Shown: positions 1 to 54,488, numbered from the stretch's first letter. The stretch is DNA of 54,488 nucleotides from an uncultured Saprospiraceae bacterium (GCA_938002705.1 CALLAG010000197.1:1-54488); one strand, 5' to 3'. Notes: generated by a model not told the origin, from the sequence alone. A program made the numbers and translations.

Positions 1-358
1 TGGACATAGACAAGGCGAGAAGAGGGATTATAGCCTTCGCTAAATGACTGATGAACAACGCAGTATATGTTCATTATATTCGCTTAAGAAAATTTCAATT
101 TTCTGTTCAGCCAAGAATGTAGTAGATAGAGGTACCCTAAATGTAGTTTTAATTTTTCCGGAATGATTAAGATAGATGTGACGCTCATTAAGCATTAGGC
201 GTTTTGAGAGCTTATAATTCTTACACGTAAGAGCTGACTGCGATAGTCATTTTGAACAATTTTAAGAATTGTGAGTATTTCTGATACTTTTGATACCGTA
301 TTCTATAATTACTTACATAATATCTGTTGCATAATAGCCAATAGGTTTCTTTACAATT

Positions 359-3025
359 TTGAACTTAGAAACAAATAATAATAAATCCTTTATATATAAG
401 GCCTTAGATAATTTCCTCACTCAGAAGTTAGCATTAAAGAAAGGAGAGCGTCTATTAGTGTTCTTACTGCAAGTATGCATATGCTTGATAGTAACTGTAT
501 TGCTGATACTTAAGCCATTGTTCTCAGGGATGATGCTTTCTGCTTATAGTGTGGCCATCATGCCATTGGCATATATTCTGATTGCAATTTTTGCAGTGGT
601 GATACATTTTCTGATAAGTGCCCTACAGAGCGATAAGCCATTGTTCCGATCTATATTAATCAATCAATGGATACATGTATCAGCATTATTAGGGATAGGT
701 ATAGTGGTGAGTAATGCTGTCGTTCCTCATTGGATGACAGTAGTTCTATATGTCTATGCTTCTCTATATGCTGTTGTGACAGTATCATATTTCTATCAGT
801 ATTGCCAGTCTATTCTAACCATACGAGATGCTAAGAGGCTGTATGGATATATCGGTGCAGGAGCGATAGCAGGAGGTATCATAGGAGGCTATCTTACTAA
901 TGCTCTTATAGATATAATAGATAAGAGTGGCTTGCTCTATCTCAGTGCTATTTTCTTGATAATTACTTGTGCAATATATTATTACATCGACAGATTAGAT
1001 TCTGAAGACTTAGAGCTTGACTTTGCTCGTCGTCCTAAGGGATTGATAGTTCCTCATGCACTTTCATTACTTAAGAACAGACACATTTTTAATATCGCTA
1101 TGCTGATGGGCTTAGGTGTCGTAGTGAGTAGATTGGTAGATTATCAGTTCAGTTATCTGGCATTAGAGCATGTAGCCAGTAGTAATGATTTAGCCTCATT
1201 TTTTGGATTTTGGTTTTCTACTATTAATGTGATAGGGTTTATCATTCAGTTATTTGTAGTGCATATTGTAGTAGAGCGTTTTGGCATTACATATAGTTTA
1301 TTGAGTATGCCAGTATTGTTATTGCTCGGGCTATTTTTTCTGATCTTTTTTCCAGTTTTATTCTTTGGTATTTTGGTTAAGTCATTTGACGGAAGTCTTA
1401 AGCAGAGTATCTACAAGACAGGTACAGAGTTAGTCATCATGCCCCTGAGCCCTAGTCTGAGACGTAAGGCTAAGACCTTTATAGATGTAGTAGTAGATAG
1501 TCTTGCTACGGGTTTTGCTGGATTTCTAATATATTCATTCAGTAATCTGATGGGGCTTTCATTTATGAAGATTAATGCACTTACAGTTATGACGTGTTGT
1601 GTTTGGATATTCTTCATCATACGTTCTTCTAAGAGTTATAATAAAGTCTTATTTAATCAAATAGAAGTCGACCAGAAATCCGTTAAGTCTAATCCTAAAT
1701 TAACCAATGTCCAATATGTCAAGAATTACATTAATGATCAACGGTCCGCTGGACAGAGTGTAAGAGATGCATTGAAGAGCTTAATGATACACGATAATCA
1801 TAATATACGTGTACTTGCATTGAGGGAGTATGGCCGCCGTTATTATGATAGTGATCGAGCTACAGTATATGAGATGACTAATTCTGATAATAGTGCATTG
1901 CAAGCTGAAGCTTATCGTGTAATCCTGAGTTGGTCTAAGACGCCAGAATCTATAGACAAGTTATATAGAACTACTAAGTTGAATAACCAGCCATATCTAC
2001 TATCAGCGTTAGCTGATACGTTGCACTACAAGGTTCAGATTAAGAAGTATGGGGTACATAGTAAAATCCTCAAAACTTATAGATCATTAACAGATAGCTT
2101 GTATGATAACTATACTCCTATGTCTGAAGGTATCAACCACTTATTTAGAGCAGCCGTCGTATCAAGGTGTATAGAGATCTATCCTGTCATCGAGTCTGAG
2201 TTGTCTTCTAATCTTTCTCCAGCATATCAGAAAGCATCTCTTGATGCGATAGCCTATGGCGCAGATCCATATTTCTTTGATCGATTACTTATCGAGAATG
2301 TACATGTCGGTAATAATGAATCTTACTATAAATGTCTTGCCACCTTTCCTTCTCGACTACTCGCTAAGCTAAAGGCTAACTTGGATAATCCAAATGTGTT
2401 ATTGAGGTATCTACCAGCATGTAGTTACATGGATAATCAGAAGACGGTTAATTTCTTATTCCAACTACTTGATCATAAGAATATAAGGACAAGAAGAAAG
2501 GCTTTGTATATGATTAATTACCTGAAGAGGAATTTTGATTATCTCAATTATAGTAATATAAAGAGTAAATCTAAACTGATTTCGGAAGTAAAATACCTTA
2601 AGAAATTGATGGGTAGTAGCTATGTGTTTTCAAACTTAAAAGTACAAAATCTCAGTGCTCAGGGAGTGAGTAGAGGTCTAAGCAGAGAGATTAATAGTTC
2701 TCTTGTCCGTATATTTATCTTCATAGGATTAATCACTGAGCGAGATGATATGCACTTAATATATAGTGCTATTAAGAGTAAGAGACAGAATTCGGCTTTG
2801 GATATATTAGACAGTGTGCTTCCTTATAGACTGAGAAAAGTTCTTGTCCCTATTATAGAAATTGTCGTTGCTAAAAATTGGACATTAGAGGATCTAAGAA
2901 ATCAAAAAATTAAAATTCCTTCTAATAAAAAAGCTTTCAAATTTGTCAGATCTATACGGGATACGAACCTGAATGTAGCTATCAATGCTTACTTAAAAAA
3001 TAAAGAAGAAGTCGAGCTTGTCTAA
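359..3025 (+). CDS. TLC/Npt-like (MFS-related) multi-pass transporter fused to a C-terminal HEAT-repeat domain
   Basis: 888-aa ORF. The track start is TTG 359, so the true start is uncertain. The N-terminal ~440 aa has about 11-12 hydrophobic helices and the motif RDAKRLYGYIGAGAIAGGIIGGY, reminiscent of ATP/ADP-translocase-like Npt1/Npt2 carriers. The C-terminal ~440 aa is soluble with HEAT-like repeats (HDNHNIRVLALREYG, LDHKNIRTRRKALYMINYL). Confidence 0.6.
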   Translation: MNLETNNNKSFIYKALDNFLTQKLALKKGERLLVFLLQVCICLIVTVLLILKPLFSGMMLSAYSVAIMPLAYILIAIFAVVIHFLISALQSDKPLFRSILINQWIHVSALLGIGIVVSNAVVPHWMTVVLYVYASLYAVVTVSYFYQYCQSILTIRDAKRLYGYIGAGAIAGGIIGGYLTNALIDIIDKSGLLYLSAIFLIITCAIYYYIDRLDSEDLELDFARRPKGLIVPHALSLLKNRHIFNIAMLMGLGVVVSRLVDYQFSYLALEHVASSNDLASFFGFWFSTINVIGFIIQLFVVHIVVERFGITYSLLSMPVLLLLGLFFLIFFPVLFFGILVKSFDGSLKQSIYKTGTELVIMPLSPSLRRKAKTFIDVVVDSLATGFAGFLIYSFSNLMGLSFMKINALTVMTCCVWIFFIIRSSKSYNKVLFNQIEVDQKSVKSNPKLTNVQYVKNYINDQRSAGQSVRDALKSLMIHDNHNIRVLALREYGRRYYDSDRATVYEMTNSDNSALQAEAYRVILSWSKTPESIDKLYRTTKLNNQPYLLSALADTLHYKVQIKKYGVHSKILKTYRSLTDSLYDNYTPMSEGINHLFRAAVVSRCIEIYPVIESELSSNLSPAYQKASLDAIAYGADPYFFDRLLIENVHVGNNESYYKCLATFPSRLLAKLKANLDNPNVLLRYLPACSYMDNQKTVNFLFQLLDHKNIRTRRKALYMINYLKRNFDYLNYSNIKSKSKLISEVKYLKKLMGSSYVFSNLKVQNLSAQGVSRGLSREINSSLVRIFIFIGLITERDDMHLIYSAIKSKRQNSALDILDSVLPYRLRKVLVPIIEIVVAKNWTLEDLRNQKIKIPSNKKAFKFVRSIRDTNLNVAINAYLKNKEEVELV

Positions 3026-3029
3026 AGTT

Positions 3030-4007
3030 CTAATCTTTCGTTGCTTCTTTCATGACAGGTCCAGTCTGATTGAGGGGAAACTTAGCAGGGTCTCTGTTAA
3101 GGCCTAGTGCAGATTCTGCAATTTTGATAAGATCACGGCATATCTTAGAGCCATTAGGATCTTCTATAAGTGCTACAAGGATATACTTACGATCGCCCTT
3201 GCCGTCTATGAGTACGCTATCAGAATGAAAATTTCTCCAAGAGCCAGATTTCCTATACATGATAATACCAGGCTCTAATTTCCTTAGCGTATTGACGAAC
3301 TTATGATTGATCTCAGGTTTGACAAGATATTTTTGCATCTCCTCATTGTATACACTGCTTACTAACTTGCCATAGGCGAGCATCGTATAGAATCGGCATA
3401 CTTGATGTACAGTAGCTCCGTGAGATATCCCAAATAATGGATCTGGCTTTCTAATGTCAGCTTTAGCATATTTTTTTCCTACCCATAATCCACCACCCTT
3501 TTTTTTATCATAGAGATTATAATAGTCATTCTGTAGTACAGTTGCTATAGTCTCCAGGCCTATACGTTCTATCACTCTTGTAGTGGCTTGGTTATTAGAT
3601 TTAGCAATCATAAGTCTCATGTCTTTTTTGAGAGCGTCATCATATGCTAATGTATTGTTCTTAACACACTCCATAGCTGCGAGTAGTACGGCTATCTTAG
3701 GGAGACTTGCAGAATACATCATATGATTACCATTGACAGTGGCATATCTGATGTTCTCTGGATCATGTAAGTCTACAAGCCCTACAGATAATCTTTTCTG
3801 GAGGATGAGATTGCGGTATACTTTATTCTTTGATATTCTATTAATGAGCTGATTCTGTAGATATACATCTACGGTATTCTCCAGTTCTACATACAACTCA
3901 GAGGGGTAAGGGTATGTCCCTGTATTAAATCTATATTGCGCATAGCATGACGATGATAGGGCAATAGCGCCTATAGAAATTATGACTATTTTTATGATAT
4001 TAGACAT
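3030..4007 (-). CDS. Exported beta-lactamase-fold (class A-like) serine hydrolase
   Basis: 325-aa ORF with a signal peptide (MSNIIKIVIISIGAIALSSSCYAQ). The penicillin-binding-fold motifs occur in the right order: S-x-x-K (SLPK), S-x-N (SNN), K-S-G (KSGSW). Confidence 0.7.
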   Translation of the reverse strand: MSNIIKIVIISIGAIALSSSCYAQYRFNTGTYPYPSELYVELENTVDVYLQNQLINRISKNKVYRNLILQKRLSVGLVDLHDPENIRYATVNGNHMMYSASLPKIAVLLAAMECVKNNTLAYDDALKKDMRLMIAKSNNQATTRVIERIGLETIATVLQNDYYNLYDKKKGGGLWVGKKYAKADIRKPDPLFGISHGATVHQVCRFYTMLAYGKLVSSVYNEEMQKYLVKPEINHKFVNTLRKLEPGIIMYRKSGSWRNFHSDSVLIDGKGDRKYILVALIEDPNGSKICRDLIKIAESALGLNRDPAKFPLNQTGPVMKEATKD

Positions 4008-4140
4008 CTTTCAAAGATAGATATAGTGAGTTATAATTACCGTTACAGTTTAGTTAATTTAACTAATTGTAAAGCGAACTTAATATTCTATCGCTAAGTT
4101 GTCCACTATATTAATCACGCTCAATCTAAGTTGTTTTATA

Positions 4141-7035
4141 ATGCAGATACATTCTTTTATACGTACACTATTAGTTGTCAGTGTGATGATAAGTTCCTAT
4201 AGTGGGATAGCTCAGCAGGTATCCAGAAGTCTGATATCAGAGTTTAAGGAAGATGTCAGAGGTCCATATAAAGATATCAAGTGGTTCTGTGATGATGGTA
4301 GTATAAGAGAAGCTCGCGATCCCTGTCCAGAGCCTATGGAAGGCGTCCAGCATGCACGATATAAAGATAATATTGTACAACTGGCAGAGAGGCATCATCT
4401 TTTTTTAGATCAGATACTAACTGGTACAGATCACAATATATTCTGGGATGAGAAGAATCAGAACAGTAGACTCAAGCAGTATCAGATAACTAATTTCCTA
4501 TATGCTGCAGATAACGGATGGATACTCGAGAAAGCTAAGTCCTACCGCGGGGCTAAGCAGGTAGAAGACGAACAGAAATGGGGTCAAGAATTCTTAGAGT
4601 GGCTCGTCAGTAGCGATAGCCGTATAAGAGAGAACTTCCTCCTTATCAGAATGGCTGCAGAAGATATCCCCCATGGAGAAGAAAGTAATGTCAGCCAGCG
4701 GGTCCGGGCCTATTCTAAATTGCTCGCTGACCTTGATCCAAAGTTTATGGATCTCAGAATCAAAATACATAACAACCCTGATAGGGCAGATATAGATAAT
4801 GTAGAGAAATGGACTACAACCCACGCGGACAGATTATCAAAGCAATCTAAGGAATATGCTACATCACTAATAGATGATATGAAAGTCATGTACAGGCCCT
4901 TCTCCACAGAAGATGTCAATGATTACTTAAGATATCTGCCTAAAGAATCTGATATATATTCTCATATCAAAACATTCAGCGATAATCATGCAGACAGCCC
5001 TGCTGCTCTCAGGAGTATAGAGATATGCGGACTACTTGCTAAGATCAGGTCTGACATCTATGACACTAAGTGGAGTGTAGCCAGAGTAAAGCTTATAGAT
5101 CTGAGTAATTATCTGGAGGATGTCCTCATGCACAGTATCGGAGACTGGGATAATAATACGATTACTGACATCAGAGATAATCTATGTTTTCTCACAGAAG
5201 CCGTCTATGGTTGTGGTTATATAGAACTGTGGGAGTACGAGAAATTACAGAATGATATGGGGTGGCTACATGGATCTCACGTCAGTGTAGAACATCTTAA
5301 TACCTACATATATAATACTCAGAAGATAGTGTTGTGGTCTACCCAGATGCTACAATCATTATATACTGAACCAGTTAATGAATTCAGAAATTTTGAGCCG
5401 CTGGTAGGAGGATTTGTAGATGACAAGATAAGATCTACTATTGTGTTAAGTGTAGGGCAGATCGTCTCTAGCCTGAAAGAAAAATTTAATACATATGCAG
5501 ATAGGACTTCAATCATTATGAATAAAAAAAACATAGCTGGTATACAAGGTCTTAATCCAGGCATAGCTAAAGGTATTATAGAAGTTGTATCTCAGTTACC
5601 TGAGAATGTAGATCTTGATGCAGATAAGATATACGCATTCGATAGGCCTCCTGCAGATCTTAAGCCTGTCGCTGGGATACTTAATGTACAAGAAGGTAAT
5701 CCTGTGAGTCATGTACAGTTGCTTGCTCGTAACCTAGCTATACCTAACGGTCTTATAAACTCAGAGCTGCTAGATTATCTTAAGAAATATGATGGCGAAG
5801 AAGTCTTCTATGCTGTCTCTCCCAAAGGAACAATAGTACTGAAGTTAGCCAAAGAAATGTCTAAGGAGGAGAGTAAGATATTTAAAAATAAAAATGAGGA
5901 TAAGAAGCGATTAACGATCAGTACTTCTAAGATAATACTACATCCTGATAGCCTTCTTGATATGTCTAAGATAGATGCCAGCTACAGTGGGATATGGTGT
6001 GGTCCCAAGGCCGCTAACCTCGGTCAGCTTAAGCAAATGTTTCCAGACAATGTTGTAGATGGATTTGTAATTCCTTTCGGTGTATTCAAGGATCATATGG
6101 AGCAAGATATACCTGGGATAGGAGAGAGTTACTGGACTTACCTCAAGCGTATATTCTCTAATGAGAAATTAATGTATGCTCAGGGATTAGATAGAAAAGA
6201 GATAGAATGTATCACACTACAAGAGCTTAACTACCTGCAAGAACTTATAGAGAAAATGCCTCTCAAAGATGGTTTTATCAAAAATATAGAATCTCACTTT
6301 AAGACAATTTTCTCTGCTGATATAGGACGTGTTCCTGTGTTTCTGAGAAGTGATACTAATATGGAGGATCTACCAGAATTTACGGGAGCAGGTCTGAATC
6401 TGACATTGTTTAATGTATTAGAAAGACAGAAAATATTAGATGGAATCAAGAAAGTATGGGCATCGCCATATACAGAAAGAAGTTATCAGTGGAGACAACA
6501 GTACCTTGATAATCCAGAAGATGTCTATCCCAGTATACTGATAATCCCGAGTGTAGACGTAGATAAGTCAGGTGTAATTATCACTAAGGGAGTCAGTAGT
6601 GGAGATGTAGATGCTATAAGTATATCATTCAGTAAAGGCGTAGGTGGTGCCGTAGAGGGACAATCCGCAGAGAGTTACGTCATACACAAGAGCGGCTACA
6701 TAGAGCTGATAAGTCCAGGTCGAGAGACAAAGTACAGAGTAATCCCACCTACAGGAGGATCTACTTTACGATATAATTCTCTAGACAGATCGGTACTTTC
6801 TGATACCGACCTCTTAAGTCTTAGAGATATGGCCACAAGTATAAGTGATAAGATGGATACGGTCAGCCCAGCTGGAGGTCCTTATGATATAGAATTAGGT
6901 ATAAAAGATGGGAAAATATGGTTATTCCAAGTTAGACCATTCGTAGAAAATAAAGAGGCTAATGCTTCTCTATATTTAGAATCACTAGACCCTAAGTTTG
7001 ACGATAAGCTAATACCGTTAGACGATACCAAATAG
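4141..7035 (+). CDS. PEP-utilising-family dikinase-like protein: unknown N-domain, then phosphohistidine swivel domain, then C-terminal PPDK_N ATP-grasp domain
   Basis: Track ORF is 4099..7035. The likely start is ATG 4141, giving MQIHSFIRTLLVVSVMISSYSGIAQQ, which looks like a signal peptide or anchor. The mid region matches the PEP-utilizer mobile His domain (GLNPGIAKG..., GNPVSHVQLLARNLAIPNG). The C-terminal ~400 aa matches the PPDK_N nucleotide-binding domain (GPKAANLGQL, FLRSDTNMEDLPEFTGAGLN, VWASPYTERSYQWR, DIELGIKDGKIWLFQVRPF). The first ~450 aa are unrecognised. Confidence 0.75.
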   Translation: MQIHSFIRTLLVVSVMISSYSGIAQQVSRSLISEFKEDVRGPYKDIKWFCDDGSIREARDPCPEPMEGVQHARYKDNIVQLAERHHLFLDQILTGTDHNIFWDEKNQNSRLKQYQITNFLYAADNGWILEKAKSYRGAKQVEDEQKWGQEFLEWLVSSDSRIRENFLLIRMAAEDIPHGEESNVSQRVRAYSKLLADLDPKFMDLRIKIHNNPDRADIDNVEKWTTTHADRLSKQSKEYATSLIDDMKVMYRPFSTEDVNDYLRYLPKESDIYSHIKTFSDNHADSPAALRSIEICGLLAKIRSDIYDTKWSVARVKLIDLSNYLEDVLMHSIGDWDNNTITDIRDNLCFLTEAVYGCGYIELWEYEKLQNDMGWLHGSHVSVEHLNTYIYNTQKIVLWSTQMLQSLYTEPVNEFRNFEPLVGGFVDDKIRSTIVLSVGQIVSSLKEKFNTYADRTSIIMNKKNIAGIQGLNPGIAKGIIEVVSQLPENVDLDADKIYAFDRPPADLKPVAGILNVQEGNPVSHVQLLARNLAIPNGLINSELLDYLKKYDGEEVFYAVSPKGTIVLKLAKEMSKEESKIFKNKNEDKKRLTISTSKIILHPDSLLDMSKIDASYSGIWCGPKAANLGQLKQMFPDNVVDGFVIPFGVFKDHMEQDIPGIGESYWTYLKRIFSNEKLMYAQGLDRKEIECITLQELNYLQELIEKMPLKDGFIKNIESHFKTIFSADIGRVPVFLRSDTNMEDLPEFTGAGLNLTLFNVLERQKILDGIKKVWASPYTERSYQWRQQYLDNPEDVYPSILIIPSVDVDKSGVIITKGVSSGDVDAISISFSKGVGGAVEGQSAESYVIHKSGYIELISPGRETKYRVIPPTGGSTLRYNSLDRSVLSDTDLLSLRDMATSISDKMDTVSPAGGPYDIELGIKDGKIWLFQVRPFVENKEANASLYLESLDPKFDDKLIPLDDTK

Positions 7036-7038
7036 AAA

Positions 7039-8289
7039 ATGATTATGAAAAGTCTACCAATAATAATTTTAATTTGCTTAAGTCAAAGCATCAATGCATA
7101 TCCCATCGATGGGTATAAATATACAGGAATAGAAAGGTTACTCTACCAGTGGAGGATATACCAAGACTCTGCTGTAGACTCTAAGCTTAAGAAAGGCGCT
7201 TTTCTTATGATGGATGACATTAAGTTGTCATTAGTAGGAAAGGACTACGACTGGTCTACGCCTAAAGATAAGACAGTGCAGAGAACTGTAGACGGTATCT
7301 TCAGATCTTTAGAGCCGCAATATAGCCTTAGTGTTATGGATATATCGTCACCAGATAATATTAGATATGCAGAAAAAAGGGAGGACGTCGGTTACCAACC
7401 AGGTAGCGTAGGTAAGTTAGCTATCACAGTAGCACTGTTCTACGAGTTGTCTCGAGTATATGACAATGATTGGGATAAGATACATGCAGTGCTATACACT
7501 AAGAAAGTGAAAGCAGGACCGTGGAGTATACCTAACCATCACACGGTTCCTTTCTATGATATAAAAAAAGATAAATATACTAAGCGTAAGATAGTCCCTA
7601 CTGATGAGTTTACTCTATACCAATGGTTAGACCATATGATGTCAGTGAGTAGTAATGCAGCTGCAAGTATATTAATGAGAGAAGCGATTCTTATACATAT
7701 AATGGATAAGAGATATGACTGCGCCAGTTATGGAGATATGGATGCCGTATTTGCAGATACTGATAAATCTATCTTGGCAGACTTGTCAGAAGATATAATG
7801 AATTGCCCACTAAGAGAACTAGGAATCGATGATGACGAATGGAGATTAGGAGGTTTTTTTACAAGAGGAGCAGAACCTTACGTACCTCGTCAAGGAGGCA
7901 GCACCGGTACTACCAGGGGCCTAATGAAATATATGCTTGCAATGGAACAAGGTAAGATTGTAAATGAGAGAGTATCCTTAGAGATCAAGCGATTAATGTA
8001 TCTCACTGATAGACGTATAAGGTATGCCAGTTCTCGTACAATAGCTGATGATGCTGTTTATTTTAAAAGTGGAAGTTTGTATAGTTTCAAGGATGAACCA
8101 GGATTTGTCAGAAAGCAATATGCTGGTAATAAATATAACTATATGAACAGTATCGCTATAATAGAAAAACAAGATAGTACGCAGAAGAAATATATGGTGG
8201 CTCTAATGAGTAATGTATTAAGAAAGAATAGTGTATCAGAGCACTATGGACTTGCAAGCCAGATAGATGGACTAATTATGAATGAATAA
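7039..8289 (+). CDS. Exported beta-lactamase-fold serine hydrolase (second copy, 416 aa)
   Basis: Signal peptide MIMKSLPIIILICLSQSINAYP. Motifs S-x-x-K (SVGK), S-x-N (SSN) and K-S-G (FKSGS) are present. It starts 4 nt after the stop of the upstream dikinase-like gene. Confidence 0.65.
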   Translation: MIMKSLPIIILICLSQSINAYPIDGYKYTGIERLLYQWRIYQDSAVDSKLKKGAFLMMDDIKLSLVGKDYDWSTPKDKTVQRTVDGIFRSLEPQYSLSVMDISSPDNIRYAEKREDVGYQPGSVGKLAITVALFYELSRVYDNDWDKIHAVLYTKKVKAGPWSIPNHHTVPFYDIKKDKYTKRKIVPTDEFTLYQWLDHMMSVSSNAAASILMREAILIHIMDKRYDCASYGDMDAVFADTDKSILADLSEDIMNCPLRELGIDDDEWRLGGFFTRGAEPYVPRQGGSTGTTRGLMKYMLAMEQGKIVNERVSLEIKRLMYLTDRRIRYASSRTIADDAVYFKSGSLYSFKDEPGFVRKQYAGNKYNYMNSIAIIEKQDSTQKKYMVALMSNVLRKNSVSEHYGLASQIDGLIMNE

Positions 8290-8463
8290 GAGCTTTCTTA
8301 TAAGCTTAAGTATATTTGTAATTACAACAGCATAGATATCGAGAATAAAGAGATTATAGCATTAAGTGATACCCTATACGAAGCATCAAGGTCCATCAGA
8401 GTACTTAGGTCTGTTAACTGGGGTTTAGAGGTTAAGAAGGATTTCTTTGCTCAAGATGCCCAA

Positions 8464-9585
8464 GTGTTACCTAATGTGTCCTACCCTCAGTATGACCCAT
8501 CAGATACTTTAAGGTTAGTAGAAGCTGCTCGGGCTATGATAGATTCCTCTGGTCCATTCAGTGCATGGGGACATAGGATCGCTGATAAGCTAGAGTACGG
8601 TTCCAGAATGTTATCTGCGATGGGTACTCCGGCTTTCTATACTAATTCTGCTAAGTTGTATGGAACTCCTAAAGATCTATTGCCTGATGGCGAGACGAAT
8701 TCTCTTGACTTGGCACTGTTCTTTGAGGAGATGTATCAGAACATTGATAAGCTTGATATCGATGCTAATTTTCCTGAGATATATACATCTCAGCATATGG
8801 CTGATAGATTACTTGTAGAGGTAGATAAAATGTTTGGTGATGATGCTCCGGCGATCGTCATAGATGATGATGTGTCATCTAAGGTTATAGCTGGACGGAG
8901 GAGGATACGCATACGATCTACAGCGATGTTTGATGACAACGATATAGATCAGTTAGTCCATCATGAGGCTTTTATCCATGTAGCGACTTCTATTAATGGA
9001 CATCGGCAGAAGAAGATAAAGATACTGCGAGCGAGCCACCCTGGTACGACCAAGACGCAGGAAGGCTTGGCGGTTTTTGCAGAGTTTATAACGGGACATA
9101 TTGATCTTGAGCGTATAAGGCGATTGTCAGATAGGGTTGTCGCTATACAGATGGCTGTAGACGGTGCAGATTTTATAGAAGTCTATCGATACTATCTTAA
9201 GAGAATAGGGCATAAGGATAATGCTTACGAGAGTGCACGACGGGTATTCCGTGGGGGTGTGATTACTGGTGGTGCACCATTCACTAAAGATATGGTCTAC
9301 TTAGATGGTTTATTGCGAGTACATAATTTCCTGAGGGTCGTCGTGTCATCAGGTAAGGCTAAGTTACTGCCATTATTATTCGCTGGTAAGATGGACCTTA
9401 AGGATATCGATGTTATGATCAAGTTAGAAGAAAGAGGACTTATAGATCCACCTAAGTATATGCCGCCTTGGATGACAGATATTAGATTTTTGCTTACATA
9501 CTTAGCGTACTCTTCATTCCTTAATAGTGTCAAACTGACTAAGCTTAAAGACTACTATGCTGAGCTTATAGGTGTCCACAGATAA
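8464..9585 (+). CDS. DUF1704 / QEGLA-motif protein (MATCAP-type metallocarboxypeptidase family); true start probably upstream of 8464
   Basis: Carries the family-defining TKTQEGLAVFAEF (QEGLA) motif and an HExxxH-type site (HHEAFIHV). The reading frame stays open for 58 more codons upstream (8290..8463) with family-like sequence, but contains no ATG/GTG/TTG. See findings. Confidence 0.75.
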   Translation: MLPNVSYPQYDPSDTLRLVEAARAMIDSSGPFSAWGHRIADKLEYGSRMLSAMGTPAFYTNSAKLYGTPKDLLPDGETNSLDLALFFEEMYQNIDKLDIDANFPEIYTSQHMADRLLVEVDKMFGDDAPAIVIDDDVSSKVIAGRRRIRIRSTAMFDDNDIDQLVHHEAFIHVATSINGHRQKKIKILRASHPGTTKTQEGLAVFAEFITGHIDLERIRRLSDRVVAIQMAVDGADFIEVYRYYLKRIGHKDNAYESARRVFRGGVITGGAPFTKDMVYLDGLLRVHNFLRVVVSSGKAKLLPLLFAGKMDLKDIDVMIKLEERGLIDPPKYMPPWMTDIRFLLTYLAYSSFLNSVKLTKLKDYYAELIGVHR

Positions 9586-9586
9586 T

Positions 9587-10288
9587 TTAATCATAATAAT
9601 CTTCTATCGCTACGACAGGCTTATAGTAGGTCTTATCTAAGACGAGCACAAGGATCAATAGCAAGATGTCAAACGCTAAACTTACATAGATACCAAAATT
9701 ACTTATTGTACCTATCAGCGAGCCACTGTCTGCATCAGCGGCATATATGATGATCTGGAATATATTATTAGCCATACTTAAGGCGATGGTGGTGAGTACG
9801 ACTTGGATGGTGTATTTCTTAAAGCCTAATAGCATGATACCTCCAATAATAAATAATACCGCGATAAACATGCCTATGTAAGCAAAGCGAGTTTTCCAAG
9901 TCTTTCTGTAATCTGAAATGAAAACGGTATTCTGCATAGTCGCTTCAAAATCGACATTACTATTCTCATCAAGTAGAATTGTATCTGAAAGGAGGTCGAG
10001 TATTTTTTTATCCTCTTCAGATAAGTCTTCTACTTTTTTGGTGTTTTTAGAACTTAGAGTATCAAGTAATTCCGCGTCAGGGATACCATCCAGATCATTC
10101 ACATCGTCGATATCCATATCAGAAACAGTATCATCATTGTCATAATTATTATTGACTTCGACGACTGATTCATTCATTAATTCTGTTATCTCAGGCAACA
10201 TGAGATCTCCTGCTCTATTGAGAGCACCACATCCACCGAATAATAACATGAGTATTCCTACCGCAATAGCCCAACCTGGTCTTTTCAT
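9587..10288 (-). CDS. Hypothetical membrane protein with an acidic linker
   Basis: 233-aa ORF. It has an N-terminal hydrophobic segment, a D/E-rich central region and 3 C-terminal hydrophobic helices. No family recognised. Confidence 0.55.
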   Translation of the reverse strand: MKRPGWAIAVGILMLLFGGCGALNRAGDLMLPEITELMNESVVEVNNNYDNDDTVSDMDIDDVNDLDGIPDAELLDTLSSKNTKKVEDLSEEDKKILDLLSDTILLDENSNVDFEATMQNTVFISDYRKTWKTRFAYIGMFIAVLFIIGGIMLLGFKKYTIQVVLTTIALSMANNIFQIIIYAADADSGSLIGTISNFGIYVSLAFDILLLILVLVLDKTYYKPVVAIEDYYD

Positions 10289-10554
10289 ATGTGTCAGATT
10301 TATAACGAAATATAGCTATTAAATGGGGCTAAGCTGGAAAAAATCGACCAAGAAGCGTGATTTTTTTACGATTTAGAAATCCAAATGTAAAGTAATATCG
10401 TATATCAAAATATTCTAAGTCATAGATTCACTTATTAAAATTAGAGACGAATAGCTTAGGAGTAACGTTTTATTAAAATAAAACACTTTATAGATGCAAC
10501 CATTTAGCACCTAATGACATATAATAAATAGAAACAAACTACAAAGCGATCAAA

Positions 10555-10812
10555 ATGGAAACGATAGATATGAATGAGAGGAGGCCAATAACGATAAATC
10601 CGAACCTGAAAAAAGGTGAACTAAAAGTACTTAATAGATCTAATACTAATAAATACAGCTGGTTCTTAACAGATACAGATGGCAATATATACCGTAGTGG
10701 CTGCGAAAAGACAAAAGAAGTAACGATAGATATTAATGATATAGAAGAGGGAGTATATAGATTCAGAGCTCAGGGTGAAGTATTTGAATTTAATGTAGGA
10801 ATCGCCTCATAG
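10555..10812 (+). CDS. Small stand-alone protein resembling a T9SS type-A C-terminal sorting domain
   Basis: 85-aa ORF. The pattern ITINPN..GELKV...TDTDGNIY...VTIDINDIEEGVYRF parallels the Por_Secre_tail consensus (PNP...l.i...D..G..v...idis.L..GvY). There is no signal peptide and no passenger domain. It is followed by its own terminator hairpin. Confidence 0.45.
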   Translation: METIDMNERRPITINPNLKKGELKVLNRSNTNKYSWFLTDTDGNIYRSGCEKTKEVTIDINDIEEGVYRFRAQGEVFEFNVGIAS

Positions 10813-10850
10813 AGAAAAAATATAGTTAGTTAGAAGTTGATTTTATACAA

Positions 10851-10887
10851 AAGCTTGTTGAGATGTGTGCTCAGCAAGCTTTTTTCT
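10851..10887 (+). terminator. Rho-independent terminator after the 85-aa ORF
   Basis: AAGCTTGTTGAG / CTCAGCAAGCTT 12-bp stem with one G-U pair and a 7-nt loop, followed by TTTTT. Confidence 0.6.
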
Positions 10888-10919
10888 TTTTAATCATGAT
10901 TATTATAACTTGTGGATCT

Positions 10920-11657
10920 ATGAAAAATTATATAGATGTTCTAAGAGATATGGTATTTATATCATTGTTATTATTTACTATTTCTTGTAAGCAAGATAGC
11001 TCCATTACGACGTTCCAGATGACTACAGATAAAATAAGAGTCGATGGTAAAATGGATGAATCAGCCTGGCAGAATGCAGAATGGAGGCCCATAGATCAAG
11101 CATGGTTAGGTGCAGGGTATAGTGCAGAGGATTTTTCTGGAAGATACAAGGTCCTATGGGATAAAGATAGATTGTATGTCATAGCAGAGATAATAGATGA
11201 TACATTAGTAGATATCCATGCTGATGGCTTAGACAGATACTGGGATGATGACTGCCTTGAGGTATTTATTGATGTAGATGCGTCAGGAGGTGACCATCAG
11301 TATAATTATAATGCATTTGCATATCACATTGCGCTAGACGGTAAGGTTGTAGATATGGATGTAGACAGTCTCCCTCACTATTACAGTCATGTCACTAATG
11401 CAAGGACACAGAATGGTAATATGACAACATGGGAGCTCGCTATACAACCCCACGATGATACTTTCGTAAGAAATAAACCTTATGATAAAGTCGAGTTGTC
11501 CCCTGGAAGAAATATAGGATTTGCGATAGCTTATTGTGATAATGATCATAGTAAGGAGAGAGAGCATTTCGTAGGATCTATAGCTGTAGAAGGGGAGGAT
11601 AAGAATCGAGGATGGATTGATGCTGGGATATTCGAAAAGGTTAAACTTGTCAAATAG
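10920..11657 (+). CDS. CBM9-like (carbohydrate-binding family 9 / DOMON-like) lipoprotein
   Basis: Start moved to ATG 10920, because the track start at 10863 lies inside the upstream terminator. Lipoprotein-like N-terminus (...LLLFTISCKQ). Contains DGKMDESAWQNAEW...RYKVLWDKDRLYVIAEIIDD, typical of CBM9_1-type domains. Confidence 0.6.
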   Translation: MKNYIDVLRDMVFISLLLFTISCKQDSSITTFQMTTDKIRVDGKMDESAWQNAEWRPIDQAWLGAGYSAEDFSGRYKVLWDKDRLYVIAEIIDDTLVDIHADGLDRYWDDDCLEVFIDVDASGGDHQYNYNAFAYHIALDGKVVDMDVDSLPHYYSHVTNARTQNGNMTTWELAIQPHDDTFVRNKPYDKVELSPGRNIGFAIAYCDNDHSKEREHFVGSIAVEGEDKNRGWIDAGIFEKVKLVK

Positions 11658-11669
11658 ATATTCTTCATA

Positions 11670-12398
11670 ATGAGAATAATCAGCACTGTACCTTCCATCA
11701 CAGAATTGCTATATGATCTCAGCTTAGAAGATGAAGTCGTAGGCATAACTAAGTATTGCGTACATCCAGAAAAGTGGTATCGATCAAAAGAAAGAATAGG
11801 TGGTACGAAGACACTCAACCTAGATAAGATTATATCTATCAAGCCTGACCTCATAATCTGCAATAAAGAAGAGAATGTAAAAGAACAGATAGAGAAGCTG
11901 TCTATTAATCACAGTGTGCACATTACTGATATAAAAACAATAGCGGATAATATAGAACTCATATCTTCTATAGCTGAGCTGACAGATAGAGTCTCTCATG
12001 GCATAAAGCTTACAGATCAATATAAAAATTCTGTAAGTAAGATCATGCAATCTGTCAACAGAAAATCTGCCGTCTACCTCATATGGAAAGAGCCATTAAT
12101 GTCAGTCGGTGATGACACATATATACATAGCGTAATGGACTTATGCGGGATAGAGAATAAAATGAGAGGTCAGCAGAGATATCCCACCATAGATATGGAT
12201 ATGCTAAAATCGATGAGTCCTGACCTCCTATTACTCAGTTCAGAACCTTATCCATTTAAGGAAAAACACATTCAATATTTTCAATCACATCTACCCGATA
12301 CTAAAGTTATTCTGGTAGACGGAGAGGTATTCTCATGGTACGGCACAAGACTCATTAAGAGGACTAAGTACTTAGTAGAATTAATGGAGTCATTATAG
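11670..12398 (+). CDS. Periplasmic-binding-protein family (BtuF/TroA-like, cobalamin/siderophore-type) protein
   Basis: 242 aa. The N-terminus RIISTVPSITELLYDLSLEDEVVGITKYC and KPDLII are typical of helical-backbone class III substrate-binding proteins. Confidence 0.6.
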   Translation: MRIISTVPSITELLYDLSLEDEVVGITKYCVHPEKWYRSKERIGGTKTLNLDKIISIKPDLIICNKEENVKEQIEKLSINHSVHITDIKTIADNIELISSIAELTDRVSHGIKLTDQYKNSVSKIMQSVNRKSAVYLIWKEPLMSVGDDTYIHSVMDLCGIENKMRGQQRYPTIDMDMLKSMSPDLLLLSSEPYPFKEKHIQYFQSHLPDTKVILVDGEVFSWYGTRLIKRTKYLVELMESL

Positions 12399-12405
12399 TA
12401 AATAT

Positions 12406-12485
12406 CCTTACACCTTTACACCCTTGCTCCCTTGCTCCCTTACACCCTTACACCCTTACACCTTTACTCCTTTACCCCCTTAAAC
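12406..12485. repeat. Tandem octamer microsatellite, consensus CCTTACAC, 10 copies
   Basis: Read directly in 8-nt register: CCTTACAC, CTTTACAC, CCTTGCTC x2, CCTTACAC x3, CTTTACTC, CTTTACCC, CCTTAAAC. It fills the 94-nt gap between convergent stop codons at 12398 and 12493. Confidence 0.85.
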
Positions 12486-12492
12486 CCCCTTC

Positions 12493-13905
12493 CTATTTCA
12501 CCTTAAATTCCTGCCCTAACTCTGGGATAATAATTTTACCAAATCCGGCCTCTTTCAGATATTTCTTAAACTTCGTCTGTGGCTTGATTTCACCATGTAC
12601 GAGGAATAATTTTTTCAGTTTCTTTTTCTGATTAGAGAGAAAATCTTTCATCTCTGATCTATCGGCATGAGCTGAGAAAGAATCCATCGTCTGGATCGTT
12701 GCTTTGACAGCTTTTATATCACCGAAAAGTTTGATTTCCTCTACGCCAGTCTTGAGGATGCCACCTGGAGTATCTGGTGAGCAGTATCCTACTATAAGTA
12801 TGGTATTAGCTGGATTATCGATGTTATTGTATAAGTGGTGCTTCACCCTTCCTGCATTCATCATACCTGAGGAACTGATGATGATACATGGTTTTTTTGA
12901 CTCATTGAGCATTTTAGATTCGTTGACATCACGGATATACTTGAGACTATTAAATCCAAATGGATCTGGATCAGTAAGCATGTAATCATTAAGGTTGTCA
13001 TCATAACATTCTGGATGTGTGCCGTATATAGCTGTAGCATTTACGGCAAGTGGGCTATCTACATATACTGGAATATCTGGTAGCAATCCTGCTGACTCTA
13101 ATCTGTCTAATGTATAGACGATCTCTTGTGTACGGCCTATGCTAAATGCAGGTATGATGAGCTTACCTTTTCTCTCTATGCAAGCTTCCTTGACGATCTC
13201 TAAGAATCTATCTGATTGTTGTGGTCCTGTCTCATGATCTCTATCTCCGTAGGTAGACTCACATATGAGGTAATCACAAGGCGGCATCTGTACAGGATCC
13301 CTGAGGATAGGTCTGTCAGGTCTTCCTATGTCGCCTGTAAATCCAAAATAGATCCACTTATTATTTTCCTTAATCTTAAGAGTGACGCTTGCGCTTCCTA
13401 AGATGTGTCCCTGGTCTCTGAATAGTACATGTACGCCCTTAGTGAGTCGGAACCACTTGTCGTATGGGTGCCCTTCGAACGATTCCATGGCAGGGGTGAC
13501 ATCTTCTACCTTATATAGTGGTACTCGGAATTGCTGGTTTTTCTTTTTCCTTTTTTTGCGTAATTTTTTGTTATGCCATTCTACATCTCTCTCTTGGATC
13601 TTGGCAGAATCTGCAAGCATTATAGCACATAGGCTTCTTGTGGCATGGGTACAATGTATGGGACCTGAGAACCCTTCTTTGACCAGTTGTGGGATACGGC
13701 CACTATGGTCTATATGTGCATGTGATAAGATGAGAGCATCTACAGTCTTAGGGTCAAAGTACCAAGTATTATTGATATCCCATATATGACGCCCTTTGCC
13801 TTGAGCCAGTCCACAATCCAGTAATATTCTATATCCGTTAGGTAATGTTAAGAGATGTGCACTTCCCGTTACCATTCCTGCTGCTCCTGCAAATTTTATA
13901 TCCAT
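12493..13905 (-). CDS. MBL-fold beta-CASP family metallo-hydrolase (RNA-metabolising nuclease type)
   Basis: 470 aa. Contains the HAHIDHSG metallo-beta-lactamase motif and beta-CASP-like middle and C-terminal regions (...SAHADRSEM...). Confidence 0.8.
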   Translation of the reverse strand: MDIKFAGAAGMVTGSAHLLTLPNGYRILLDCGLAQGKGRHIWDINNTWYFDPKTVDALILSHAHIDHSGRIPQLVKEGFSGPIHCTHATRSLCAIMLADSAKIQERDVEWHNKKLRKKRKKKNQQFRVPLYKVEDVTPAMESFEGHPYDKWFRLTKGVHVLFRDQGHILGSASVTLKIKENNKWIYFGFTGDIGRPDRPILRDPVQMPPCDYLICESTYGDRDHETGPQQSDRFLEIVKEACIERKGKLIIPAFSIGRTQEIVYTLDRLESAGLLPDIPVYVDSPLAVNATAIYGTHPECYDDNLNDYMLTDPDPFGFNSLKYIRDVNESKMLNESKKPCIIISSSGMMNAGRVKHHLYNNIDNPANTILIVGYCSPDTPGGILKTGVEEIKLFGDIKAVKATIQTMDSFSAHADRSEMKDFLSNQKKKLKKLFLVHGEIKPQTKFKKYLKEAGFGKIIIPELGQEFKVK

Positions 13906-14014
13906 GTCTTTGTATTAGTATTATTAACGCAATTTATACAATTTGAATTGAAACTGACTGATTTAAGATTTTACTCAAAAAAATAGTATAATTTAACGCC
14001 AACAAATCATAATA

Positions 14015-14926
14015 ATGAAGCAACTATTATTCTTCGTACTGACAGTTTTCCTATGTTTTTCTACTATTTGTAAGTCTCAAGTAGATCTGGGAGAACCTAA
14101 GAGCCAAGCTGTCATACTGGATTTAGAAGACGGAAGTGTTATATATGGTATCATATCTGATAAGACAGATTTTGATATTTCTGTACAGTCGGCATCGTTA
14201 GGTAATGTCACGGTTCCTATAACTTCTATCGCTAAGATCAGGTATATAGATGATGTGAGAAATATCATTTTTGATAAGAATGGCTATCCAGTGGATTTTC
14301 ATAATAGTACGCATTACTTTCTATTCCCGTCAGGATACTCGCTTAAGAAAGGGCAGAGTTACTATGAGAATATATGGATATTCGCTAATTCTTATTCTTA
14401 CGGTGTGACAGATAACTTCACGATTTCTGCTGGTGCTGAGACGTTCAGTATATTGTTTCTTAGTCAGGTACCACTATTATATGTTTCTCCCAAGTTAAGT
14501 GTCCCTTTAGGAAATCAAAAAGGAGCTTTAGGTCTCAGTAGTACATTTGTTGTTTTGCCAGGTGATGACTTTAATGGCGCTGGATTCTTAAGTGGGTCTT
14601 TGACACTTGGATCACGTAATAACAATGTCACATTTGGAGCAGGAGCAGGATTTGATTTTAATGGTGGAGTTAGGAATGAGATAATCCCACTTACCTTTTC
14701 ATTTATGAAGAGAATGACAAACAAGTTAAGTCTGATGTCTGAGAACTGGCTTATTGTTCAAGATGATTTCAGTAATTCATCAGGTGTTGCTTCTTTAGGA
14801 CTTCGTATTCACTTCAAAGAATTGGGTAATGCCATTAATGTAGGATTAGTCAGGCCTCTATCAGGTGATGACTTGGGACTACTGGCTATACCATTTGTAT
14901 CTGCGACAGTAGCGCTTAGCAAATAA
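14015..14926 (+). CDS. Hypothetical secreted / outer-membrane protein
   Basis: 303 aa with signal peptide MKQLLFFVLTVFLCFSTICKSQ. The Gly/Ser/aromatic-rich alternating pattern is compatible with a beta-barrel. No family recognised. Confidence 0.5.
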   Translation: MKQLLFFVLTVFLCFSTICKSQVDLGEPKSQAVILDLEDGSVIYGIISDKTDFDISVQSASLGNVTVPITSIAKIRYIDDVRNIIFDKNGYPVDFHNSTHYFLFPSGYSLKKGQSYYENIWIFANSYSYGVTDNFTISAGAETFSILFLSQVPLLYVSPKLSVPLGNQKGALGLSSTFVVLPGDDFNGAGFLSGSLTLGSRNNNVTFGAGAGFDFNGGVRNEIIPLTFSFMKRMTNKLSLMSENWLIVQDDFSNSSGVASLGLRIHFKELGNAINVGLVRPLSGDDLGLLAIPFVSATVALSK

Positions 14927-14953
14927 TTTCTATTTTGTTAGAATGCTTTTAGT

Positions 14954-16465
14954 CTAAGCCAGATTCTTCCAGTCTGCGCCTATTTGATAATCTACTAAGA
15001 TCTCAGGGGTCAATATACATTTCATCTTAGTGATTAATCCTTTGATACGCTTCGCTAAGAATAGATTAGCTTGTAATATCAGATCTTGATTGAATCCACT
15101 CTTAGCGAGATCAGCAATCAAGTATAGACTGAATATAGATGCATATATCTCTCCGAATGTGTGCATTTTTCGCTGGTCACCTTTGTTAGGTATTTTTACT
15201 GCTCCTAATAGCGTGAGGCATGGCTGATATGCAAATTCAGGATATTCATCTGAGATGAATTTTTCGAAATCGTCAGTCTTACTCTTAGTCATTTTCTTAT
15301 AGATCGCTTCTCCTATCTGTATATATAGAATGTCGTTAGATCCTTCGAATATCTGGAATGGTCTACTATCCATAATGGCTCTTCCAGCTATGTCATCTTT
15401 GATATAGCCATTACCACCCTTAAGTTGGACGAGTGATTGTGCTGATTCTTGCATTAAGTCTGTAAGCAAAGTCTTGACACAATTAGCCTCTAAGCTCATC
15501 ATAGCAAGATCATTTTCTAATTGTGTAGTCTTACTCGCGAAATAACACATTGCATTATTAATAGTGTAAGTTGCCTGCATTCCAGCAAGTCTTTCTTTCA
15601 CTTTGTCATATTCTATAAGGGCTTTATTACTGACGACTCTTTCTTGGCAGTGAGACAGTGCCTCATCTAATAATCTCTGGTTATAACCCATACCCATACC
15701 TGAGAACTGTATACGTGATCTGTGTAGGCAGTTAAGTAACATCTTGACACCAGTAGACGGCTTGTCAAATTTCTGATGCGGAGGTAGTTTTATATCTAAG
15801 TGATTACGACCATAGGTGATAATCTCAAGACCGCCAGTATTGTAGAATTCTGGTGTTTGGATGACTTGATCTTGCTTAGAGCTATCACTCACAAAGAAGT
15901 CGATATCTCTACCGAGTCCACCGTCAGCTTTTTTCTCACGACATGTGAGAACCCAGTAGTCTGCTATACCTGTAAGGCCACCCCAGTGTTTCTCACCTTG
16001 TATATGAAAGTGATCATCATATGGAGTAGACTGTGTCTTCATATTGAGAGCATCACTACCATAACCCGGCTCTGTGATCATTAGACCACCTACTTTCTGC
16101 TCTGTACATACTTTAGGTAATATCTCAGCTTTAGCTTCTGCCGTGCCATACTTCTCTAATGGTTGTATGAATAATGCCCAGTTGATACCATAGACAAGTG
16201 TGAGTTGTAACGAGTGATACGAAGCTAATTGCAGTAGAGATAAACTCTCTTTAATATCACCTCCGAAACCTCCTTGCTCTTTGGATACGAATATTCTGAA
16301 GGGATCCTCTGTCAATGTAGATTGTATATAAGCTTTCTTTCTCTCAGGAGCATCTACAGGATAGTCCTTGATATTAAAGTCCTTAGCAAGCTCTATTAGC
16401 TTTTTCTCTGTGGCCTTTAAGCAATCCTGTGTATTTGTGGTCCTTGTCTTCGTATCCTGAGTCAT
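14954..16465 (-). CDS. Acyl-CoA dehydrogenase family protein
   Basis: 503 aa. ACAD-like segments: GLMITEPGYGSD, the QFSGMGMGY region, and RPFQIFEGSNDILY near the C-terminal domain. Confidence 0.8.
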   Translation of the reverse strand: MTQDTKTRTTNTQDCLKATEKKLIELAKDFNIKDYPVDAPERKKAYIQSTLTEDPFRIFVSKEQGGFGGDIKESLSLLQLASYHSLQLTLVYGINWALFIQPLEKYGTAEAKAEILPKVCTEQKVGGLMITEPGYGSDALNMKTQSTPYDDHFHIQGEKHWGGLTGIADYWVLTCREKKADGGLGRDIDFFVSDSSKQDQVIQTPEFYNTGGLEIITYGRNHLDIKLPPHQKFDKPSTGVKMLLNCLHRSRIQFSGMGMGYNQRLLDEALSHCQERVVSNKALIEYDKVKERLAGMQATYTINNAMCYFASKTTQLENDLAMMSLEANCVKTLLTDLMQESAQSLVQLKGGNGYIKDDIAGRAIMDSRPFQIFEGSNDILYIQIGEAIYKKMTKSKTDDFEKFISDEYPEFAYQPCLTLLGAVKIPNKGDQRKMHTFGEIYASIFSLYLIADLAKSGFNQDLILQANLFLAKRIKGLITKMKCILTPEILVDYQIGADWKNLA

Positions 16466-16767
16466 TGAATTTCTGTTACTTATTATATATAATTTACCTC
16501 TATCGGAACTGATATTGAATGCTGTAATATCGTATTTGTTTACTAATTATCTGATTATTACGCTCAATTATTCTTACTATTCAATGATTATTAGGTCTTA
16601 GGCTTGATTTATTTAGTACCTATAGCCGATGTTTGCGCAGTTGATGCATGATAATGGACGTATTAATACTGATTGTAATAGTCAATATTATTCGATCATA
16701 TCTCAGTCTATTAGATACAGTATAGGGGCAAGTGGCAATATTCTACTTAGGACTTTATAGAGTAATC

Positions 16768-17163
16768 TCAATATGGCTTGTTATAATCAGCAAAAAATGG
16801 TAGATCAAGAACCTCATGAGCTCTCTCCCTATCATTGCTGTACCAATGTGATATGCCTAAGTAATAGAGTGATAGAGTATCACTGTCCGTTTCCCATAGA
16901 TTAGTGAGTAGAGGTTTTGCAGCTCTAAAATCCCTAAGAGCATAGCTGCCGTAGGCTTTTTGCTGAGAAGGTGTCAGCAATTCATTGGTTACAGAATTCC
17001 TTGTAGCCTCATGTAGAATGTATTTTTCAAGTTCGACCAGCTCCACAGATTTTTGACTTCTTTTCTTCATAACCTTACCTACCATCATGCCTATCAGAAA
17101 GAGCATAATACCTGCGACAACTATTCTTATAAATGGAAATTTTTTGTTTTTCTTTTTGTCCAT
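16768..17163 (-). CDS. Hypothetical membrane-anchored protein
   Basis: 131 aa with a basic N-terminus and one TM helix (FIRIVVAGIMLFLIGMMVG). No family recognised. Confidence 0.45.
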   Translation of the reverse strand: MDKKKNKKFPFIRIVVAGIMLFLIGMMVGKVMKKRSQKSVELVELEKYILHEATRNSVTNELLTPSQQKAYGSYALRDFRAAKPLLTNLWETDSDTLSLYYLGISHWYSNDRERAHEVLDLPFFADYNKPY

Positions 17164-17530
17164 GGTCTGAACTTTGTGGTTTTTCTGAGCTAATTCTATG
17201 TACCAATTTTAATGTAATATCAATGTCAGTCTATAATGTCACATTGTCAATCATAAAGTTTTCAACGTGCATATAGTATTCATACTAAAATCAAATAGGA
17301 CAGTCTATATAATCATTGGTTATCCAATATAATACTTAATGGCGAATTGATGATAGTAAAGCGATAGAGCTAAGATAAAAGGAAGATTAATTATTCTCTA
17401 TAAAAAGTCGTCAGAACCACTGTAGAATCTAATTTTTCAAGCTAATTTAGTGTTCTTGAAAAGCAGTTTCGCTTTTCTATACTAATATGAATTCCTAAGT
17501 TTTTGAATGATATTCAATTACTATCTTGAT

Positions 17531-17561
17531 AAACCTGATCCATGTACGGTCAGGTTTTTTT
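17531..17561 (+). terminator. Orphan plus-strand Rho-independent terminator-like hairpin
   Basis: AAACCTGA / TCAGGTTT stem with an 11-nt loop, followed by a T-run. No plus-strand gene lies upstream. Confidence 0.4.
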
Positions 17562-17585
17562 ATTAGAGGTTTTCTCTGTTGGACA

Positions 17586-17620
17586 TAAAAAAATCCCACA
17601 CACTTCTGTACGGGATTTTA
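17586..17620 (-). terminator. Terminator of the marC-family gene
   Basis: On the minus strand: AAAATCCC-loop-GGGATTTTTTT, immediately downstream of the stop at 17647. Confidence 0.6.
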
Positions 17621-17646
17621 GCAATATTTAAATTAAATCAGTTAAT

Positions 17647-18210
17647 TTATAAGTTGTTACGGACGATCTGTATAGCTATTGCTAATAAGAGTATCCCGAA
17701 TACTTTTCTCAAGGTGACAGACACCTGAGGCGTAATCTTACTCGATATCCAGTCCATAGATCTTAATACCAAAAAGATAATAAGTAGGTTAATCAATATG
17801 CCGAATACAATACTCGGATTGTCATATTGTACCTTAAGAGATATAATCGTAGTCAGCGTACCGGCACCTGCTAATAACGGAAATGCTAATGGTACGATAC
17901 TCCCTGATGCATCTTCTCCTACATCATCAGATCGGAAGAAGCGGATACCCAATATCATCTCTAATCCGATAAAAAACATCACCAATGATCCCGCTAATGC
18001 GAATGAGGAAATATCAATACCAAATAATCCTAAGATCGCCGATCCGAAAAATAAGAAGCTCATCATGATGATGGCAGTAACTATCGTTGTAGTAGAAGGA
18101 TCGATCTTAAGACCCTCCTTCTTCATATTGATAATAATAGGCACATTCCCTATCATATCAATGACAGAAAACAGGATCACAGAAACAGAAATAATAGCTC
18201 CGATATTCAT
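17647..18210 (-). CDS. MarC family (UPF0056) integral membrane protein
   Basis: 187 aa with 6 hydrophobic helices. The N-terminal motif SVIDMIGNVPIIINM is typical of the MarC family. Confidence 0.8.
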   Translation of the reverse strand: MNIGAIISVSVILFSVIDMIGNVPIIINMKKEGLKIDPSTTTIVTAIIMMSFLFFGSAILGLFGIDISSFALAGSLVMFFIGLEMILGIRFFRSDDVGEDASGSIVPLAFPLLAGAGTLTTIISLKVQYDNPSIVFGILINLLIIFLVLRSMDWISSKITPQVSVTLRKVFGILLLAIAIQIVRNNL

Positions 18211-18405
18211 CTTTTACATATTTTAATAAAGTCTATCAAAAAAAGTACAATAAACCTTAAAAAACGTACATAACGTTTAATGTTAATTATAACTCAAAAT
18301 AAAGTATAATTAACATGATTTGCTTTATATATAATTACATTGCGTATATATTGACTTTATAATGTATAATAAGAAGTCATATTTATTAATTAGAATGTTT
18401 CAGAT

Positions 18406-18879
18406 ATGGAAAATATCAAACTTGACGCTTTTGATGGCAGAATTATCAATGAATTGACATTTGATGCTCGTATTCCACTCACATCTATAGCTAAGAAGCT
18501 GAAGGTCTCTAATACATTTATACATCAAAGAATCAGACGATTAAAGGAACGAGGCATATTAAAAAATGCTACTTATGTCCTGGATCCATACAGTCTCGGT
18601 TATGAGACTTCTGCCTATACACAAGTCATGCTGGCTGATTCTAAGTTCCATAGGCAAGTCGAGCAGAAGCTGGCTCTGATTCCTGAGATCGTAGAATGTG
18701 TCAATATATCAGGCCGATATGCTCTGATGGTAAGAATATATGCTCGTAATAACAGACATCTCAGAGATATCATATACGAGAGGATACTCACTATAGAGGG
18801 TGTAGAGGGTTCTAATACGACCTTCTCATTTGAGACGGCATTTACACGTAACTTATCTGTCCCTGAGGTAGATAGTTAA
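18406..18879 (+). CDS. Lrp/AsnC family transcriptional regulator
   Basis: 157 aa. An N-terminal HTH (ARIPLTSIAKKLKVSNTFIHQRIRRLKERGIL) is followed by an RAM/AsnC_trans_reg-like domain. Confidence 0.85.
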   Translation: MENIKLDAFDGRIINELTFDARIPLTSIAKKLKVSNTFIHQRIRRLKERGILKNATYVLDPYSLGYETSAYTQVMLADSKFHRQVEQKLALIPEIVECVNISGRYALMVRIYARNNRHLRDIIYERILTIEGVEGSNTTFSFETAFTRNLSVPEVDS

Positions 18880-18905
18880 TGATGTCATTAGAAAAAAACT
18901 TATAG

Positions 18906-21398
18906 TTATAGATCGAGTATAAATCCTACTACGACACCAAATTTGGATTTGTCTTCATCACAATTACCTAAGATATCACAATTCTGATTAGCCCATACTA
19001 AGTCTACTCTGAATAATCGGAATAGCTTATATCCTATATTATCTATACCCACATGGTACTCAGTATATAGATCTCGCTCTGATGATTTCAATAATTTTGC
19101 ACCAGCAGCGAGCTTCCATTCTAGTCTTTTTAATAATGGTACTTTGCTCAGTAGAAAGCCATTAAAGTTATGTTCTATATGTGCTTCCGCAAATTCTCCC
19201 ACGCTACTATGTGTATAGTAATTAAGTAATAGGAACTGGTTTCTGTATTTTGCAGGATTGCCGATGTGTGTCTGATTACCCATAAAGTGGTAATAGTCTA
19301 CGAACTCAATGTTGTCAGAACTTAGAAACTTACCAGCTGTAGCATAGGCTCTTAATGTACCAGTGACACCTATGTTATAAGATTTAGAAATATTAGCATA
19401 CAGCAAGTCGTAATCTACATCTCCACCAAATGACGGAATAGCTTTCTTATAGAAAATGGATAATGAAGGCCACTCGCTACCGACTCGGAATGTCTGATTG
19501 GGATAAGACCATATTTTCTGTCCAAATTTTATCCTCAAGCCTGCTCTAAGGATCAATGCTTGATGATCCTCGAATGCAGGATTGTCTATGGATAAGTTCT
19601 GAGGATTATTACTTGTGAATGTTCTCGTGTCTTTATACCCAAGGCTACTGTCAAAATTATTAGTAACGGCAGATCTATCCTCGTATGTCATAGAGAGAGT
19701 TCCGTATAGCATAGACCCCAGGTAACTTGCCACACCTACTGAGCCATAATTTTTGTCATAAGCTTTGAGGTAATTACGTCTGAGTAGATAGGTGAATAAT
19801 GAGTTGATGCCAGTAGTGATGGGTTCTCTGACGCTATACTGTTGCAAGGTCTTACCACCACTTACATTAAAGTTTAAGTGATTATGACGATTGGCTTTGT
19901 AGTATAATTTTAATTCTGGTCTAAGCACTTTTTCAGATAGACCATAATTTAGTTTTCCTCTTATAGTGAGGTATCTGTTATATTCGTCATCATATGATTT
20001 AGTGTACGACGTCTTAAAGTCTGCGTTGATGCCTTGTATCGTATTGATAGATATGGATGGCAGTAGACCTGGTAGCGACCATGAAGTTTTCTTGATAGAA
20101 TTCTTATGGCTATATCCCGATATTATATCATCAACCTTAAATTTATTATGCTCTCGATCTATAGAGTCTAAGTACTCTGGACTTGTCCTTACGATACGGA
20201 TACTATCTTTCCGCTTATAGTCGATACGTTCTTCTAATGTAAGTGGTATGGGCCGTAAGGAATCCCAGTATGCTTCTGATCTTTCGTTAGCTTCTTTTTC
20301 TACTTTGAATACTTCCTTAGAGAAGACGCTGTCATCTACATTATTAAGTTCATAATTAGAATATACGCATGCAAAATTCCCATGCAACTTAAATCCTAAT
20401 GCCCCTAAGTTAAACTTGATGACATTAGTCAGAGGCATCCATTGGTCCCCGGCGATAGGCACGAATATCTGCTTAAAGACTAGCGAGTCTATAAATGAAA
20501 CTTGCATAGACTTAGACGTGATACCTAAGTCCAGACTGTGTATACTCCATAGATCTTCTACGATATAGATGTAGCCGTAGAATGTAGCACTGTATTCATC
20601 TTTCGGTATTACCTTTATTTTATTAATTAGCTGACCGCTATCATCGTATTGCGTACCCTCTAAGGCATACTTATAATATGACATGGCAGAAGAGGCTATA
20701 GGTGATATGATTTTCTTACCGTTAAGGTCTATCGTATTATCATAGAAATTAAAGTACATCTCTTGTGCACTATTGAAGCTGTAGCCTTGATCATCGCCAC
20801 TTATTTTTGAGGAGAATAATACTTCTTTGCTTTTACCATTTTTGACATAGAGACGTGATACTGATTCTGAGAGATAGACTACTCCCTGCCTTGTAGAGTC
20901 CAGTGCACCATCCATATCTCCGACTTCTTGACCTAATATTTTCTTAGGAGCATCGAGGACTTTATTGAATCCTTTGACATAGGCGTCACATTCGTAGTGA
21001 TCCATTTTGTTACGATAGTATTTTCTTTTTGATTGTGCTTGTCTGATGATAGCGTATGCAGGATCTTCTGCATTGGCATTGATCTCTATAGCTTGTAACT
21101 TATATTCCTGAGGTAATAATTGGACGTTAAGATCCTCAGGCTTTCCACTATACGTAACACTTTTAGTTACAGAAGAATAGCCCACATATTGGTAGATGAT
21201 CTCATACGAGCCTTTGCTTATTTTGAGAAGATACTCTCCATCAAAATTAGTTGTTGTACCAGAAGAGGTAGACTTGACGTAGATGTTGACATATGGTAGT
21301 GGCTCATTATTTTCGTCAGTGACAATGCCTGTTATCTGAGCTGGAAGTGTGTAGAATGATAATATTGTAAAGCTTAAGAAGAGGATAGATCTGATCAT
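18906..21398 (-). CDS. Carboxypeptidase-regulatory-like domain protein with a large C-terminal outer-membrane-type domain (DUF5686-like)
   Basis: 830 aa with a signal peptide. The CarboxypepD_reg motif is present (ITGIVTDENNEPLPYVNIYVKSTSSGTTTNFDGEY). The long beta-rich remainder ends in an aromatic-rich C-terminus. Confidence 0.65.
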   Translation of the reverse strand: MIRSILFLSFTILSFYTLPAQITGIVTDENNEPLPYVNIYVKSTSSGTTTNFDGEYLLKISKGSYEIIYQYVGYSSVTKSVTYSGKPEDLNVQLLPQEYKLQAIEINANAEDPAYAIIRQAQSKRKYYRNKMDHYECDAYVKGFNKVLDAPKKILGQEVGDMDGALDSTRQGVVYLSESVSRLYVKNGKSKEVLFSSKISGDDQGYSFNSAQEMYFNFYDNTIDLNGKKIISPIASSAMSYYKYALEGTQYDDSGQLINKIKVIPKDEYSATFYGYIYIVEDLWSIHSLDLGITSKSMQVSFIDSLVFKQIFVPIAGDQWMPLTNVIKFNLGALGFKLHGNFACVYSNYELNNVDDSVFSKEVFKVEKEANERSEAYWDSLRPIPLTLEERIDYKRKDSIRIVRTSPEYLDSIDREHNKFKVDDIISGYSHKNSIKKTSWSLPGLLPSISINTIQGINADFKTSYTKSYDDEYNRYLTIRGKLNYGLSEKVLRPELKLYYKANRHNHLNFNVSGGKTLQQYSVREPITTGINSLFTYLLRRNYLKAYDKNYGSVGVASYLGSMLYGTLSMTYEDRSAVTNNFDSSLGYKDTRTFTSNNPQNLSIDNPAFEDHQALILRAGLRIKFGQKIWSYPNQTFRVGSEWPSLSIFYKKAIPSFGGDVDYDLLYANISKSYNIGVTGTLRAYATAGKFLSSDNIEFVDYYHFMGNQTHIGNPAKYRNQFLLLNYYTHSSVGEFAEAHIEHNFNGFLLSKVPLLKRLEWKLAAGAKLLKSSERDLYTEYHVGIDNIGYKLFRLFRVDLVWANQNCDILGNCDEDKSKFGVVVGFILDL

Positions 21399-21507
21399 AC
21401 ATTAGCATTTATATGCTAAAGATATCTTTTTGCTTTCTTTCGTTGTATGAAAGTGACTGTCATTTAAGCTTTTGGTAACGAGGAGTCACTACATAAGTAT
21501 ATGAAAT

Positions 21508-23184
21508 TTATTTTGACTTAAGCACTTGGACTTCTGTCCTTCTATTGTAGATATGCTCCGCCTCACTGCACTTTATACCATCCTTGCAGTGGTTCCTTGG
21601 TTTAGATTCTCCGTAACCTATGGTACTGACTTGTGACGATAGTGTGCCCTTACTTATGAGATATTGCTTAGCTGCCTGAGCCCGTTGTTCTGATAATTTC
21701 TGGTTATAAGCCGATTCTCCTCGTGAGTCAGTATGGGCTGACAATAGGATTTTTAAGTTTCTATTGTCTTTCATAATTGCGGCTAATTCATCCAGCTCAT
21801 ATGCAGCGCCTTTCTTGATTTCGAAGCTGTTATAATCGTAGTATATATTATTAAATATCAGCGTAGCGCCTTCTTTGACTTCTACATTATTGATAGTAAC
21901 TGGTGCTTCTCTTTCTACATATTGTATGATGGTATCTTTGCTGACTGCGGTTTTATTTTTCAGATTGACCTTGATTATTCCTTGGGTTTTCTGAGTAGAG
22001 ATTATTTTCTGCCACTTTTCTTTGTCATCAGATTGTATGGAGATGAGGTTATAGCCATCATATAATTGTAAGAATGTCTCTCCATTAATATCAGTCGTAG
22101 AGGAGCTGACATTATTACCTTGTATATCAAACACACTATCATCAAATGATAAAATCTTGTCCTCTGGTATAGGACATAACTTGACTTCTATATTATCTAA
22201 TACTTTTTGTCCGAATTGATCGTACACGATGATTTTAACTTTGTTGTAGTTGTTATCCTTATACGATAGGATTGATTTTGTAGATGAGAAGTGATAGATA
22301 TCATCTTTGCCTTTTCCGCCTGGTCTATTAGAACTTAAGTATCCTTTAAGTCCTAATGCATTGATGCTTATGCCGAAGTCATCGTAGTTAGAATTGATAG
22401 GGGAGGGTAGTCTGATGGCTGATTGAGGATCTTCTTTATTTAATTTTATTTTGAAAATATCAAGATCGTTCTTTTCTGTATTATAATTACTTGCATAGAG
22501 CAAGATGTGATTATCATGTATGAATGGAAATAATTCATTCTCGGGTGTATTCACTTCAGGACCTAAGTTTTCTGGCGTTGTCCAGGTGCCATCTATAAGG
22601 GTAGACTTGTATAGATCCATCTTGCCAAAACCTTCAGGCCGATTACTAGAGAAAATAATGGTGTTACCATCCTTACTTAAGCTGGGATGACATGAGGTAT
22701 ATTCTTCTACATTAAAAGAAGACAGTACAGCTTCACTCCATTGGTCGTCATCATAACTACTTTCAAATATCTTATTGACGACGATTTTTTCTGTGTTCAT
22801 GTTCAACTCACCTTGATCGTAATCTACTCTTGTAAAAAATATCTTATCGCCATCTTTAGAAAAACTCATAGGTCCTTCATGATATGGGGTGTTTAATATT
22901 TTAGAAAAAGATGCAGTCCTATCTAATGCCCCATTTTTGTTTTTTCCAGCTAAGTAGATGTCATAATAAGGTTCATTATGATTTTTATCAAAAAGTTTTT
23001 GCCGTGATCGAGAACCCACATATACTATAAATTCTTTCCAGTAGGTGGGAGAGAATTCTGTTAGCTCAGTATTGATCTGATCCTCATTAGTTAGAGTAAT
23101 GATGTCTGTCCAGTCCTCATCTGATATCTGAGCAGAAAGCACTATACTTGAGAGATAGAATAATATGAAGTAATACTTTGTCAT
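21508..23184 (-). CDS. OmpA-family protein with PD40/TolB-like beta-propeller repeats and a carboxypeptidase-regulatory-like domain
   Basis: 558 aa with a signal peptide. PD40-like repeats are present (FSKDGDKIFFTR, PSLSKDGNTIIFSSNR). The C-terminal OmpA_C domain carries SAHTDSRGESAYNQKLSEQRA...NRRTEVQV. Its start overlaps the upstream stop (ATGA). Confidence 0.8.
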   Translation of the reverse strand: MTKYYFILFYLSSIVLSAQISDEDWTDIITLTNEDQINTELTEFSPTYWKEFIVYVGSRSRQKLFDKNHNEPYYDIYLAGKNKNGALDRTASFSKILNTPYHEGPMSFSKDGDKIFFTRVDYDQGELNMNTEKIVVNKIFESSYDDDQWSEAVLSSFNVEEYTSCHPSLSKDGNTIIFSSNRPEGFGKMDLYKSTLIDGTWTTPENLGPEVNTPENELFPFIHDNHILLYASNYNTEKNDLDIFKIKLNKEDPQSAIRLPSPINSNYDDFGISINALGLKGYLSSNRPGGKGKDDIYHFSSTKSILSYKDNNYNKVKIIVYDQFGQKVLDNIEVKLCPIPEDKILSFDDSVFDIQGNNVSSSTTDINGETFLQLYDGYNLISIQSDDKEKWQKIISTQKTQGIIKVNLKNKTAVSKDTIIQYVEREAPVTINNVEVKEGATLIFNNIYYDYNSFEIKKGAAYELDELAAIMKDNRNLKILLSAHTDSRGESAYNQKLSEQRAQAAKQYLISKGTLSSQVSTIGYGESKPRNHCKDGIKCSEAEHIYNRRTEVQVLKSK

Positions 23185-24134
23185 TTAAAATATCTTGGAT
23201 TTTGTATTTCTTTAGGACCGCTGTCTCTCTTTATATCATACCTTACGATTAGTTCAAAGCTTCCATTCTCATATTGATTAATCTCTGTAGTCGTAAAGTC
23301 ATAGGCAATACCTGCGAATATACTCTTGCTGACACGCAAGCCTAAGAGTAGATCTACTGATTCTACTATGCTGTTCTGTGATCCACCAGTTCTTATATTT
23401 AATCCCATATGGACCTGATCTCTGTAGGTCATCAGACCTAGAACATCGACGTCATAGGGACTTGTACTTGCAGCTTTGAATAATACCGAGGGCGAAAATA
23501 TCCAGTCGTGACTTAGTCTTATATCAACGCCAGCAGTAGCATAGTAGTGATGCACTTCTTTAGCTACGAATGGATCAAGATCTGCATCGATATCTGCCTT
23601 GATAAAACGTGGTACGGATACACCAAAATAATAATTAGGTCCCTTGTAGTAGCCACCTATTCCTACATTAAATATATTTCTACTGAATCTTTCTCTGCTT
23701 ATCGCAATGTCTTCGTCGAATCCGTTAATAGCTATCAATCTCGTATCAGTGAAGTCATTGACAAAGTTTCTATAGGACATTTGTAGGCCCACACTTGCAT
23801 AGCCGTTGGCTAGTCGTATTCTATAGGCGTACATTCCCGTTATGTCAGTTTTGGATTGTATGCCTATGCTTTGTCGTTGTACTTGTACACCGAAGCCCAG
23901 TCTCTCACTGACTGTCGGAAAGTTAACCGTCAGCATCTGAGTCTGCGGTCTACCCTCAAGGCCTGTCCACTGATCTCTATAGATTCCTGTTATGCTCGTG
24001 TAATTATTTTCGCCAGCAACTCCTGGATTGAATGATAGCTTGTTGTAAGTATATTGGGTAATCAGATTCTCTTGCTGACTGTAAGCAGCAGATGATATGA
24101 TGATTATAATGGCTGTATATAATATCCGCATCAT
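23181..24134 (-). CDS. PorP/SprF family T9SS membrane protein (cognate partner of the upstream type-B cargo)
   Basis: 317 aa with a signal peptide. The N-terminal motif ITQYTYNKLSFNPGVAG is typical of PorP/SprF. There is an ATGA overlap with the adhesin stop. Confidence 0.85.
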   Translation of the reverse strand: MMRILYTAIIIIISSAAYSQQENLITQYTYNKLSFNPGVAGENNYTSITGIYRDQWTGLEGRPQTQMLTVNFPTVSERLGFGVQVQRQSIGIQSKTDITGMYAYRIRLANGYASVGLQMSYRNFVNDFTDTRLIAINGFDEDIAISRERFSRNIFNVGIGGYYKGPNYYFGVSVPRFIKADIDADLDPFVAKEVHHYYATAGVDIRLSHDWIFSPSVLFKAASTSPYDVDVLGLMTYRDQVHMGLNIRTGGSQNSIVESVDLLLGLRVSKSIFAGIAYDFTTTEINQYENGSFELIVRYDIKRDSGPKEIQNPRYFK

Positions 24135-27100
24135 AATTCTATTATTATAAATCCCTGGAGTGGCATAGAGCCATCACCCAGATCTATGATGTAGAAGTAG
24201 GTGCCCACAGGAAGTACTTGACCATTGTAAGTACCATCCCAGTCATTTTCGTAAGGTGCTGCACTGTAGACTTCATCACCCCATTGATTAAAGACGATAA
24301 GGTTATTCTGTCTGAAATTATTATTACTCAGACATGGTATGACGAAGTTGTCATTGAATCCATCATTATTAGGAGTCATAATATTGCCGGCAAAGCATTC
24401 TATATCGTCACCGATTTCTATGGTGATCGTAGCTTGGCTGCATATGTCTTCGCAATCTAAGTAGCAGATTTCATATGTGAATTCTACTATGCCTACATAA
24501 CCTGATTCTGGGGTATAGTTCAGTACATTATCATCTATTGTCAGATCTCCTCTTTCTGGATCTGTAATAATAGTCAGTGTAGCTGCAGTAGATAACTCAT
24601 CATTAAGAAGCGGCCTCATAATTATATCATCATCAAATGCTCCTATGTAATTATCATCATTAGCGATAATCTGATCTACCACAAATGCGATTAATGTATC
24701 ATTGCCATAATTGCCACATTCGCCGAAGTTGCTTCTGAGTATAAGTGTATTATTGCCTGATCTTAAGTTGCTGAATGAGGTGTTGTTGTTTTGATTCTGG
24801 AATATATTTATCTCGGGATCTGGTGATGTCCATTCGTAATCGACTTCTGATATAATATTGTCTGGAGTGATATTGAAGAATTCGACATTGCATAAAGTGA
24901 TAGAATCTATATCAACAGATGTTATATCTTCCGGGATATTGAAGATGTCTATTGTTAAAGTTTCACTCGATTCAGAAGAACAATTATCTTCAATAATTAC
25001 AGCTGCTAATTCTATAGAGGACTGGCTTGAGCCCAATAAGAAGCTTAGGTCAAAACAAAGACTTCTTTCTTCCATAAGTATCGTACCAGAGGACACATCT
25101 ATGATCTGGACTAAGTCATATTCTTGCAGATAATCTTCTATACATACTTCTAATTGAGAATTAGTGCTATTGCATATTGAGAGGCTTGTAGATACAAATT
25201 CTGGAGCTATTGGTCTCGCAATGACCTGTAGGTTAAGCACGTCACTTAATGGTGAGGTGCAAGCACCCATCTCCGTATATACCTGATAGTTACCTTGTTG
25301 AGATATGGATATGTTATCTATTATTAACTCAGGCGTATCTTGTGTGATTAGTCCTGTAGGTGTCTGCCAGAGGTATGTAGATCCCTGCATTAGTTCCGTT
25401 GTAAGTATTAATCTATCTCCCTCACATATCATAGTAGGTCCGCTGATAGAAGGGACTTGTGGTAGGTCTATTATACTGACATCTATAGAAGATGAAGGCT
25501 GTGATCTGCAAGTGTTCTGTTCTTGTATGACGGAGTATTGACCTAAGTCTTGAGTACTGATATTGTCTATAGTAAGCGAAGGAGTTGTCGTGGTGACAAT
25601 ACCTTGTGGTGTTGTCCATATCCAAGTTGCTGTTCCACTTACAGGATTTAGAATACTGATTGTTACAGTAGAATTTTCGCATGCCATAATATCTCCCTGC
25701 AGTAATGCGACTTGTGGTATCAGTGATATGTCTACTGTATTAGTAGAAGGGTCAGAGACGCAATCTCCATTGCTAACTATAAGAGTGTATGTGCCATTGT
25801 CGGATAAGTCAGCATTGGGGATTATTGCTACTGGTTCATTAGAGTTATAGTTATTAGGACCGCTCCACGTGTATGTGTAGTTGCCTGCAGGGAATACCGA
25901 CGGGACGAGTGATATCGGCGTAGAGCCGCTCATGCATGGTAGTGATGTATTACTCAATGCGGTGATGATTGGTTTAGGCCTTACGGTGACTTGTGTAGTT
26001 GTGGTAGCAGAACAATTACTTTGTGTTGTGACATTGACAGTGTAGGTGCCACTCACAGCATTTATCGTTATTTCTCTTCCAGAGAATGTATTGCCCTGAG
26101 GTCCTACCCATTGATAACTTGCTCCTGGTATAAATGTCGATGTCAATGTCACCTGGTCTCCTTCGCAGATAGGCCCATTGTTAGATGCACCTACATTAAG
26201 TACTGACTCTACTGAAATATTAAAGACTTCTGACTCCTCAGATAAGCAAAGTCCGTCTTCTGCGATGACAGTCCATTCTCCAGATTCATTGATACTTATG
26301 GATGGAATAAGTAGATTGTTAGTTGACGTAGAATTATATAATAATCCGTTATTGTACCAATGGTATCTTGTTGCTGTACTTATATTATTAACCGATAGGA
26401 CAGCACTCTGACCTACGCAGTATATGGACTCACCAGTTATTTCAGGTGTGATTGGTGGTTGGAATATCACTACCTGTGCAGTAACGATATCTGATACACA
26501 ATCTCCTTCATTAATAGTAAGTGTATAATTTCCTTGATTAATAATACTTGCGTCATTGATGACTGCAGGGATCTGGCCTGTGGAAAGATATCCATTTGGA
26601 CCCATCCATTCATACGAGAAGTTAGGACCTGCTGTAGCGCTTTCGAGTACAATATCATCACCTTCGCAGATTGTAATAAATGGATTAGTAATAGCGGCTA
26701 CGGGTATGGGTTTGACTTCTATAGTGAAAGTATTCGAAGGATTTGAATTACAGTTCTCTCCCATGACTTCTACGTAATAGAAGTGCTCACCTATAGTAGG
26801 GGTTATAGAAAGGCTTGGTCCATCAGTCTGTCCTATTAATATGCCATTAGGTGATATGCCTTCATACCAGAAATAATCTACGATCTCAGTGAAACTTGTA
26901 GAATTAAGTAGCACGTCATCGCCAGAGCAATATATGGTCTGACTAGAGGAGATCTCTGGACTGTCAAATAGGCTTACCTCTATCTCTGCTTCTCCAGTAT
27001 ATACACATCCTTGGTTAGTTGTAATCTCTAATCTATAGATTCCAGAATTATCGTCATTGATGGACGTCAGTATAGGGTCACTTTGGTCAGAAATAAAATT

Positions 27101-29956
27101 ATCTGGACCAGTCCACGAGTAAGAATCAACGAGATCCTGAGATATACCTGAGAATAATCGTAAGGTGTCAGCAAGGCATAATCCACTTACAAAAGTAGGA
27201 TTGATAGAATCTTTTTCTATTGTTACTTTGCTTATGCAGTTGCTGGTATTATTGGATGTATCTGTGCTCGTAATATTAATATCTATTGTCTGTCCTGAAT
27301 CTAAGCAACTAAAACTATCTGGATTAATACTTACGGTAGGAACATCGCAATTATCTATAGAAGAGATTAGGATTAAATCAGAAATGATATCATAGATACC
27401 CGTCTGGTTAGGTTGTATATTAATCGTTGTGTCTCGACATGATAGAGTAGGGGCGATAGTGTCTAGTACATTTATTAAAGTATTACAAGATCCTATGTTA
27501 TCACTTCTATCAGTAGTCGAATATATTAATTCGTAAATGCCAGGTATTAATTCTGAACTTTCTTCGTTGTTATTTATAATATTCTGATCACTATCGAGAA
27601 TAATATGTTCAGGCACAATGTCACTGTACTCTAGAGTTATAGTTAGATATGATACCTCGTCCCTTAGGTCTGACGGGCTGACATTATCTGGCTCACATAC
27701 ATCTACTCCGCTTCCTGCATTATTTTCAAATACGACTGTAAATTTTATGTCCATATCTTCTGCCCATACATTAAATTGATTGGCTTCCAGAATTAGAAAT
27801 TCTAATGTCGGCGTACATTGTCCGTCAGTTAATTCCATGAGCACATCTCCGAATTCAGAAATTATCTTAACTGCTGATCCAGAACTAATGTTGAGAGCAT
27901 ATTCTACTTTTATTATTGGTTTGAATATTCTTCCTTGTCTTACGATGTTCTTGAATTCTACTGGAAAATCTTGAGCACTATATGAGCTGTCTACAGCATC
28001 GTATGTAAAATTGATGAATCCATTATTAGCAGGTAGGGTCTGAGAGAAATTATTAGAGCCAAAACAGTTGTCAGAAAAATCTATAATCTCTGGAACAACA
28101 AAATCTATAATGCAATCATTATCTACGTAGACATCTAAGAATGGAGAACAAGTGATAGTAGGAGATATGGTGTCTATAATGCTTAGTAATTGTGTACAGG
28201 ATGAGATATTGCCACCACAATCTTGTGCAGTGTATACTATGTCGTGTGAGCCTACTTCAAGTTCTATTATATTATTTTCAAGGTTACTATAGACGAAATT
28301 ATTGTCCAATAGAGCTGTCCATATGGTATCAGCCGCAACACCACAATTATCTTCTAAGTCCGGAAAAGTAAGATTATAATCGAGCAGACAGCCATCGGTA
28401 CCTAAGATATATGTGCTGTCAGTAGGACAATTGATAATCTCAGCTGCTACCGTATCTATGAGCACAAATGTTGCTGTCTCAGAGCTTATATTTCCACATC
28501 GATCATAGGCGAATATCTCTATGTCTTGGTTGATGATTCTATTGTCATTGCCGCTACATTGTGGCATGATTAGAGTGGGAGCTTCAGCATTTATTATTGA
28601 TGTTGTATCGGGATAATCACCAGGTAATCTTACTAATATATTGATGTCAGTACAATTATCTTCTATTTCTGCATTGGCATTATTATCTAACCAAGCTCTG
28701 AAAGTAGATATGATATTAAGATCATCACATCCTAATGTGAGGTCAGAAGGATTTGTTATGAATGTAGGCGTATCGAAATCTTGGACCTGAATGGTCTGTG
28801 TTGCTATGAGCGTATTTCTGCATACATCTACAATAGTCCATGTCCTCGATATTTGTTGCTGACATTCATTGTCTAATATGATATCGTCCATGAAGCTGAT
28901 ATCTATAGCTGAGCAATTGTCAGTAGCTGTAAGAAAATTATTAGGATCGTTAAGGTCTGTTCCGCAGGGGACGATGACTTCATCATCGTAGATTACCAGT
29001 GGTATAAGTGTGTCTGCGACAGTAACTATCTGCGTATCTCTGACCATATTACCGCATGCGTCTGTAGCTATCCATCGGCGTTCTATGGTATAGTTATAAT
29101 GTCCGCAGTTAAGTGTATCTATGTGCTGGTTGGATGATTCGGAATATGTTACATCCACTAAGCCATCACAATCATCTTGGAACAGTGGAGCGATATTATC
29201 TACTGATTGACTACATAGAATAGTTGTGTCTGAAAGTGCTACAATTATATTAGGTGCAATGGTGTCAGAGTCTATAGAAAATGTTGCTGATGTAGAATTG
29301 ATGTTATCACATTCATCTTTTATGAAAAAGGAAACATCAACACTCCAAGCACACATGTCACGCAGTATTATAATATCTGTAGAATCACCAAATTCTACAA
29401 ATCCCGTATTACCTGATATGTCTTGCCATGTATAATGTGATCTGATAATACTATCACTACAATTATCAGTAGCGACAGCTCCACCATAATTATCCAGCCA
29501 GGTAGCTAAGGTGTCTTGTATCCCAATATCACAATGTGTGGATATGGATTGGGCCATTGTCGTAAAGTCAGGCGCAGTATTATCTTCTACTACAAATCTC
29601 GAATATAAAGTGTCCAAACTTATATTATCGCAGTCGTCGATAGCATAGAATCCGACTTCTATTTCCCCAGTATCAGAACAGCTAGAACCAAAAGCTTGTA
29701 GTAATAGATTGAGTGCTTCATTTACTGTAATTAGAGCATTGACCGTAGCGTCTCCATTATCCGCTTCTGAGAAGCCACCACTATTAATCCATGCTGTGAG
29801 CTCTATAGACAATGCTGCATCGCATGAAATAAATAAATTCTGAGGTTGTATTGTAAATGTGGGAGGTATAGAGTCTTGTACAGAGCCAGCATTAGCTTTA
29901 GTAGCTATGAGAAGAACTGTCAGTAGGCTAAGGTATAATGCTCTATTAAGATACAT
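24131..29956 (-). CDS. Giant cell-surface adhesin with HYR-like and Ig-like repeats and a T9SS type-B (gliding motility-associated) C-terminal sorting domain
   Basis: 1941 aa with a signal peptide. The N-terminal ~900 aa hold repeated D-x-C-[GD]-N modules (DDCDN, DACGN, DRCGN, DCGGN, DNCD), which are HYR-like. Residues 918-1582 hold 8 tandem ~80-aa Ig-like modules. A cadherin/VCBS-like domain follows (ANDDNY...NYTPESGYVGIVEFTYEI). The C-terminus ITPNNDGFNDNFVI...FNQWGDEVY...WDGTYNGQVLPVGTYFYIIDLGDG is the type-B CTD. Confidence 0.85.
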   Translation of the reverse strand: MYLNRALYLSLLTVLLIATKANAGSVQDSIPPTFTIQPQNLFISCDAALSIELTAWINSGGFSEADNGDATVNALITVNEALNLLLQAFGSSCSDTGEIEVGFYAIDDCDNISLDTLYSRFVVEDNTAPDFTTMAQSISTHCDIGIQDTLATWLDNYGGAVATDNCSDSIIRSHYTWQDISGNTGFVEFGDSTDIIILRDMCAWSVDVSFFIKDECDNINSTSATFSIDSDTIAPNIIVALSDTTILCSQSVDNIAPLFQDDCDGLVDVTYSESSNQHIDTLNCGHYNYTIERRWIATDACGNMVRDTQIVTVADTLIPLVIYDDEVIVPCGTDLNDPNNFLTATDNCSAIDISFMDDIILDNECQQQISRTWTIVDVCRNTLIATQTIQVQDFDTPTFITNPSDLTLGCDDLNIISTFRAWLDNNANAEIEDNCTDINILVRLPGDYPDTTSIINAEAPTLIMPQCSGNDNRIINQDIEIFAYDRCGNISSETATFVLIDTVAAEIINCPTDSTYILGTDGCLLDYNLTFPDLEDNCGVAADTIWTALLDNNFVYSNLENNIIELEVGSHDIVYTAQDCGGNISSCTQLLSIIDTISPTITCSPFLDVYVDNDCIIDFVVPEIIDFSDNCFGSNNFSQTLPANNGFINFTYDAVDSSYSAQDFPVEFKNIVRQGRIFKPIIKVEYALNISSGSAVKIISEFGDVLMELTDGQCTPTLEFLILEANQFNVWAEDMDIKFTVVFENNAGSGVDVCEPDNVSPSDLRDEVSYLTITLEYSDIVPEHIILDSDQNIINNNEESSELIPGIYELIYSTTDRSDNIGSCNTLINVLDTIAPTLSCRDTTINIQPNQTGIYDIISDLILISSIDNCDVPTVSINPDSFSCLDSGQTIDINITSTDTSNNTSNCISKVTIEKDSINPTFVSGLCLADTLRLFSGISQDLVDSYSWTGPDNFISDQSDPILTSINDDNSGIYRLEITTNQGCVYTGEAEIEVSLFDSPEISSSQTIYCSGDDVLLNSTSFTEIVDYFWYEGISPNGILIGQTDGPSLSITPTIGEHFYYVEVMGENCNSNPSNTFTIEVKPIPVAAITNPFITICEGDDIVLESATAGPNFSYEWMGPNGYLSTGQIPAVINDASIINQGNYTLTINEGDCVSDIVTAQVVIFQPPITPEITGESIYCVGQSAVLSVNNISTATRYHWYNNGLLYNSTSTNNLLIPSISINESGEWTVIAEDGLCLSEESEVFNISVESVLNVGASNNGPICEGDQVTLTSTFIPGASYQWVGPQGNTFSGREITINAVSGTYTVNVTTQSNCSATTTTQVTVRPKPIITALSNTSLPCMSGSTPISLVPSVFPAGNYTYTWSGPNNYNSNEPVAIIPNADLSDNGTYTLIVSNGDCVSDPSTNTVDISLIPQVALLQGDIMACENSTVTISILNPVSGTATWIWTTPQGIVTTTTPSLTIDNISTQDLGQYSVIQEQNTCRSQPSSSIDVSIIDLPQVPSISGPTMICEGDRLILTTELMQGSTYLWQTPTGLITQDTPELIIDNISISQQGNYQVYTEMGACTSPLSDVLNLQVIARPIAPEFVSTSLSICNSTNSQLEVCIEDYLQEYDLVQIIDVSSGTILMEERSLCFDLSFLLGSSQSSIELAAVIIEDNCSSESSETLTIDIFNIPEDITSVDIDSITLCNVEFFNITPDNIISEVDYEWTSPDPEINIFQNQNNNTSFSNLRSGNNTLILRSNFGECGNYGNDTLIAFVVDQIIANDDNYIGAFDDDIIMRPLLNDELSTAATLTIITDPERGDLTIDDNVLNYTPESGYVGIVEFTYEICYLDCEDICSQATITIEIGDDIECFAGNIMTPNNDGFNDNFVIPCLSNNNFRQNNLIVFNQWGDEVYSAAPYENDWDGTYNGQVLPVGTYFYIIDLGDGSMPLQGFIIIEL
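25211..27205 (-). repeat. Eight tandem Ig-like modules (76-86 aa each) inside the adhesin gene
   Basis: Each module has a conserved Cys near its start (ICEGD, YCSGD, YCVGQ, ACENS), a W/Y-x-W/G-P core (YSWTGPDN, YEWMGPNG, YQWVGPQG, YTWSGPNN, YLWQTPTG), G-x-Y (GIYRL, GNYTL, GTYTL, GQYSV, GNYQV) and a second Cys. Confidence 0.7.
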
Positions 29957-30115
29957 ATGGGAAATAACGTTTCCATGTCTAATAATGTCTTATCATTATC
30001 AATAATTATGCTCTAATTGTAATATTGATGTCTATTGCACACTTTAGATAAGTAATTCTTAATTCTAAGGGAGGACAATACTCGTTATAATCGTTTTTTA
30101 AGGCAAAGAATGAGA

Positions 30116-30301
30116 CTATTCTTCTTCTGTTAGATCTCGCTCATTTAATTTTTTATCATCGACTTTTTCATTTAAGAAGTCATTGAGAGAATCGATCTTG
30201 TAATTAGCTTCTAATTCTCCGAATGAGCTTATTTTTATATCAAAAGCTCCTAACTCTTTATGAACTGATGGATTCCCTTTCTTTTGCATTTTCTTTGGCA
30301 T
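30116..30301 (-). CDS. Hypothetical small charged protein
   Basis: 61-aa Lys/Glu-rich ORF in an otherwise empty gap. No family recognised, so coding status is uncertain. Confidence 0.3.
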   Translation of the reverse strand: MPKKMQKKGNPSVHKELGAFDIKISSFGELEANYKIDSLNDFLNEKVDDKKLNERDLTEEE

Positions 30302-30410
30302 AATGTCGTATTTAATTTTATAACAAAGTAATCATTCATTGTAGTTCGATTTATTTCGATTATCTCAATTTTTGATTTTTATCTGTTAATATTCAATACT
30401 TTATTGCATT

Positions 30411-30429
30411 TTGTACAAATGAATTGTAC
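30411..30429 (+). promoter_or_regulatory. Candidate antitoxin operator: palindrome TTGTACAA plus a nearby half-site repeat ATTGTAC
   Basis: TTGTACAA (30411..30418) is self-complementary. TTGTAC recurs 5 nt later. It lies 30-50 nt upstream of the antitoxin ATG at 30460. Confidence 0.3.
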
Positions 30430-30459
30430 GTTTGTGTTGTCTTTAACAAAAACTCTATT

Positions 30460-30747
30460 ATGAAAACCATACCCATCAGTGACTTAAGAGGTAATCTCAA
30501 GCATGTTCTTGACATGGTCAAGAGTGGGCAGGCCATAGATATAACCCAGAGAGGTAAGATTATTGCGACTATCACGCCACCTCAAGCTGATGATGATGAA
30601 GCAGCTTTTAATGCCAGAATATCTTCTTACAAGAACGGTGGCTTGGTTATTAATGATGATATCATTAATGCACCTCTTATAGAATATGATTATGTAACTG
30701 ACATTGATCTGGATGATATGTCCATAGCTGCTGAGCCAGATGAGTAG
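30460..30747 (+). CDS. Type II antitoxin, Phd/YefM family
   Basis: Start moved to ATG 30460. MKTIPISDLRGNLKHVLDMVKSGQAIDITQRGKIIATI is typical of the Phd/YefM N-domain. The tail is acidic. It overlaps the toxin start by 8 nt. Confidence 0.75.
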   Translation: MKTIPISDLRGNLKHVLDMVKSGQAIDITQRGKIIATITPPQADDDEAAFNARISSYKNGGLVINDDIINAPLIEYDYVTDIDLDDMSIAAEPDE

Positions 30748-31138
30748 ACAGAAAATTCTTGTAGATACTCATTATCTTATATGGGATATGATGGGACATA
30801 GAAACTTTACACCTGATGTAGAAAAACTCATAACAGATAATCCTAATCATGTTTATATTTCTTCGATGTCTTTCTGGGAATTGGGTATGTTAGTTTCTAA
30901 GAAAAAGATATCCATTAATACATCCGTAGAGACGTTTATCAATGATATAATCCGCTATCGCAATTATAAAGTCTTAGATCTCACACCTCGTATGTCTGAT
31001 GTTATTGCGGAATATAAAAGTGATATCAACGCTGATCCAGCGGACAGAGTCATTGTAGCCACCGCTGTCGTATATAATGCTATGCTGCTTACTGCAGATC
31101 GTAATCTTAGGTCTTTGGAGTTTGTTAGGACATATTAG
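30740..31138 (+). CDS. vapC: Type II toxin, VapC family PIN-domain ribonuclease
   Basis: 132 aa. The PIN acidic residues are in order: ILVDTH, SFWELG, DPADRVIVATA, LLTADRN. Confidence 0.85.
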   Translation: MSRQKILVDTHYLIWDMMGHRNFTPDVEKLITDNPNHVYISSMSFWELGMLVSKKKISINTSVETFINDIIRYRNYKVLDLTPRMSDVIAEYKSDINADPADRVIVATAVVYNAMLLTADRNLRSLEFVRTY

Positions 31139-31234
31139 TGATATTGTATTACATCTCAGGTGTGATGAGATGTTCAACTACTAATAAGCTCTAAAACAAG
31201 AAAAACCCATCACTTACGTGACAGGTTTTATAAT

Positions 31235-31310
<76 letters not shown>

Positions 31311-31391
31311 AAATATATCTTTATCTACATTTATCTATTCAATTTGACTTCAATAAATGTAGTGTTTAAATTCCTCACTTTGAGGTATTTG

Positions 31392-31480
31392 CGGTGGAGG
31401 AGGGATTCGAACCCCCGGTACCGATTTCTCAGTACGCTGATTTAGCAAACCAGTGGTTTCAGCCACTCACCCACTCCACC
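31392..31480 (-). tRNA. tRNA-Ser (anticodon GCT), long variable arm
   Basis: The minus strand reads GGTGGAG...CTGGT TTGCTAA ATCAG, then a long variable arm, then GGGGG TTCGAAT CCCTC CTCCACC G. Length is 89 nt with no encoded CCA. Confidence 0.9.
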
Positions 31481-31626
31481 TTTGAAGAGGACGGCAAAGA
31501 TAGAATAATGAATAATAAAAACAAATAGCTTCGCCTTTAGAATTGATATAGTTTAAATTATTATTTATTGATGCTTAGAATTAAGCTCTTTATATACAAT
31601 ATTATTTGAGTAGAAAGGAATGTCGC

Positions 31627-32142
31627 CTAATTACTGCCGTAACCTATTTCATTGTTTTTCAGTACCTTATCATTTTTCCACTCTGACCTTTTTTTGAAGT
31701 ATTTTGGATTAATGATAAGCAAACCGAAAGATTCACATCCGTACTTTGTTTGTACGGAATGATGAGAGCCGTGGGCTCTTAGGATAGCACGAGAGTATTT
31801 GTTGTCGAGTTGTCTGAACCACTTGAACCTTTGATGTATATATACATCATGAATGAGGAAATATATCGCTCCGTATATTGATATTCCGATACCTACATAT
31901 AGTAGAGCTCCCCAACCTTCAAAAAATGAACCCGCCATATAACAAAAGGCTGATGGTACCGCGAATACAAAAAAGAAACGATCGTTCTTTTCAAAAAAAC
32001 CTGTCTTGTGGATAGGGTCGTGATGATCTTCATGCCATTTCCATAGAATGCCGTGCATTATGTATTTGTGAGCAAACCATGCTACGAATTCCATCGCCAA
32101 AGTAGTGGCTACAACTATTCCTATGTTCATTAATACAGACAT
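31627..32142 (-). CDS. crtZ: Beta-carotene hydroxylase-like (CrtZ / fatty-acid hydroxylase superfamily) membrane protein
   Basis: 171 aa. The His-box pattern HKYIMHG...WHEDHH...HDVYIHQRF...HGSHH parallels the CrtZ motifs. Confidence 0.65.
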   Translation of the reverse strand: MSVLMNIGIVVATTLAMEFVAWFAHKYIMHGILWKWHEDHHDPIHKTGFFEKNDRFFFVFAVPSAFCYMAGSFFEGWGALLYVGIGISIYGAIYFLIHDVYIHQRFKWFRQLDNKYSRAILRAHGSHHSVQTKYGCESFGLLIINPKYFKKRSEWKNDKVLKNNEIGYGSN

Positions 32143-32172
32143 ACTTCTAAGACAGATTAGATTGATAAAAGT

Positions 32173-35100
32173 TTAGTCTAAAGTAATGGTTTTGGGACGG
32201 ATATTGTCCAATTCTATATAGAAATTGGTTCCTACATGTTCTTCAGAATCGAAATAGAGTCTACCGTTCATAGATTCTAACATATTAGCTGCAATAGCTA
32301 ATCCTAAGCCAGAACCAGAGTCTTTAGTGGTGAATTTGGGTTGGAAGATTTTGTCCTTCATATCGTCAGGGACACCCATACCATTATCACTTACTTGGAT
32401 TAATGCTTTATCACCTTTAGTGTATAGTTTGAGGACGATTTTACCTTTTTTATCTTGAGGGATCGATTCGATAGCATTTTTTACAAGGTTATTAAGTATC
32501 CTTATTAGTTGATTTTTATCTGCTAATACGCTTATGGCATTAATGGGTTCCACCAACGATATTTCCATATCTTCTCTCTTTCTGAAGAGATTATGTACCA
32601 CTTCTACAACACTATTGAGTTCTATCATAGTATTATTAGTCTTTGGAAGTTCTGCGAAGTTGCTGAAGGAATTAGCTATCTGAGTGAGATTATCAATCTG
32701 TTCCATTAGAGTTGCAGAGATTTTCTTTGATATAGCTTTGGCGTTCTCAGGTTCCTTAGTGATTGCTTTTTCGAGATGTTGGATGTACATCTTCATCGGG
32801 GTGAGGGGATTCTTAATCTCGTGTGCTACTTGCTTAGCCATCTCTCTCCATGCAGAGTCTCTCTCTGTCTTAGCTAATAATACGGCACTCTTATCGAGTT
32901 GATTGACCATATTATTATAATTTTTGATCAGGGTACCGATTTCGTCTTCTTTGTCCCATGAGATTAGTTCATTTCTCTTACCTAAGGTCAGTTGTGATAG
33001 TTTCTGATTGAGTAGTGCAAGGGGTTGTGTTATAGATCTTGCTATGAATATTGCAATGACACTTGCTATCAGAAATAAGAATACGTAGACATTGAAGATG
33101 GATCCTAAGAAGTCGAATACACTAATCCTATTCGATATATTAGTTTTATAACTTAACACAGTATAGCCTACAGTGGCTTCATCATAGAGTATAGGGAGGT
33201 AGTTCTTTCTTTGGTCCTTACTGTAGTCTCTGAATGCTTGTGGATCTTTCTGTTTGGCAAAATAGGTAAATGGGAAATAGTCTCCAGTGTATATATCTCC
33301 GCCTATAGGTATAATGTCTAATTCTGCATCGTGAGTTACTTCTAAGCTGTTTTCATAGTTTTTGGCGATAGCAACCGTTTCTTGTTCTGATTGTGCTATC
33401 TGTGTTTTATTATCTAAATCTCTGGCTATAGCATTCAGTTTTTCTTTGATGAATAGCTCATTTCTATTGTCTATAAAAGTCTTTAGAAATGATGTAGTTA
33501 TTATCGCTATTATGAAAAATGAAAATAGAATGACCAGTATAAGTGATATCTGAATCTTAGAGTTAAGAGAATCTATATTCTGAATCTTAAAAGGCCAGTT
33601 ATCCGGTAAGAATCCAATAAAAATATTAGCAATACCAAGGAGGAATATTAAGACAACTATCGCTGAGAATAGAAACGAAAACAATGCAATCGGTTTTACT
33701 AAACTAAAGAATGACTTTTTGGTTATGAGCAGTTTCTCAGGAGTAGGTTGATATTTGATATAGACATCTGAGTTTTCATATATTATATTTTCCTTTGATT
33801 GGCTTATGAGTGTCATCTCATCTTGGGTCAAGGCTATCTCTTTTCTGACGGCTCTTCCATTGATATAGTAATTAAGAGGCAGCTTTGCTGTGTAATATTT
33901 TTTAGGTAGTTGGAATCCCGATTTTATTATATAGCTATTAACGCCTTTAGTAGAGAACCATATGATATTGTGTAATTCATCAAAGCTGACATTCTCTTTG
34001 ATTGCGATAAGATTCTGAGGCATCTTATACTTTCCATCAAAAATATTGACATAATTAGTATCAAATATTTCTATTATAAAATTCCGCTGACCAATCTTCT
34101 GAGATAGAAAATCATTGATATCTTTTCTGTCGTAGTTAGCTTCATCAGGAAGGATAAGAAGTTCGTTGACTTCTGCAATTATGGTTTCATTGATGGCACT
34201 ATCGGTGATCTCATCTAATGCCTCTTGATCGAAAGTATAGAAGGTGTCATGTAGAAAATTTTTATGTGTAAATACATCTTTCTTTATATCGTAGTTAAAG
34301 AAAACTGCTGATAGATATATCCCGAATAGTATAGACCACCAGATAACCCATGTTATAGTCTTGTAGTTAATATCTATAAATAGATCTAAAAGAAACAGAA
34401 AGGATATCATGAATAAACCGAAGAATAATGGATTAATGTCCAGCCGTAATAAGTGTACTGTGACAACTCCTGCCATAGTGAGAATAAAAAATGATAGGCC
34501 TAAGTTCCGCCTTGACAATTGATTTTTTAGGTCTATAATTATTGTTGTCGCATATATAAATATTGCAGCTAATAAGGATAGACATGTGCCGAATATTATA
34601 GTATCTCTTATGCCTATATTAGATAAATTGTTGATAGCGATGTTAATCTTATCGCTGTACATCAGAAGTTGTATAAGTCTGAGGTGAGATACGAAGAGCA
34701 GCAGTAAGAAGCCCAGATTTAGACTATTGTATATAATAGCGTATCTCTTGACCTTATTAGAGAATTGTATTTTGGATAAGAATATAAGGCAGCCTGTGAT
34801 GATAAGCGTGTCCAGTGTAAGGTCTATACTACTATAGGCACTTTTATTGAATATGCTCTCGACGATATCCAGATTCTGAAACCTCTCATGCCATGGCATG
34901 AAAAATAATATCATCCTACCGATGACGATACATCCGAATAGTGCAATACTTTTTTTGCGTACACAATTAAGTATTAATAATACAAGACCTATGATATAAG
35001 TACAGATCAGTATGTAGTTGAGATTTATAGATCTATATCTCTCACCTATCTTAAGCGGGATAGCATTGAGGAGCTTGAATTCGCTCTGCTCGTCATTAGA

Positions 35101-35547
35101 GCTATATATTCTATTGCTGACGCCTGATCGGTCATATATGAAATTATAGAGTTCTCCTGATTCATTATAGACTTCTAAGCAGATATTGATTATGATAGAA
35201 TCACTGGCCTTTCTTATGTCGCAGAAGCTTTCATCGGAGGATTCTTGTTTCCACTTCCAGTATAGGAGTTTACTTCCGCTGTATACCTTGGCGAATATAT
35301 GATCTCTGCTTAGTTGGTCTTCGAGCTCTTTTATCTTGGATAAGTCTTCAGTCTCTAAGCTGTCTTTCTGGAATAGGGTAATATACTCCTCAGAACTCAG
35401 TAGATTCTTGTAGTGGGATAGTTCAGAATCTACATATGCTTCCAGTTGCACAAAGCTGTCGCTCTTGCCTGTCGGTCGCAGAGATATATAATCTATAGCG
35501 ATGGTGACTAAAAGTATTGATATGGATATTATAAGCCCCTTAGACAT
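32173..35547 (-). CDS. Large multi-TM sensor histidine kinase, NtrY-like HAMP-HisKA-HATPase core
   Basis: 1124 aa. Contains ERDSAWREMAKQVAHEIKNPLTPMKMYIQHLEK (NtrY-type H-box), an N-box (LVKNAIESI) and G-boxes (DNGMGVP, GSGLGLAIA). There are about 10 N-terminal TM helices and no adjacent response regulator. Confidence 0.85.
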   Translation of the reverse strand: MSKGLIISISILLVTIAIDYISLRPTGKSDSFVQLEAYVDSELSHYKNLLSSEEYITLFQKDSLETEDLSKIKELEDQLSRDHIFAKVYSGSKLLYWKWKQESSDESFCDIRKASDSIIINICLEVYNESGELYNFIYDRSGVSNRIYSSNDEQSEFKLLNAIPLKIGERYRSINLNYILICTYIIGLVLLILNCVRKKSIALFGCIVIGRMILFFMPWHERFQNLDIVESIFNKSAYSSIDLTLDTLIITGCLIFLSKIQFSNKVKRYAIIYNSLNLGFLLLLFVSHLRLIQLLMYSDKINIAINNLSNIGIRDTIIFGTCLSLLAAIFIYATTIIIDLKNQLSRRNLGLSFFILTMAGVVTVHLLRLDINPLFFGLFMISFLFLLDLFIDINYKTITWVIWWSILFGIYLSAVFFNYDIKKDVFTHKNFLHDTFYTFDQEALDEITDSAINETIIAEVNELLILPDEANYDRKDINDFLSQKIGQRNFIIEIFDTNYVNIFDGKYKMPQNLIAIKENVSFDELHNIIWFSTKGVNSYIIKSGFQLPKKYYTAKLPLNYYINGRAVRKEIALTQDEMTLISQSKENIIYENSDVYIKYQPTPEKLLITKKSFFSLVKPIALFSFLFSAIVVLIFLLGIANIFIGFLPDNWPFKIQNIDSLNSKIQISLILVILFSFFIIAIITTSFLKTFIDNRNELFIKEKLNAIARDLDNKTQIAQSEQETVAIAKNYENSLEVTHDAELDIIPIGGDIYTGDYFPFTYFAKQKDPQAFRDYSKDQRKNYLPILYDEATVGYTVLSYKTNISNRISVFDFLGSIFNVYVFLFLIASVIAIFIARSITQPLALLNQKLSQLTLGKRNELISWDKEDEIGTLIKNYNNMVNQLDKSAVLLAKTERDSAWREMAKQVAHEIKNPLTPMKMYIQHLEKAITKEPENAKAISKKISATLMEQIDNLTQIANSFSNFAELPKTNNTMIELNSVVEVVHNLFRKREDMEISLVEPINAISVLADKNQLIRILNNLVKNAIESIPQDKKGKIVLKLYTKGDKALIQVSDNGMGVPDDMKDKIFQPKFTTKDSGSGLGLAIAANMLESMNGRLYFDSEEHVGTNFYIELDNIRPKTITLD

Positions 35548-35638
35548 AATATATAAAATTACATATTATATTTAGTTATCATATATATGTTGTTGTTTGT
35601 CTCATATTTATAATTTCATATATGAACATAGGATGGCT

Positions 35639-35646
35639 TATATTTG
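35639..35646 (+). promoter_or_regulatory. Bacteroidota -7 promoter box (TAnnTTTG) for rnpB
   Basis: TATATTTG sits a few nt upstream of the predicted 5' end of RNase P RNA. Confidence 0.45.
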
Positions 35647-35647
35647 T

Positions 35648-36026
35648 AGGAGTGTACGCTTTATCGCTCTGATGCAGATCAGAGAGGAAAGTCCGGACAA
35701 CGTAGAGAACTGCACCATCTAACGGGTGGATATGGAATCCTGAGGATTCTGTATTATCAATGTAACAGAAACAAACTACCTCACTCAGATGCTTCTGAAT
35801 GAGGAAAAGCTGAAACCGTAGGGTAAGAGCCTACGCATGGTTATGGTAACATGATCATGGGACATATTGCAGGTTGTAATGTCAAGTATACTTCGATTTT
35901 CCCCTCGGGGAAGTAGAGTTTCTCGCTCTATTCATTTTATGTATTCGGAGAGGGTAGGCAGCATAGATAAATGATAAAGGTCCCGACTTGTCGGGATACA
36001 GGATCCGGCTTACAGTACACTTTTAT
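35648..36026 (+). ncRNA. rnpB: RNase P RNA, bacterial type A
   Basis: Universally conserved GAGGAAAGTCCGGAC (35692..35706) and the 3' P4 strand ACAGGATCCGGCTTA (about 35998..36012). P1 pairing is AGGAGTGTAC (35648..) with GTACACTTTT (..36024). The region is GC-richer than the flanks and no ORF covers it. Ends are good to a few nt. Confidence 0.85.
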
Positions 36027-36048
36027 ACTTAAGTATAGTATGATAAAT

Positions 36049-36088
36049 AAAAGAGGCGACTACTCATTATGAATAGTCGCCTCTTTTA
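36049..36088. terminator. Bidirectional terminator shared by rnpB (+) and porV (-)
   Basis: AAGAGGCGACTA / TAGTCGCCTCTT perfect 12-bp stem, with A-run and T-run flanks. Confidence 0.7.
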
Positions 36089-36110
36089 TATTTTATAAGG
36101 TTATACGTAT

Positions 36111-37352
36111 CTAACTCTGGTCACCTGTCAAAGCTGCAAAGTCAAATTGTAATGTAAATCTTAGTGTATTATCTAATGGATTTCTTCTATTATTAGTAGG
36201 TACTAAGTATGATAGATCTATCTGGAATACATTATACTTTAATCCTGCTCCTACTGTGATGAACTGTCTGTCACCTTTGAGTGGATTCTCATAATAATAT
36301 CCTGCTCTTACAGCGAATTGTCCACTGTACCAGTATTCCATACCAAATGACATAGTGTACTCCTTAAGCTCTTCGCTAAATCCACCCGGTGCATCACCAA
36401 AAGAATTAACCACAGCTGAGAACATAGACTGCTCTTTGTAATCAGGTCCTACTTCTCCTCCTGCATCATAGTCTGGATTATCTGAAGTAACGCCAAATTC
36501 ATCCACTAAAGTCGGAGATATCGGAGATGGAACGAGTAACTTATTTATATCAAATAAGAATGTCATACTATTATATTCATCAAAATTCAACTGAAGACCA
36601 GCTCCTAATCCAAGGTTAGCAGGTAAGAAATCTTTGATGACATTACCAGTGTAAGTAATCTTACTTCCGAGGTTAGTCACAGCTGCACCGAAAGTCCACA
36701 GACTACCATTAGCAGCAAGATTACCTTTCTTCTTATATGTAAGTGATAGATCTGCTGCGAATGCATTAGCAGAGTTAATATCTGTGTTACCTACACGCTG
36801 ACCAGAGGCAAGATTAGAATAGATGTACTTAGCTGTAAGCCCAGCTGAGAAGTTCTCTGATAGCTTTCTGTTGTATGATACTGCAAATTCTAATTCTCTC
36901 GGCTGACCTGTACCCGCTGGGTTACCGTCATTATCAGTAAAGTTAATCTCTCCAAGTGAGAAGAATCTTAACCCAAATCCTATAGTCTGCAGATCATCCA
37001 CTTTCTTATATCCAGTAAGATATGTAAGGAAGACATCATTAAGCCCTAAGTTTCTCAGCCATGGTGTATAAGTAGCAGAAAAGCTTGCATCTTTTTCGGC
37101 GAAAGCCAATCGAGATGAGTTGTAATGTATCGCATTAGGGTCAGCAGAAGCGGCTATACCAGCATCTCCCATAGCACCTCCACGTGCATCGGGTATTATT
37201 CTTAAGAATGGAACTGCTGAGAGTATCGTGCTTGGAAGACAATTGCCGTCAGAATCTAATATACATCCTGATTCAGGATTGAACCCAATTTGAGCTTGAT
37301 TAGTATTAATTGCTAATAGTGCAAATACTAAAAGTGTTAGTGTTTTTTTCAT
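36111..37352 (-). CDS. porV: T9SS outer-membrane beta-barrel protein PorV (LptO)
   Basis: 413 aa with a signal peptide. PFLRIIPDARGGAMGDAGIA is the typical PorV N-terminal motif. It lies immediately downstream of porU. Confidence 0.85.
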   Translation of the reverse strand: MKKTLTLLVFALLAINTNQAQIGFNPESGCILDSDGNCLPSTILSAVPFLRIIPDARGGAMGDAGIAASADPNAIHYNSSRLAFAEKDASFSATYTPWLRNLGLNDVFLTYLTGYKKVDDLQTIGFGLRFFSLGEINFTDNDGNPAGTGQPRELEFAVSYNRKLSENFSAGLTAKYIYSNLASGQRVGNTDINSANAFAADLSLTYKKKGNLAANGSLWTFGAAVTNLGSKITYTGNVIKDFLPANLGLGAGLQLNFDEYNSMTFLFDINKLLVPSPISPTLVDEFGVTSDNPDYDAGGEVGPDYKEQSMFSAVVNSFGDAPGGFSEELKEYTMSFGMEYWYSGQFAVRAGYYYENPLKGDRQFITVGAGLKYNVFQIDLSYLVPTNNRRNPLDNTLRFTLQFDFAALTGDQS

Positions 37353-37490
37353 TGAATTTGAAATTGCAGTTAAAATTACGACTATATATTGATATTAGGA
37401 AAAATCATTTTCAGAATGATATAAAAATGAATATCAATTAGTTATAGATGTGAAATTTTTTTAATGTGTTTGTAGTATTTTTGTTTCCGA

Positions 37491-40400
37491 TTAGTTGAGA
37501 AGTACGAGCTTTTTCATTTCGCTCTCTCTCTCAAGATTTAACTCATTAGAGACTAACTTTATTTTATAGAGATAGATTCCTTTAGAAATTTTTCCTCCCG
37601 AATAGTCAGATGCATTCCATTCTATATCATCTATTCGATTATCAAAGCTAAATCGTTCTTCGTTGATCGACTTTATTAATACGCCAGACATAGAGTATAT
37701 GTCTATAGTTATATCAATATTAGTATCAGATAGATCATGCTCAAAAGCAAATGTAGTATTATCTACAAATGGATTAGGGTAGTTAATCACATTATTTATA
37801 AATCCTTCGAGGTTCTCCACTACTAAGAACTCTGACACTTCTTCCGTAGAGTTATTAAGAACATCCCAGGCCTTGACGTATACGGTATGTAGGCCTATCT
37901 CTAAATCGTCTAATTTGTAACTCACAGAACCAGATCCTACTTCATCTACATTAGGCTCATAGAAATTGTTAAGTACATATCCACTATTGGATTTGTCATC
38001 TATGTGGGCAGTGATATCATGCCCTATGCTTGTACTGCTTAGGTTGATCCCTGTCTCGTCTGATAGGTCTATTATGAGCTCAGTATTTTTTCCTGTGGGA
38101 TCACCACTGACAAAAGTTCTATCATCAAAAAATATGTCTATCTCAGGACCTTCATTGTCTACAATTACTGACTCCGAAGTACCTCCTATGGTGATATCGC
38201 TATAATGGCCTCCTGCATCTTCTCTATTGCCGTCACTAGCATAGAAACTGAACATCCCCTTGCCATAGTCAAAGTCAATATTTTGAGGTAATATTAATTC
38301 TATAGAGAACTTGCCTGCAGTCACTGATGCACTTCCTTTATATAATACACTTTTTCTAAGTTGGAAGTCATAGATTCTTCCTTTGTTGTCATTATCTAAG
38401 GTCTTTAAGTCACTTGATTTATCGTATACAGTTAACGAAATACTGCCATTAAAATCGTTAAGCTCTTCTCCTGTGAATGTTTCTATGGATCCTGTTAATA
38501 CTACCTTCTCTAATGCACCAATTGTATCTTGTAGTTGATCATCGACTTGTTGACCATTTATGGTATTAAGCACAACCTTGTTCTTAGGTAAGGTCAGTTG
38601 CATAGATGGGTCGCCTATAAGCATGAATTTCCTCGTATTAGTAAGTACATTGGTTCCACTTACTTCTACTATTTCGTTTTGTGCAGCTGTAAGAACATCT
38701 CCGAATCTCAATCTTTGACCTTGATTACGTAAGAATATTTTTTCGAATACTTTTCTAGTAAGTTTCTCATTAGAGCTCGAGTATACTGCTCTTACTGTGG
38801 TGAATAATCCTATGGCACCACCTCTACTATTCATCAAAGCGTGCTCTCCGGCAGATACAAAACTTGGCTCATCGAATCCTGTAAATGAACACGTAGCAGT
38901 GATAATGACTGGAAGTTTGTTGTAGTTTCTCCAGTTGATGATGTCATTTACTTGTAGTACTCTTTCTTGAGCCCATCCTTTCGGGCCACCATGACCAAGG
39001 TAGTTTAGGACCAGCTGACCGTTATCGATATTGGTATTTATTGCTGCATTAGCATCTGGATATCTTGTCCCACCTGGAGTAGCGACTTGATTGAATGCAT
39101 CAAAGTATACTTTCTGTTGTATTAATTCGGGATGATTTTCTTCCGTCGTTTTTGCAATACTATCGGCATCCCTTATATGTATATTACTATCCTCATCGTC
39201 AGCTGTAAATCCTATACGCATCTTCCAATCTCCTAATGTAGCAGGACTTGTATCATAATTGATGATTTTATTGACAACATCCATTGCTTGGTCTGCAGTC
39301 TGAGCTGGTATTCTCCCTATACCTAATTCTAAGTCACCAGATAACAGATCGTTACCCTCATCTTCAGATAATAAGCCGAAAAAATCATCTGTAGGAAATG
39401 CATCTACAGGGTGTAATGATTCATCTGTCTCGTAAGTAGGTATATAATTCTGAAATTCTAATTGGTCGTTAAGACCTCTATAGTCATAAGAAGCGTCACC
39501 CATGAGTAGGAGATACTTAAAAGTGGTGTCTCGTGTATGTACCATTCTACAGAAATCTCTTATTGCTGTAGGGTCGACTCTACCTGAGCTATATTCATTA
39601 TATATATCGTCGATATCTACGACGATGGAGATTAAGCCATCATTCTCACTTCTATGAGAAGCTAGCCTCTCAGCGGCTTCAGAGAAGTTGCTATGTGTGA
39701 TTATAATGAAGTCAGCTTCGCTGATGCTGTGTATATTTTGATTATCTACTTTTTCTACAAATGATGGCTGTGGATGCTGTCCTGATTTTTCTAAAGCCAC
39801 AAATGCTTTTAGTTTATTTTCTGTATCGAATGCAAAGGTCTTATCCATACCCGATGATTCTGGTATAATACTGCTCACATTATGAGGCTCTGAGATATCC
39901 CATATTAATAAGTCTTCAGTACTATTAATCCTGAATCCGTAACTATCATAGTTAAGCATATCTCTGTCTATGAGTAGCAGAGGAGTGCCGGTGTAGATAT
40001 TATTCTCTTGGCCTATCATCTCTATGTAATCGAGCCATCCTTCCCCTTGGGGACCATTAGCAAAGAATTCTATGCTAATATTGGGGTTTGGTCCTGAGAT
40101 AGTAACTTGTTCATTAATGGTTCTAATGTGAGCGTATAAGCTTTCTATATTATCTAATGTCGTTCTTGATATGCTGCTTGTTTTAGTATCTCCATCTACA
40201 TTTACATCATATCTCATTGTTACCTCGTTCCTACCTATAAATCTTACTTTTAAGCTTGCTGTACTATTAGGTACTGCATGGGCAAATGGGAAAGATCTGC
40301 TAAAATCTTGCACAGTTTCATTGGCAAAAGATTCTCCGAACCATTCCTTACCTGACCCTTGTGTACCTCCAAAATTGCCTAAAAGATTAAGTCTATCATT

Positions 40401-40934
40401 CTCATGTCTATATACGGATTCTCTTGTACTGGATATGATTTCAGGATTATTGATAGAATTCAGGTTTTGTATCCGAGGACCATTTTCTGATTCTATTTTT
40501 ATAAAAAAGTAATTATTAAGGTCGTAAGGGTTTTTCTGGTAGTTAATATTGTCATTATCGTAGTGATAAGTACTGGCTCCTTCTGCATAGAATAGTATGT
40601 AATCCTGTGGATCAAAACTGCCATCATTCTCTCCTTCTATGTATATTGCATTATCAGAAAGATCATCAGTTCTCGATTCGTTGACTAATTGTGGTACTGG
40701 ACCGCCAGTATTACCATATATATGTATTTTTCTTGGATCAATATTATTGACATCTATTCCGTTAATATTAGACAAGAACTCATAATCTATCTTATATACA
40801 CCAGTTTCTCCAATTGATATTTTATAGATATCGCCTGATGCTAAGACAGATGTTTGTTTATTTTGTGCTGTAATACCTGTCGAGCTAAGGACGATGATAG
40901 AGGAGATGATAGAGAGGATAGAAAAGATTTTCAT
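37491..40934 (-). CDS. porU: T9SS C-terminal-signal peptidase/sortase PorU (peptidase C25 family)
   Basis: 1147 aa with a signal peptide. There is a gingipain-like caspase-fold region (...YLLLMGDASYDYR..., ...LNYLGHGGP..., ...ATCSFTGFD...) and its own type-A CTD (NYPNPFVDNTTFAFE...GIYLYKIKL). It shows synteny with porV and gldJ. Confidence 0.85.
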   Translation of the reverse strand: MKIFSILSIISSIIVLSSTGITAQNKQTSVLASGDIYKISIGETGVYKIDYEFLSNINGIDVNNIDPRKIHIYGNTGGPVPQLVNESRTDDLSDNAIYIEGENDGSFDPQDYILFYAEGASTYHYDNDNINYQKNPYDLNNYFFIKIESENGPRIQNLNSINNPEIISSTRESVYRHENDRLNLLGNFGGTQGSGKEWFGESFANETVQDFSRSFPFAHAVPNSTASLKVRFIGRNEVTMRYDVNVDGDTKTSSISRTTLDNIESLYAHIRTINEQVTISGPNPNISIEFFANGPQGEGWLDYIEMIGQENNIYTGTPLLLIDRDMLNYDSYGFRINSTEDLLIWDISEPHNVSSIIPESSGMDKTFAFDTENKLKAFVALEKSGQHPQPSFVEKVDNQNIHSISEADFIIITHSNFSEAAERLASHRSENDGLISIVVDIDDIYNEYSSGRVDPTAIRDFCRMVHTRDTTFKYLLLMGDASYDYRGLNDQLEFQNYIPTYETDESLHPVDAFPTDDFFGLLSEDEGNDLLSGDLELGIGRIPAQTADQAMDVVNKIINYDTSPATLGDWKMRIGFTADDEDSNIHIRDADSIAKTTEENHPELIQQKVYFDAFNQVATPGGTRYPDANAAINTNIDNGQLVLNYLGHGGPKGWAQERVLQVNDIINWRNYNKLPVIITATCSFTGFDEPSFVSAGEHALMNSRGGAIGLFTTVRAVYSSSNEKLTRKVFEKIFLRNQGQRLRFGDVLTAAQNEIVEVSGTNVLTNTRKFMLIGDPSMQLTLPKNKVVLNTINGQQVDDQLQDTIGALEKVVLTGSIETFTGEELNDFNGSISLTVYDKSSDLKTLDNDNKGRIYDFQLRKSVLYKGSASVTAGKFSIELILPQNIDFDYGKGMFSFYASDGNREDAGGHYSDITIGGTSESVIVDNEGPEIDIFFDDRTFVSGDPTGKNTELIIDLSDETGINLSSTSIGHDITAHIDDKSNSGYVLNNFYEPNVDEVGSGSVSYKLDDLEIGLHTVYVKAWDVLNNSTEEVSEFLVVENLEGFINNVINYPNPFVDNTTFAFEHDLSDTNIDITIDIYSMSGVLIKSINEERFSFDNRIDDIEWNASDYSGGKISKGIYLYKIKLVSNELNLERESEMKKLVLLN

Positions 40935-41025
40935 GATGGCTTATAGTTATTTTCGTTATAGAAACGTTAAGTTATTACTTGTATTGCAATCAGATTTTTA
41001 AATCAAGCTTATTTTATCAATCAAG

Positions 41026-42048
41026 ATGATTCTACGACATTTTATACTAAGAAAACTGCTATTTATATCCTTTTGCTGCACAAGTATTACGGCATTAGGG
41101 CAAGATTTGGTTTTCAGCCAGTATTATAATGCGCCTATACACATTAATCCTGCTTTTGCTGGATTAAGTAACTATCCACAATTTACTAGTAATTATAGAT
41201 TACAATGGCCGGGCATAAATAATGTTTATAAGACTTTTGCGATTTCTTATGATCAATATTTTAAAGATCTCAATAGTGGAATAGGATTTACTGCTCTTAC
41301 TGATGATCAAGGAGACGGTACGCTTAAGACTACAGAGTTCTCAGGTATCTATGCCTATCGATTAAGATTTAGAAAAGATTGGCAGTTAAAGTTTGGATTA
41401 GAGGTGGGATATGCCCAATCACGATTGGATTTTAGCAAATTGATATTCTTTGATCAGATAGATCCTGGAGTGGGGCCTTTTAATGCCGCAGGAGTGCCAT
41501 TTCCGTCAGGAGAAATACAGCCTGATAATCTGAATAATGGGTATTTAGATATCAACTTTGGTATGCTATTATACAATCCGCAATTTTATGTCGGAATAAC
41601 ATTTGACCATATTAATGGTCCATATAGTGGCTTTCTGGCCAGTAATAGTAATGAAAACTACGCTATACCCGTGGTTCTGGCTATTAATGCAGGGACGCAA
41701 ATTGTATTAGAAAAAGACAATAAGGGCAGACCCAGAACGTTTATATCTCCGAACATCTTAATTGCTCGTCAGAACGACTTCAGCCAAATAAATGTTGGTG
41801 CTTACATGCAGGTCAATCAATTATTTGGAGGTGCATGGGTTCGGCATACTTTAAGTAATTTAGATGCTTTTATATTTACAGCAGGAGTTGATTTAGATTA
41901 TATAAAAATAGGCTACAGTTTTGATTTAACAGGCTCAAACCTTGGTCCTAATACTGGAGGAAGTCATGAAATAGGCATTATTTTGCGACTTAAAAATCTG
42001 GAAAAGAAAGAATCTAAATACAATGATTGTTTCAGTTTATTCCGTTAA
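41026..42048 (+). CDS. PorP/SprF family T9SS membrane protein (no adjacent type-B cargo)
   Basis: 340 aa with a signal peptide. The DLVFSQYYNAPIHINPAFAG motif is present and the body is beta-rich. Confidence 0.8.
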   Translation: MILRHFILRKLLFISFCCTSITALGQDLVFSQYYNAPIHINPAFAGLSNYPQFTSNYRLQWPGINNVYKTFAISYDQYFKDLNSGIGFTALTDDQGDGTLKTTEFSGIYAYRLRFRKDWQLKFGLEVGYAQSRLDFSKLIFFDQIDPGVGPFNAAGVPFPSGEIQPDNLNNGYLDINFGMLLYNPQFYVGITFDHINGPYSGFLASNSNENYAIPVVLAINAGTQIVLEKDNKGRPRTFISPNILIARQNDFSQINVGAYMQVNQLFGGAWVRHTLSNLDAFIFTAGVDLDYIKIGYSFDLTGSNLGPNTGGSHEIGIILRLKNLEKKESKYNDCFSLFR

Positions 42049-42058
42049 TTTACGGAAC

Positions 42059-42066
42059 TATTTTTG
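42059..42066 (+). promoter_or_regulatory. Candidate -7 promoter box (TAnnTTTG) for gldJ
   Basis: TATTTTTG lies 40 nt upstream of ATG 42106. The track's TTG start at 42064 lies inside this box, which argues for the 42106 start. Confidence 0.35.
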
Positions 42067-42105
42067 CAGCAATATTTAATATTATTACACAATTTATCAG
42101 TTAAT

Positions 42106-43623
42106 ATGAATAAGGTCATCAATTTACTACTCATACTTTTGGTCACACTAGCGTTTACCTCTTGCAAGAAAGGTGGTACTGGCGGTAGTGGAGAACTTGA
42201 TTCTGCTACAGGATGGGAGTATGGTAACCCCGAGTACGGGGGTTTCGAAAAATTAGATTATGAAGGTCAGATAACAGGACCTAATTTAGTCCTCATAGAA
42301 GGAGGTACATTCACTATGGGTATGTCTCAGCAAGATGTTACCTATGAGTGGAATAATGTACCCAGAAGAGTAACAGTCTCTTCATTCTACATGGACGAGT
42401 CAGAAGTAACTAACATCAACTGGAAGATGTACGAAGATTGGACTAAGAGGACGTATCAATCTTACCCTCAAGTATGGCAGGATCTTCTACCCGATACATT
42501 AGTATGGAGAGAAGAGCTCGCTTATAATGAGCCACTAACAAGAACCTACTACAGACACCCATCTTATGATGATTATCCCGTAGTCGGTGTATCTTGGAAT
42601 CAGACACAAGAATTCTGTAAGTGGAGATCTAACAGAGCTAACGAGATGATCCTTATAGAGAGAGGTATATATAACCCAAACTCTACTGAGCAAATAGATA
42701 GCGAAAGTTTTGATACAGAAGCATACTTAGCTGGTCAGTACGAAGGTAATGTCAGAAAGAATCTGGAAGACAAAGCTACAGGAGGGGAGAGACCTGTAAA
42801 GTTTGAAGATGGTATATTATTACCAGACTATAGACTACCTACAGAAGCTGAGTGGGAATATGCAGCATTAGCATTACAAGGTAATCAGCCAGATACAGGA
42901 GATGAGAACATCACAGATAGAAGAATCTATCCTTGGAATGGTAACACAGCAAGATACCAGAAGCATAATAAAAATCAAGGTAAGATAATGGCTAACTTTA
43001 AGAAAGGTCGAGGTGATTACATGGGTATGTCAGGTAATCTTAATGATAAAGCATCAGGCCCTGCCCCTAAAGGAAAATATATCCCTAATGATTTTGGATT
43101 ATATAATATGGCTGGTAATGTCAGTGAGTGGGTACAGGATACTTACAGACCTATGACTACTTCAGATCTTAGTGATCCTGAGAATCATGATCTGAATCCA
43201 TTCAGAGGTAACGTCTTTATGGAAGCAGTATTAGATGAGGAAGGTAAGCCGGTAGAGAAAGACAGTTTAGGTAGACTTAGATATGCTCAGGTTGAGGACG
43301 ATACTCTAGGACTCAGAGATAACTATAGAAAAGGTGATGTAAGAAATTATATCGATGGAGATAATGAGGAATTCGTTGAGTATGGTTACGGTAAGTGGTC
43401 ATTGATTAACGACGAATCTAAAGTATACAAAGGTGGTTCTTGGGCTGACAGATTATACTGGTTATCACCGGGTACAAGAAGATTCAAGGATGCAAGCAAG
43501 TCATCAAGCAAGATAGGATTCAGATGTGCTATGATAAGAGTAGGAGGAGAGACTGGTAATGACGATTCTGGAGGAATCGAGTTCCAAGAGAAAGGTGCAA
43601 AAGTTAAGCGTAGATATAAGTAA
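42106..43623 (+). CDS. gldJ: Gliding motility lipoprotein GldJ (FGE/SUMF1-like fold)
   Basis: Lipoprotein signal MNKVINLLLILLVTLAFTSC. The FGE-sulfatase-like domain shows GGTFTMG..., YRLPTEAEWEYAA, GNVSEWVQD, GGSWAD and GFRCA. Its position between porU and murF matches the Flavobacterium johnsoniae arrangement. Confidence 0.85.
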   Translation: MNKVINLLLILLVTLAFTSCKKGGTGGSGELDSATGWEYGNPEYGGFEKLDYEGQITGPNLVLIEGGTFTMGMSQQDVTYEWNNVPRRVTVSSFYMDESEVTNINWKMYEDWTKRTYQSYPQVWQDLLPDTLVWREELAYNEPLTRTYYRHPSYDDYPVVGVSWNQTQEFCKWRSNRANEMILIERGIYNPNSTEQIDSESFDTEAYLAGQYEGNVRKNLEDKATGGERPVKFEDGILLPDYRLPTEAEWEYAALALQGNQPDTGDENITDRRIYPWNGNTARYQKHNKNQGKIMANFKKGRGDYMGMSGNLNDKASGPAPKGKYIPNDFGLYNMAGNVSEWVQDTYRPMTTSDLSDPENHDLNPFRGNVFMEAVLDEEGKPVEKDSLGRLRYAQVEDDTLGLRDNYRKGDVRNYIDGDNEEFVEYGYGKWSLINDESKVYKGGSWADRLYWLSPGTRRFKDASKSSSKIGFRCAMIRVGGETGNDDSGGIEFQEKGAKVKRRYK

Positions 43624-43647
43624 TTATCAAGCGCAATAAAATATATA

Positions 43648-43683
43648 AAGCTTCTACTTGGTGACAGGTAGAAGCTTTTTTAT
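43648..43683 (+). terminator. Rho-independent terminator after gldJ
   Basis: AAGCTTCTAC / GTAGAAGCTT perfect 10-bp stem followed by TTTTTT. Confidence 0.75.
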
Positions 43684-43888
43684 TTATACCTCATATGAAT
43701 GGTATCTCTTTATTAGATTTATAGCAATTTAGTAATTCAATATCATTAAGTGATTTTGTAGATGTCATACTGATTGTCCACTTAATGATCTCATATGGGA
43801 TGAGGAGTCCTACAGTGGATATTATTGCTCAATACAAAAATTATAAAGTACTCATACTTAATTAACTAATGAATAAATATACTTGAAC

Positions 43889-45163
43889 ATGGATATGGCT
43901 AAACTCTATAAAGCATTCCTTAAGTCCAATGGGGTTTCTATAGACTCTCGATCTATATCAGATGGACAGATGTTTTTTGCTATCACTGGTGATAGATTTG
44001 ATGGGCACAGATTCATAGATGATGTCATAGAGAAGGGAGCATCTCTTGTGATTATCCATGACAAGGCCTATGATAGGGGTGATAAGACATTCTTAGTAGA
44101 GGACACTCTCAGGTGCTTGCAAGATCTTGCACACCACCATAGGATGCAATTAGATGTTCCTGTGATAGGTATTACGGGTTCTAACGGTAAGACCACAACT
44201 AAGGAACTCATACATGCGGTATTGTCTAAGAAATATAAGGTACATACTACTAAGGGTAATTACAATAACCATATCGGAGTACCTCTGACCTTATTATCAG
44301 CCGATATAGATAGTGAGATGCTTATCATTGAGATGGGAGCTAATCATCTGCTTGAGATAGATCAACTATGTCATATCGCAGCACCTAACTATGGACTTAT
44401 AACTAACGTGGGCTTAGCACATGTAGAGGGCTTCGGATCATGCGAAAACATAATCATCGGGAAGACAGAGATGTATAGATATATAGCAAAAGTCAATGGT
44501 TGCATATTCTATAATGATGAGGATCAAGTATTATCAAAGAAACTTCCGGAAGACACTAAGTGTGTGCCTTACTTAGTTTCTGACATAGAGTTCTTGTATA
44601 GTAATCCGACTCTCGCATTCAAGGATACTGATATGGATGAAGTATATAGCACCAAGTTATTCGGTATATATAACCAGACGAATGTAGAAGCGGCTATTAC
44701 ATTAGGAAGGTACTTTAAGGTACTAGACGAAGATATATTCCAAGCCATAGAAAGCTATACCCCTAATATGAATAGGTCTCAGCTTATACGAAAAGGTGAT
44801 ATCACCTACATAAAAGATGCTTATAACGCTAATCCTAACAGTATGAAATTAAGTATCAAAAGCCTTATGAATTTCGGTACTCAACCCAAGGTTCTTGTCC
44901 TCGGAGATATGATGGAATTAGGTGATGATAAGCTCATTCTGCATAGAGATATGCTGAGGTATATAGCTAATTATACTTGGAAGAAAGTCTTGTTAGTAGG
45001 ACCTATATTCGCAGAAGCCAATAAGGATTTCGATTATGTGTCTTATGACAATATTGGAGAATTAAAGAAGGATTATAGTTCATTAATATCTGAGTGGGCA
45101 GATAGTACCGTTCTACTCAAAGGATCAAGATCAATGAAAATAGAATCCCTAATCGAAGACTAA
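43889..45163 (+). CDS. murF: UDP-N-acetylmuramoyl-tripeptide--D-alanyl-D-alanine ligase
   Basis: Mur ligase P-loop GITGSNGKTTTKE, then NNHIGVPLTLL, then the C-terminal DAYNANPNSM and VLGDMMELG. The start may be TTG 43883, ATG 43889 or ATG 43895. Confidence 0.85.
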   Translation: MDMAKLYKAFLKSNGVSIDSRSISDGQMFFAITGDRFDGHRFIDDVIEKGASLVIIHDKAYDRGDKTFLVEDTLRCLQDLAHHHRMQLDVPVIGITGSNGKTTTKELIHAVLSKKYKVHTTKGNYNNHIGVPLTLLSADIDSEMLIIEMGANHLLEIDQLCHIAAPNYGLITNVGLAHVEGFGSCENIIIGKTEMYRYIAKVNGCIFYNDEDQVLSKKLPEDTKCVPYLVSDIEFLYSNPTLAFKDTDMDEVYSTKLFGIYNQTNVEAAITLGRYFKVLDEDIFQAIESYTPNMNRSQLIRKGDITYIKDAYNANPNSMKLSIKSLMNFGTQPKVLVLGDMMELGDDKLILHRDMLRYIANYTWKKVLLVGPIFAEANKDFDYVSYDNIGELKKDYSSLISEWADSTVLLKGSRSMKIESLIED

Positions 45164-45172
45164 GTAGTATTC

Positions 45173-46075
45173 TTAATGTAATGCAAGGATAATATCAGGT
45201 ATGTCGCCCTGTATGAGGTCGTTATAATCTTTTTCAGTACAAGGATATACTTTTCCATCATTAGGGTGCTTAAAGGACCACCTACCAGTAATGATACTTT
45301 TAGTAAATTCTATGGCCTTATCAGATATGTCGCTCTGGACGAGATAAGTGATATTATTCTCTGGTAGGGTGTCTATGTCTTGATTCATACGACCTTCTAT
45401 GAAGTACCATAACATTAATGTTATCAGATCTTCTGTACCACCGGCGAGGTCTTCGTCTCCTATATTGATACAGAATGATTGTAGATCAGAAGATAATCCA
45501 GCTGATCGAGAGATTGAGCAAGCTTCATATATATCTAATCCAGTTATGTCAGATCGAGAAGAGAATGAATCCTGGATCCTCACTGCATTAATATCAAACA
45601 GAAGATTATCTGTTTTTCTGATAAGTGTATCTGCCAAGTCTTTAGAGTGCTTATACTCTCCGAGGCTGACTGATGGTTTGATAGGGATAGGACACAAGTG
45701 CCTTTGATAGCCTATGTTGTGCTTATGAGGATCTGCATATTTAGATATGTACAGGGCATGAGCATTATATTCTTCTAATATGACAAGTTCTTTACAAGAT
45801 GCGATTATGAAGTTAACACCATTCTTGGTCGCAGCCCCTACATTCATTGAATTCTCTACTGAAAATACGTTAAATTCGAAATTTTCGTAAATGTTAAGCT
45901 TGTCTAATAATTTTGAATAAAGCTCATTTCTATCTACTTTTTCACTGAAATACAGATTTATAGTATTTTTTTGGGAGCCTGGATATCTCACCAAAAATTT
46001 CTCGAATAAATGACAACTGGACGCTAATTCTTTTGGATTACCGTCACGGTTATTGCTACTATTTTGTGTGCTCAT
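45173..46075 (-). CDS. Hypothetical protein
   Basis: Roughly 300-aa ORF taken from ATG 46075 (the track uses TTG 46096). It looks soluble with no signal peptide. I could not assign a family with confidence. Confidence 0.5.
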   Translation of the reverse strand: MSTQNSSNNRDGNPKELASSCHLFEKFLVRYPGSQKNTINLYFSEKVDRNELYSKLLDKLNIYENFEFNVFSVENSMNVGAATKNGVNFIIASCKELVILEEYNAHALYISKYADPHKHNIGYQRHLCPIPIKPSVSLGEYKHSKDLADTLIRKTDNLLFDINAVRIQDSFSSRSDITGLDIYEACSISRSAGLSSDLQSFCINIGDEDLAGGTEDLITLMLWYFIEGRMNQDIDTLPENNITYLVQSDISDKAIEFTKSIITGRWSFKHPNDGKVYPCTEKDYNDLIQGDIPDIILALH

Positions 46076-46287
46076 GAGTACATTCTTGTAACACAAATTT
46101 AGTAATTGCTGAAAATAAAAGGTTTAAACATTATAATTATTTATAATATATAACTAATTTTGTTTAGTTATTATAATTAATGAATATGTGAGAATGCCAT
46201 TTTTATAATAATTATTGCATTAACTTATTATAAAGTGACTTAACGAACACTTGATAATTGAGATTTTGAAACTTGGAAAACTACGAC

Positions 46288-48360
46288 ATGAATTTTTTAT
46301 CTAATTGGAAAACGGCTACGCTGTTTTTGTTATTTGCACCAATATGCCTTTTGGCGCAAGACCCAGAACCTACTACTACGACTAATATCTCCGAGGAGGT
46401 AGAAGAAGAAGATTACAAGGATACGTGGAAAACACCACACATCTCTGATGAAATGACTGTCGATGACGAGCAGAACAAATCATGGAGAATGGGAGATTAC
46501 AAATTTTCTTCTAAACCCAAGAACTCATGGGAGTTAGGACTCCATGGAGGTCACTTCTTTATAGATGGTGATGTCGATAGAGCGATTCCTGGAGGATGGG
46601 GCTTAGGCTTGCATCTCAGAAAAGCCATCAATTATACTTTCTCAATCAGAGGATCAGTATTCTATGGTATGGCAACAGGTATAGAGAACCAGTTCTGGAG
46701 ACATAAATTTAACAGAGGTACAGGTGGTGTCAATCAGATCGGTGGTGGTCTTGTAGAGAATACTTTTGACGGGTATAATCCACAGACAGGAGGCCCAGGC
46801 GAATGGATTCCTGCTCACAGAACACAATATATAGCAGCTGATATGGCTGTTGTGTTAAACATAGGGAACTTATTGTTCCACCAAGAAAGAAATAAATGGA
46901 ATTGGTACGCAGCTATCGGAGTTGGTCTAAGTAACCATACTGCTAATCTTGATTTGCTTAATGCAGCAGGTGAGCCATATGGTACTGGAATAGACGGAGG
47001 TATAAGAGAAGCAATAGGCTGGACACCAGACAGATTCAATACGAAAGCGGGTAGAGATGAAATAGAAGCAAGTATCAAAGAAATATATGACGGTGTCTAC
47101 GAAACTGAAGGATTCAAGAAAGCAGGAATTTTCAGATTTGGAGATGACTTTAATGTACATGTAGTATTCGTGCCTTCTATGGGTATCTCTCGTAAGTTAT
47201 CTAAAAGAATCAACGTCGGTATAGAACACCAGATCTTCTTATCTGATAATGATTACTTAGATGGCATCAAGTTCAGAACCGCTGTAGATCAGACTAATAA
47301 TGCTGATATAGGTCACTATACTCACATGAGAATAGGGTTTAACATCGGTAACTTCGATAAAGTAACAGAGCCATTATACTGGATGAATCCTATGGATATA
47401 GCATTCTCAGAAATTAATGATCTTAAGAATAAGCCTCAATTAGACCTTACTGATGAAGATCAGGATGGTGTTATCGATATGTTAGATCAAGAATTAGATA
47501 CACCTGAGGGATGTCCTGTGGATACAAGAGGTGTACTCCTAGATAGTGACGGTGACGGAATCGTAGATTGCGAAGACAAAGAGCCTTACAGTAGACCTGG
47601 TTGTCCTATAGATGAGTATGGTGTAGCTAATTGTGAAGAAGAATGTTGTGCATCAGAAGATGATATCAATAGACTCATCGATGCAAGAGCTGAAGAGTTC
47701 AAAGCAGCAGCATCTTCTGGAGTCAGCAACTATGGTGGCGGTGGTACTGTAGAGAGAACAGTCACTAATGCAGATGGTACGACAACAATAATCAGAGAAC
47801 CAGCAGTCAATACTAACACTGTAGAGAGAACAATAACTAACGCAGATGGTACGACAACTATAGTAAGAGAGCCAGCAAGAAGTAGCGGTGGAACTTATGC
47901 TAATTCAGGTTGTGGAGATTGGTTCTTACCTATGATCCATTATGACTTAAATAAGTCTTCTATTAAGCCAGAATACTTCAGTCACCTACATAACGTAGCT
48001 CAGGTACTGCAGAAATGTCCAAGCATATGTGTAACAGCACAAGGATATACAGATAGCAGAAACTCTAATGATTATAATAAAGTTCTATCATATAAAAGAG
48101 CAAAATCAGCTGTGGATTATCTTGTAGATAATTACCAGATCGATAGAAGTAGATTAAAGCTAATGTACGGAGGAGAGGAGAACCCTATGGTTAATTCTCC
48201 AAGCTCAGAAGCACATCACTTCATGAATAGAAGAGTAGAATTCAGAACATGCGAAGCCGTTGATTTTGATATGGCAGCACCAGAAGGTACGTCTACTAAC
48301 TCTGCAGGTAGTAGCTCACAGCCAGATTATTACAAAGGAAATAAGTCGTCAGGATATTAA
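46288..48360 (+). CDS. OmpA-family outer-membrane protein with thrombospondin type-3-like calcium-binding repeats
   Basis: Signal peptide MNFLSNWKTATLFLLFAPICLLAQ from ATG 46288. TSP3-like repeats: DEDQDGVIDMLDQ..DSDGDGIVDCEDKEP. The C-terminal OmpA_C domain carries GYTDSRNSNDYNKVLSYKRA...NRRVEF. Confidence 0.8.
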   Translation: MNFLSNWKTATLFLLFAPICLLAQDPEPTTTTNISEEVEEEDYKDTWKTPHISDEMTVDDEQNKSWRMGDYKFSSKPKNSWELGLHGGHFFIDGDVDRAIPGGWGLGLHLRKAINYTFSIRGSVFYGMATGIENQFWRHKFNRGTGGVNQIGGGLVENTFDGYNPQTGGPGEWIPAHRTQYIAADMAVVLNIGNLLFHQERNKWNWYAAIGVGLSNHTANLDLLNAAGEPYGTGIDGGIREAIGWTPDRFNTKAGRDEIEASIKEIYDGVYETEGFKKAGIFRFGDDFNVHVVFVPSMGISRKLSKRINVGIEHQIFLSDNDYLDGIKFRTAVDQTNNADIGHYTHMRIGFNIGNFDKVTEPLYWMNPMDIAFSEINDLKNKPQLDLTDEDQDGVIDMLDQELDTPEGCPVDTRGVLLDSDGDGIVDCEDKEPYSRPGCPIDEYGVANCEEECCASEDDINRLIDARAEEFKAAASSGVSNYGGGGTVERTVTNADGTTTIIREPAVNTNTVERTITNADGTTTIVREPARSSGGTYANSGCGDWFLPMIHYDLNKSSIKPEYFSHLHNVAQVLQKCPSICVTAQGYTDSRNSNDYNKVLSYKRAKSAVDYLVDNYQIDRSRLKLMYGGEENPMVNSPSSEAHHFMNRRVEFRTCEAVDFDMAAPEGTSTNSAGSSSQPDYYKGNKSSGY
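47746..47877 (+). repeat. In-frame 72-nt tandem duplication inside the OmpA/TSP3 gene
   Basis: ACTGTAGAGAGAACAGTCACTAATGCAGATGGTACGACAAC... repeats at 47818 with a few substitutions. It encodes VERTVTNADGTTTIIREPA and then VERTITNADGTTTIVREPA. Confidence 0.8.
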
Positions 48361-48389
48361 TTATATCGGCGGTTATGGAATATTAAAAA

Positions 48390-48420
48390 AGCTCTGGAGT
48401 ATAATCCAGGGCTTTTTTTA
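48390..48420 (+). terminator. Rho-independent terminator after the OmpA/TSP3 gene
   Basis: AGCTCTGGA / TCCAGGGCT stem with one mismatch, followed by TTTTTTT. Confidence 0.6.
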
Positions 48421-48512
48421 TTTTGTAGTATACCCTTATCGTTTCTATATGTCGATCGAACATTAATCTATAATCTCATGTTTGCCATATATAACATACA
48501 AGAGTAAAAAAA

Positions 48513-48725
48513 ATGATAAGGAAAGGATCAAATGTAAAATGGAAATGGGGTAATGGATATGGAGAAGGTAAGGTAATAGAATCCTATGATGAAGAAATAG
48601 AGAAGACAATAAAAGGTACAAAAGTGACCAGAAACGGAGAGGCCGGTAACAAAGCTCTGTATATAGAAACAGATGACGGCAGTAAAGTCCTCAAGCTTGA
48701 GAGCGAAGTAGAAAAAATAGATTAG
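48513..48725 (+). CDS. DUF2945 / Hva1-TUDOR-like small protein
   Basis: 70 aa. GSNVKWKWGNGYGEGKV...TRNGEAGNKALYIE matches the pattern I associate with this small SH3/Tudor-like family. Confidence 0.6.
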   Translation: MIRKGSNVKWKWGNGYGEGKVIESYDEEIEKTIKGTKVTRNGEAGNKALYIETDDGSKVLKLESEVEKID

Positions 48726-48747
48726 ATAACTAAAAAAAATAAAGATT

Positions 48748-49068
48748 ATGAAGTACAATATTGAAGCACCGTTCACCATATCAGACGATGATAGATCAAG
48801 TATAGAAAGTAAGTTAGAAAGCTTGGAGAAATTTAACCTTGGAATAACTTCAGCAGATATTTTTTTCAAGGAAGATGATGGCACTAATCCTGGAGATATC
48901 CACTCTCAGGTAAGATTGTATCTGCCAGGACCAGATATCTTTGCTGAGAGTTTTAACCAGCAAGCGATAGTTGCATTTAATAATACATTCGATGCGGTGA
49001 AGAGGCAAGTAGTGAAGTTGAATGATAAGAGAAATGATCACCGATCGGAGATAAAAGAGATGATATAG
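48748..49068 (+). CDS. hpf: Ribosome hibernation factor, HPF/RaiA (S30AE) family, short form
   Basis: 106 aa. It is alignable by eye to E. coli HPF: KLESLEKF..., then I-x-A-E-S..., then AFNNTFDAVKRQVVKLNDK. Confidence 0.7.
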   Translation: MKYNIEAPFTISDDDRSSIESKLESLEKFNLGITSADIFFKEDDGTNPGDIHSQVRLYLPGPDIFAESFNQQAIVAFNNTFDAVKRQVVKLNDKRNDHRSEIKEMI

Positions 49069-49102
49069 CAGGATAGTAACAATAACAACCTTATATAAAT
49101 GA

Positions 49103-49140
49103 AAAAAGGGATGATAGCCAAAAGCCATCATCCCTTTTCT
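49103..49140. terminator. Bidirectional terminator between hpf (+) and the E2 gene (-)
   Basis: AAGGGATGATAGC / GCCATCATCCCTT stem with one mismatch, an A-run upstream and a T-run downstream. Confidence 0.6.
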
Positions 49141-49163
49141 ATTAATTATAGCTCAGAATATTA

Positions 49164-50462
49164 TTATGCTAATATCTTAACTGGATTCTCTAAGAATGAC
49201 TTAAGAGTCTGTAGATAAGCGGCACCTTTAGCGCCATCTACTATTCTGTGATCACATGATAGCGTCACTTTCATCATATTGCCTATCACTATCTGACCGT
49301 CTTTGACTATTGGTTTTTCTACTATAGTACCTACAGCAAGTATACATGCATCAGGTGGATTGATAATAGCTGTAAATTCTTCTATGTCAAACATCCCAAG
49401 ATTACTTATCGTGAAGGTATTCCCTGACATTTCTTCAGGAGATAATTTCCTATTTTTCGCCTTACCAGCGAGTTCTTTGATCTCAGTCTTAATCATCGTT
49501 AATGACTTCAGATCGGCATCTCTTATAACTGGAACAAGCAGGCCTTCTTCTACAGCTACAGCTACCCCGATATTGATATTCTGATGATAAGTGATCTTAT
49601 CACCTAACCATGACCCATTAATAAGTGGGTGCTTTCTGAGAGCTGCTGCAGATGCTTTTACTACGATATCATTGAATGATATTCTTACTTCTGCGTCTTC
49701 GTTTATAGCTTTTCTTGCTGTGATAGCATTATCCATATTAATCTCTACTGTAAGGTAGAAATGTGGTGCTGAAAACTTACTTTCACCTAACCTCTTAGCT
49801 ATGACCTTTCTCATTTGAGATATAGGCTTATCACCATATACATCAGGGTTGATAGCGCCAGACAATTGGGCCATTGGAGCACTTGATGATCCTGCTACTG
49901 CAGATCCGTTAGCTATAGCTGATTCTATGTCTTGCTTGACGATACGTCCGTTCTCACCAGTACCAGATATTCTACTGAGGTCCAGTCCGCTGTCACTTGC
50001 CATCTTCTTAGCCAGTGGCGAAGCGAATATTCTGCCATCGTTATGTGTCTCATTCTGAGTGACTTGGACAGGAGTAGATGCTTTCGCTGGTGTAGGAGCA
50101 CTTTTAGTCTCCGCTTTAGGGGCTTCTTTTTTCGTATCGCTACTTTCACTTTCAGTTGCTTTAGGTTCCGCTTCTGATTTGCTAGCGCCTGACTCTATTT
50201 CAGATAGTAAGTCATCTATATTTTCTCCTTTTTCGCCTATGATAGCAATTACACCCTCTACAGGTACTGGTCCTTCTGCTACGCCGATGTGTAATAATAC
50301 ACCCGAATTAAAGCTTTCGAGCTCCATTGTTGCTTTGTCTGTTTCTACCTCAGCGAGTATATCGCCTGGTTCTACTGCATCTCCAACTTTTTTTTGCCAT
50401 CCTACGATGTTGCCTTCTTCCATCGTATCACTCAATCGAGGCATCTTAATTACTTCAGCCAT
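49164..50462 (-). CDS. 2-oxoacid (pyruvate-type) dehydrogenase complex E2, dihydrolipoyllysine acetyltransferase
   Basis: 432 aa. It has a lipoyl domain (VETDKATMELES), an Ala/Pro/Lys-rich linker, a subunit-binding domain (ASPLAKKMA...GTGENGRIVKQDI) and a catalytic domain with SCDHRIVDGA. Confidence 0.85.
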   Translation of the reverse strand: MAEVIKMPRLSDTMEEGNIVGWQKKVGDAVEPGDILAEVETDKATMELESFNSGVLLHIGVAEGPVPVEGVIAIIGEKGENIDDLLSEIESGASKSEAEPKATESESSDTKKEAPKAETKSAPTPAKASTPVQVTQNETHNDGRIFASPLAKKMASDSGLDLSRISGTGENGRIVKQDIESAIANGSAVAGSSSAPMAQLSGAINPDVYGDKPISQMRKVIAKRLGESKFSAPHFYLTVEINMDNAITARKAINEDAEVRISFNDIVVKASAAALRKHPLINGSWLGDKITYHQNINIGVAVAVEEGLLVPVIRDADLKSLTMIKTEIKELAGKAKNRKLSPEEMSGNTFTISNLGMFDIEEFTAIINPPDACILAVGTIVEKPIVKDGQIVIGNMMKVTLSCDHRIVDGAKGAAYLQTLKSFLENPVKILA

Positions 50463-50698
50463 TTTCTATGTTTTTTTGATAAACTAAGCACTAATTTAAG
50501 GATGATTTGAAATATTTCCCTAAATAATGGTATTCATGGTATCATATGCGATAATTATGCCTATTCGCCTCCTTTTTCCATGTTATACTCAATATAATAG
50601 CCTTTAAGATATAAATGTTGAGTTGAAATATAATCCTAATTGAGATTAGGTGACGCTTGTTTGTTTTTATTAATGTGTAATTGCCTATTTTTGAGACG

Positions 50699-51316
50699 AT
50701 GAAATTCTCCTCCAAGACCTTAGAAAAAGCCGTAGATGCACTAAGCATGCTGCCTAGTATAGGCAGAAAGTCAGCCCTCAGATTGGCTCTACATCTTGCT
50801 GATAACAATACAGAAAAGAAAGATAAGATCATAGCTGCAGTGATGGCACTTAGAGATGACTTGAAGTCATGTAAGAAATGTCATAACTATTCTGATAATG
50901 ACATATGTGATATCTGTGCTGATGTAGCACGTAGTCATAAGACAATCTGTGTCGTAGAATCTGTCAAAGATGTGATGGCTATAGAGAATACGCAACAGTT
51001 CAGTGGCGTCTATCATGTTCTTGGTGGTGTCATATCTCCACTCGAAGGGGTAGGACCTGAAGACTTACATATAGAATCATTGCTATCAAGAGTTAAGGAG
51101 CAGGATGATATCGAAGAATTAATCATGGCTATAAGTCCTACCATCGAAGGGGATACAACAATCTACTACATATCTAAATTACTCGAAGGCAAAGTTAAAG
51201 TATCCACTATAGCAAGAGGTGTCTCTTTCGGTGGAGAATTAGAGTATGCTGACGAGTTGACACTAGGGAGATCTATACATAGTAGGACTACGTATACCCA
51301 AGAAATCACAATATAA
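50699..51316 (+). CDS. recR: Recombination protein RecR
   Basis: Start moved to ATG 50699. It has a helix-hairpin-helix (LPSIGRKSALRLALHL), a C4 zinc finger (CKKCHNYSDNDICDIC) and a Toprim domain (VVESVKDVMAIE...). Confidence 0.9.
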   Translation: MKFSSKTLEKAVDALSMLPSIGRKSALRLALHLADNNTEKKDKIIAAVMALRDDLKSCKKCHNYSDNDICDICADVARSHKTICVVESVKDVMAIENTQQFSGVYHVLGGVISPLEGVGPEDLHIESLLSRVKEQDDIEELIMAISPTIEGDTTIYYISKLLEGKVKVSTIARGVSFGGELEYADELTLGRSIHSRTTYTQEITI

Positions 51317-51331
51317 GTTAAGCTGCTACAG

Positions 51332-53257
51332 ATGACTAATCTAAGCATCGTCATAGTTAACTACAAAGTCAAATATTTCTTACGGCAGTGCATACAATCC
51401 ATATATAATAGCCAATGTAATCTGACCTACGATATTATCGTAGTAGACAATGCATCTGATGATGGCAGTGTCGAGATGCTGGAAGAGTACTTCCCTAAGG
51501 TTAAGCTTATCGCAAATAAAGATAATGTAGGATTCTCAAAGGCTAACAACCAGGGATTTGCAGTAGCGAATTCTAAGTATGTTCTTATCCTCAATCCTGA
51601 TACGATCCTGCAAGAAGATACCTTACAGACATCTTACGACTATGCAGAGGCACATCCTGATGCAGGTGCCATAGGTGTCCGTATGATAGATGGCAAAGGA
51701 CAATTTCTACCAGAATCTAAACGAGGTTTTCCCACTCCCCTTAATGCAATATGGAAGATGCTGAAGGTATCTAAGCTATTCCCTAAGTCATCTTTCTTTA
51801 ATAGATACTATATGGGGCATATAGGAGAGTACGAGACTCATGATGTAGATGTTCTTACTGGTGCTTACATGTGGGTAAGAAAAGAAGCAATAACAGCCAC
51901 GGGTGGATTTGATGAAGATTACTTCATGTATGGTGAAGATATAGAACTGAGTTATCAGATCAGAGCACAAGATTATAGAATCGTATATCTACCCACTACT
52001 TCAATTATACACTTCAAAGGAGAAAGTACGAAGAAGAGCAGTGTCAAGTATCTAAGGAACTTCTATGGCGCTATGGGTATATACGCTAATAAGCGAAACT
52101 CAAATAATGGCTTCGTTTGGAAATTAATATTACAACTCGGAATCGTATTCTCAGCTGTAGCATTTGTACTTAAGCAATTGATAGGTCGTATAATAAGGCC
52201 ATTAGTAGATGTCTTATTACTATTCGGCATAGGTAAGATATTGCAGAACCTATGGGCTCGATTTTATTTTGATGATCCTACATATTATCAGGATTCGGCG
52301 GTGGACATGACACTTGGAGTACTTATAGCCATTCTTATATTAGTCTATTACTTATTCGGGCAGTATGATAAGCGGCATAATATAAAACATCTCAGCTACG
52401 GATTTCTTATCGGAACATTAGCTATGTTCTCGGTATATAGTCTATTGCCATTAGAGCTGAGATTCTCCAGACTTGTATTGGTGATGCTTGTAGTTGTGAG
52501 TCCGTTCGTGCTATATGTAAGTAGAAGGTTGTATAATCTGATAGGGTATAAAAGAAGTGCATTCAATTTGTTTGATAACAAAAGGATAGCCATAGTAGGT
52601 TCTGATATGTCGTGTACAGCGGTAGATAGAATTGCAGATAATTACTCTAACAGTCAGCAAATAATAGGGCATATCACTGATGGTATCTCTGACAAAAATA
52701 TAGGTGCTTTAGATGAGCTGGAGGATACTGTAGATTCTCGTAATATCAACGAGATCATCTTCTGTAGTAAGGATCTCAGCTCTGATTATATATTCCAGTC
52801 GATGGCAAAATTAGGCAATAAAGTTTCCTATAAAATCGCTAATGATGATAACAGAAGCATACTGGGTAGTGACTCTAAAGATAAGGCAGGAGAGTGGTAT
52901 GCATTGGATATCGCTTACAAAATAAATCAACCTTTTCATATCAGGTTAAAGCGGATATTCGATATAGGAATGAGTATACTCTTGTTGTTAGGATTACCAA
53001 TTTTTATCATAGTTAGTCCTCAAAGGAAGCATATTTATTCTCATCTTATCTCTGTTCTTATAGGTTCTAAGACTTGGATAGGATACCATATAGCGGATAA
53101 TAAATTATCAGATCTACCCACCATAAAGAATAGCGCCTTTCAATTACATACTAACGCTACTACATCTGCTCACGAAGCTAATCTTTATTATGCAAGAAAC
53201 TACAGCATATGGTTAGAGGTAGAATTGATGTATAAATTCTTACTGGATAGGAGATAA
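51332..53257 (+). CDS. Family 2 glycosyltransferase fused to a multi-TM region and a degenerate WbaP-like sugar-transferase C-terminus
   Basis: 641 aa. The N-terminal GT2 domain shows SIVIVNYKVKY, VVDNASDDGS, NVGFSKANN and YGEDIELSY. About 5 TM helices follow, then a Rossmann-like segment (KRIAIVGSD...). KRIFDIGMSILLLLGLPIFIIV resembles the entry helix of bacterial sugar transferases, but the catalytic core that normally follows is missing. Confidence 0.7.
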   Translation: MTNLSIVIVNYKVKYFLRQCIQSIYNSQCNLTYDIIVVDNASDDGSVEMLEEYFPKVKLIANKDNVGFSKANNQGFAVANSKYVLILNPDTILQEDTLQTSYDYAEAHPDAGAIGVRMIDGKGQFLPESKRGFPTPLNAIWKMLKVSKLFPKSSFFNRYYMGHIGEYETHDVDVLTGAYMWVRKEAITATGGFDEDYFMYGEDIELSYQIRAQDYRIVYLPTTSIIHFKGESTKKSSVKYLRNFYGAMGIYANKRNSNNGFVWKLILQLGIVFSAVAFVLKQLIGRIIRPLVDVLLLFGIGKILQNLWARFYFDDPTYYQDSAVDMTLGVLIAILILVYYLFGQYDKRHNIKHLSYGFLIGTLAMFSVYSLLPLELRFSRLVLVMLVVVSPFVLYVSRRLYNLIGYKRSAFNLFDNKRIAIVGSDMSCTAVDRIADNYSNSQQIIGHITDGISDKNIGALDELEDTVDSRNINEIIFCSKDLSSDYIFQSMAKLGNKVSYKIANDDNRSILGSDSKDKAGEWYALDIAYKINQPFHIRLKRIFDIGMSILLLLGLPIFIIVSPQRKHIYSHLISVLIGSKTWIGYHIADNKLSDLPTIKNSAFQLHTNATTSAHEANLYYARNYSIWLEVELMYKFLLDRR

Positions 53258-53284
53258 TCAATAGTTCAATTTTCGGATTATGAC

Positions 53285-53700
53285 TGAGGTTCTATCGGCC
53301 TTAGCCATTTTAGGCAAATCAGTTATTTATAGCGTTAAAAGCAGGCGCCGTGTTTGACGACTGAAAGGAATGAACGACTGTTCTCGTTATTAGCGAGATT
53401 AGAGTGACTAAATGTCACTCTAAAAGAAGAGAACCTTGTCATCGGACAAGGATGGGAGGCTGTAATGTTTAGCTATCAATAATTGATTTGGCGTCAAGAA
53501 ATATGAAAGAAAGATCTCGTAGAGTAGAGCCGTGAGGCTCTAAGTGATAGAACCGCAAAGCGGGAGAGCTGCAGCCTTGGATTTTTCCCGATGCAATGAT
53601 CGGGATGGCGACATTCATCGTCTTCATTGGTTCGTTTTTTTTCTAATAGAAAAAAATGAACGCCCTTCTGGCGAAGAAAATGTATGAATAATGCAATGTC
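53285..53700. ncRNA. Candidate structured non-coding RNA, or a decayed element, of unknown family
   Basis: Non-coding gap between convergent genes. GC reaches about 42-57% in most 60-nt blocks, against a much more AT-rich background. It is densely packed with perfect short hairpins (53401-53421, 53434-53451, 53525-53542 with a GUGA loop, 53586-53605) and a 9-nt long-range complement (53288-53296 with 53546-53554). Strand and ends are unknown. Confidence 0.3.
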
Positions 53701-53760
53701 AGACAATACTAAACTTTAATAGATTTAGAATAGAAATCCATTTTATTAAATTACAAAAGT

Positions 53761-53793
53761 AAAAGGCAGAACGATCATCTCGCCCTGCCTTTA
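53761..53793 (-). terminator. Terminator of the yceI-family gene
   Basis: On the minus strand: AAAGGCAG...CTGCCTTTT, followed by ACTTTT, just downstream of the stop at 53822. Confidence 0.6.
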
Positions 53794-53821
53794 TCAGTAT
53801 ATCTCATTGGTAAACGAAAAA

Positions 53822-54391
53822 TTACTTCGTCACAAGATTAATTGTCAGATCAAAATCGTCATAGATTGTCTTATCTCCTAAGTTGTCAAAGAAACTTCCA
53901 GATCCGTATTTGATATCATATTTAGTTCTATCTACTTTTAATGTGGCATTAGCGACATTGCCACCAGCAGTAGCATTAAATGTTATCGGATTGGTTTTTT
54001 CTTTAATCGTAAGATCACCCGTTATTGTATAATCGCCAGCGGTATCGCCTTTGACAACTTTCGTTATTTTGAAAGTGGCAGTAGGGTAAGTTGCTATCCC
54101 AAAGAAGTCGTCAGAATTTAAGTGGCCTACAAGTTTTTCTGCTCCACCTGGCTTCAAGTCAGTACAAGCGATAGATGTCATATCTATAGTAAACATACCT
54201 CCCTTGAGTACGTCATGATCATATTCGAGCTGACCTTCTTTGATTTTTATAGTACCCTCATGTGAGCCAGTTACTTTTTGGCCTTTCCATGTGACGACTG
54301 ATTCAGCGACGTCTACTTTTTTTGTCGTGACGTGTGTCGGATTAGTAATGAAGAAACTCATTCCGATGATAAGTGAAATTACTGTTTGCAT
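53822..54391 (-). CDS. YceI family periplasmic polyisoprenoid-binding protein
   Basis: 189 aa with a signal peptide. VVTWKGQKVTGSHEGTIKIKEG..., LNSDDFFGIATYPTATFKITKV and GDLTIKEKTNPITF are typical YceI-like segments. Confidence 0.85.
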   Translation of the reverse strand: MQTVISLIIGMSFFITNPTHVTTKKVDVAESVVTWKGQKVTGSHEGTIKIKEGQLEYDHDVLKGGMFTIDMTSIACTDLKPGGAEKLVGHLNSDDFFGIATYPTATFKITKVVKGDTAGDYTITGDLTIKEKTNPITFNATAGGNVANATLKVDRTKYDIKYGSGSFFDNLGDKTIYDDFDLTINLVTK

Positions 54392-54488
54392 TTTTATTAA
54401 TTTGTTTAGTGTGAATATTATTGATCTAAAAATAGTTCCTAATTATGATCTCATCTTATCGAGAAGTAGGGATAGTTGTACTGCTTCC

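Follow-up and report, generated by a model that had tools for sequence, protein, structure and literature searches.

A conserved gene module of Bacteroidota linking an NTT-HEAT transporter to a predicted exported dikinase and two beta-lactamase-fold serine enzymes

Which of the genes that lie side by side around a putative dikinase in an uncultured Saprospiraceae bacterium belong to one system? The window analysed here is a stretch of DNA of 54,488 nucleotides, and all positions refer to it. An earlier annotation made from this DNA alone (the sequence-only reading) had described a compact four-gene cassette in which two beta-lactamase-fold hydrolases, a dikinase and a MATCAP-type metallopeptidase would phosphorylate and trim a peptide or polymer. 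Three of its open reading frames, 3030..4007 on the minus strand and 4141..7035 and 7039..8289 on the plus strand, were borne out, including the 3 nt gap between the last two; they encode BlaS (the small Bla-fold protein, 325 aa), the dikinase (DIK, 964 aa) and BlaL (the large Bla-fold protein, 416 aa), respectively. The fourth gene, at 8282..9585 (plus strand), is that of the MATCAP/DUF1704 (QEGLA) metallopeptidase. The four genes do adjoin, with 0-3 nt between them, both in the window and in a near-identical independent contig (L086), but the loci of other genomes show that they are not one conserved cassette.

The metallopeptidase call itself stands. The product matches Pfam MATCAP (PF08014) at 3.3e-120, and the expected HExxxH and QEGLA signatures were located as HEAFIH (8962..8979, plus) and QEGLA (9058..9072, plus), and among MATCAP/DUF1704/TIGR02421 QEGLA proteins the gene at 8290..9585 clearly belongs to the Pfam family; its NCBIfam QEGLA score is 267.7, under the equivalog cut-off of 338.65. 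The frame continuity reported at 8289/8290 is also real, since a single TAA (8287-8289) divides the BlaL frame from a frame that is open from 8290 to 9585. What this continuity lacks is a 5' end: the first canonical start codon (ATG/GTG/TTG) in the MATCAP main frame is GTG 8464, and homologous MATCAP coding sequence begins about 50 codons upstream of it. ATG 8282, which lies in the +1 frame, encodes MNKSFLISLS, and this frame ends at TAG 8333. From alignments of N-termini and of DNA, the ancestral MATCAP start appears to have been ATG 8282, followed by a frameshifting indel. Stop-codon readthrough and a BlaL-MATCAP fusion were considered as causes of the frame continuity and rejected, because the MATCAP N-terminus lies in the +1 frame and BlaL ends where its homologues end.

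Among the dikinase loci compared, the dikinase and Bla-fold genes are tightly linked, but MATCAP was found in none of the 85 other dikinase loci. In the closest lineages (L089, L093 and L095) it lies 4.3 kb downstream, separated from the dikinase and its partners by three unrelated metabolic genes (OsmC, a Cys/Met PLP enzyme and a hydrolase/AA-kinase gene), and in L088, where the cassette is missing altogether, it occupies the identical backbone position. Inspection for signal peptides found one in BlaS, BlaL and the dikinase and none in the MATCAP protein, which is thereby set apart from three predicted exported proteins. A RimK-like gene, described as the usual companion of bacterial QEGLA genes, does not adjoin the QEGLA gene in the window or in the complete loci of three relatives (L086, L088 and L089). 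Judged by this comparison of gene orders, MATCAP is a backbone bystander that was moved beside BlaL by a deletion in the window lineage, and not a member of the module. Since it is not a member, the idea that a phosphorylated peptide is trimmed by three peptidase-like enzymes has a deletion junction specific to one lineage as its basis. The contiguity of the four genes in the window and in L086 speaks for that idea; against the neighbourhoods and the frameshifted 5' end it retains next to no probability, and as a conserved system it is, on these genome comparisons, already refuted. Genes that lie as close together as this, 0-3 nt apart, can owe their packing to a recent deletion and not to an operon, which calls for caution when a locus is read from its sequence only.

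What, then, is the conserved unit? Two samples were used, a base sample of 86 dikinase loci, window included, and a stricter one of 55 loci, each from a different species and with at least 9 kb on either side of the dikinase gene. Over the 86 loci, the genes that recur are those of BlaL (81 loci), an NTT-HEAT transporter (71) and BlaS (67); any further gene family occurs in 12 of them at most, and all-against-all clustering of 1188 ORFs gave no conserved genes beyond the four. All four were found in 49 of the 55 stricter loci, and MATCAP in none of the 55. In the reverse test, which took the transporter as its starting point, 26 of 28 metagenome loci also had BlaS, BlaL and the dikinase. BlaL follows the dikinase gene in 81/86 loci, the median distance between them being 2 nt, the transporter gene adjoins the dikinase gene in 71/86, and the median gap from BlaS to the transporter gene is 47 nt. 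The module survives rearrangement as a group, three gene orders having been observed, and among related Saprospiraceae it is present or absent as one block at a single chromosomal site. It is found in Bacteroidota, with the gene set conserved in marine members, and in Balneolota. That the conserved unit consists of the NTT-HEAT transporter, BlaS, the exported dikinase and BlaL is thus well supported. The transporter gene, at 359..3025 on the plus strand, is the member that the sequence-only reading had missed. Its statement that no system of such composition had been described agrees with full-text literature searches and PADLOC, which turned up none; the PADLOC defence models gave zero matches, and the literature on exported dikinases and on ATP or kinases in the periplasm yielded nothing usable. 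The 133 nt that lie between the divergent genes of BlaS and the dikinase (4008..4140), which have no Rfam match, presumably hold the promoters of both. Rfam detected no riboswitch or RNA leader in 1..11000, and a sigma-70 and terminator scan, which is not informative for Bacteroidota promoters, stayed at background level.

The transporter (888 aa) is composed of a TLC/NTT-type membrane domain of roughly 12 segments (about 440..1612, plus) and a soluble C-terminal HEAT-repeat domain (about 1676..3022, plus). Pfam TLC (PF03219) matches at 6.7e-9 (35.5 bits against a cut-off of 21), 12 hydrophobic segments lie in residues 28-418, and the family profile matches the solved plastid ATP/ADP carrier AtNTT1 (9j3j) with an E value of 3.5e-12. 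HEAT_2 is found at residues 472-552, and the profile matches HEAT/alphaRep proteins over positions 470-740. Homologues are annotated 'Npt1/Npt2 family nucleotide transporter'. These matches place the product of 359..3025 in the NTT/TLC family of ATP:ADP antiporters (TC 2.A.12), and it may transport adenine nucleotides in exchange. Characterised NTTs bring nucleotides into parasites and plastids. The arrangement of an N-terminal NTT and a C-terminal HEAT domain is that of the NTT-HEAT fusions described by Major, Embley and Williams in 2017, a recognised clade whose function is unassigned and to which no partner has been assigned, save cNBD domains in some lineages (PMC5381601). What sets the module subfamily apart from the published clade is its near-constant linkage to two Bla-fold genes and a dikinase predicted to be exported, a linkage that the more distant NTT-HEAT paralogues in L159 and L161 do not show. 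Two neighbouring genes were tested as further relatives and dismissed: a 457-aa neighbour in L092 is not a HEAT-less NTT, and a 949-aa neighbour of the distant NTT-HEAT in L161 is not a degenerate dikinase.

The two Bla-fold proteins had been read as serine hydrolases with SxxK/SxN/KSG triads and signal peptides, and the fold, the motifs and the signal peptides are upheld by Pfam, by the invariance of the motifs and by inspection, respectively. BlaS, of class-A-beta-lactamase/PBP-A fold, matches Pfam Beta-lactamase2 at 5.6e-16, and S101LPK, S137NN and K253SG (minus strand; SLPK 3696..3707, SNN 3591..3599, KSG 3243..3251) are invariant in 36 homologues. BlaL, of a divergent class-A-beta-lactamase fold, matches at 7.7e-7, and S123VGK, S204SN and K343SG (plus strand; SVGK 7405..7416, SSN 7648..7656, KSG 8065..8073) are invariant in 29. 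The two are remote paralogues (hhalign 96.9%, E 1.3e-10) whose active-site motifs align. An LSSSC sequence suggests that BlaS is possibly a lipoprotein. Like class A beta-lactamases and PBP-A (Tll2115), both proteins combine the Beta-lactamase2 fold with SxxK/SxN/K(S/T)G motifs and export signals, but they are very divergent from these enzymes. An insertion of about 80 aa separates SxxK from SxN in BlaL; phmmer against the PDB gave zero matches for BlaS or BlaL, and a search with the BlaL profile likewise gave none; among solved structures BlaS comes nearest to cyanobacterial PBP-A Tll2115, by a weak profile match (E 0.0019). No confidently alignable equivalent of the omega-loop Glu166 was found, similarity to solved class A enzymes being too weak for residue-level mapping. 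The Bla-fold proteins could also be binding proteins or sensors, and not enzymes acting on the dikinase substrate.

Tll2115 is a DD-peptidase, and one possibility is that BlaS and BlaL are PBP-A-type DD-peptidases acting on peptidoglycan stem peptides, and that a muropeptide or some other component of the envelope is what the dikinase phosphorylates. The want of an obvious Glu166 equivalent in the alignments, the predicted extracytoplasmic location of every protein and the wide and stable conservation of the module are consistent with such a role in cell-envelope remodelling. However, the PBP-A match is a weak one, ATP-dependent phosphorylation of peptidoglycan in the periplasm is not known, and close relatives do without the module, so that I regard this role as rather unlikely.

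The C-terminal part of DIK is a PPDK_N ATP-grasp domain (about 5953..6975, plus). Pfam PPDK_N (PF01326) matches residues 621-942 of the 964-aa protein at 3.7e-30 (105.8 bits, the cut-off being 27), and the family profile retrieves the ATP-grasp domain of PEP synthase from the PDB at 7.9e-26. The ATP-grasp motifs RSDTNMEDL (as FLRSDTNMEDL, 6340..6372, plus), WASPYTERS and QVRPF are invariant in the cassette-linked clade and mostly retained in distant active members. The phosphohistidine swivel domain (about 5533..5856, plus) is assigned by three indirect lines. With the family profile, residues 471-549 align, His on His, to PEP synthase 8a8e in its phosphohistidine domain (domain E 0.0088). PEP-utilizers (PF00391) scores 24.8-27.4 bits, above its cut-off of 23.1, in 3 of 6 distant active family members, and below cut-off over the same aligned segment in the other three. 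His524 (codon 5710..5712, plus) is kept in all family members with catalytic motifs and is missing only in two degenerate paralogues. In the window dikinase, PEP-utilizers gave no Pfam match in residues 1-500 and 454-653, even at E<=10, and this was the one exception among the domains previously named, Beta-lactamase2 (in both proteins), PPDK_N and MATCAP all having been recovered by profile searches. The earlier picture of a protein with a swivel, a PPDK_N domain and a new N-terminal domain is sound, the swivel by indirect evidence.

Ahead of the swivel lies an N-domain of about 430 residues (4216..5505, plus), which in the AF2 model is made of a small beta unit and a large all-alpha domain. 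Its novelty, claimed earlier for a domain of ~450 aa, was confirmed: a Pfam scan of residues 1-500 gave no domain up to an E value of 10, and a Foldseek search of the N-domain and swivel model against the PDB returned only non-specific helical-repeat noise (best E 0.37). Because the N-domain has no detectable relative, the substrate is a guess. The AF2 models of the dikinase have pLDDT values of 84.7 and 87.2, and the top Foldseek match is rifampin phosphotransferase (RPH; E 8.4e-21, ATP domain TM 0.87, rmsd about 3 A); PEPS and PPDK are also retrieved. The closest ATP-grasp structures are those of rifampin phosphotransferase and the small-molecule kinase HpeI. NCBIfam scores fall far short of the named families (RPH, NF041857, 61.6 bits against a cut-off of 999; PEPS, 93 against 598; PigC, far under its cut-off), and by Pfam and NCBIfam there is no PEP-utilizers_C TIM barrel, the protein ending at the ATP-grasp domain.

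The PEP-synthase/PPDK dikinase superfamily includes RPH, phenylphosphate synthase, HpeI and PigC/RedH. DIK has in common with RPH a PPDK_N ATP-grasp domain, a swivel with a conserved catalytic His and an acceptor domain that is not a TIM barrel, and its expected chemistry would be the same (ATP + X + H2O -> AMP + X-P + Pi). The order of domains is permuted, however, being ATP-grasp, acceptor, swivel in RPH and acceptor, swivel, ATP-grasp in DIK, and the acceptor domain is unlike any solved fold, RPH being absent from the Foldseek list of the N-domain. PEP synthase and PPDK are built of ATP-grasp, swivel and TIM barrel, the last of which DIK lacks. In linear order DIK agrees with GWD and PWD, the alpha-glucan, water dikinases of plants, with an N-terminal substrate-binding region, a His domain and a C-terminal PPDK_N domain, and GWD has no PEP/pyruvate TIM barrel either. 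Unlike GWD, DIK carries no CBM45 or CBM20, and its all-alpha N-domain has no carbohydrate-binding signature by Pfam, AF2 or Foldseek.

The proximity of the ATP-grasp domain to rifampin phosphotransferase and HpeI, taken with the Beta-lactamase2 fold and complete catalytic triads of the partners and with the presence or absence of the module as a block among relatives, raises the alternative of a periplasmic island for inactivation of antibiotics or xenobiotics, in which an RPH-like phosphotransferase would work beside two beta-lactamase-type hydrolases to detoxify one or more natural products and the transporter would only fuel the kinase. The history of the family argues otherwise. Sequence identity tracks taxonomy (60-87% within Saprospiraceae, about 45% to Flavobacteriaceae), the module extends over several hundred species and looks ancient and vertical, not mobile, and no mobile-element genes flank it in the 86 dikinase loci. 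With the low RPH score and a domain order and acceptor domain that are not those of RPH also counting against it, such an island seems on the whole improbable.

All the proposals that place the dikinase in the periplasm depend on its export. The signal peptides of all proteins were assigned by eye: homologues of DIK, BlaS and BlaL all have a short N-terminal hydrophobic segment that ends in small residues. In DIK (signal peptide 4141..4215, plus), a positive n-region is followed by an h-region of 10-14 residues and an A/S-Q-type cleavage site in all of about 100 homologues. Just past the predicted cleavage site, within the N-domain, Cys50 and Cys62 (4288..4326, plus) are invariant down to 25-30% identity. 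The signal peptide and the Cys pair, both of which distinguish DIK from RPH, lead to the prediction that DIK is exported, as are, by their own N-termini, BlaS and BlaL, the other two soluble members. Hydropathy at the DIK N-terminus is under the 19-residue transmembrane threshold, and it might be argued that this stretch anchors the protein uncleaved, or is an artefact of annotation, so that a cytoplasmic enzyme would use ordinary ATP and the transporter would serve another purpose. Given the pattern common to all of the homologues, the two Cys residues placed right after the cleavage site and the clear, if predicted, export of both partner enzymes, this is very improbable. It is well supported that the module is an envelope set, consisting of an inner-membrane transporter, a dikinase predicted to be Sec-exported and two paralogous serine enzymes likewise predicted to be exported.

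How would an exported dikinase obtain its ATP? In the explanation that I consider the best as a whole, tentatively and at somewhat less than an even chance, the transporter exports ATP, the dikinase works in the periplasm through His524, and the two acyl-serine enzymes share its substrate. NTT-HEAT would carry ATP from the cytoplasm to the periplasm, presumably in exchange for the AMP or ADP and phosphate released by the dikinase. The ATP-grasp domain would pass the beta-phosphate of ATP to His524, and the swivel domain would deliver it to an acceptor bound by the N-domain, in chemistry such as that of rifampin phosphotransferase, phenylphosphate synthase and PEP synthase. Translational coupling would tie BlaL to the dikinase, and BlaS would in most cases be co-transcribed with the transporter. 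Both enzymes would act on an amide or ester bond in the dikinase's substrate by way of an acyl-serine intermediate, and would either make the acceptor or consume the phosphorylated product. As to the acceptor, a small-molecule xenobiotic or antibiotic is roughly the leading guess, itself short of an even chance, a cell-wall-derived (D-Ala-D-Ala-type) peptide comes second and some other compound third, none of the three being negligible.

The direction of transport is where this explanation departs from precedent, since characterised NTTs are all importers or exchangers (PMC5381601). The transporter might accordingly import a nucleotide-like or phosphorylated product from the periplasm, or salvage AMP, with the dikinase using another donor or running towards ATP synthesis. 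PPDK-type dikinase reactions are reversible, and some exported members of the dikinase family have no adjacent NTT: the transporter is not nearby in 5 of the 55 Bacteroidota dikinase loci, and the distant exported members L091 and L092 have a BlaS-like or BlaL-like partner and no NTT within 10 kb. It follows from these loci that supply of ATP by an adjacent transporter cannot be universal. Yet no high-energy phosphoryl donor is known in the periplasm, and the nucleotide-binding motifs of the ATP-grasp domain are fully conserved, which together make import decidedly unlikely.

The periplasm is regarded as ATP-free, and the phosphoryl and acyl transfers known there use lipid-linked donors. The module presents a conserved and, by its motifs, catalytically intact-looking ATP-grasp/His-swivel enzyme, with a signal for export and with genetic linkage to a transporter of the ATP/ADP-translocase family. 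It may, though this is a doubtful prospect, be the first bacterial system dedicated to chemistry that ATP drives in the periplasm, in which an NTT-HEAT protein, a translocase of 'energy-parasite' type run in reverse, exports ATP in a free-living bacterium to a Sec-exported dikinase that phosphorylates an extracytoplasmic substrate, itself processed by two PBP-like serine enzymes. If true, this would mean a regulated supply of ATP to the envelope; the NTT-HEAT clade would gain a function, and the rule that periplasmic enzymes avoid ATP would be broken. NTT-HEAT fusions have a wide distribution that takes in free-living bacteria, cyanobacteria and Chlamydiae, and have stayed without a function in the literature since their description in 2017 (PMC5381601); the module gives them a specific partner enzyme and a testable direction of transport. 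As far as profile and structure comparisons go, the dikinase is new in its acceptor domain and permuted in the order of its domains, and BlaS and BlaL are deep new branches of the beta-lactamase/PBP fold. These new families bear on the discovery of the substrate and on the meaning to be given to 'beta-lactamase' annotations in marine Bacteroidota.

The coordinates, gaps and motifs given by the sequence-only reading were borne out by ORF listing, translation and motif location. Pfam matched Beta-lactamase2 in the serine enzymes BlaS (3030..4007, minus strand, 325 aa, 5.6e-16) and BlaL (7039..8289, plus strand, 416 aa, 7.7e-7), PPDK_N in residues 621-942 of the exported dikinase DIK (4141..7035, plus strand, 964 aa, 3.7e-30), and MATCAP in the metallopeptidase open frame (8290..9585, plus strand, 3.3e-120). 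In addition, an 888-aa protein encoded at 359..3025 on the plus strand matched TLC (ATP/ADP transporter, above cut-off) and HEAT_2; this nucleotide-transporter-type protein is hereafter called NTT-HEAT. The G+C of this region is the same as that of the remaining window, and the nearest homologues and loci carry the Saprospiraceae label. Since tRNAs and an RNase P RNA are encoded in the same window, the context is that of an ordinary chromosome; the tRNA-Pro(TGG), tRNA-Ser(GCT) and class A bacterial RNase P RNA (169 bits) lie at 31235..31480 (minus) and 35648..36028 (plus). The minus strand also carries a very long ORF at 24131..29956 (1941 aa).

Which of these genes belong together was read from their neighbourhoods in other genomes. 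The first two, from Cellulophaga and Portibacter, contained DIK, BlaL, a HEAT-repeat protein of ~940 aa, and BlaS, and MATCAP was absent from both. Carriers that can be cultivated include Cellulophaga, Formosa, Arenibacter and Flagellimonas. When one genome per species was scanned, at least 534 relatives came up, from which 80 loci were taken for comparison, and gene content was determined by tblastn and ORF clustering in 86 loci including the window. DIK was found in 86/86 and BlaL in 81/86, which upholds the earlier proposal of an uncharacterised phosphotransfer system tied to beta-lactamase-fold enzymes; NTT-HEAT was found in 71 and BlaS in 67, while the next commonest family occurred in 12 loci only. 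Missing members mostly reflect loci cut short at contig ends. In 55 loci the flanks reached at least 9 kb in either direction; 49 of these contained all four genes, five BlaL only and one BlaL and BlaS, and none contained MATCAP. The composition originally proposed was therefore wrong in that it included MATCAP and left out NTT-HEAT. Three gene orders were observed, in 61 loci, four loci (the window type) and one locus; DIK and BlaL remain paired in all of them (median gap 2 nt), and BlaS and NTT-HEAT are usually paired (median gap 47 nt). The reverse test, in which 79 metagenome loci were seeded with the transporter, gave 28 loci with full flanks, 26 of which contained BlaS, DIK and BlaL; the remaining two hold the transporter paralogues of greatest distance (25-26% identity), in other contexts. 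All four genes are also present in Aliifodinibius, which I take to belong to Balneolota. The module is thus very probably composed of NTT-HEAT, BlaS, DIK and BlaL. Distant NTT-HEAT paralogues outside the module were seen at two loci (L159 8993..13593 and L161 5452..12817): one has a second TLC-type transporter, without HEAT repeats, immediately before it and a PAS histidine kinase and SpoIIE-type response regulator after it, and the other adjoins a PAP2 phosphatase as well as a protein of 949 aa without detectable domains.

The position of MATCAP in the window is explained by the synteny of related Saprospiraceae, in which the whole cassette either stands between DUF2891 and MATCAP or is missing there as a unit (L088 8001..11828; L089 1..9308; L083 4702..15941). 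In L088, which lacks the cassette, the backbone reads DUF2891, MATCAP, a 216-aa protein, CBM9 and TroA. Relatives at 78-81% identity carry BlaL, OsmC, a Cys/Met enzyme, a hydrolase/AA-kinase gene and MATCAP in this order, so placed that MATCAP starts 4.3 kb downstream of BlaL, and in the closest relative by dikinase (87% identity) BlaL is followed by a Cys/Met PLP enzyme. This arrangement indicates that MATCAP is a gene of the backbone and the cassette a block present or missing at a fixed site. The window lineage lacks the intervening OsmC, Cys/Met-PLP and hydrolase/AA-kinase genes, which have been deleted, and its BlaL stop abuts MATCAP. At 9587..10288 (minus strand) the window encodes a 233-aa protein with four hydrophobic segments and an acidic Asp/Asn-rich loop, for which no family match was obtained; since a counterpart of ~216 aa holds the same position after MATCAP in L088 and L089, it may be the real conserved partner of MATCAP. 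Next, at 10863..12398, come two tandem genes, one for an exported protein resembling CBM9 and one for a TroA-like binding protein of the 'helical backbone metal receptor' type, a pair syntenic with L088.

The 5' end of the MATCAP gene (8278..8470) is frameshifted. Homology to MATCAP N-termini is seen in the translation of the frame from 8290, which has no canonical start before GTG 8464; ATG 8282 of the +1 frame, overlapping the BlaL stop, encodes MNKSFLISLS in a reading frame that ends at TAG 8333. Protein and DNA alignments alike match MNKSFLISLS to M-EPSFL in the L089 orthologue and to LIS in L087. Between a conserved CTT and ATT the window lacks 13 nt relative to L089, which shifts the frame; the shift is located at the palindromic TAAGCTTA. 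An independent contig, L086, displays the same lesion with three base differences over 241 nt nearby, and a one-off assembly error is therefore not the cause. Probably the gene is either impaired or read from a start that is non-canonical or lies further downstream.

Conservation of DIK was read across 17 to 85 homologues, each of ~965 aa. A short N-terminal signal peptide is kept (the predicted mature DIK spans residues 26-964), the mature N-terminus RGPYxxIxWFCxDG...C is conserved, and both of its cysteines are invariant even in members at 25-30% identity; the motif EGNxVSH(524)VQLLARNLGIPN and all ATP-grasp motifs are conserved as well. Against NCBIfam, DIK showed only distant proximity to PEP synthase, PigC and RPH, with every score far under the cut-off. 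Pfam gives no PEP-utilizers match in the window DIK; the family profile aligns the swivel segment with the PEP synthase 8a8e phosphohistidine domain, the two His residues coinciding, and in six distant members of the family Pfam finds PEP-utilizers exactly at the aligned position, above cut-off in three. AlphaFold2 models were confident (pLDDT 84.7 for residues 28-620, 87.2 for residues 440-964). The best Foldseek match of the C-terminal half was rifampin phosphotransferase (E 8.4e-21), followed by HpeI, PEP synthase and PPDK, and the isolated ATP domain superposes on that of rifampin phosphotransferase with a TM of 0.87. The N-terminal 430 aa, modelled as a small beta unit and a large all-alpha domain, contain no Pfam domain and matched no PDB fold (best E 0.37). 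This N-domain is represented by 423 clusters among 1.84 billion proteins; in the best 150 matches listed, the full-length proteins are all ~920-1040 aa long with the N-domain in the same place, and it seems from this constancy to be confined to the DIK architecture. The order of domains (acceptor domain, swivel, ATP-grasp) is permuted relative to PEP synthase and RPH, and resembles that of plant glucan, water dikinase.

The active-site motifs of the two serine enzymes are invariant, in 36 homologues for BlaS (S101xxK, S137xN, K253SG) and in 29 for BlaL (S123xxK, S204xN, K343SG). BlaS and BlaL are remotely paralogous families (hhalign 96.9%). Among solved structures, sequence comparison detects a single relative, the cyanobacterial DD-peptidase PBP-A, and that weakly (E 0.0019). 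Both proteins have signal peptides, and some BlaS proteins, that of the window (LSSSC) included, look like lipoproteins.

Exported DIK relatives at ~30% identity are adjoined by a BlaS-like gene in L091 (8325..12922) and a BlaL-like gene in L092 (8201..12382), with no NTT within 10 kb. The deep core is therefore DIK with a beta-lactamase-fold enzyme, and the link to NTT-HEAT is specific to the Bacteroidota/Balneolota form. The L091 partner is 521 aa long and resembles BlaS in its C-terminal half, preceded by an N-terminal extension of ~250 aa without assignment; in L092 a BlaL orthologue precedes an unannotated 457-aa membrane protein. Two degenerate paralogues of DIK, P0410 (L090 10001..12865) and P0419, have lost the catalytic His as well as the motifs of the ATP-grasp, and Pfam matches nothing in them; they may be pseudo-enzymes or binding proteins. 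Both retain the signal peptide, Cys pair and N-domain. P0410, the one whose context was looked up, stands alone, and its neighbours are T9SS-type (Por_Secre_tail) genes.

What is seen here is a conserved four-gene association with export signals on three proteins, a transporter of the NTT family and a catalytic apparatus (ATP-grasp, His-swivel, Ser-Lys) intact by its motifs. The likeliest working is that NTT-HEAT would deliver ATP to the periplasm, where DIK would autophosphorylate His524 and then phosphorylate an acceptor bound by its new N-domain, and that BlaL and BlaS would act upon the same molecule. ATP export is put forward tentatively and is rather doubtful than probable: against such a supply counts the absence of the transporter beside distant DIK members and in 5/55 Bacteroidota loci. 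Full-text literature searches directed at this composition, and PADLOC, yielded no described system of the kind; the one relevant paper treats NTT-HEAT fusions as a monophyletic clade without assigned function (PMC5381601). The observation of the sequence-only reading was largely right and its interpretation partly so, the uncharacterised phosphotransfer system linked to beta-lactamase-fold enzymes standing and the inclusion of MATCAP falling. The corrected module is of greater interest than the one originally proposed: free-living bacteria here combine an exported enzyme that depends on ATP with a homologue of the ATP/ADP translocases.
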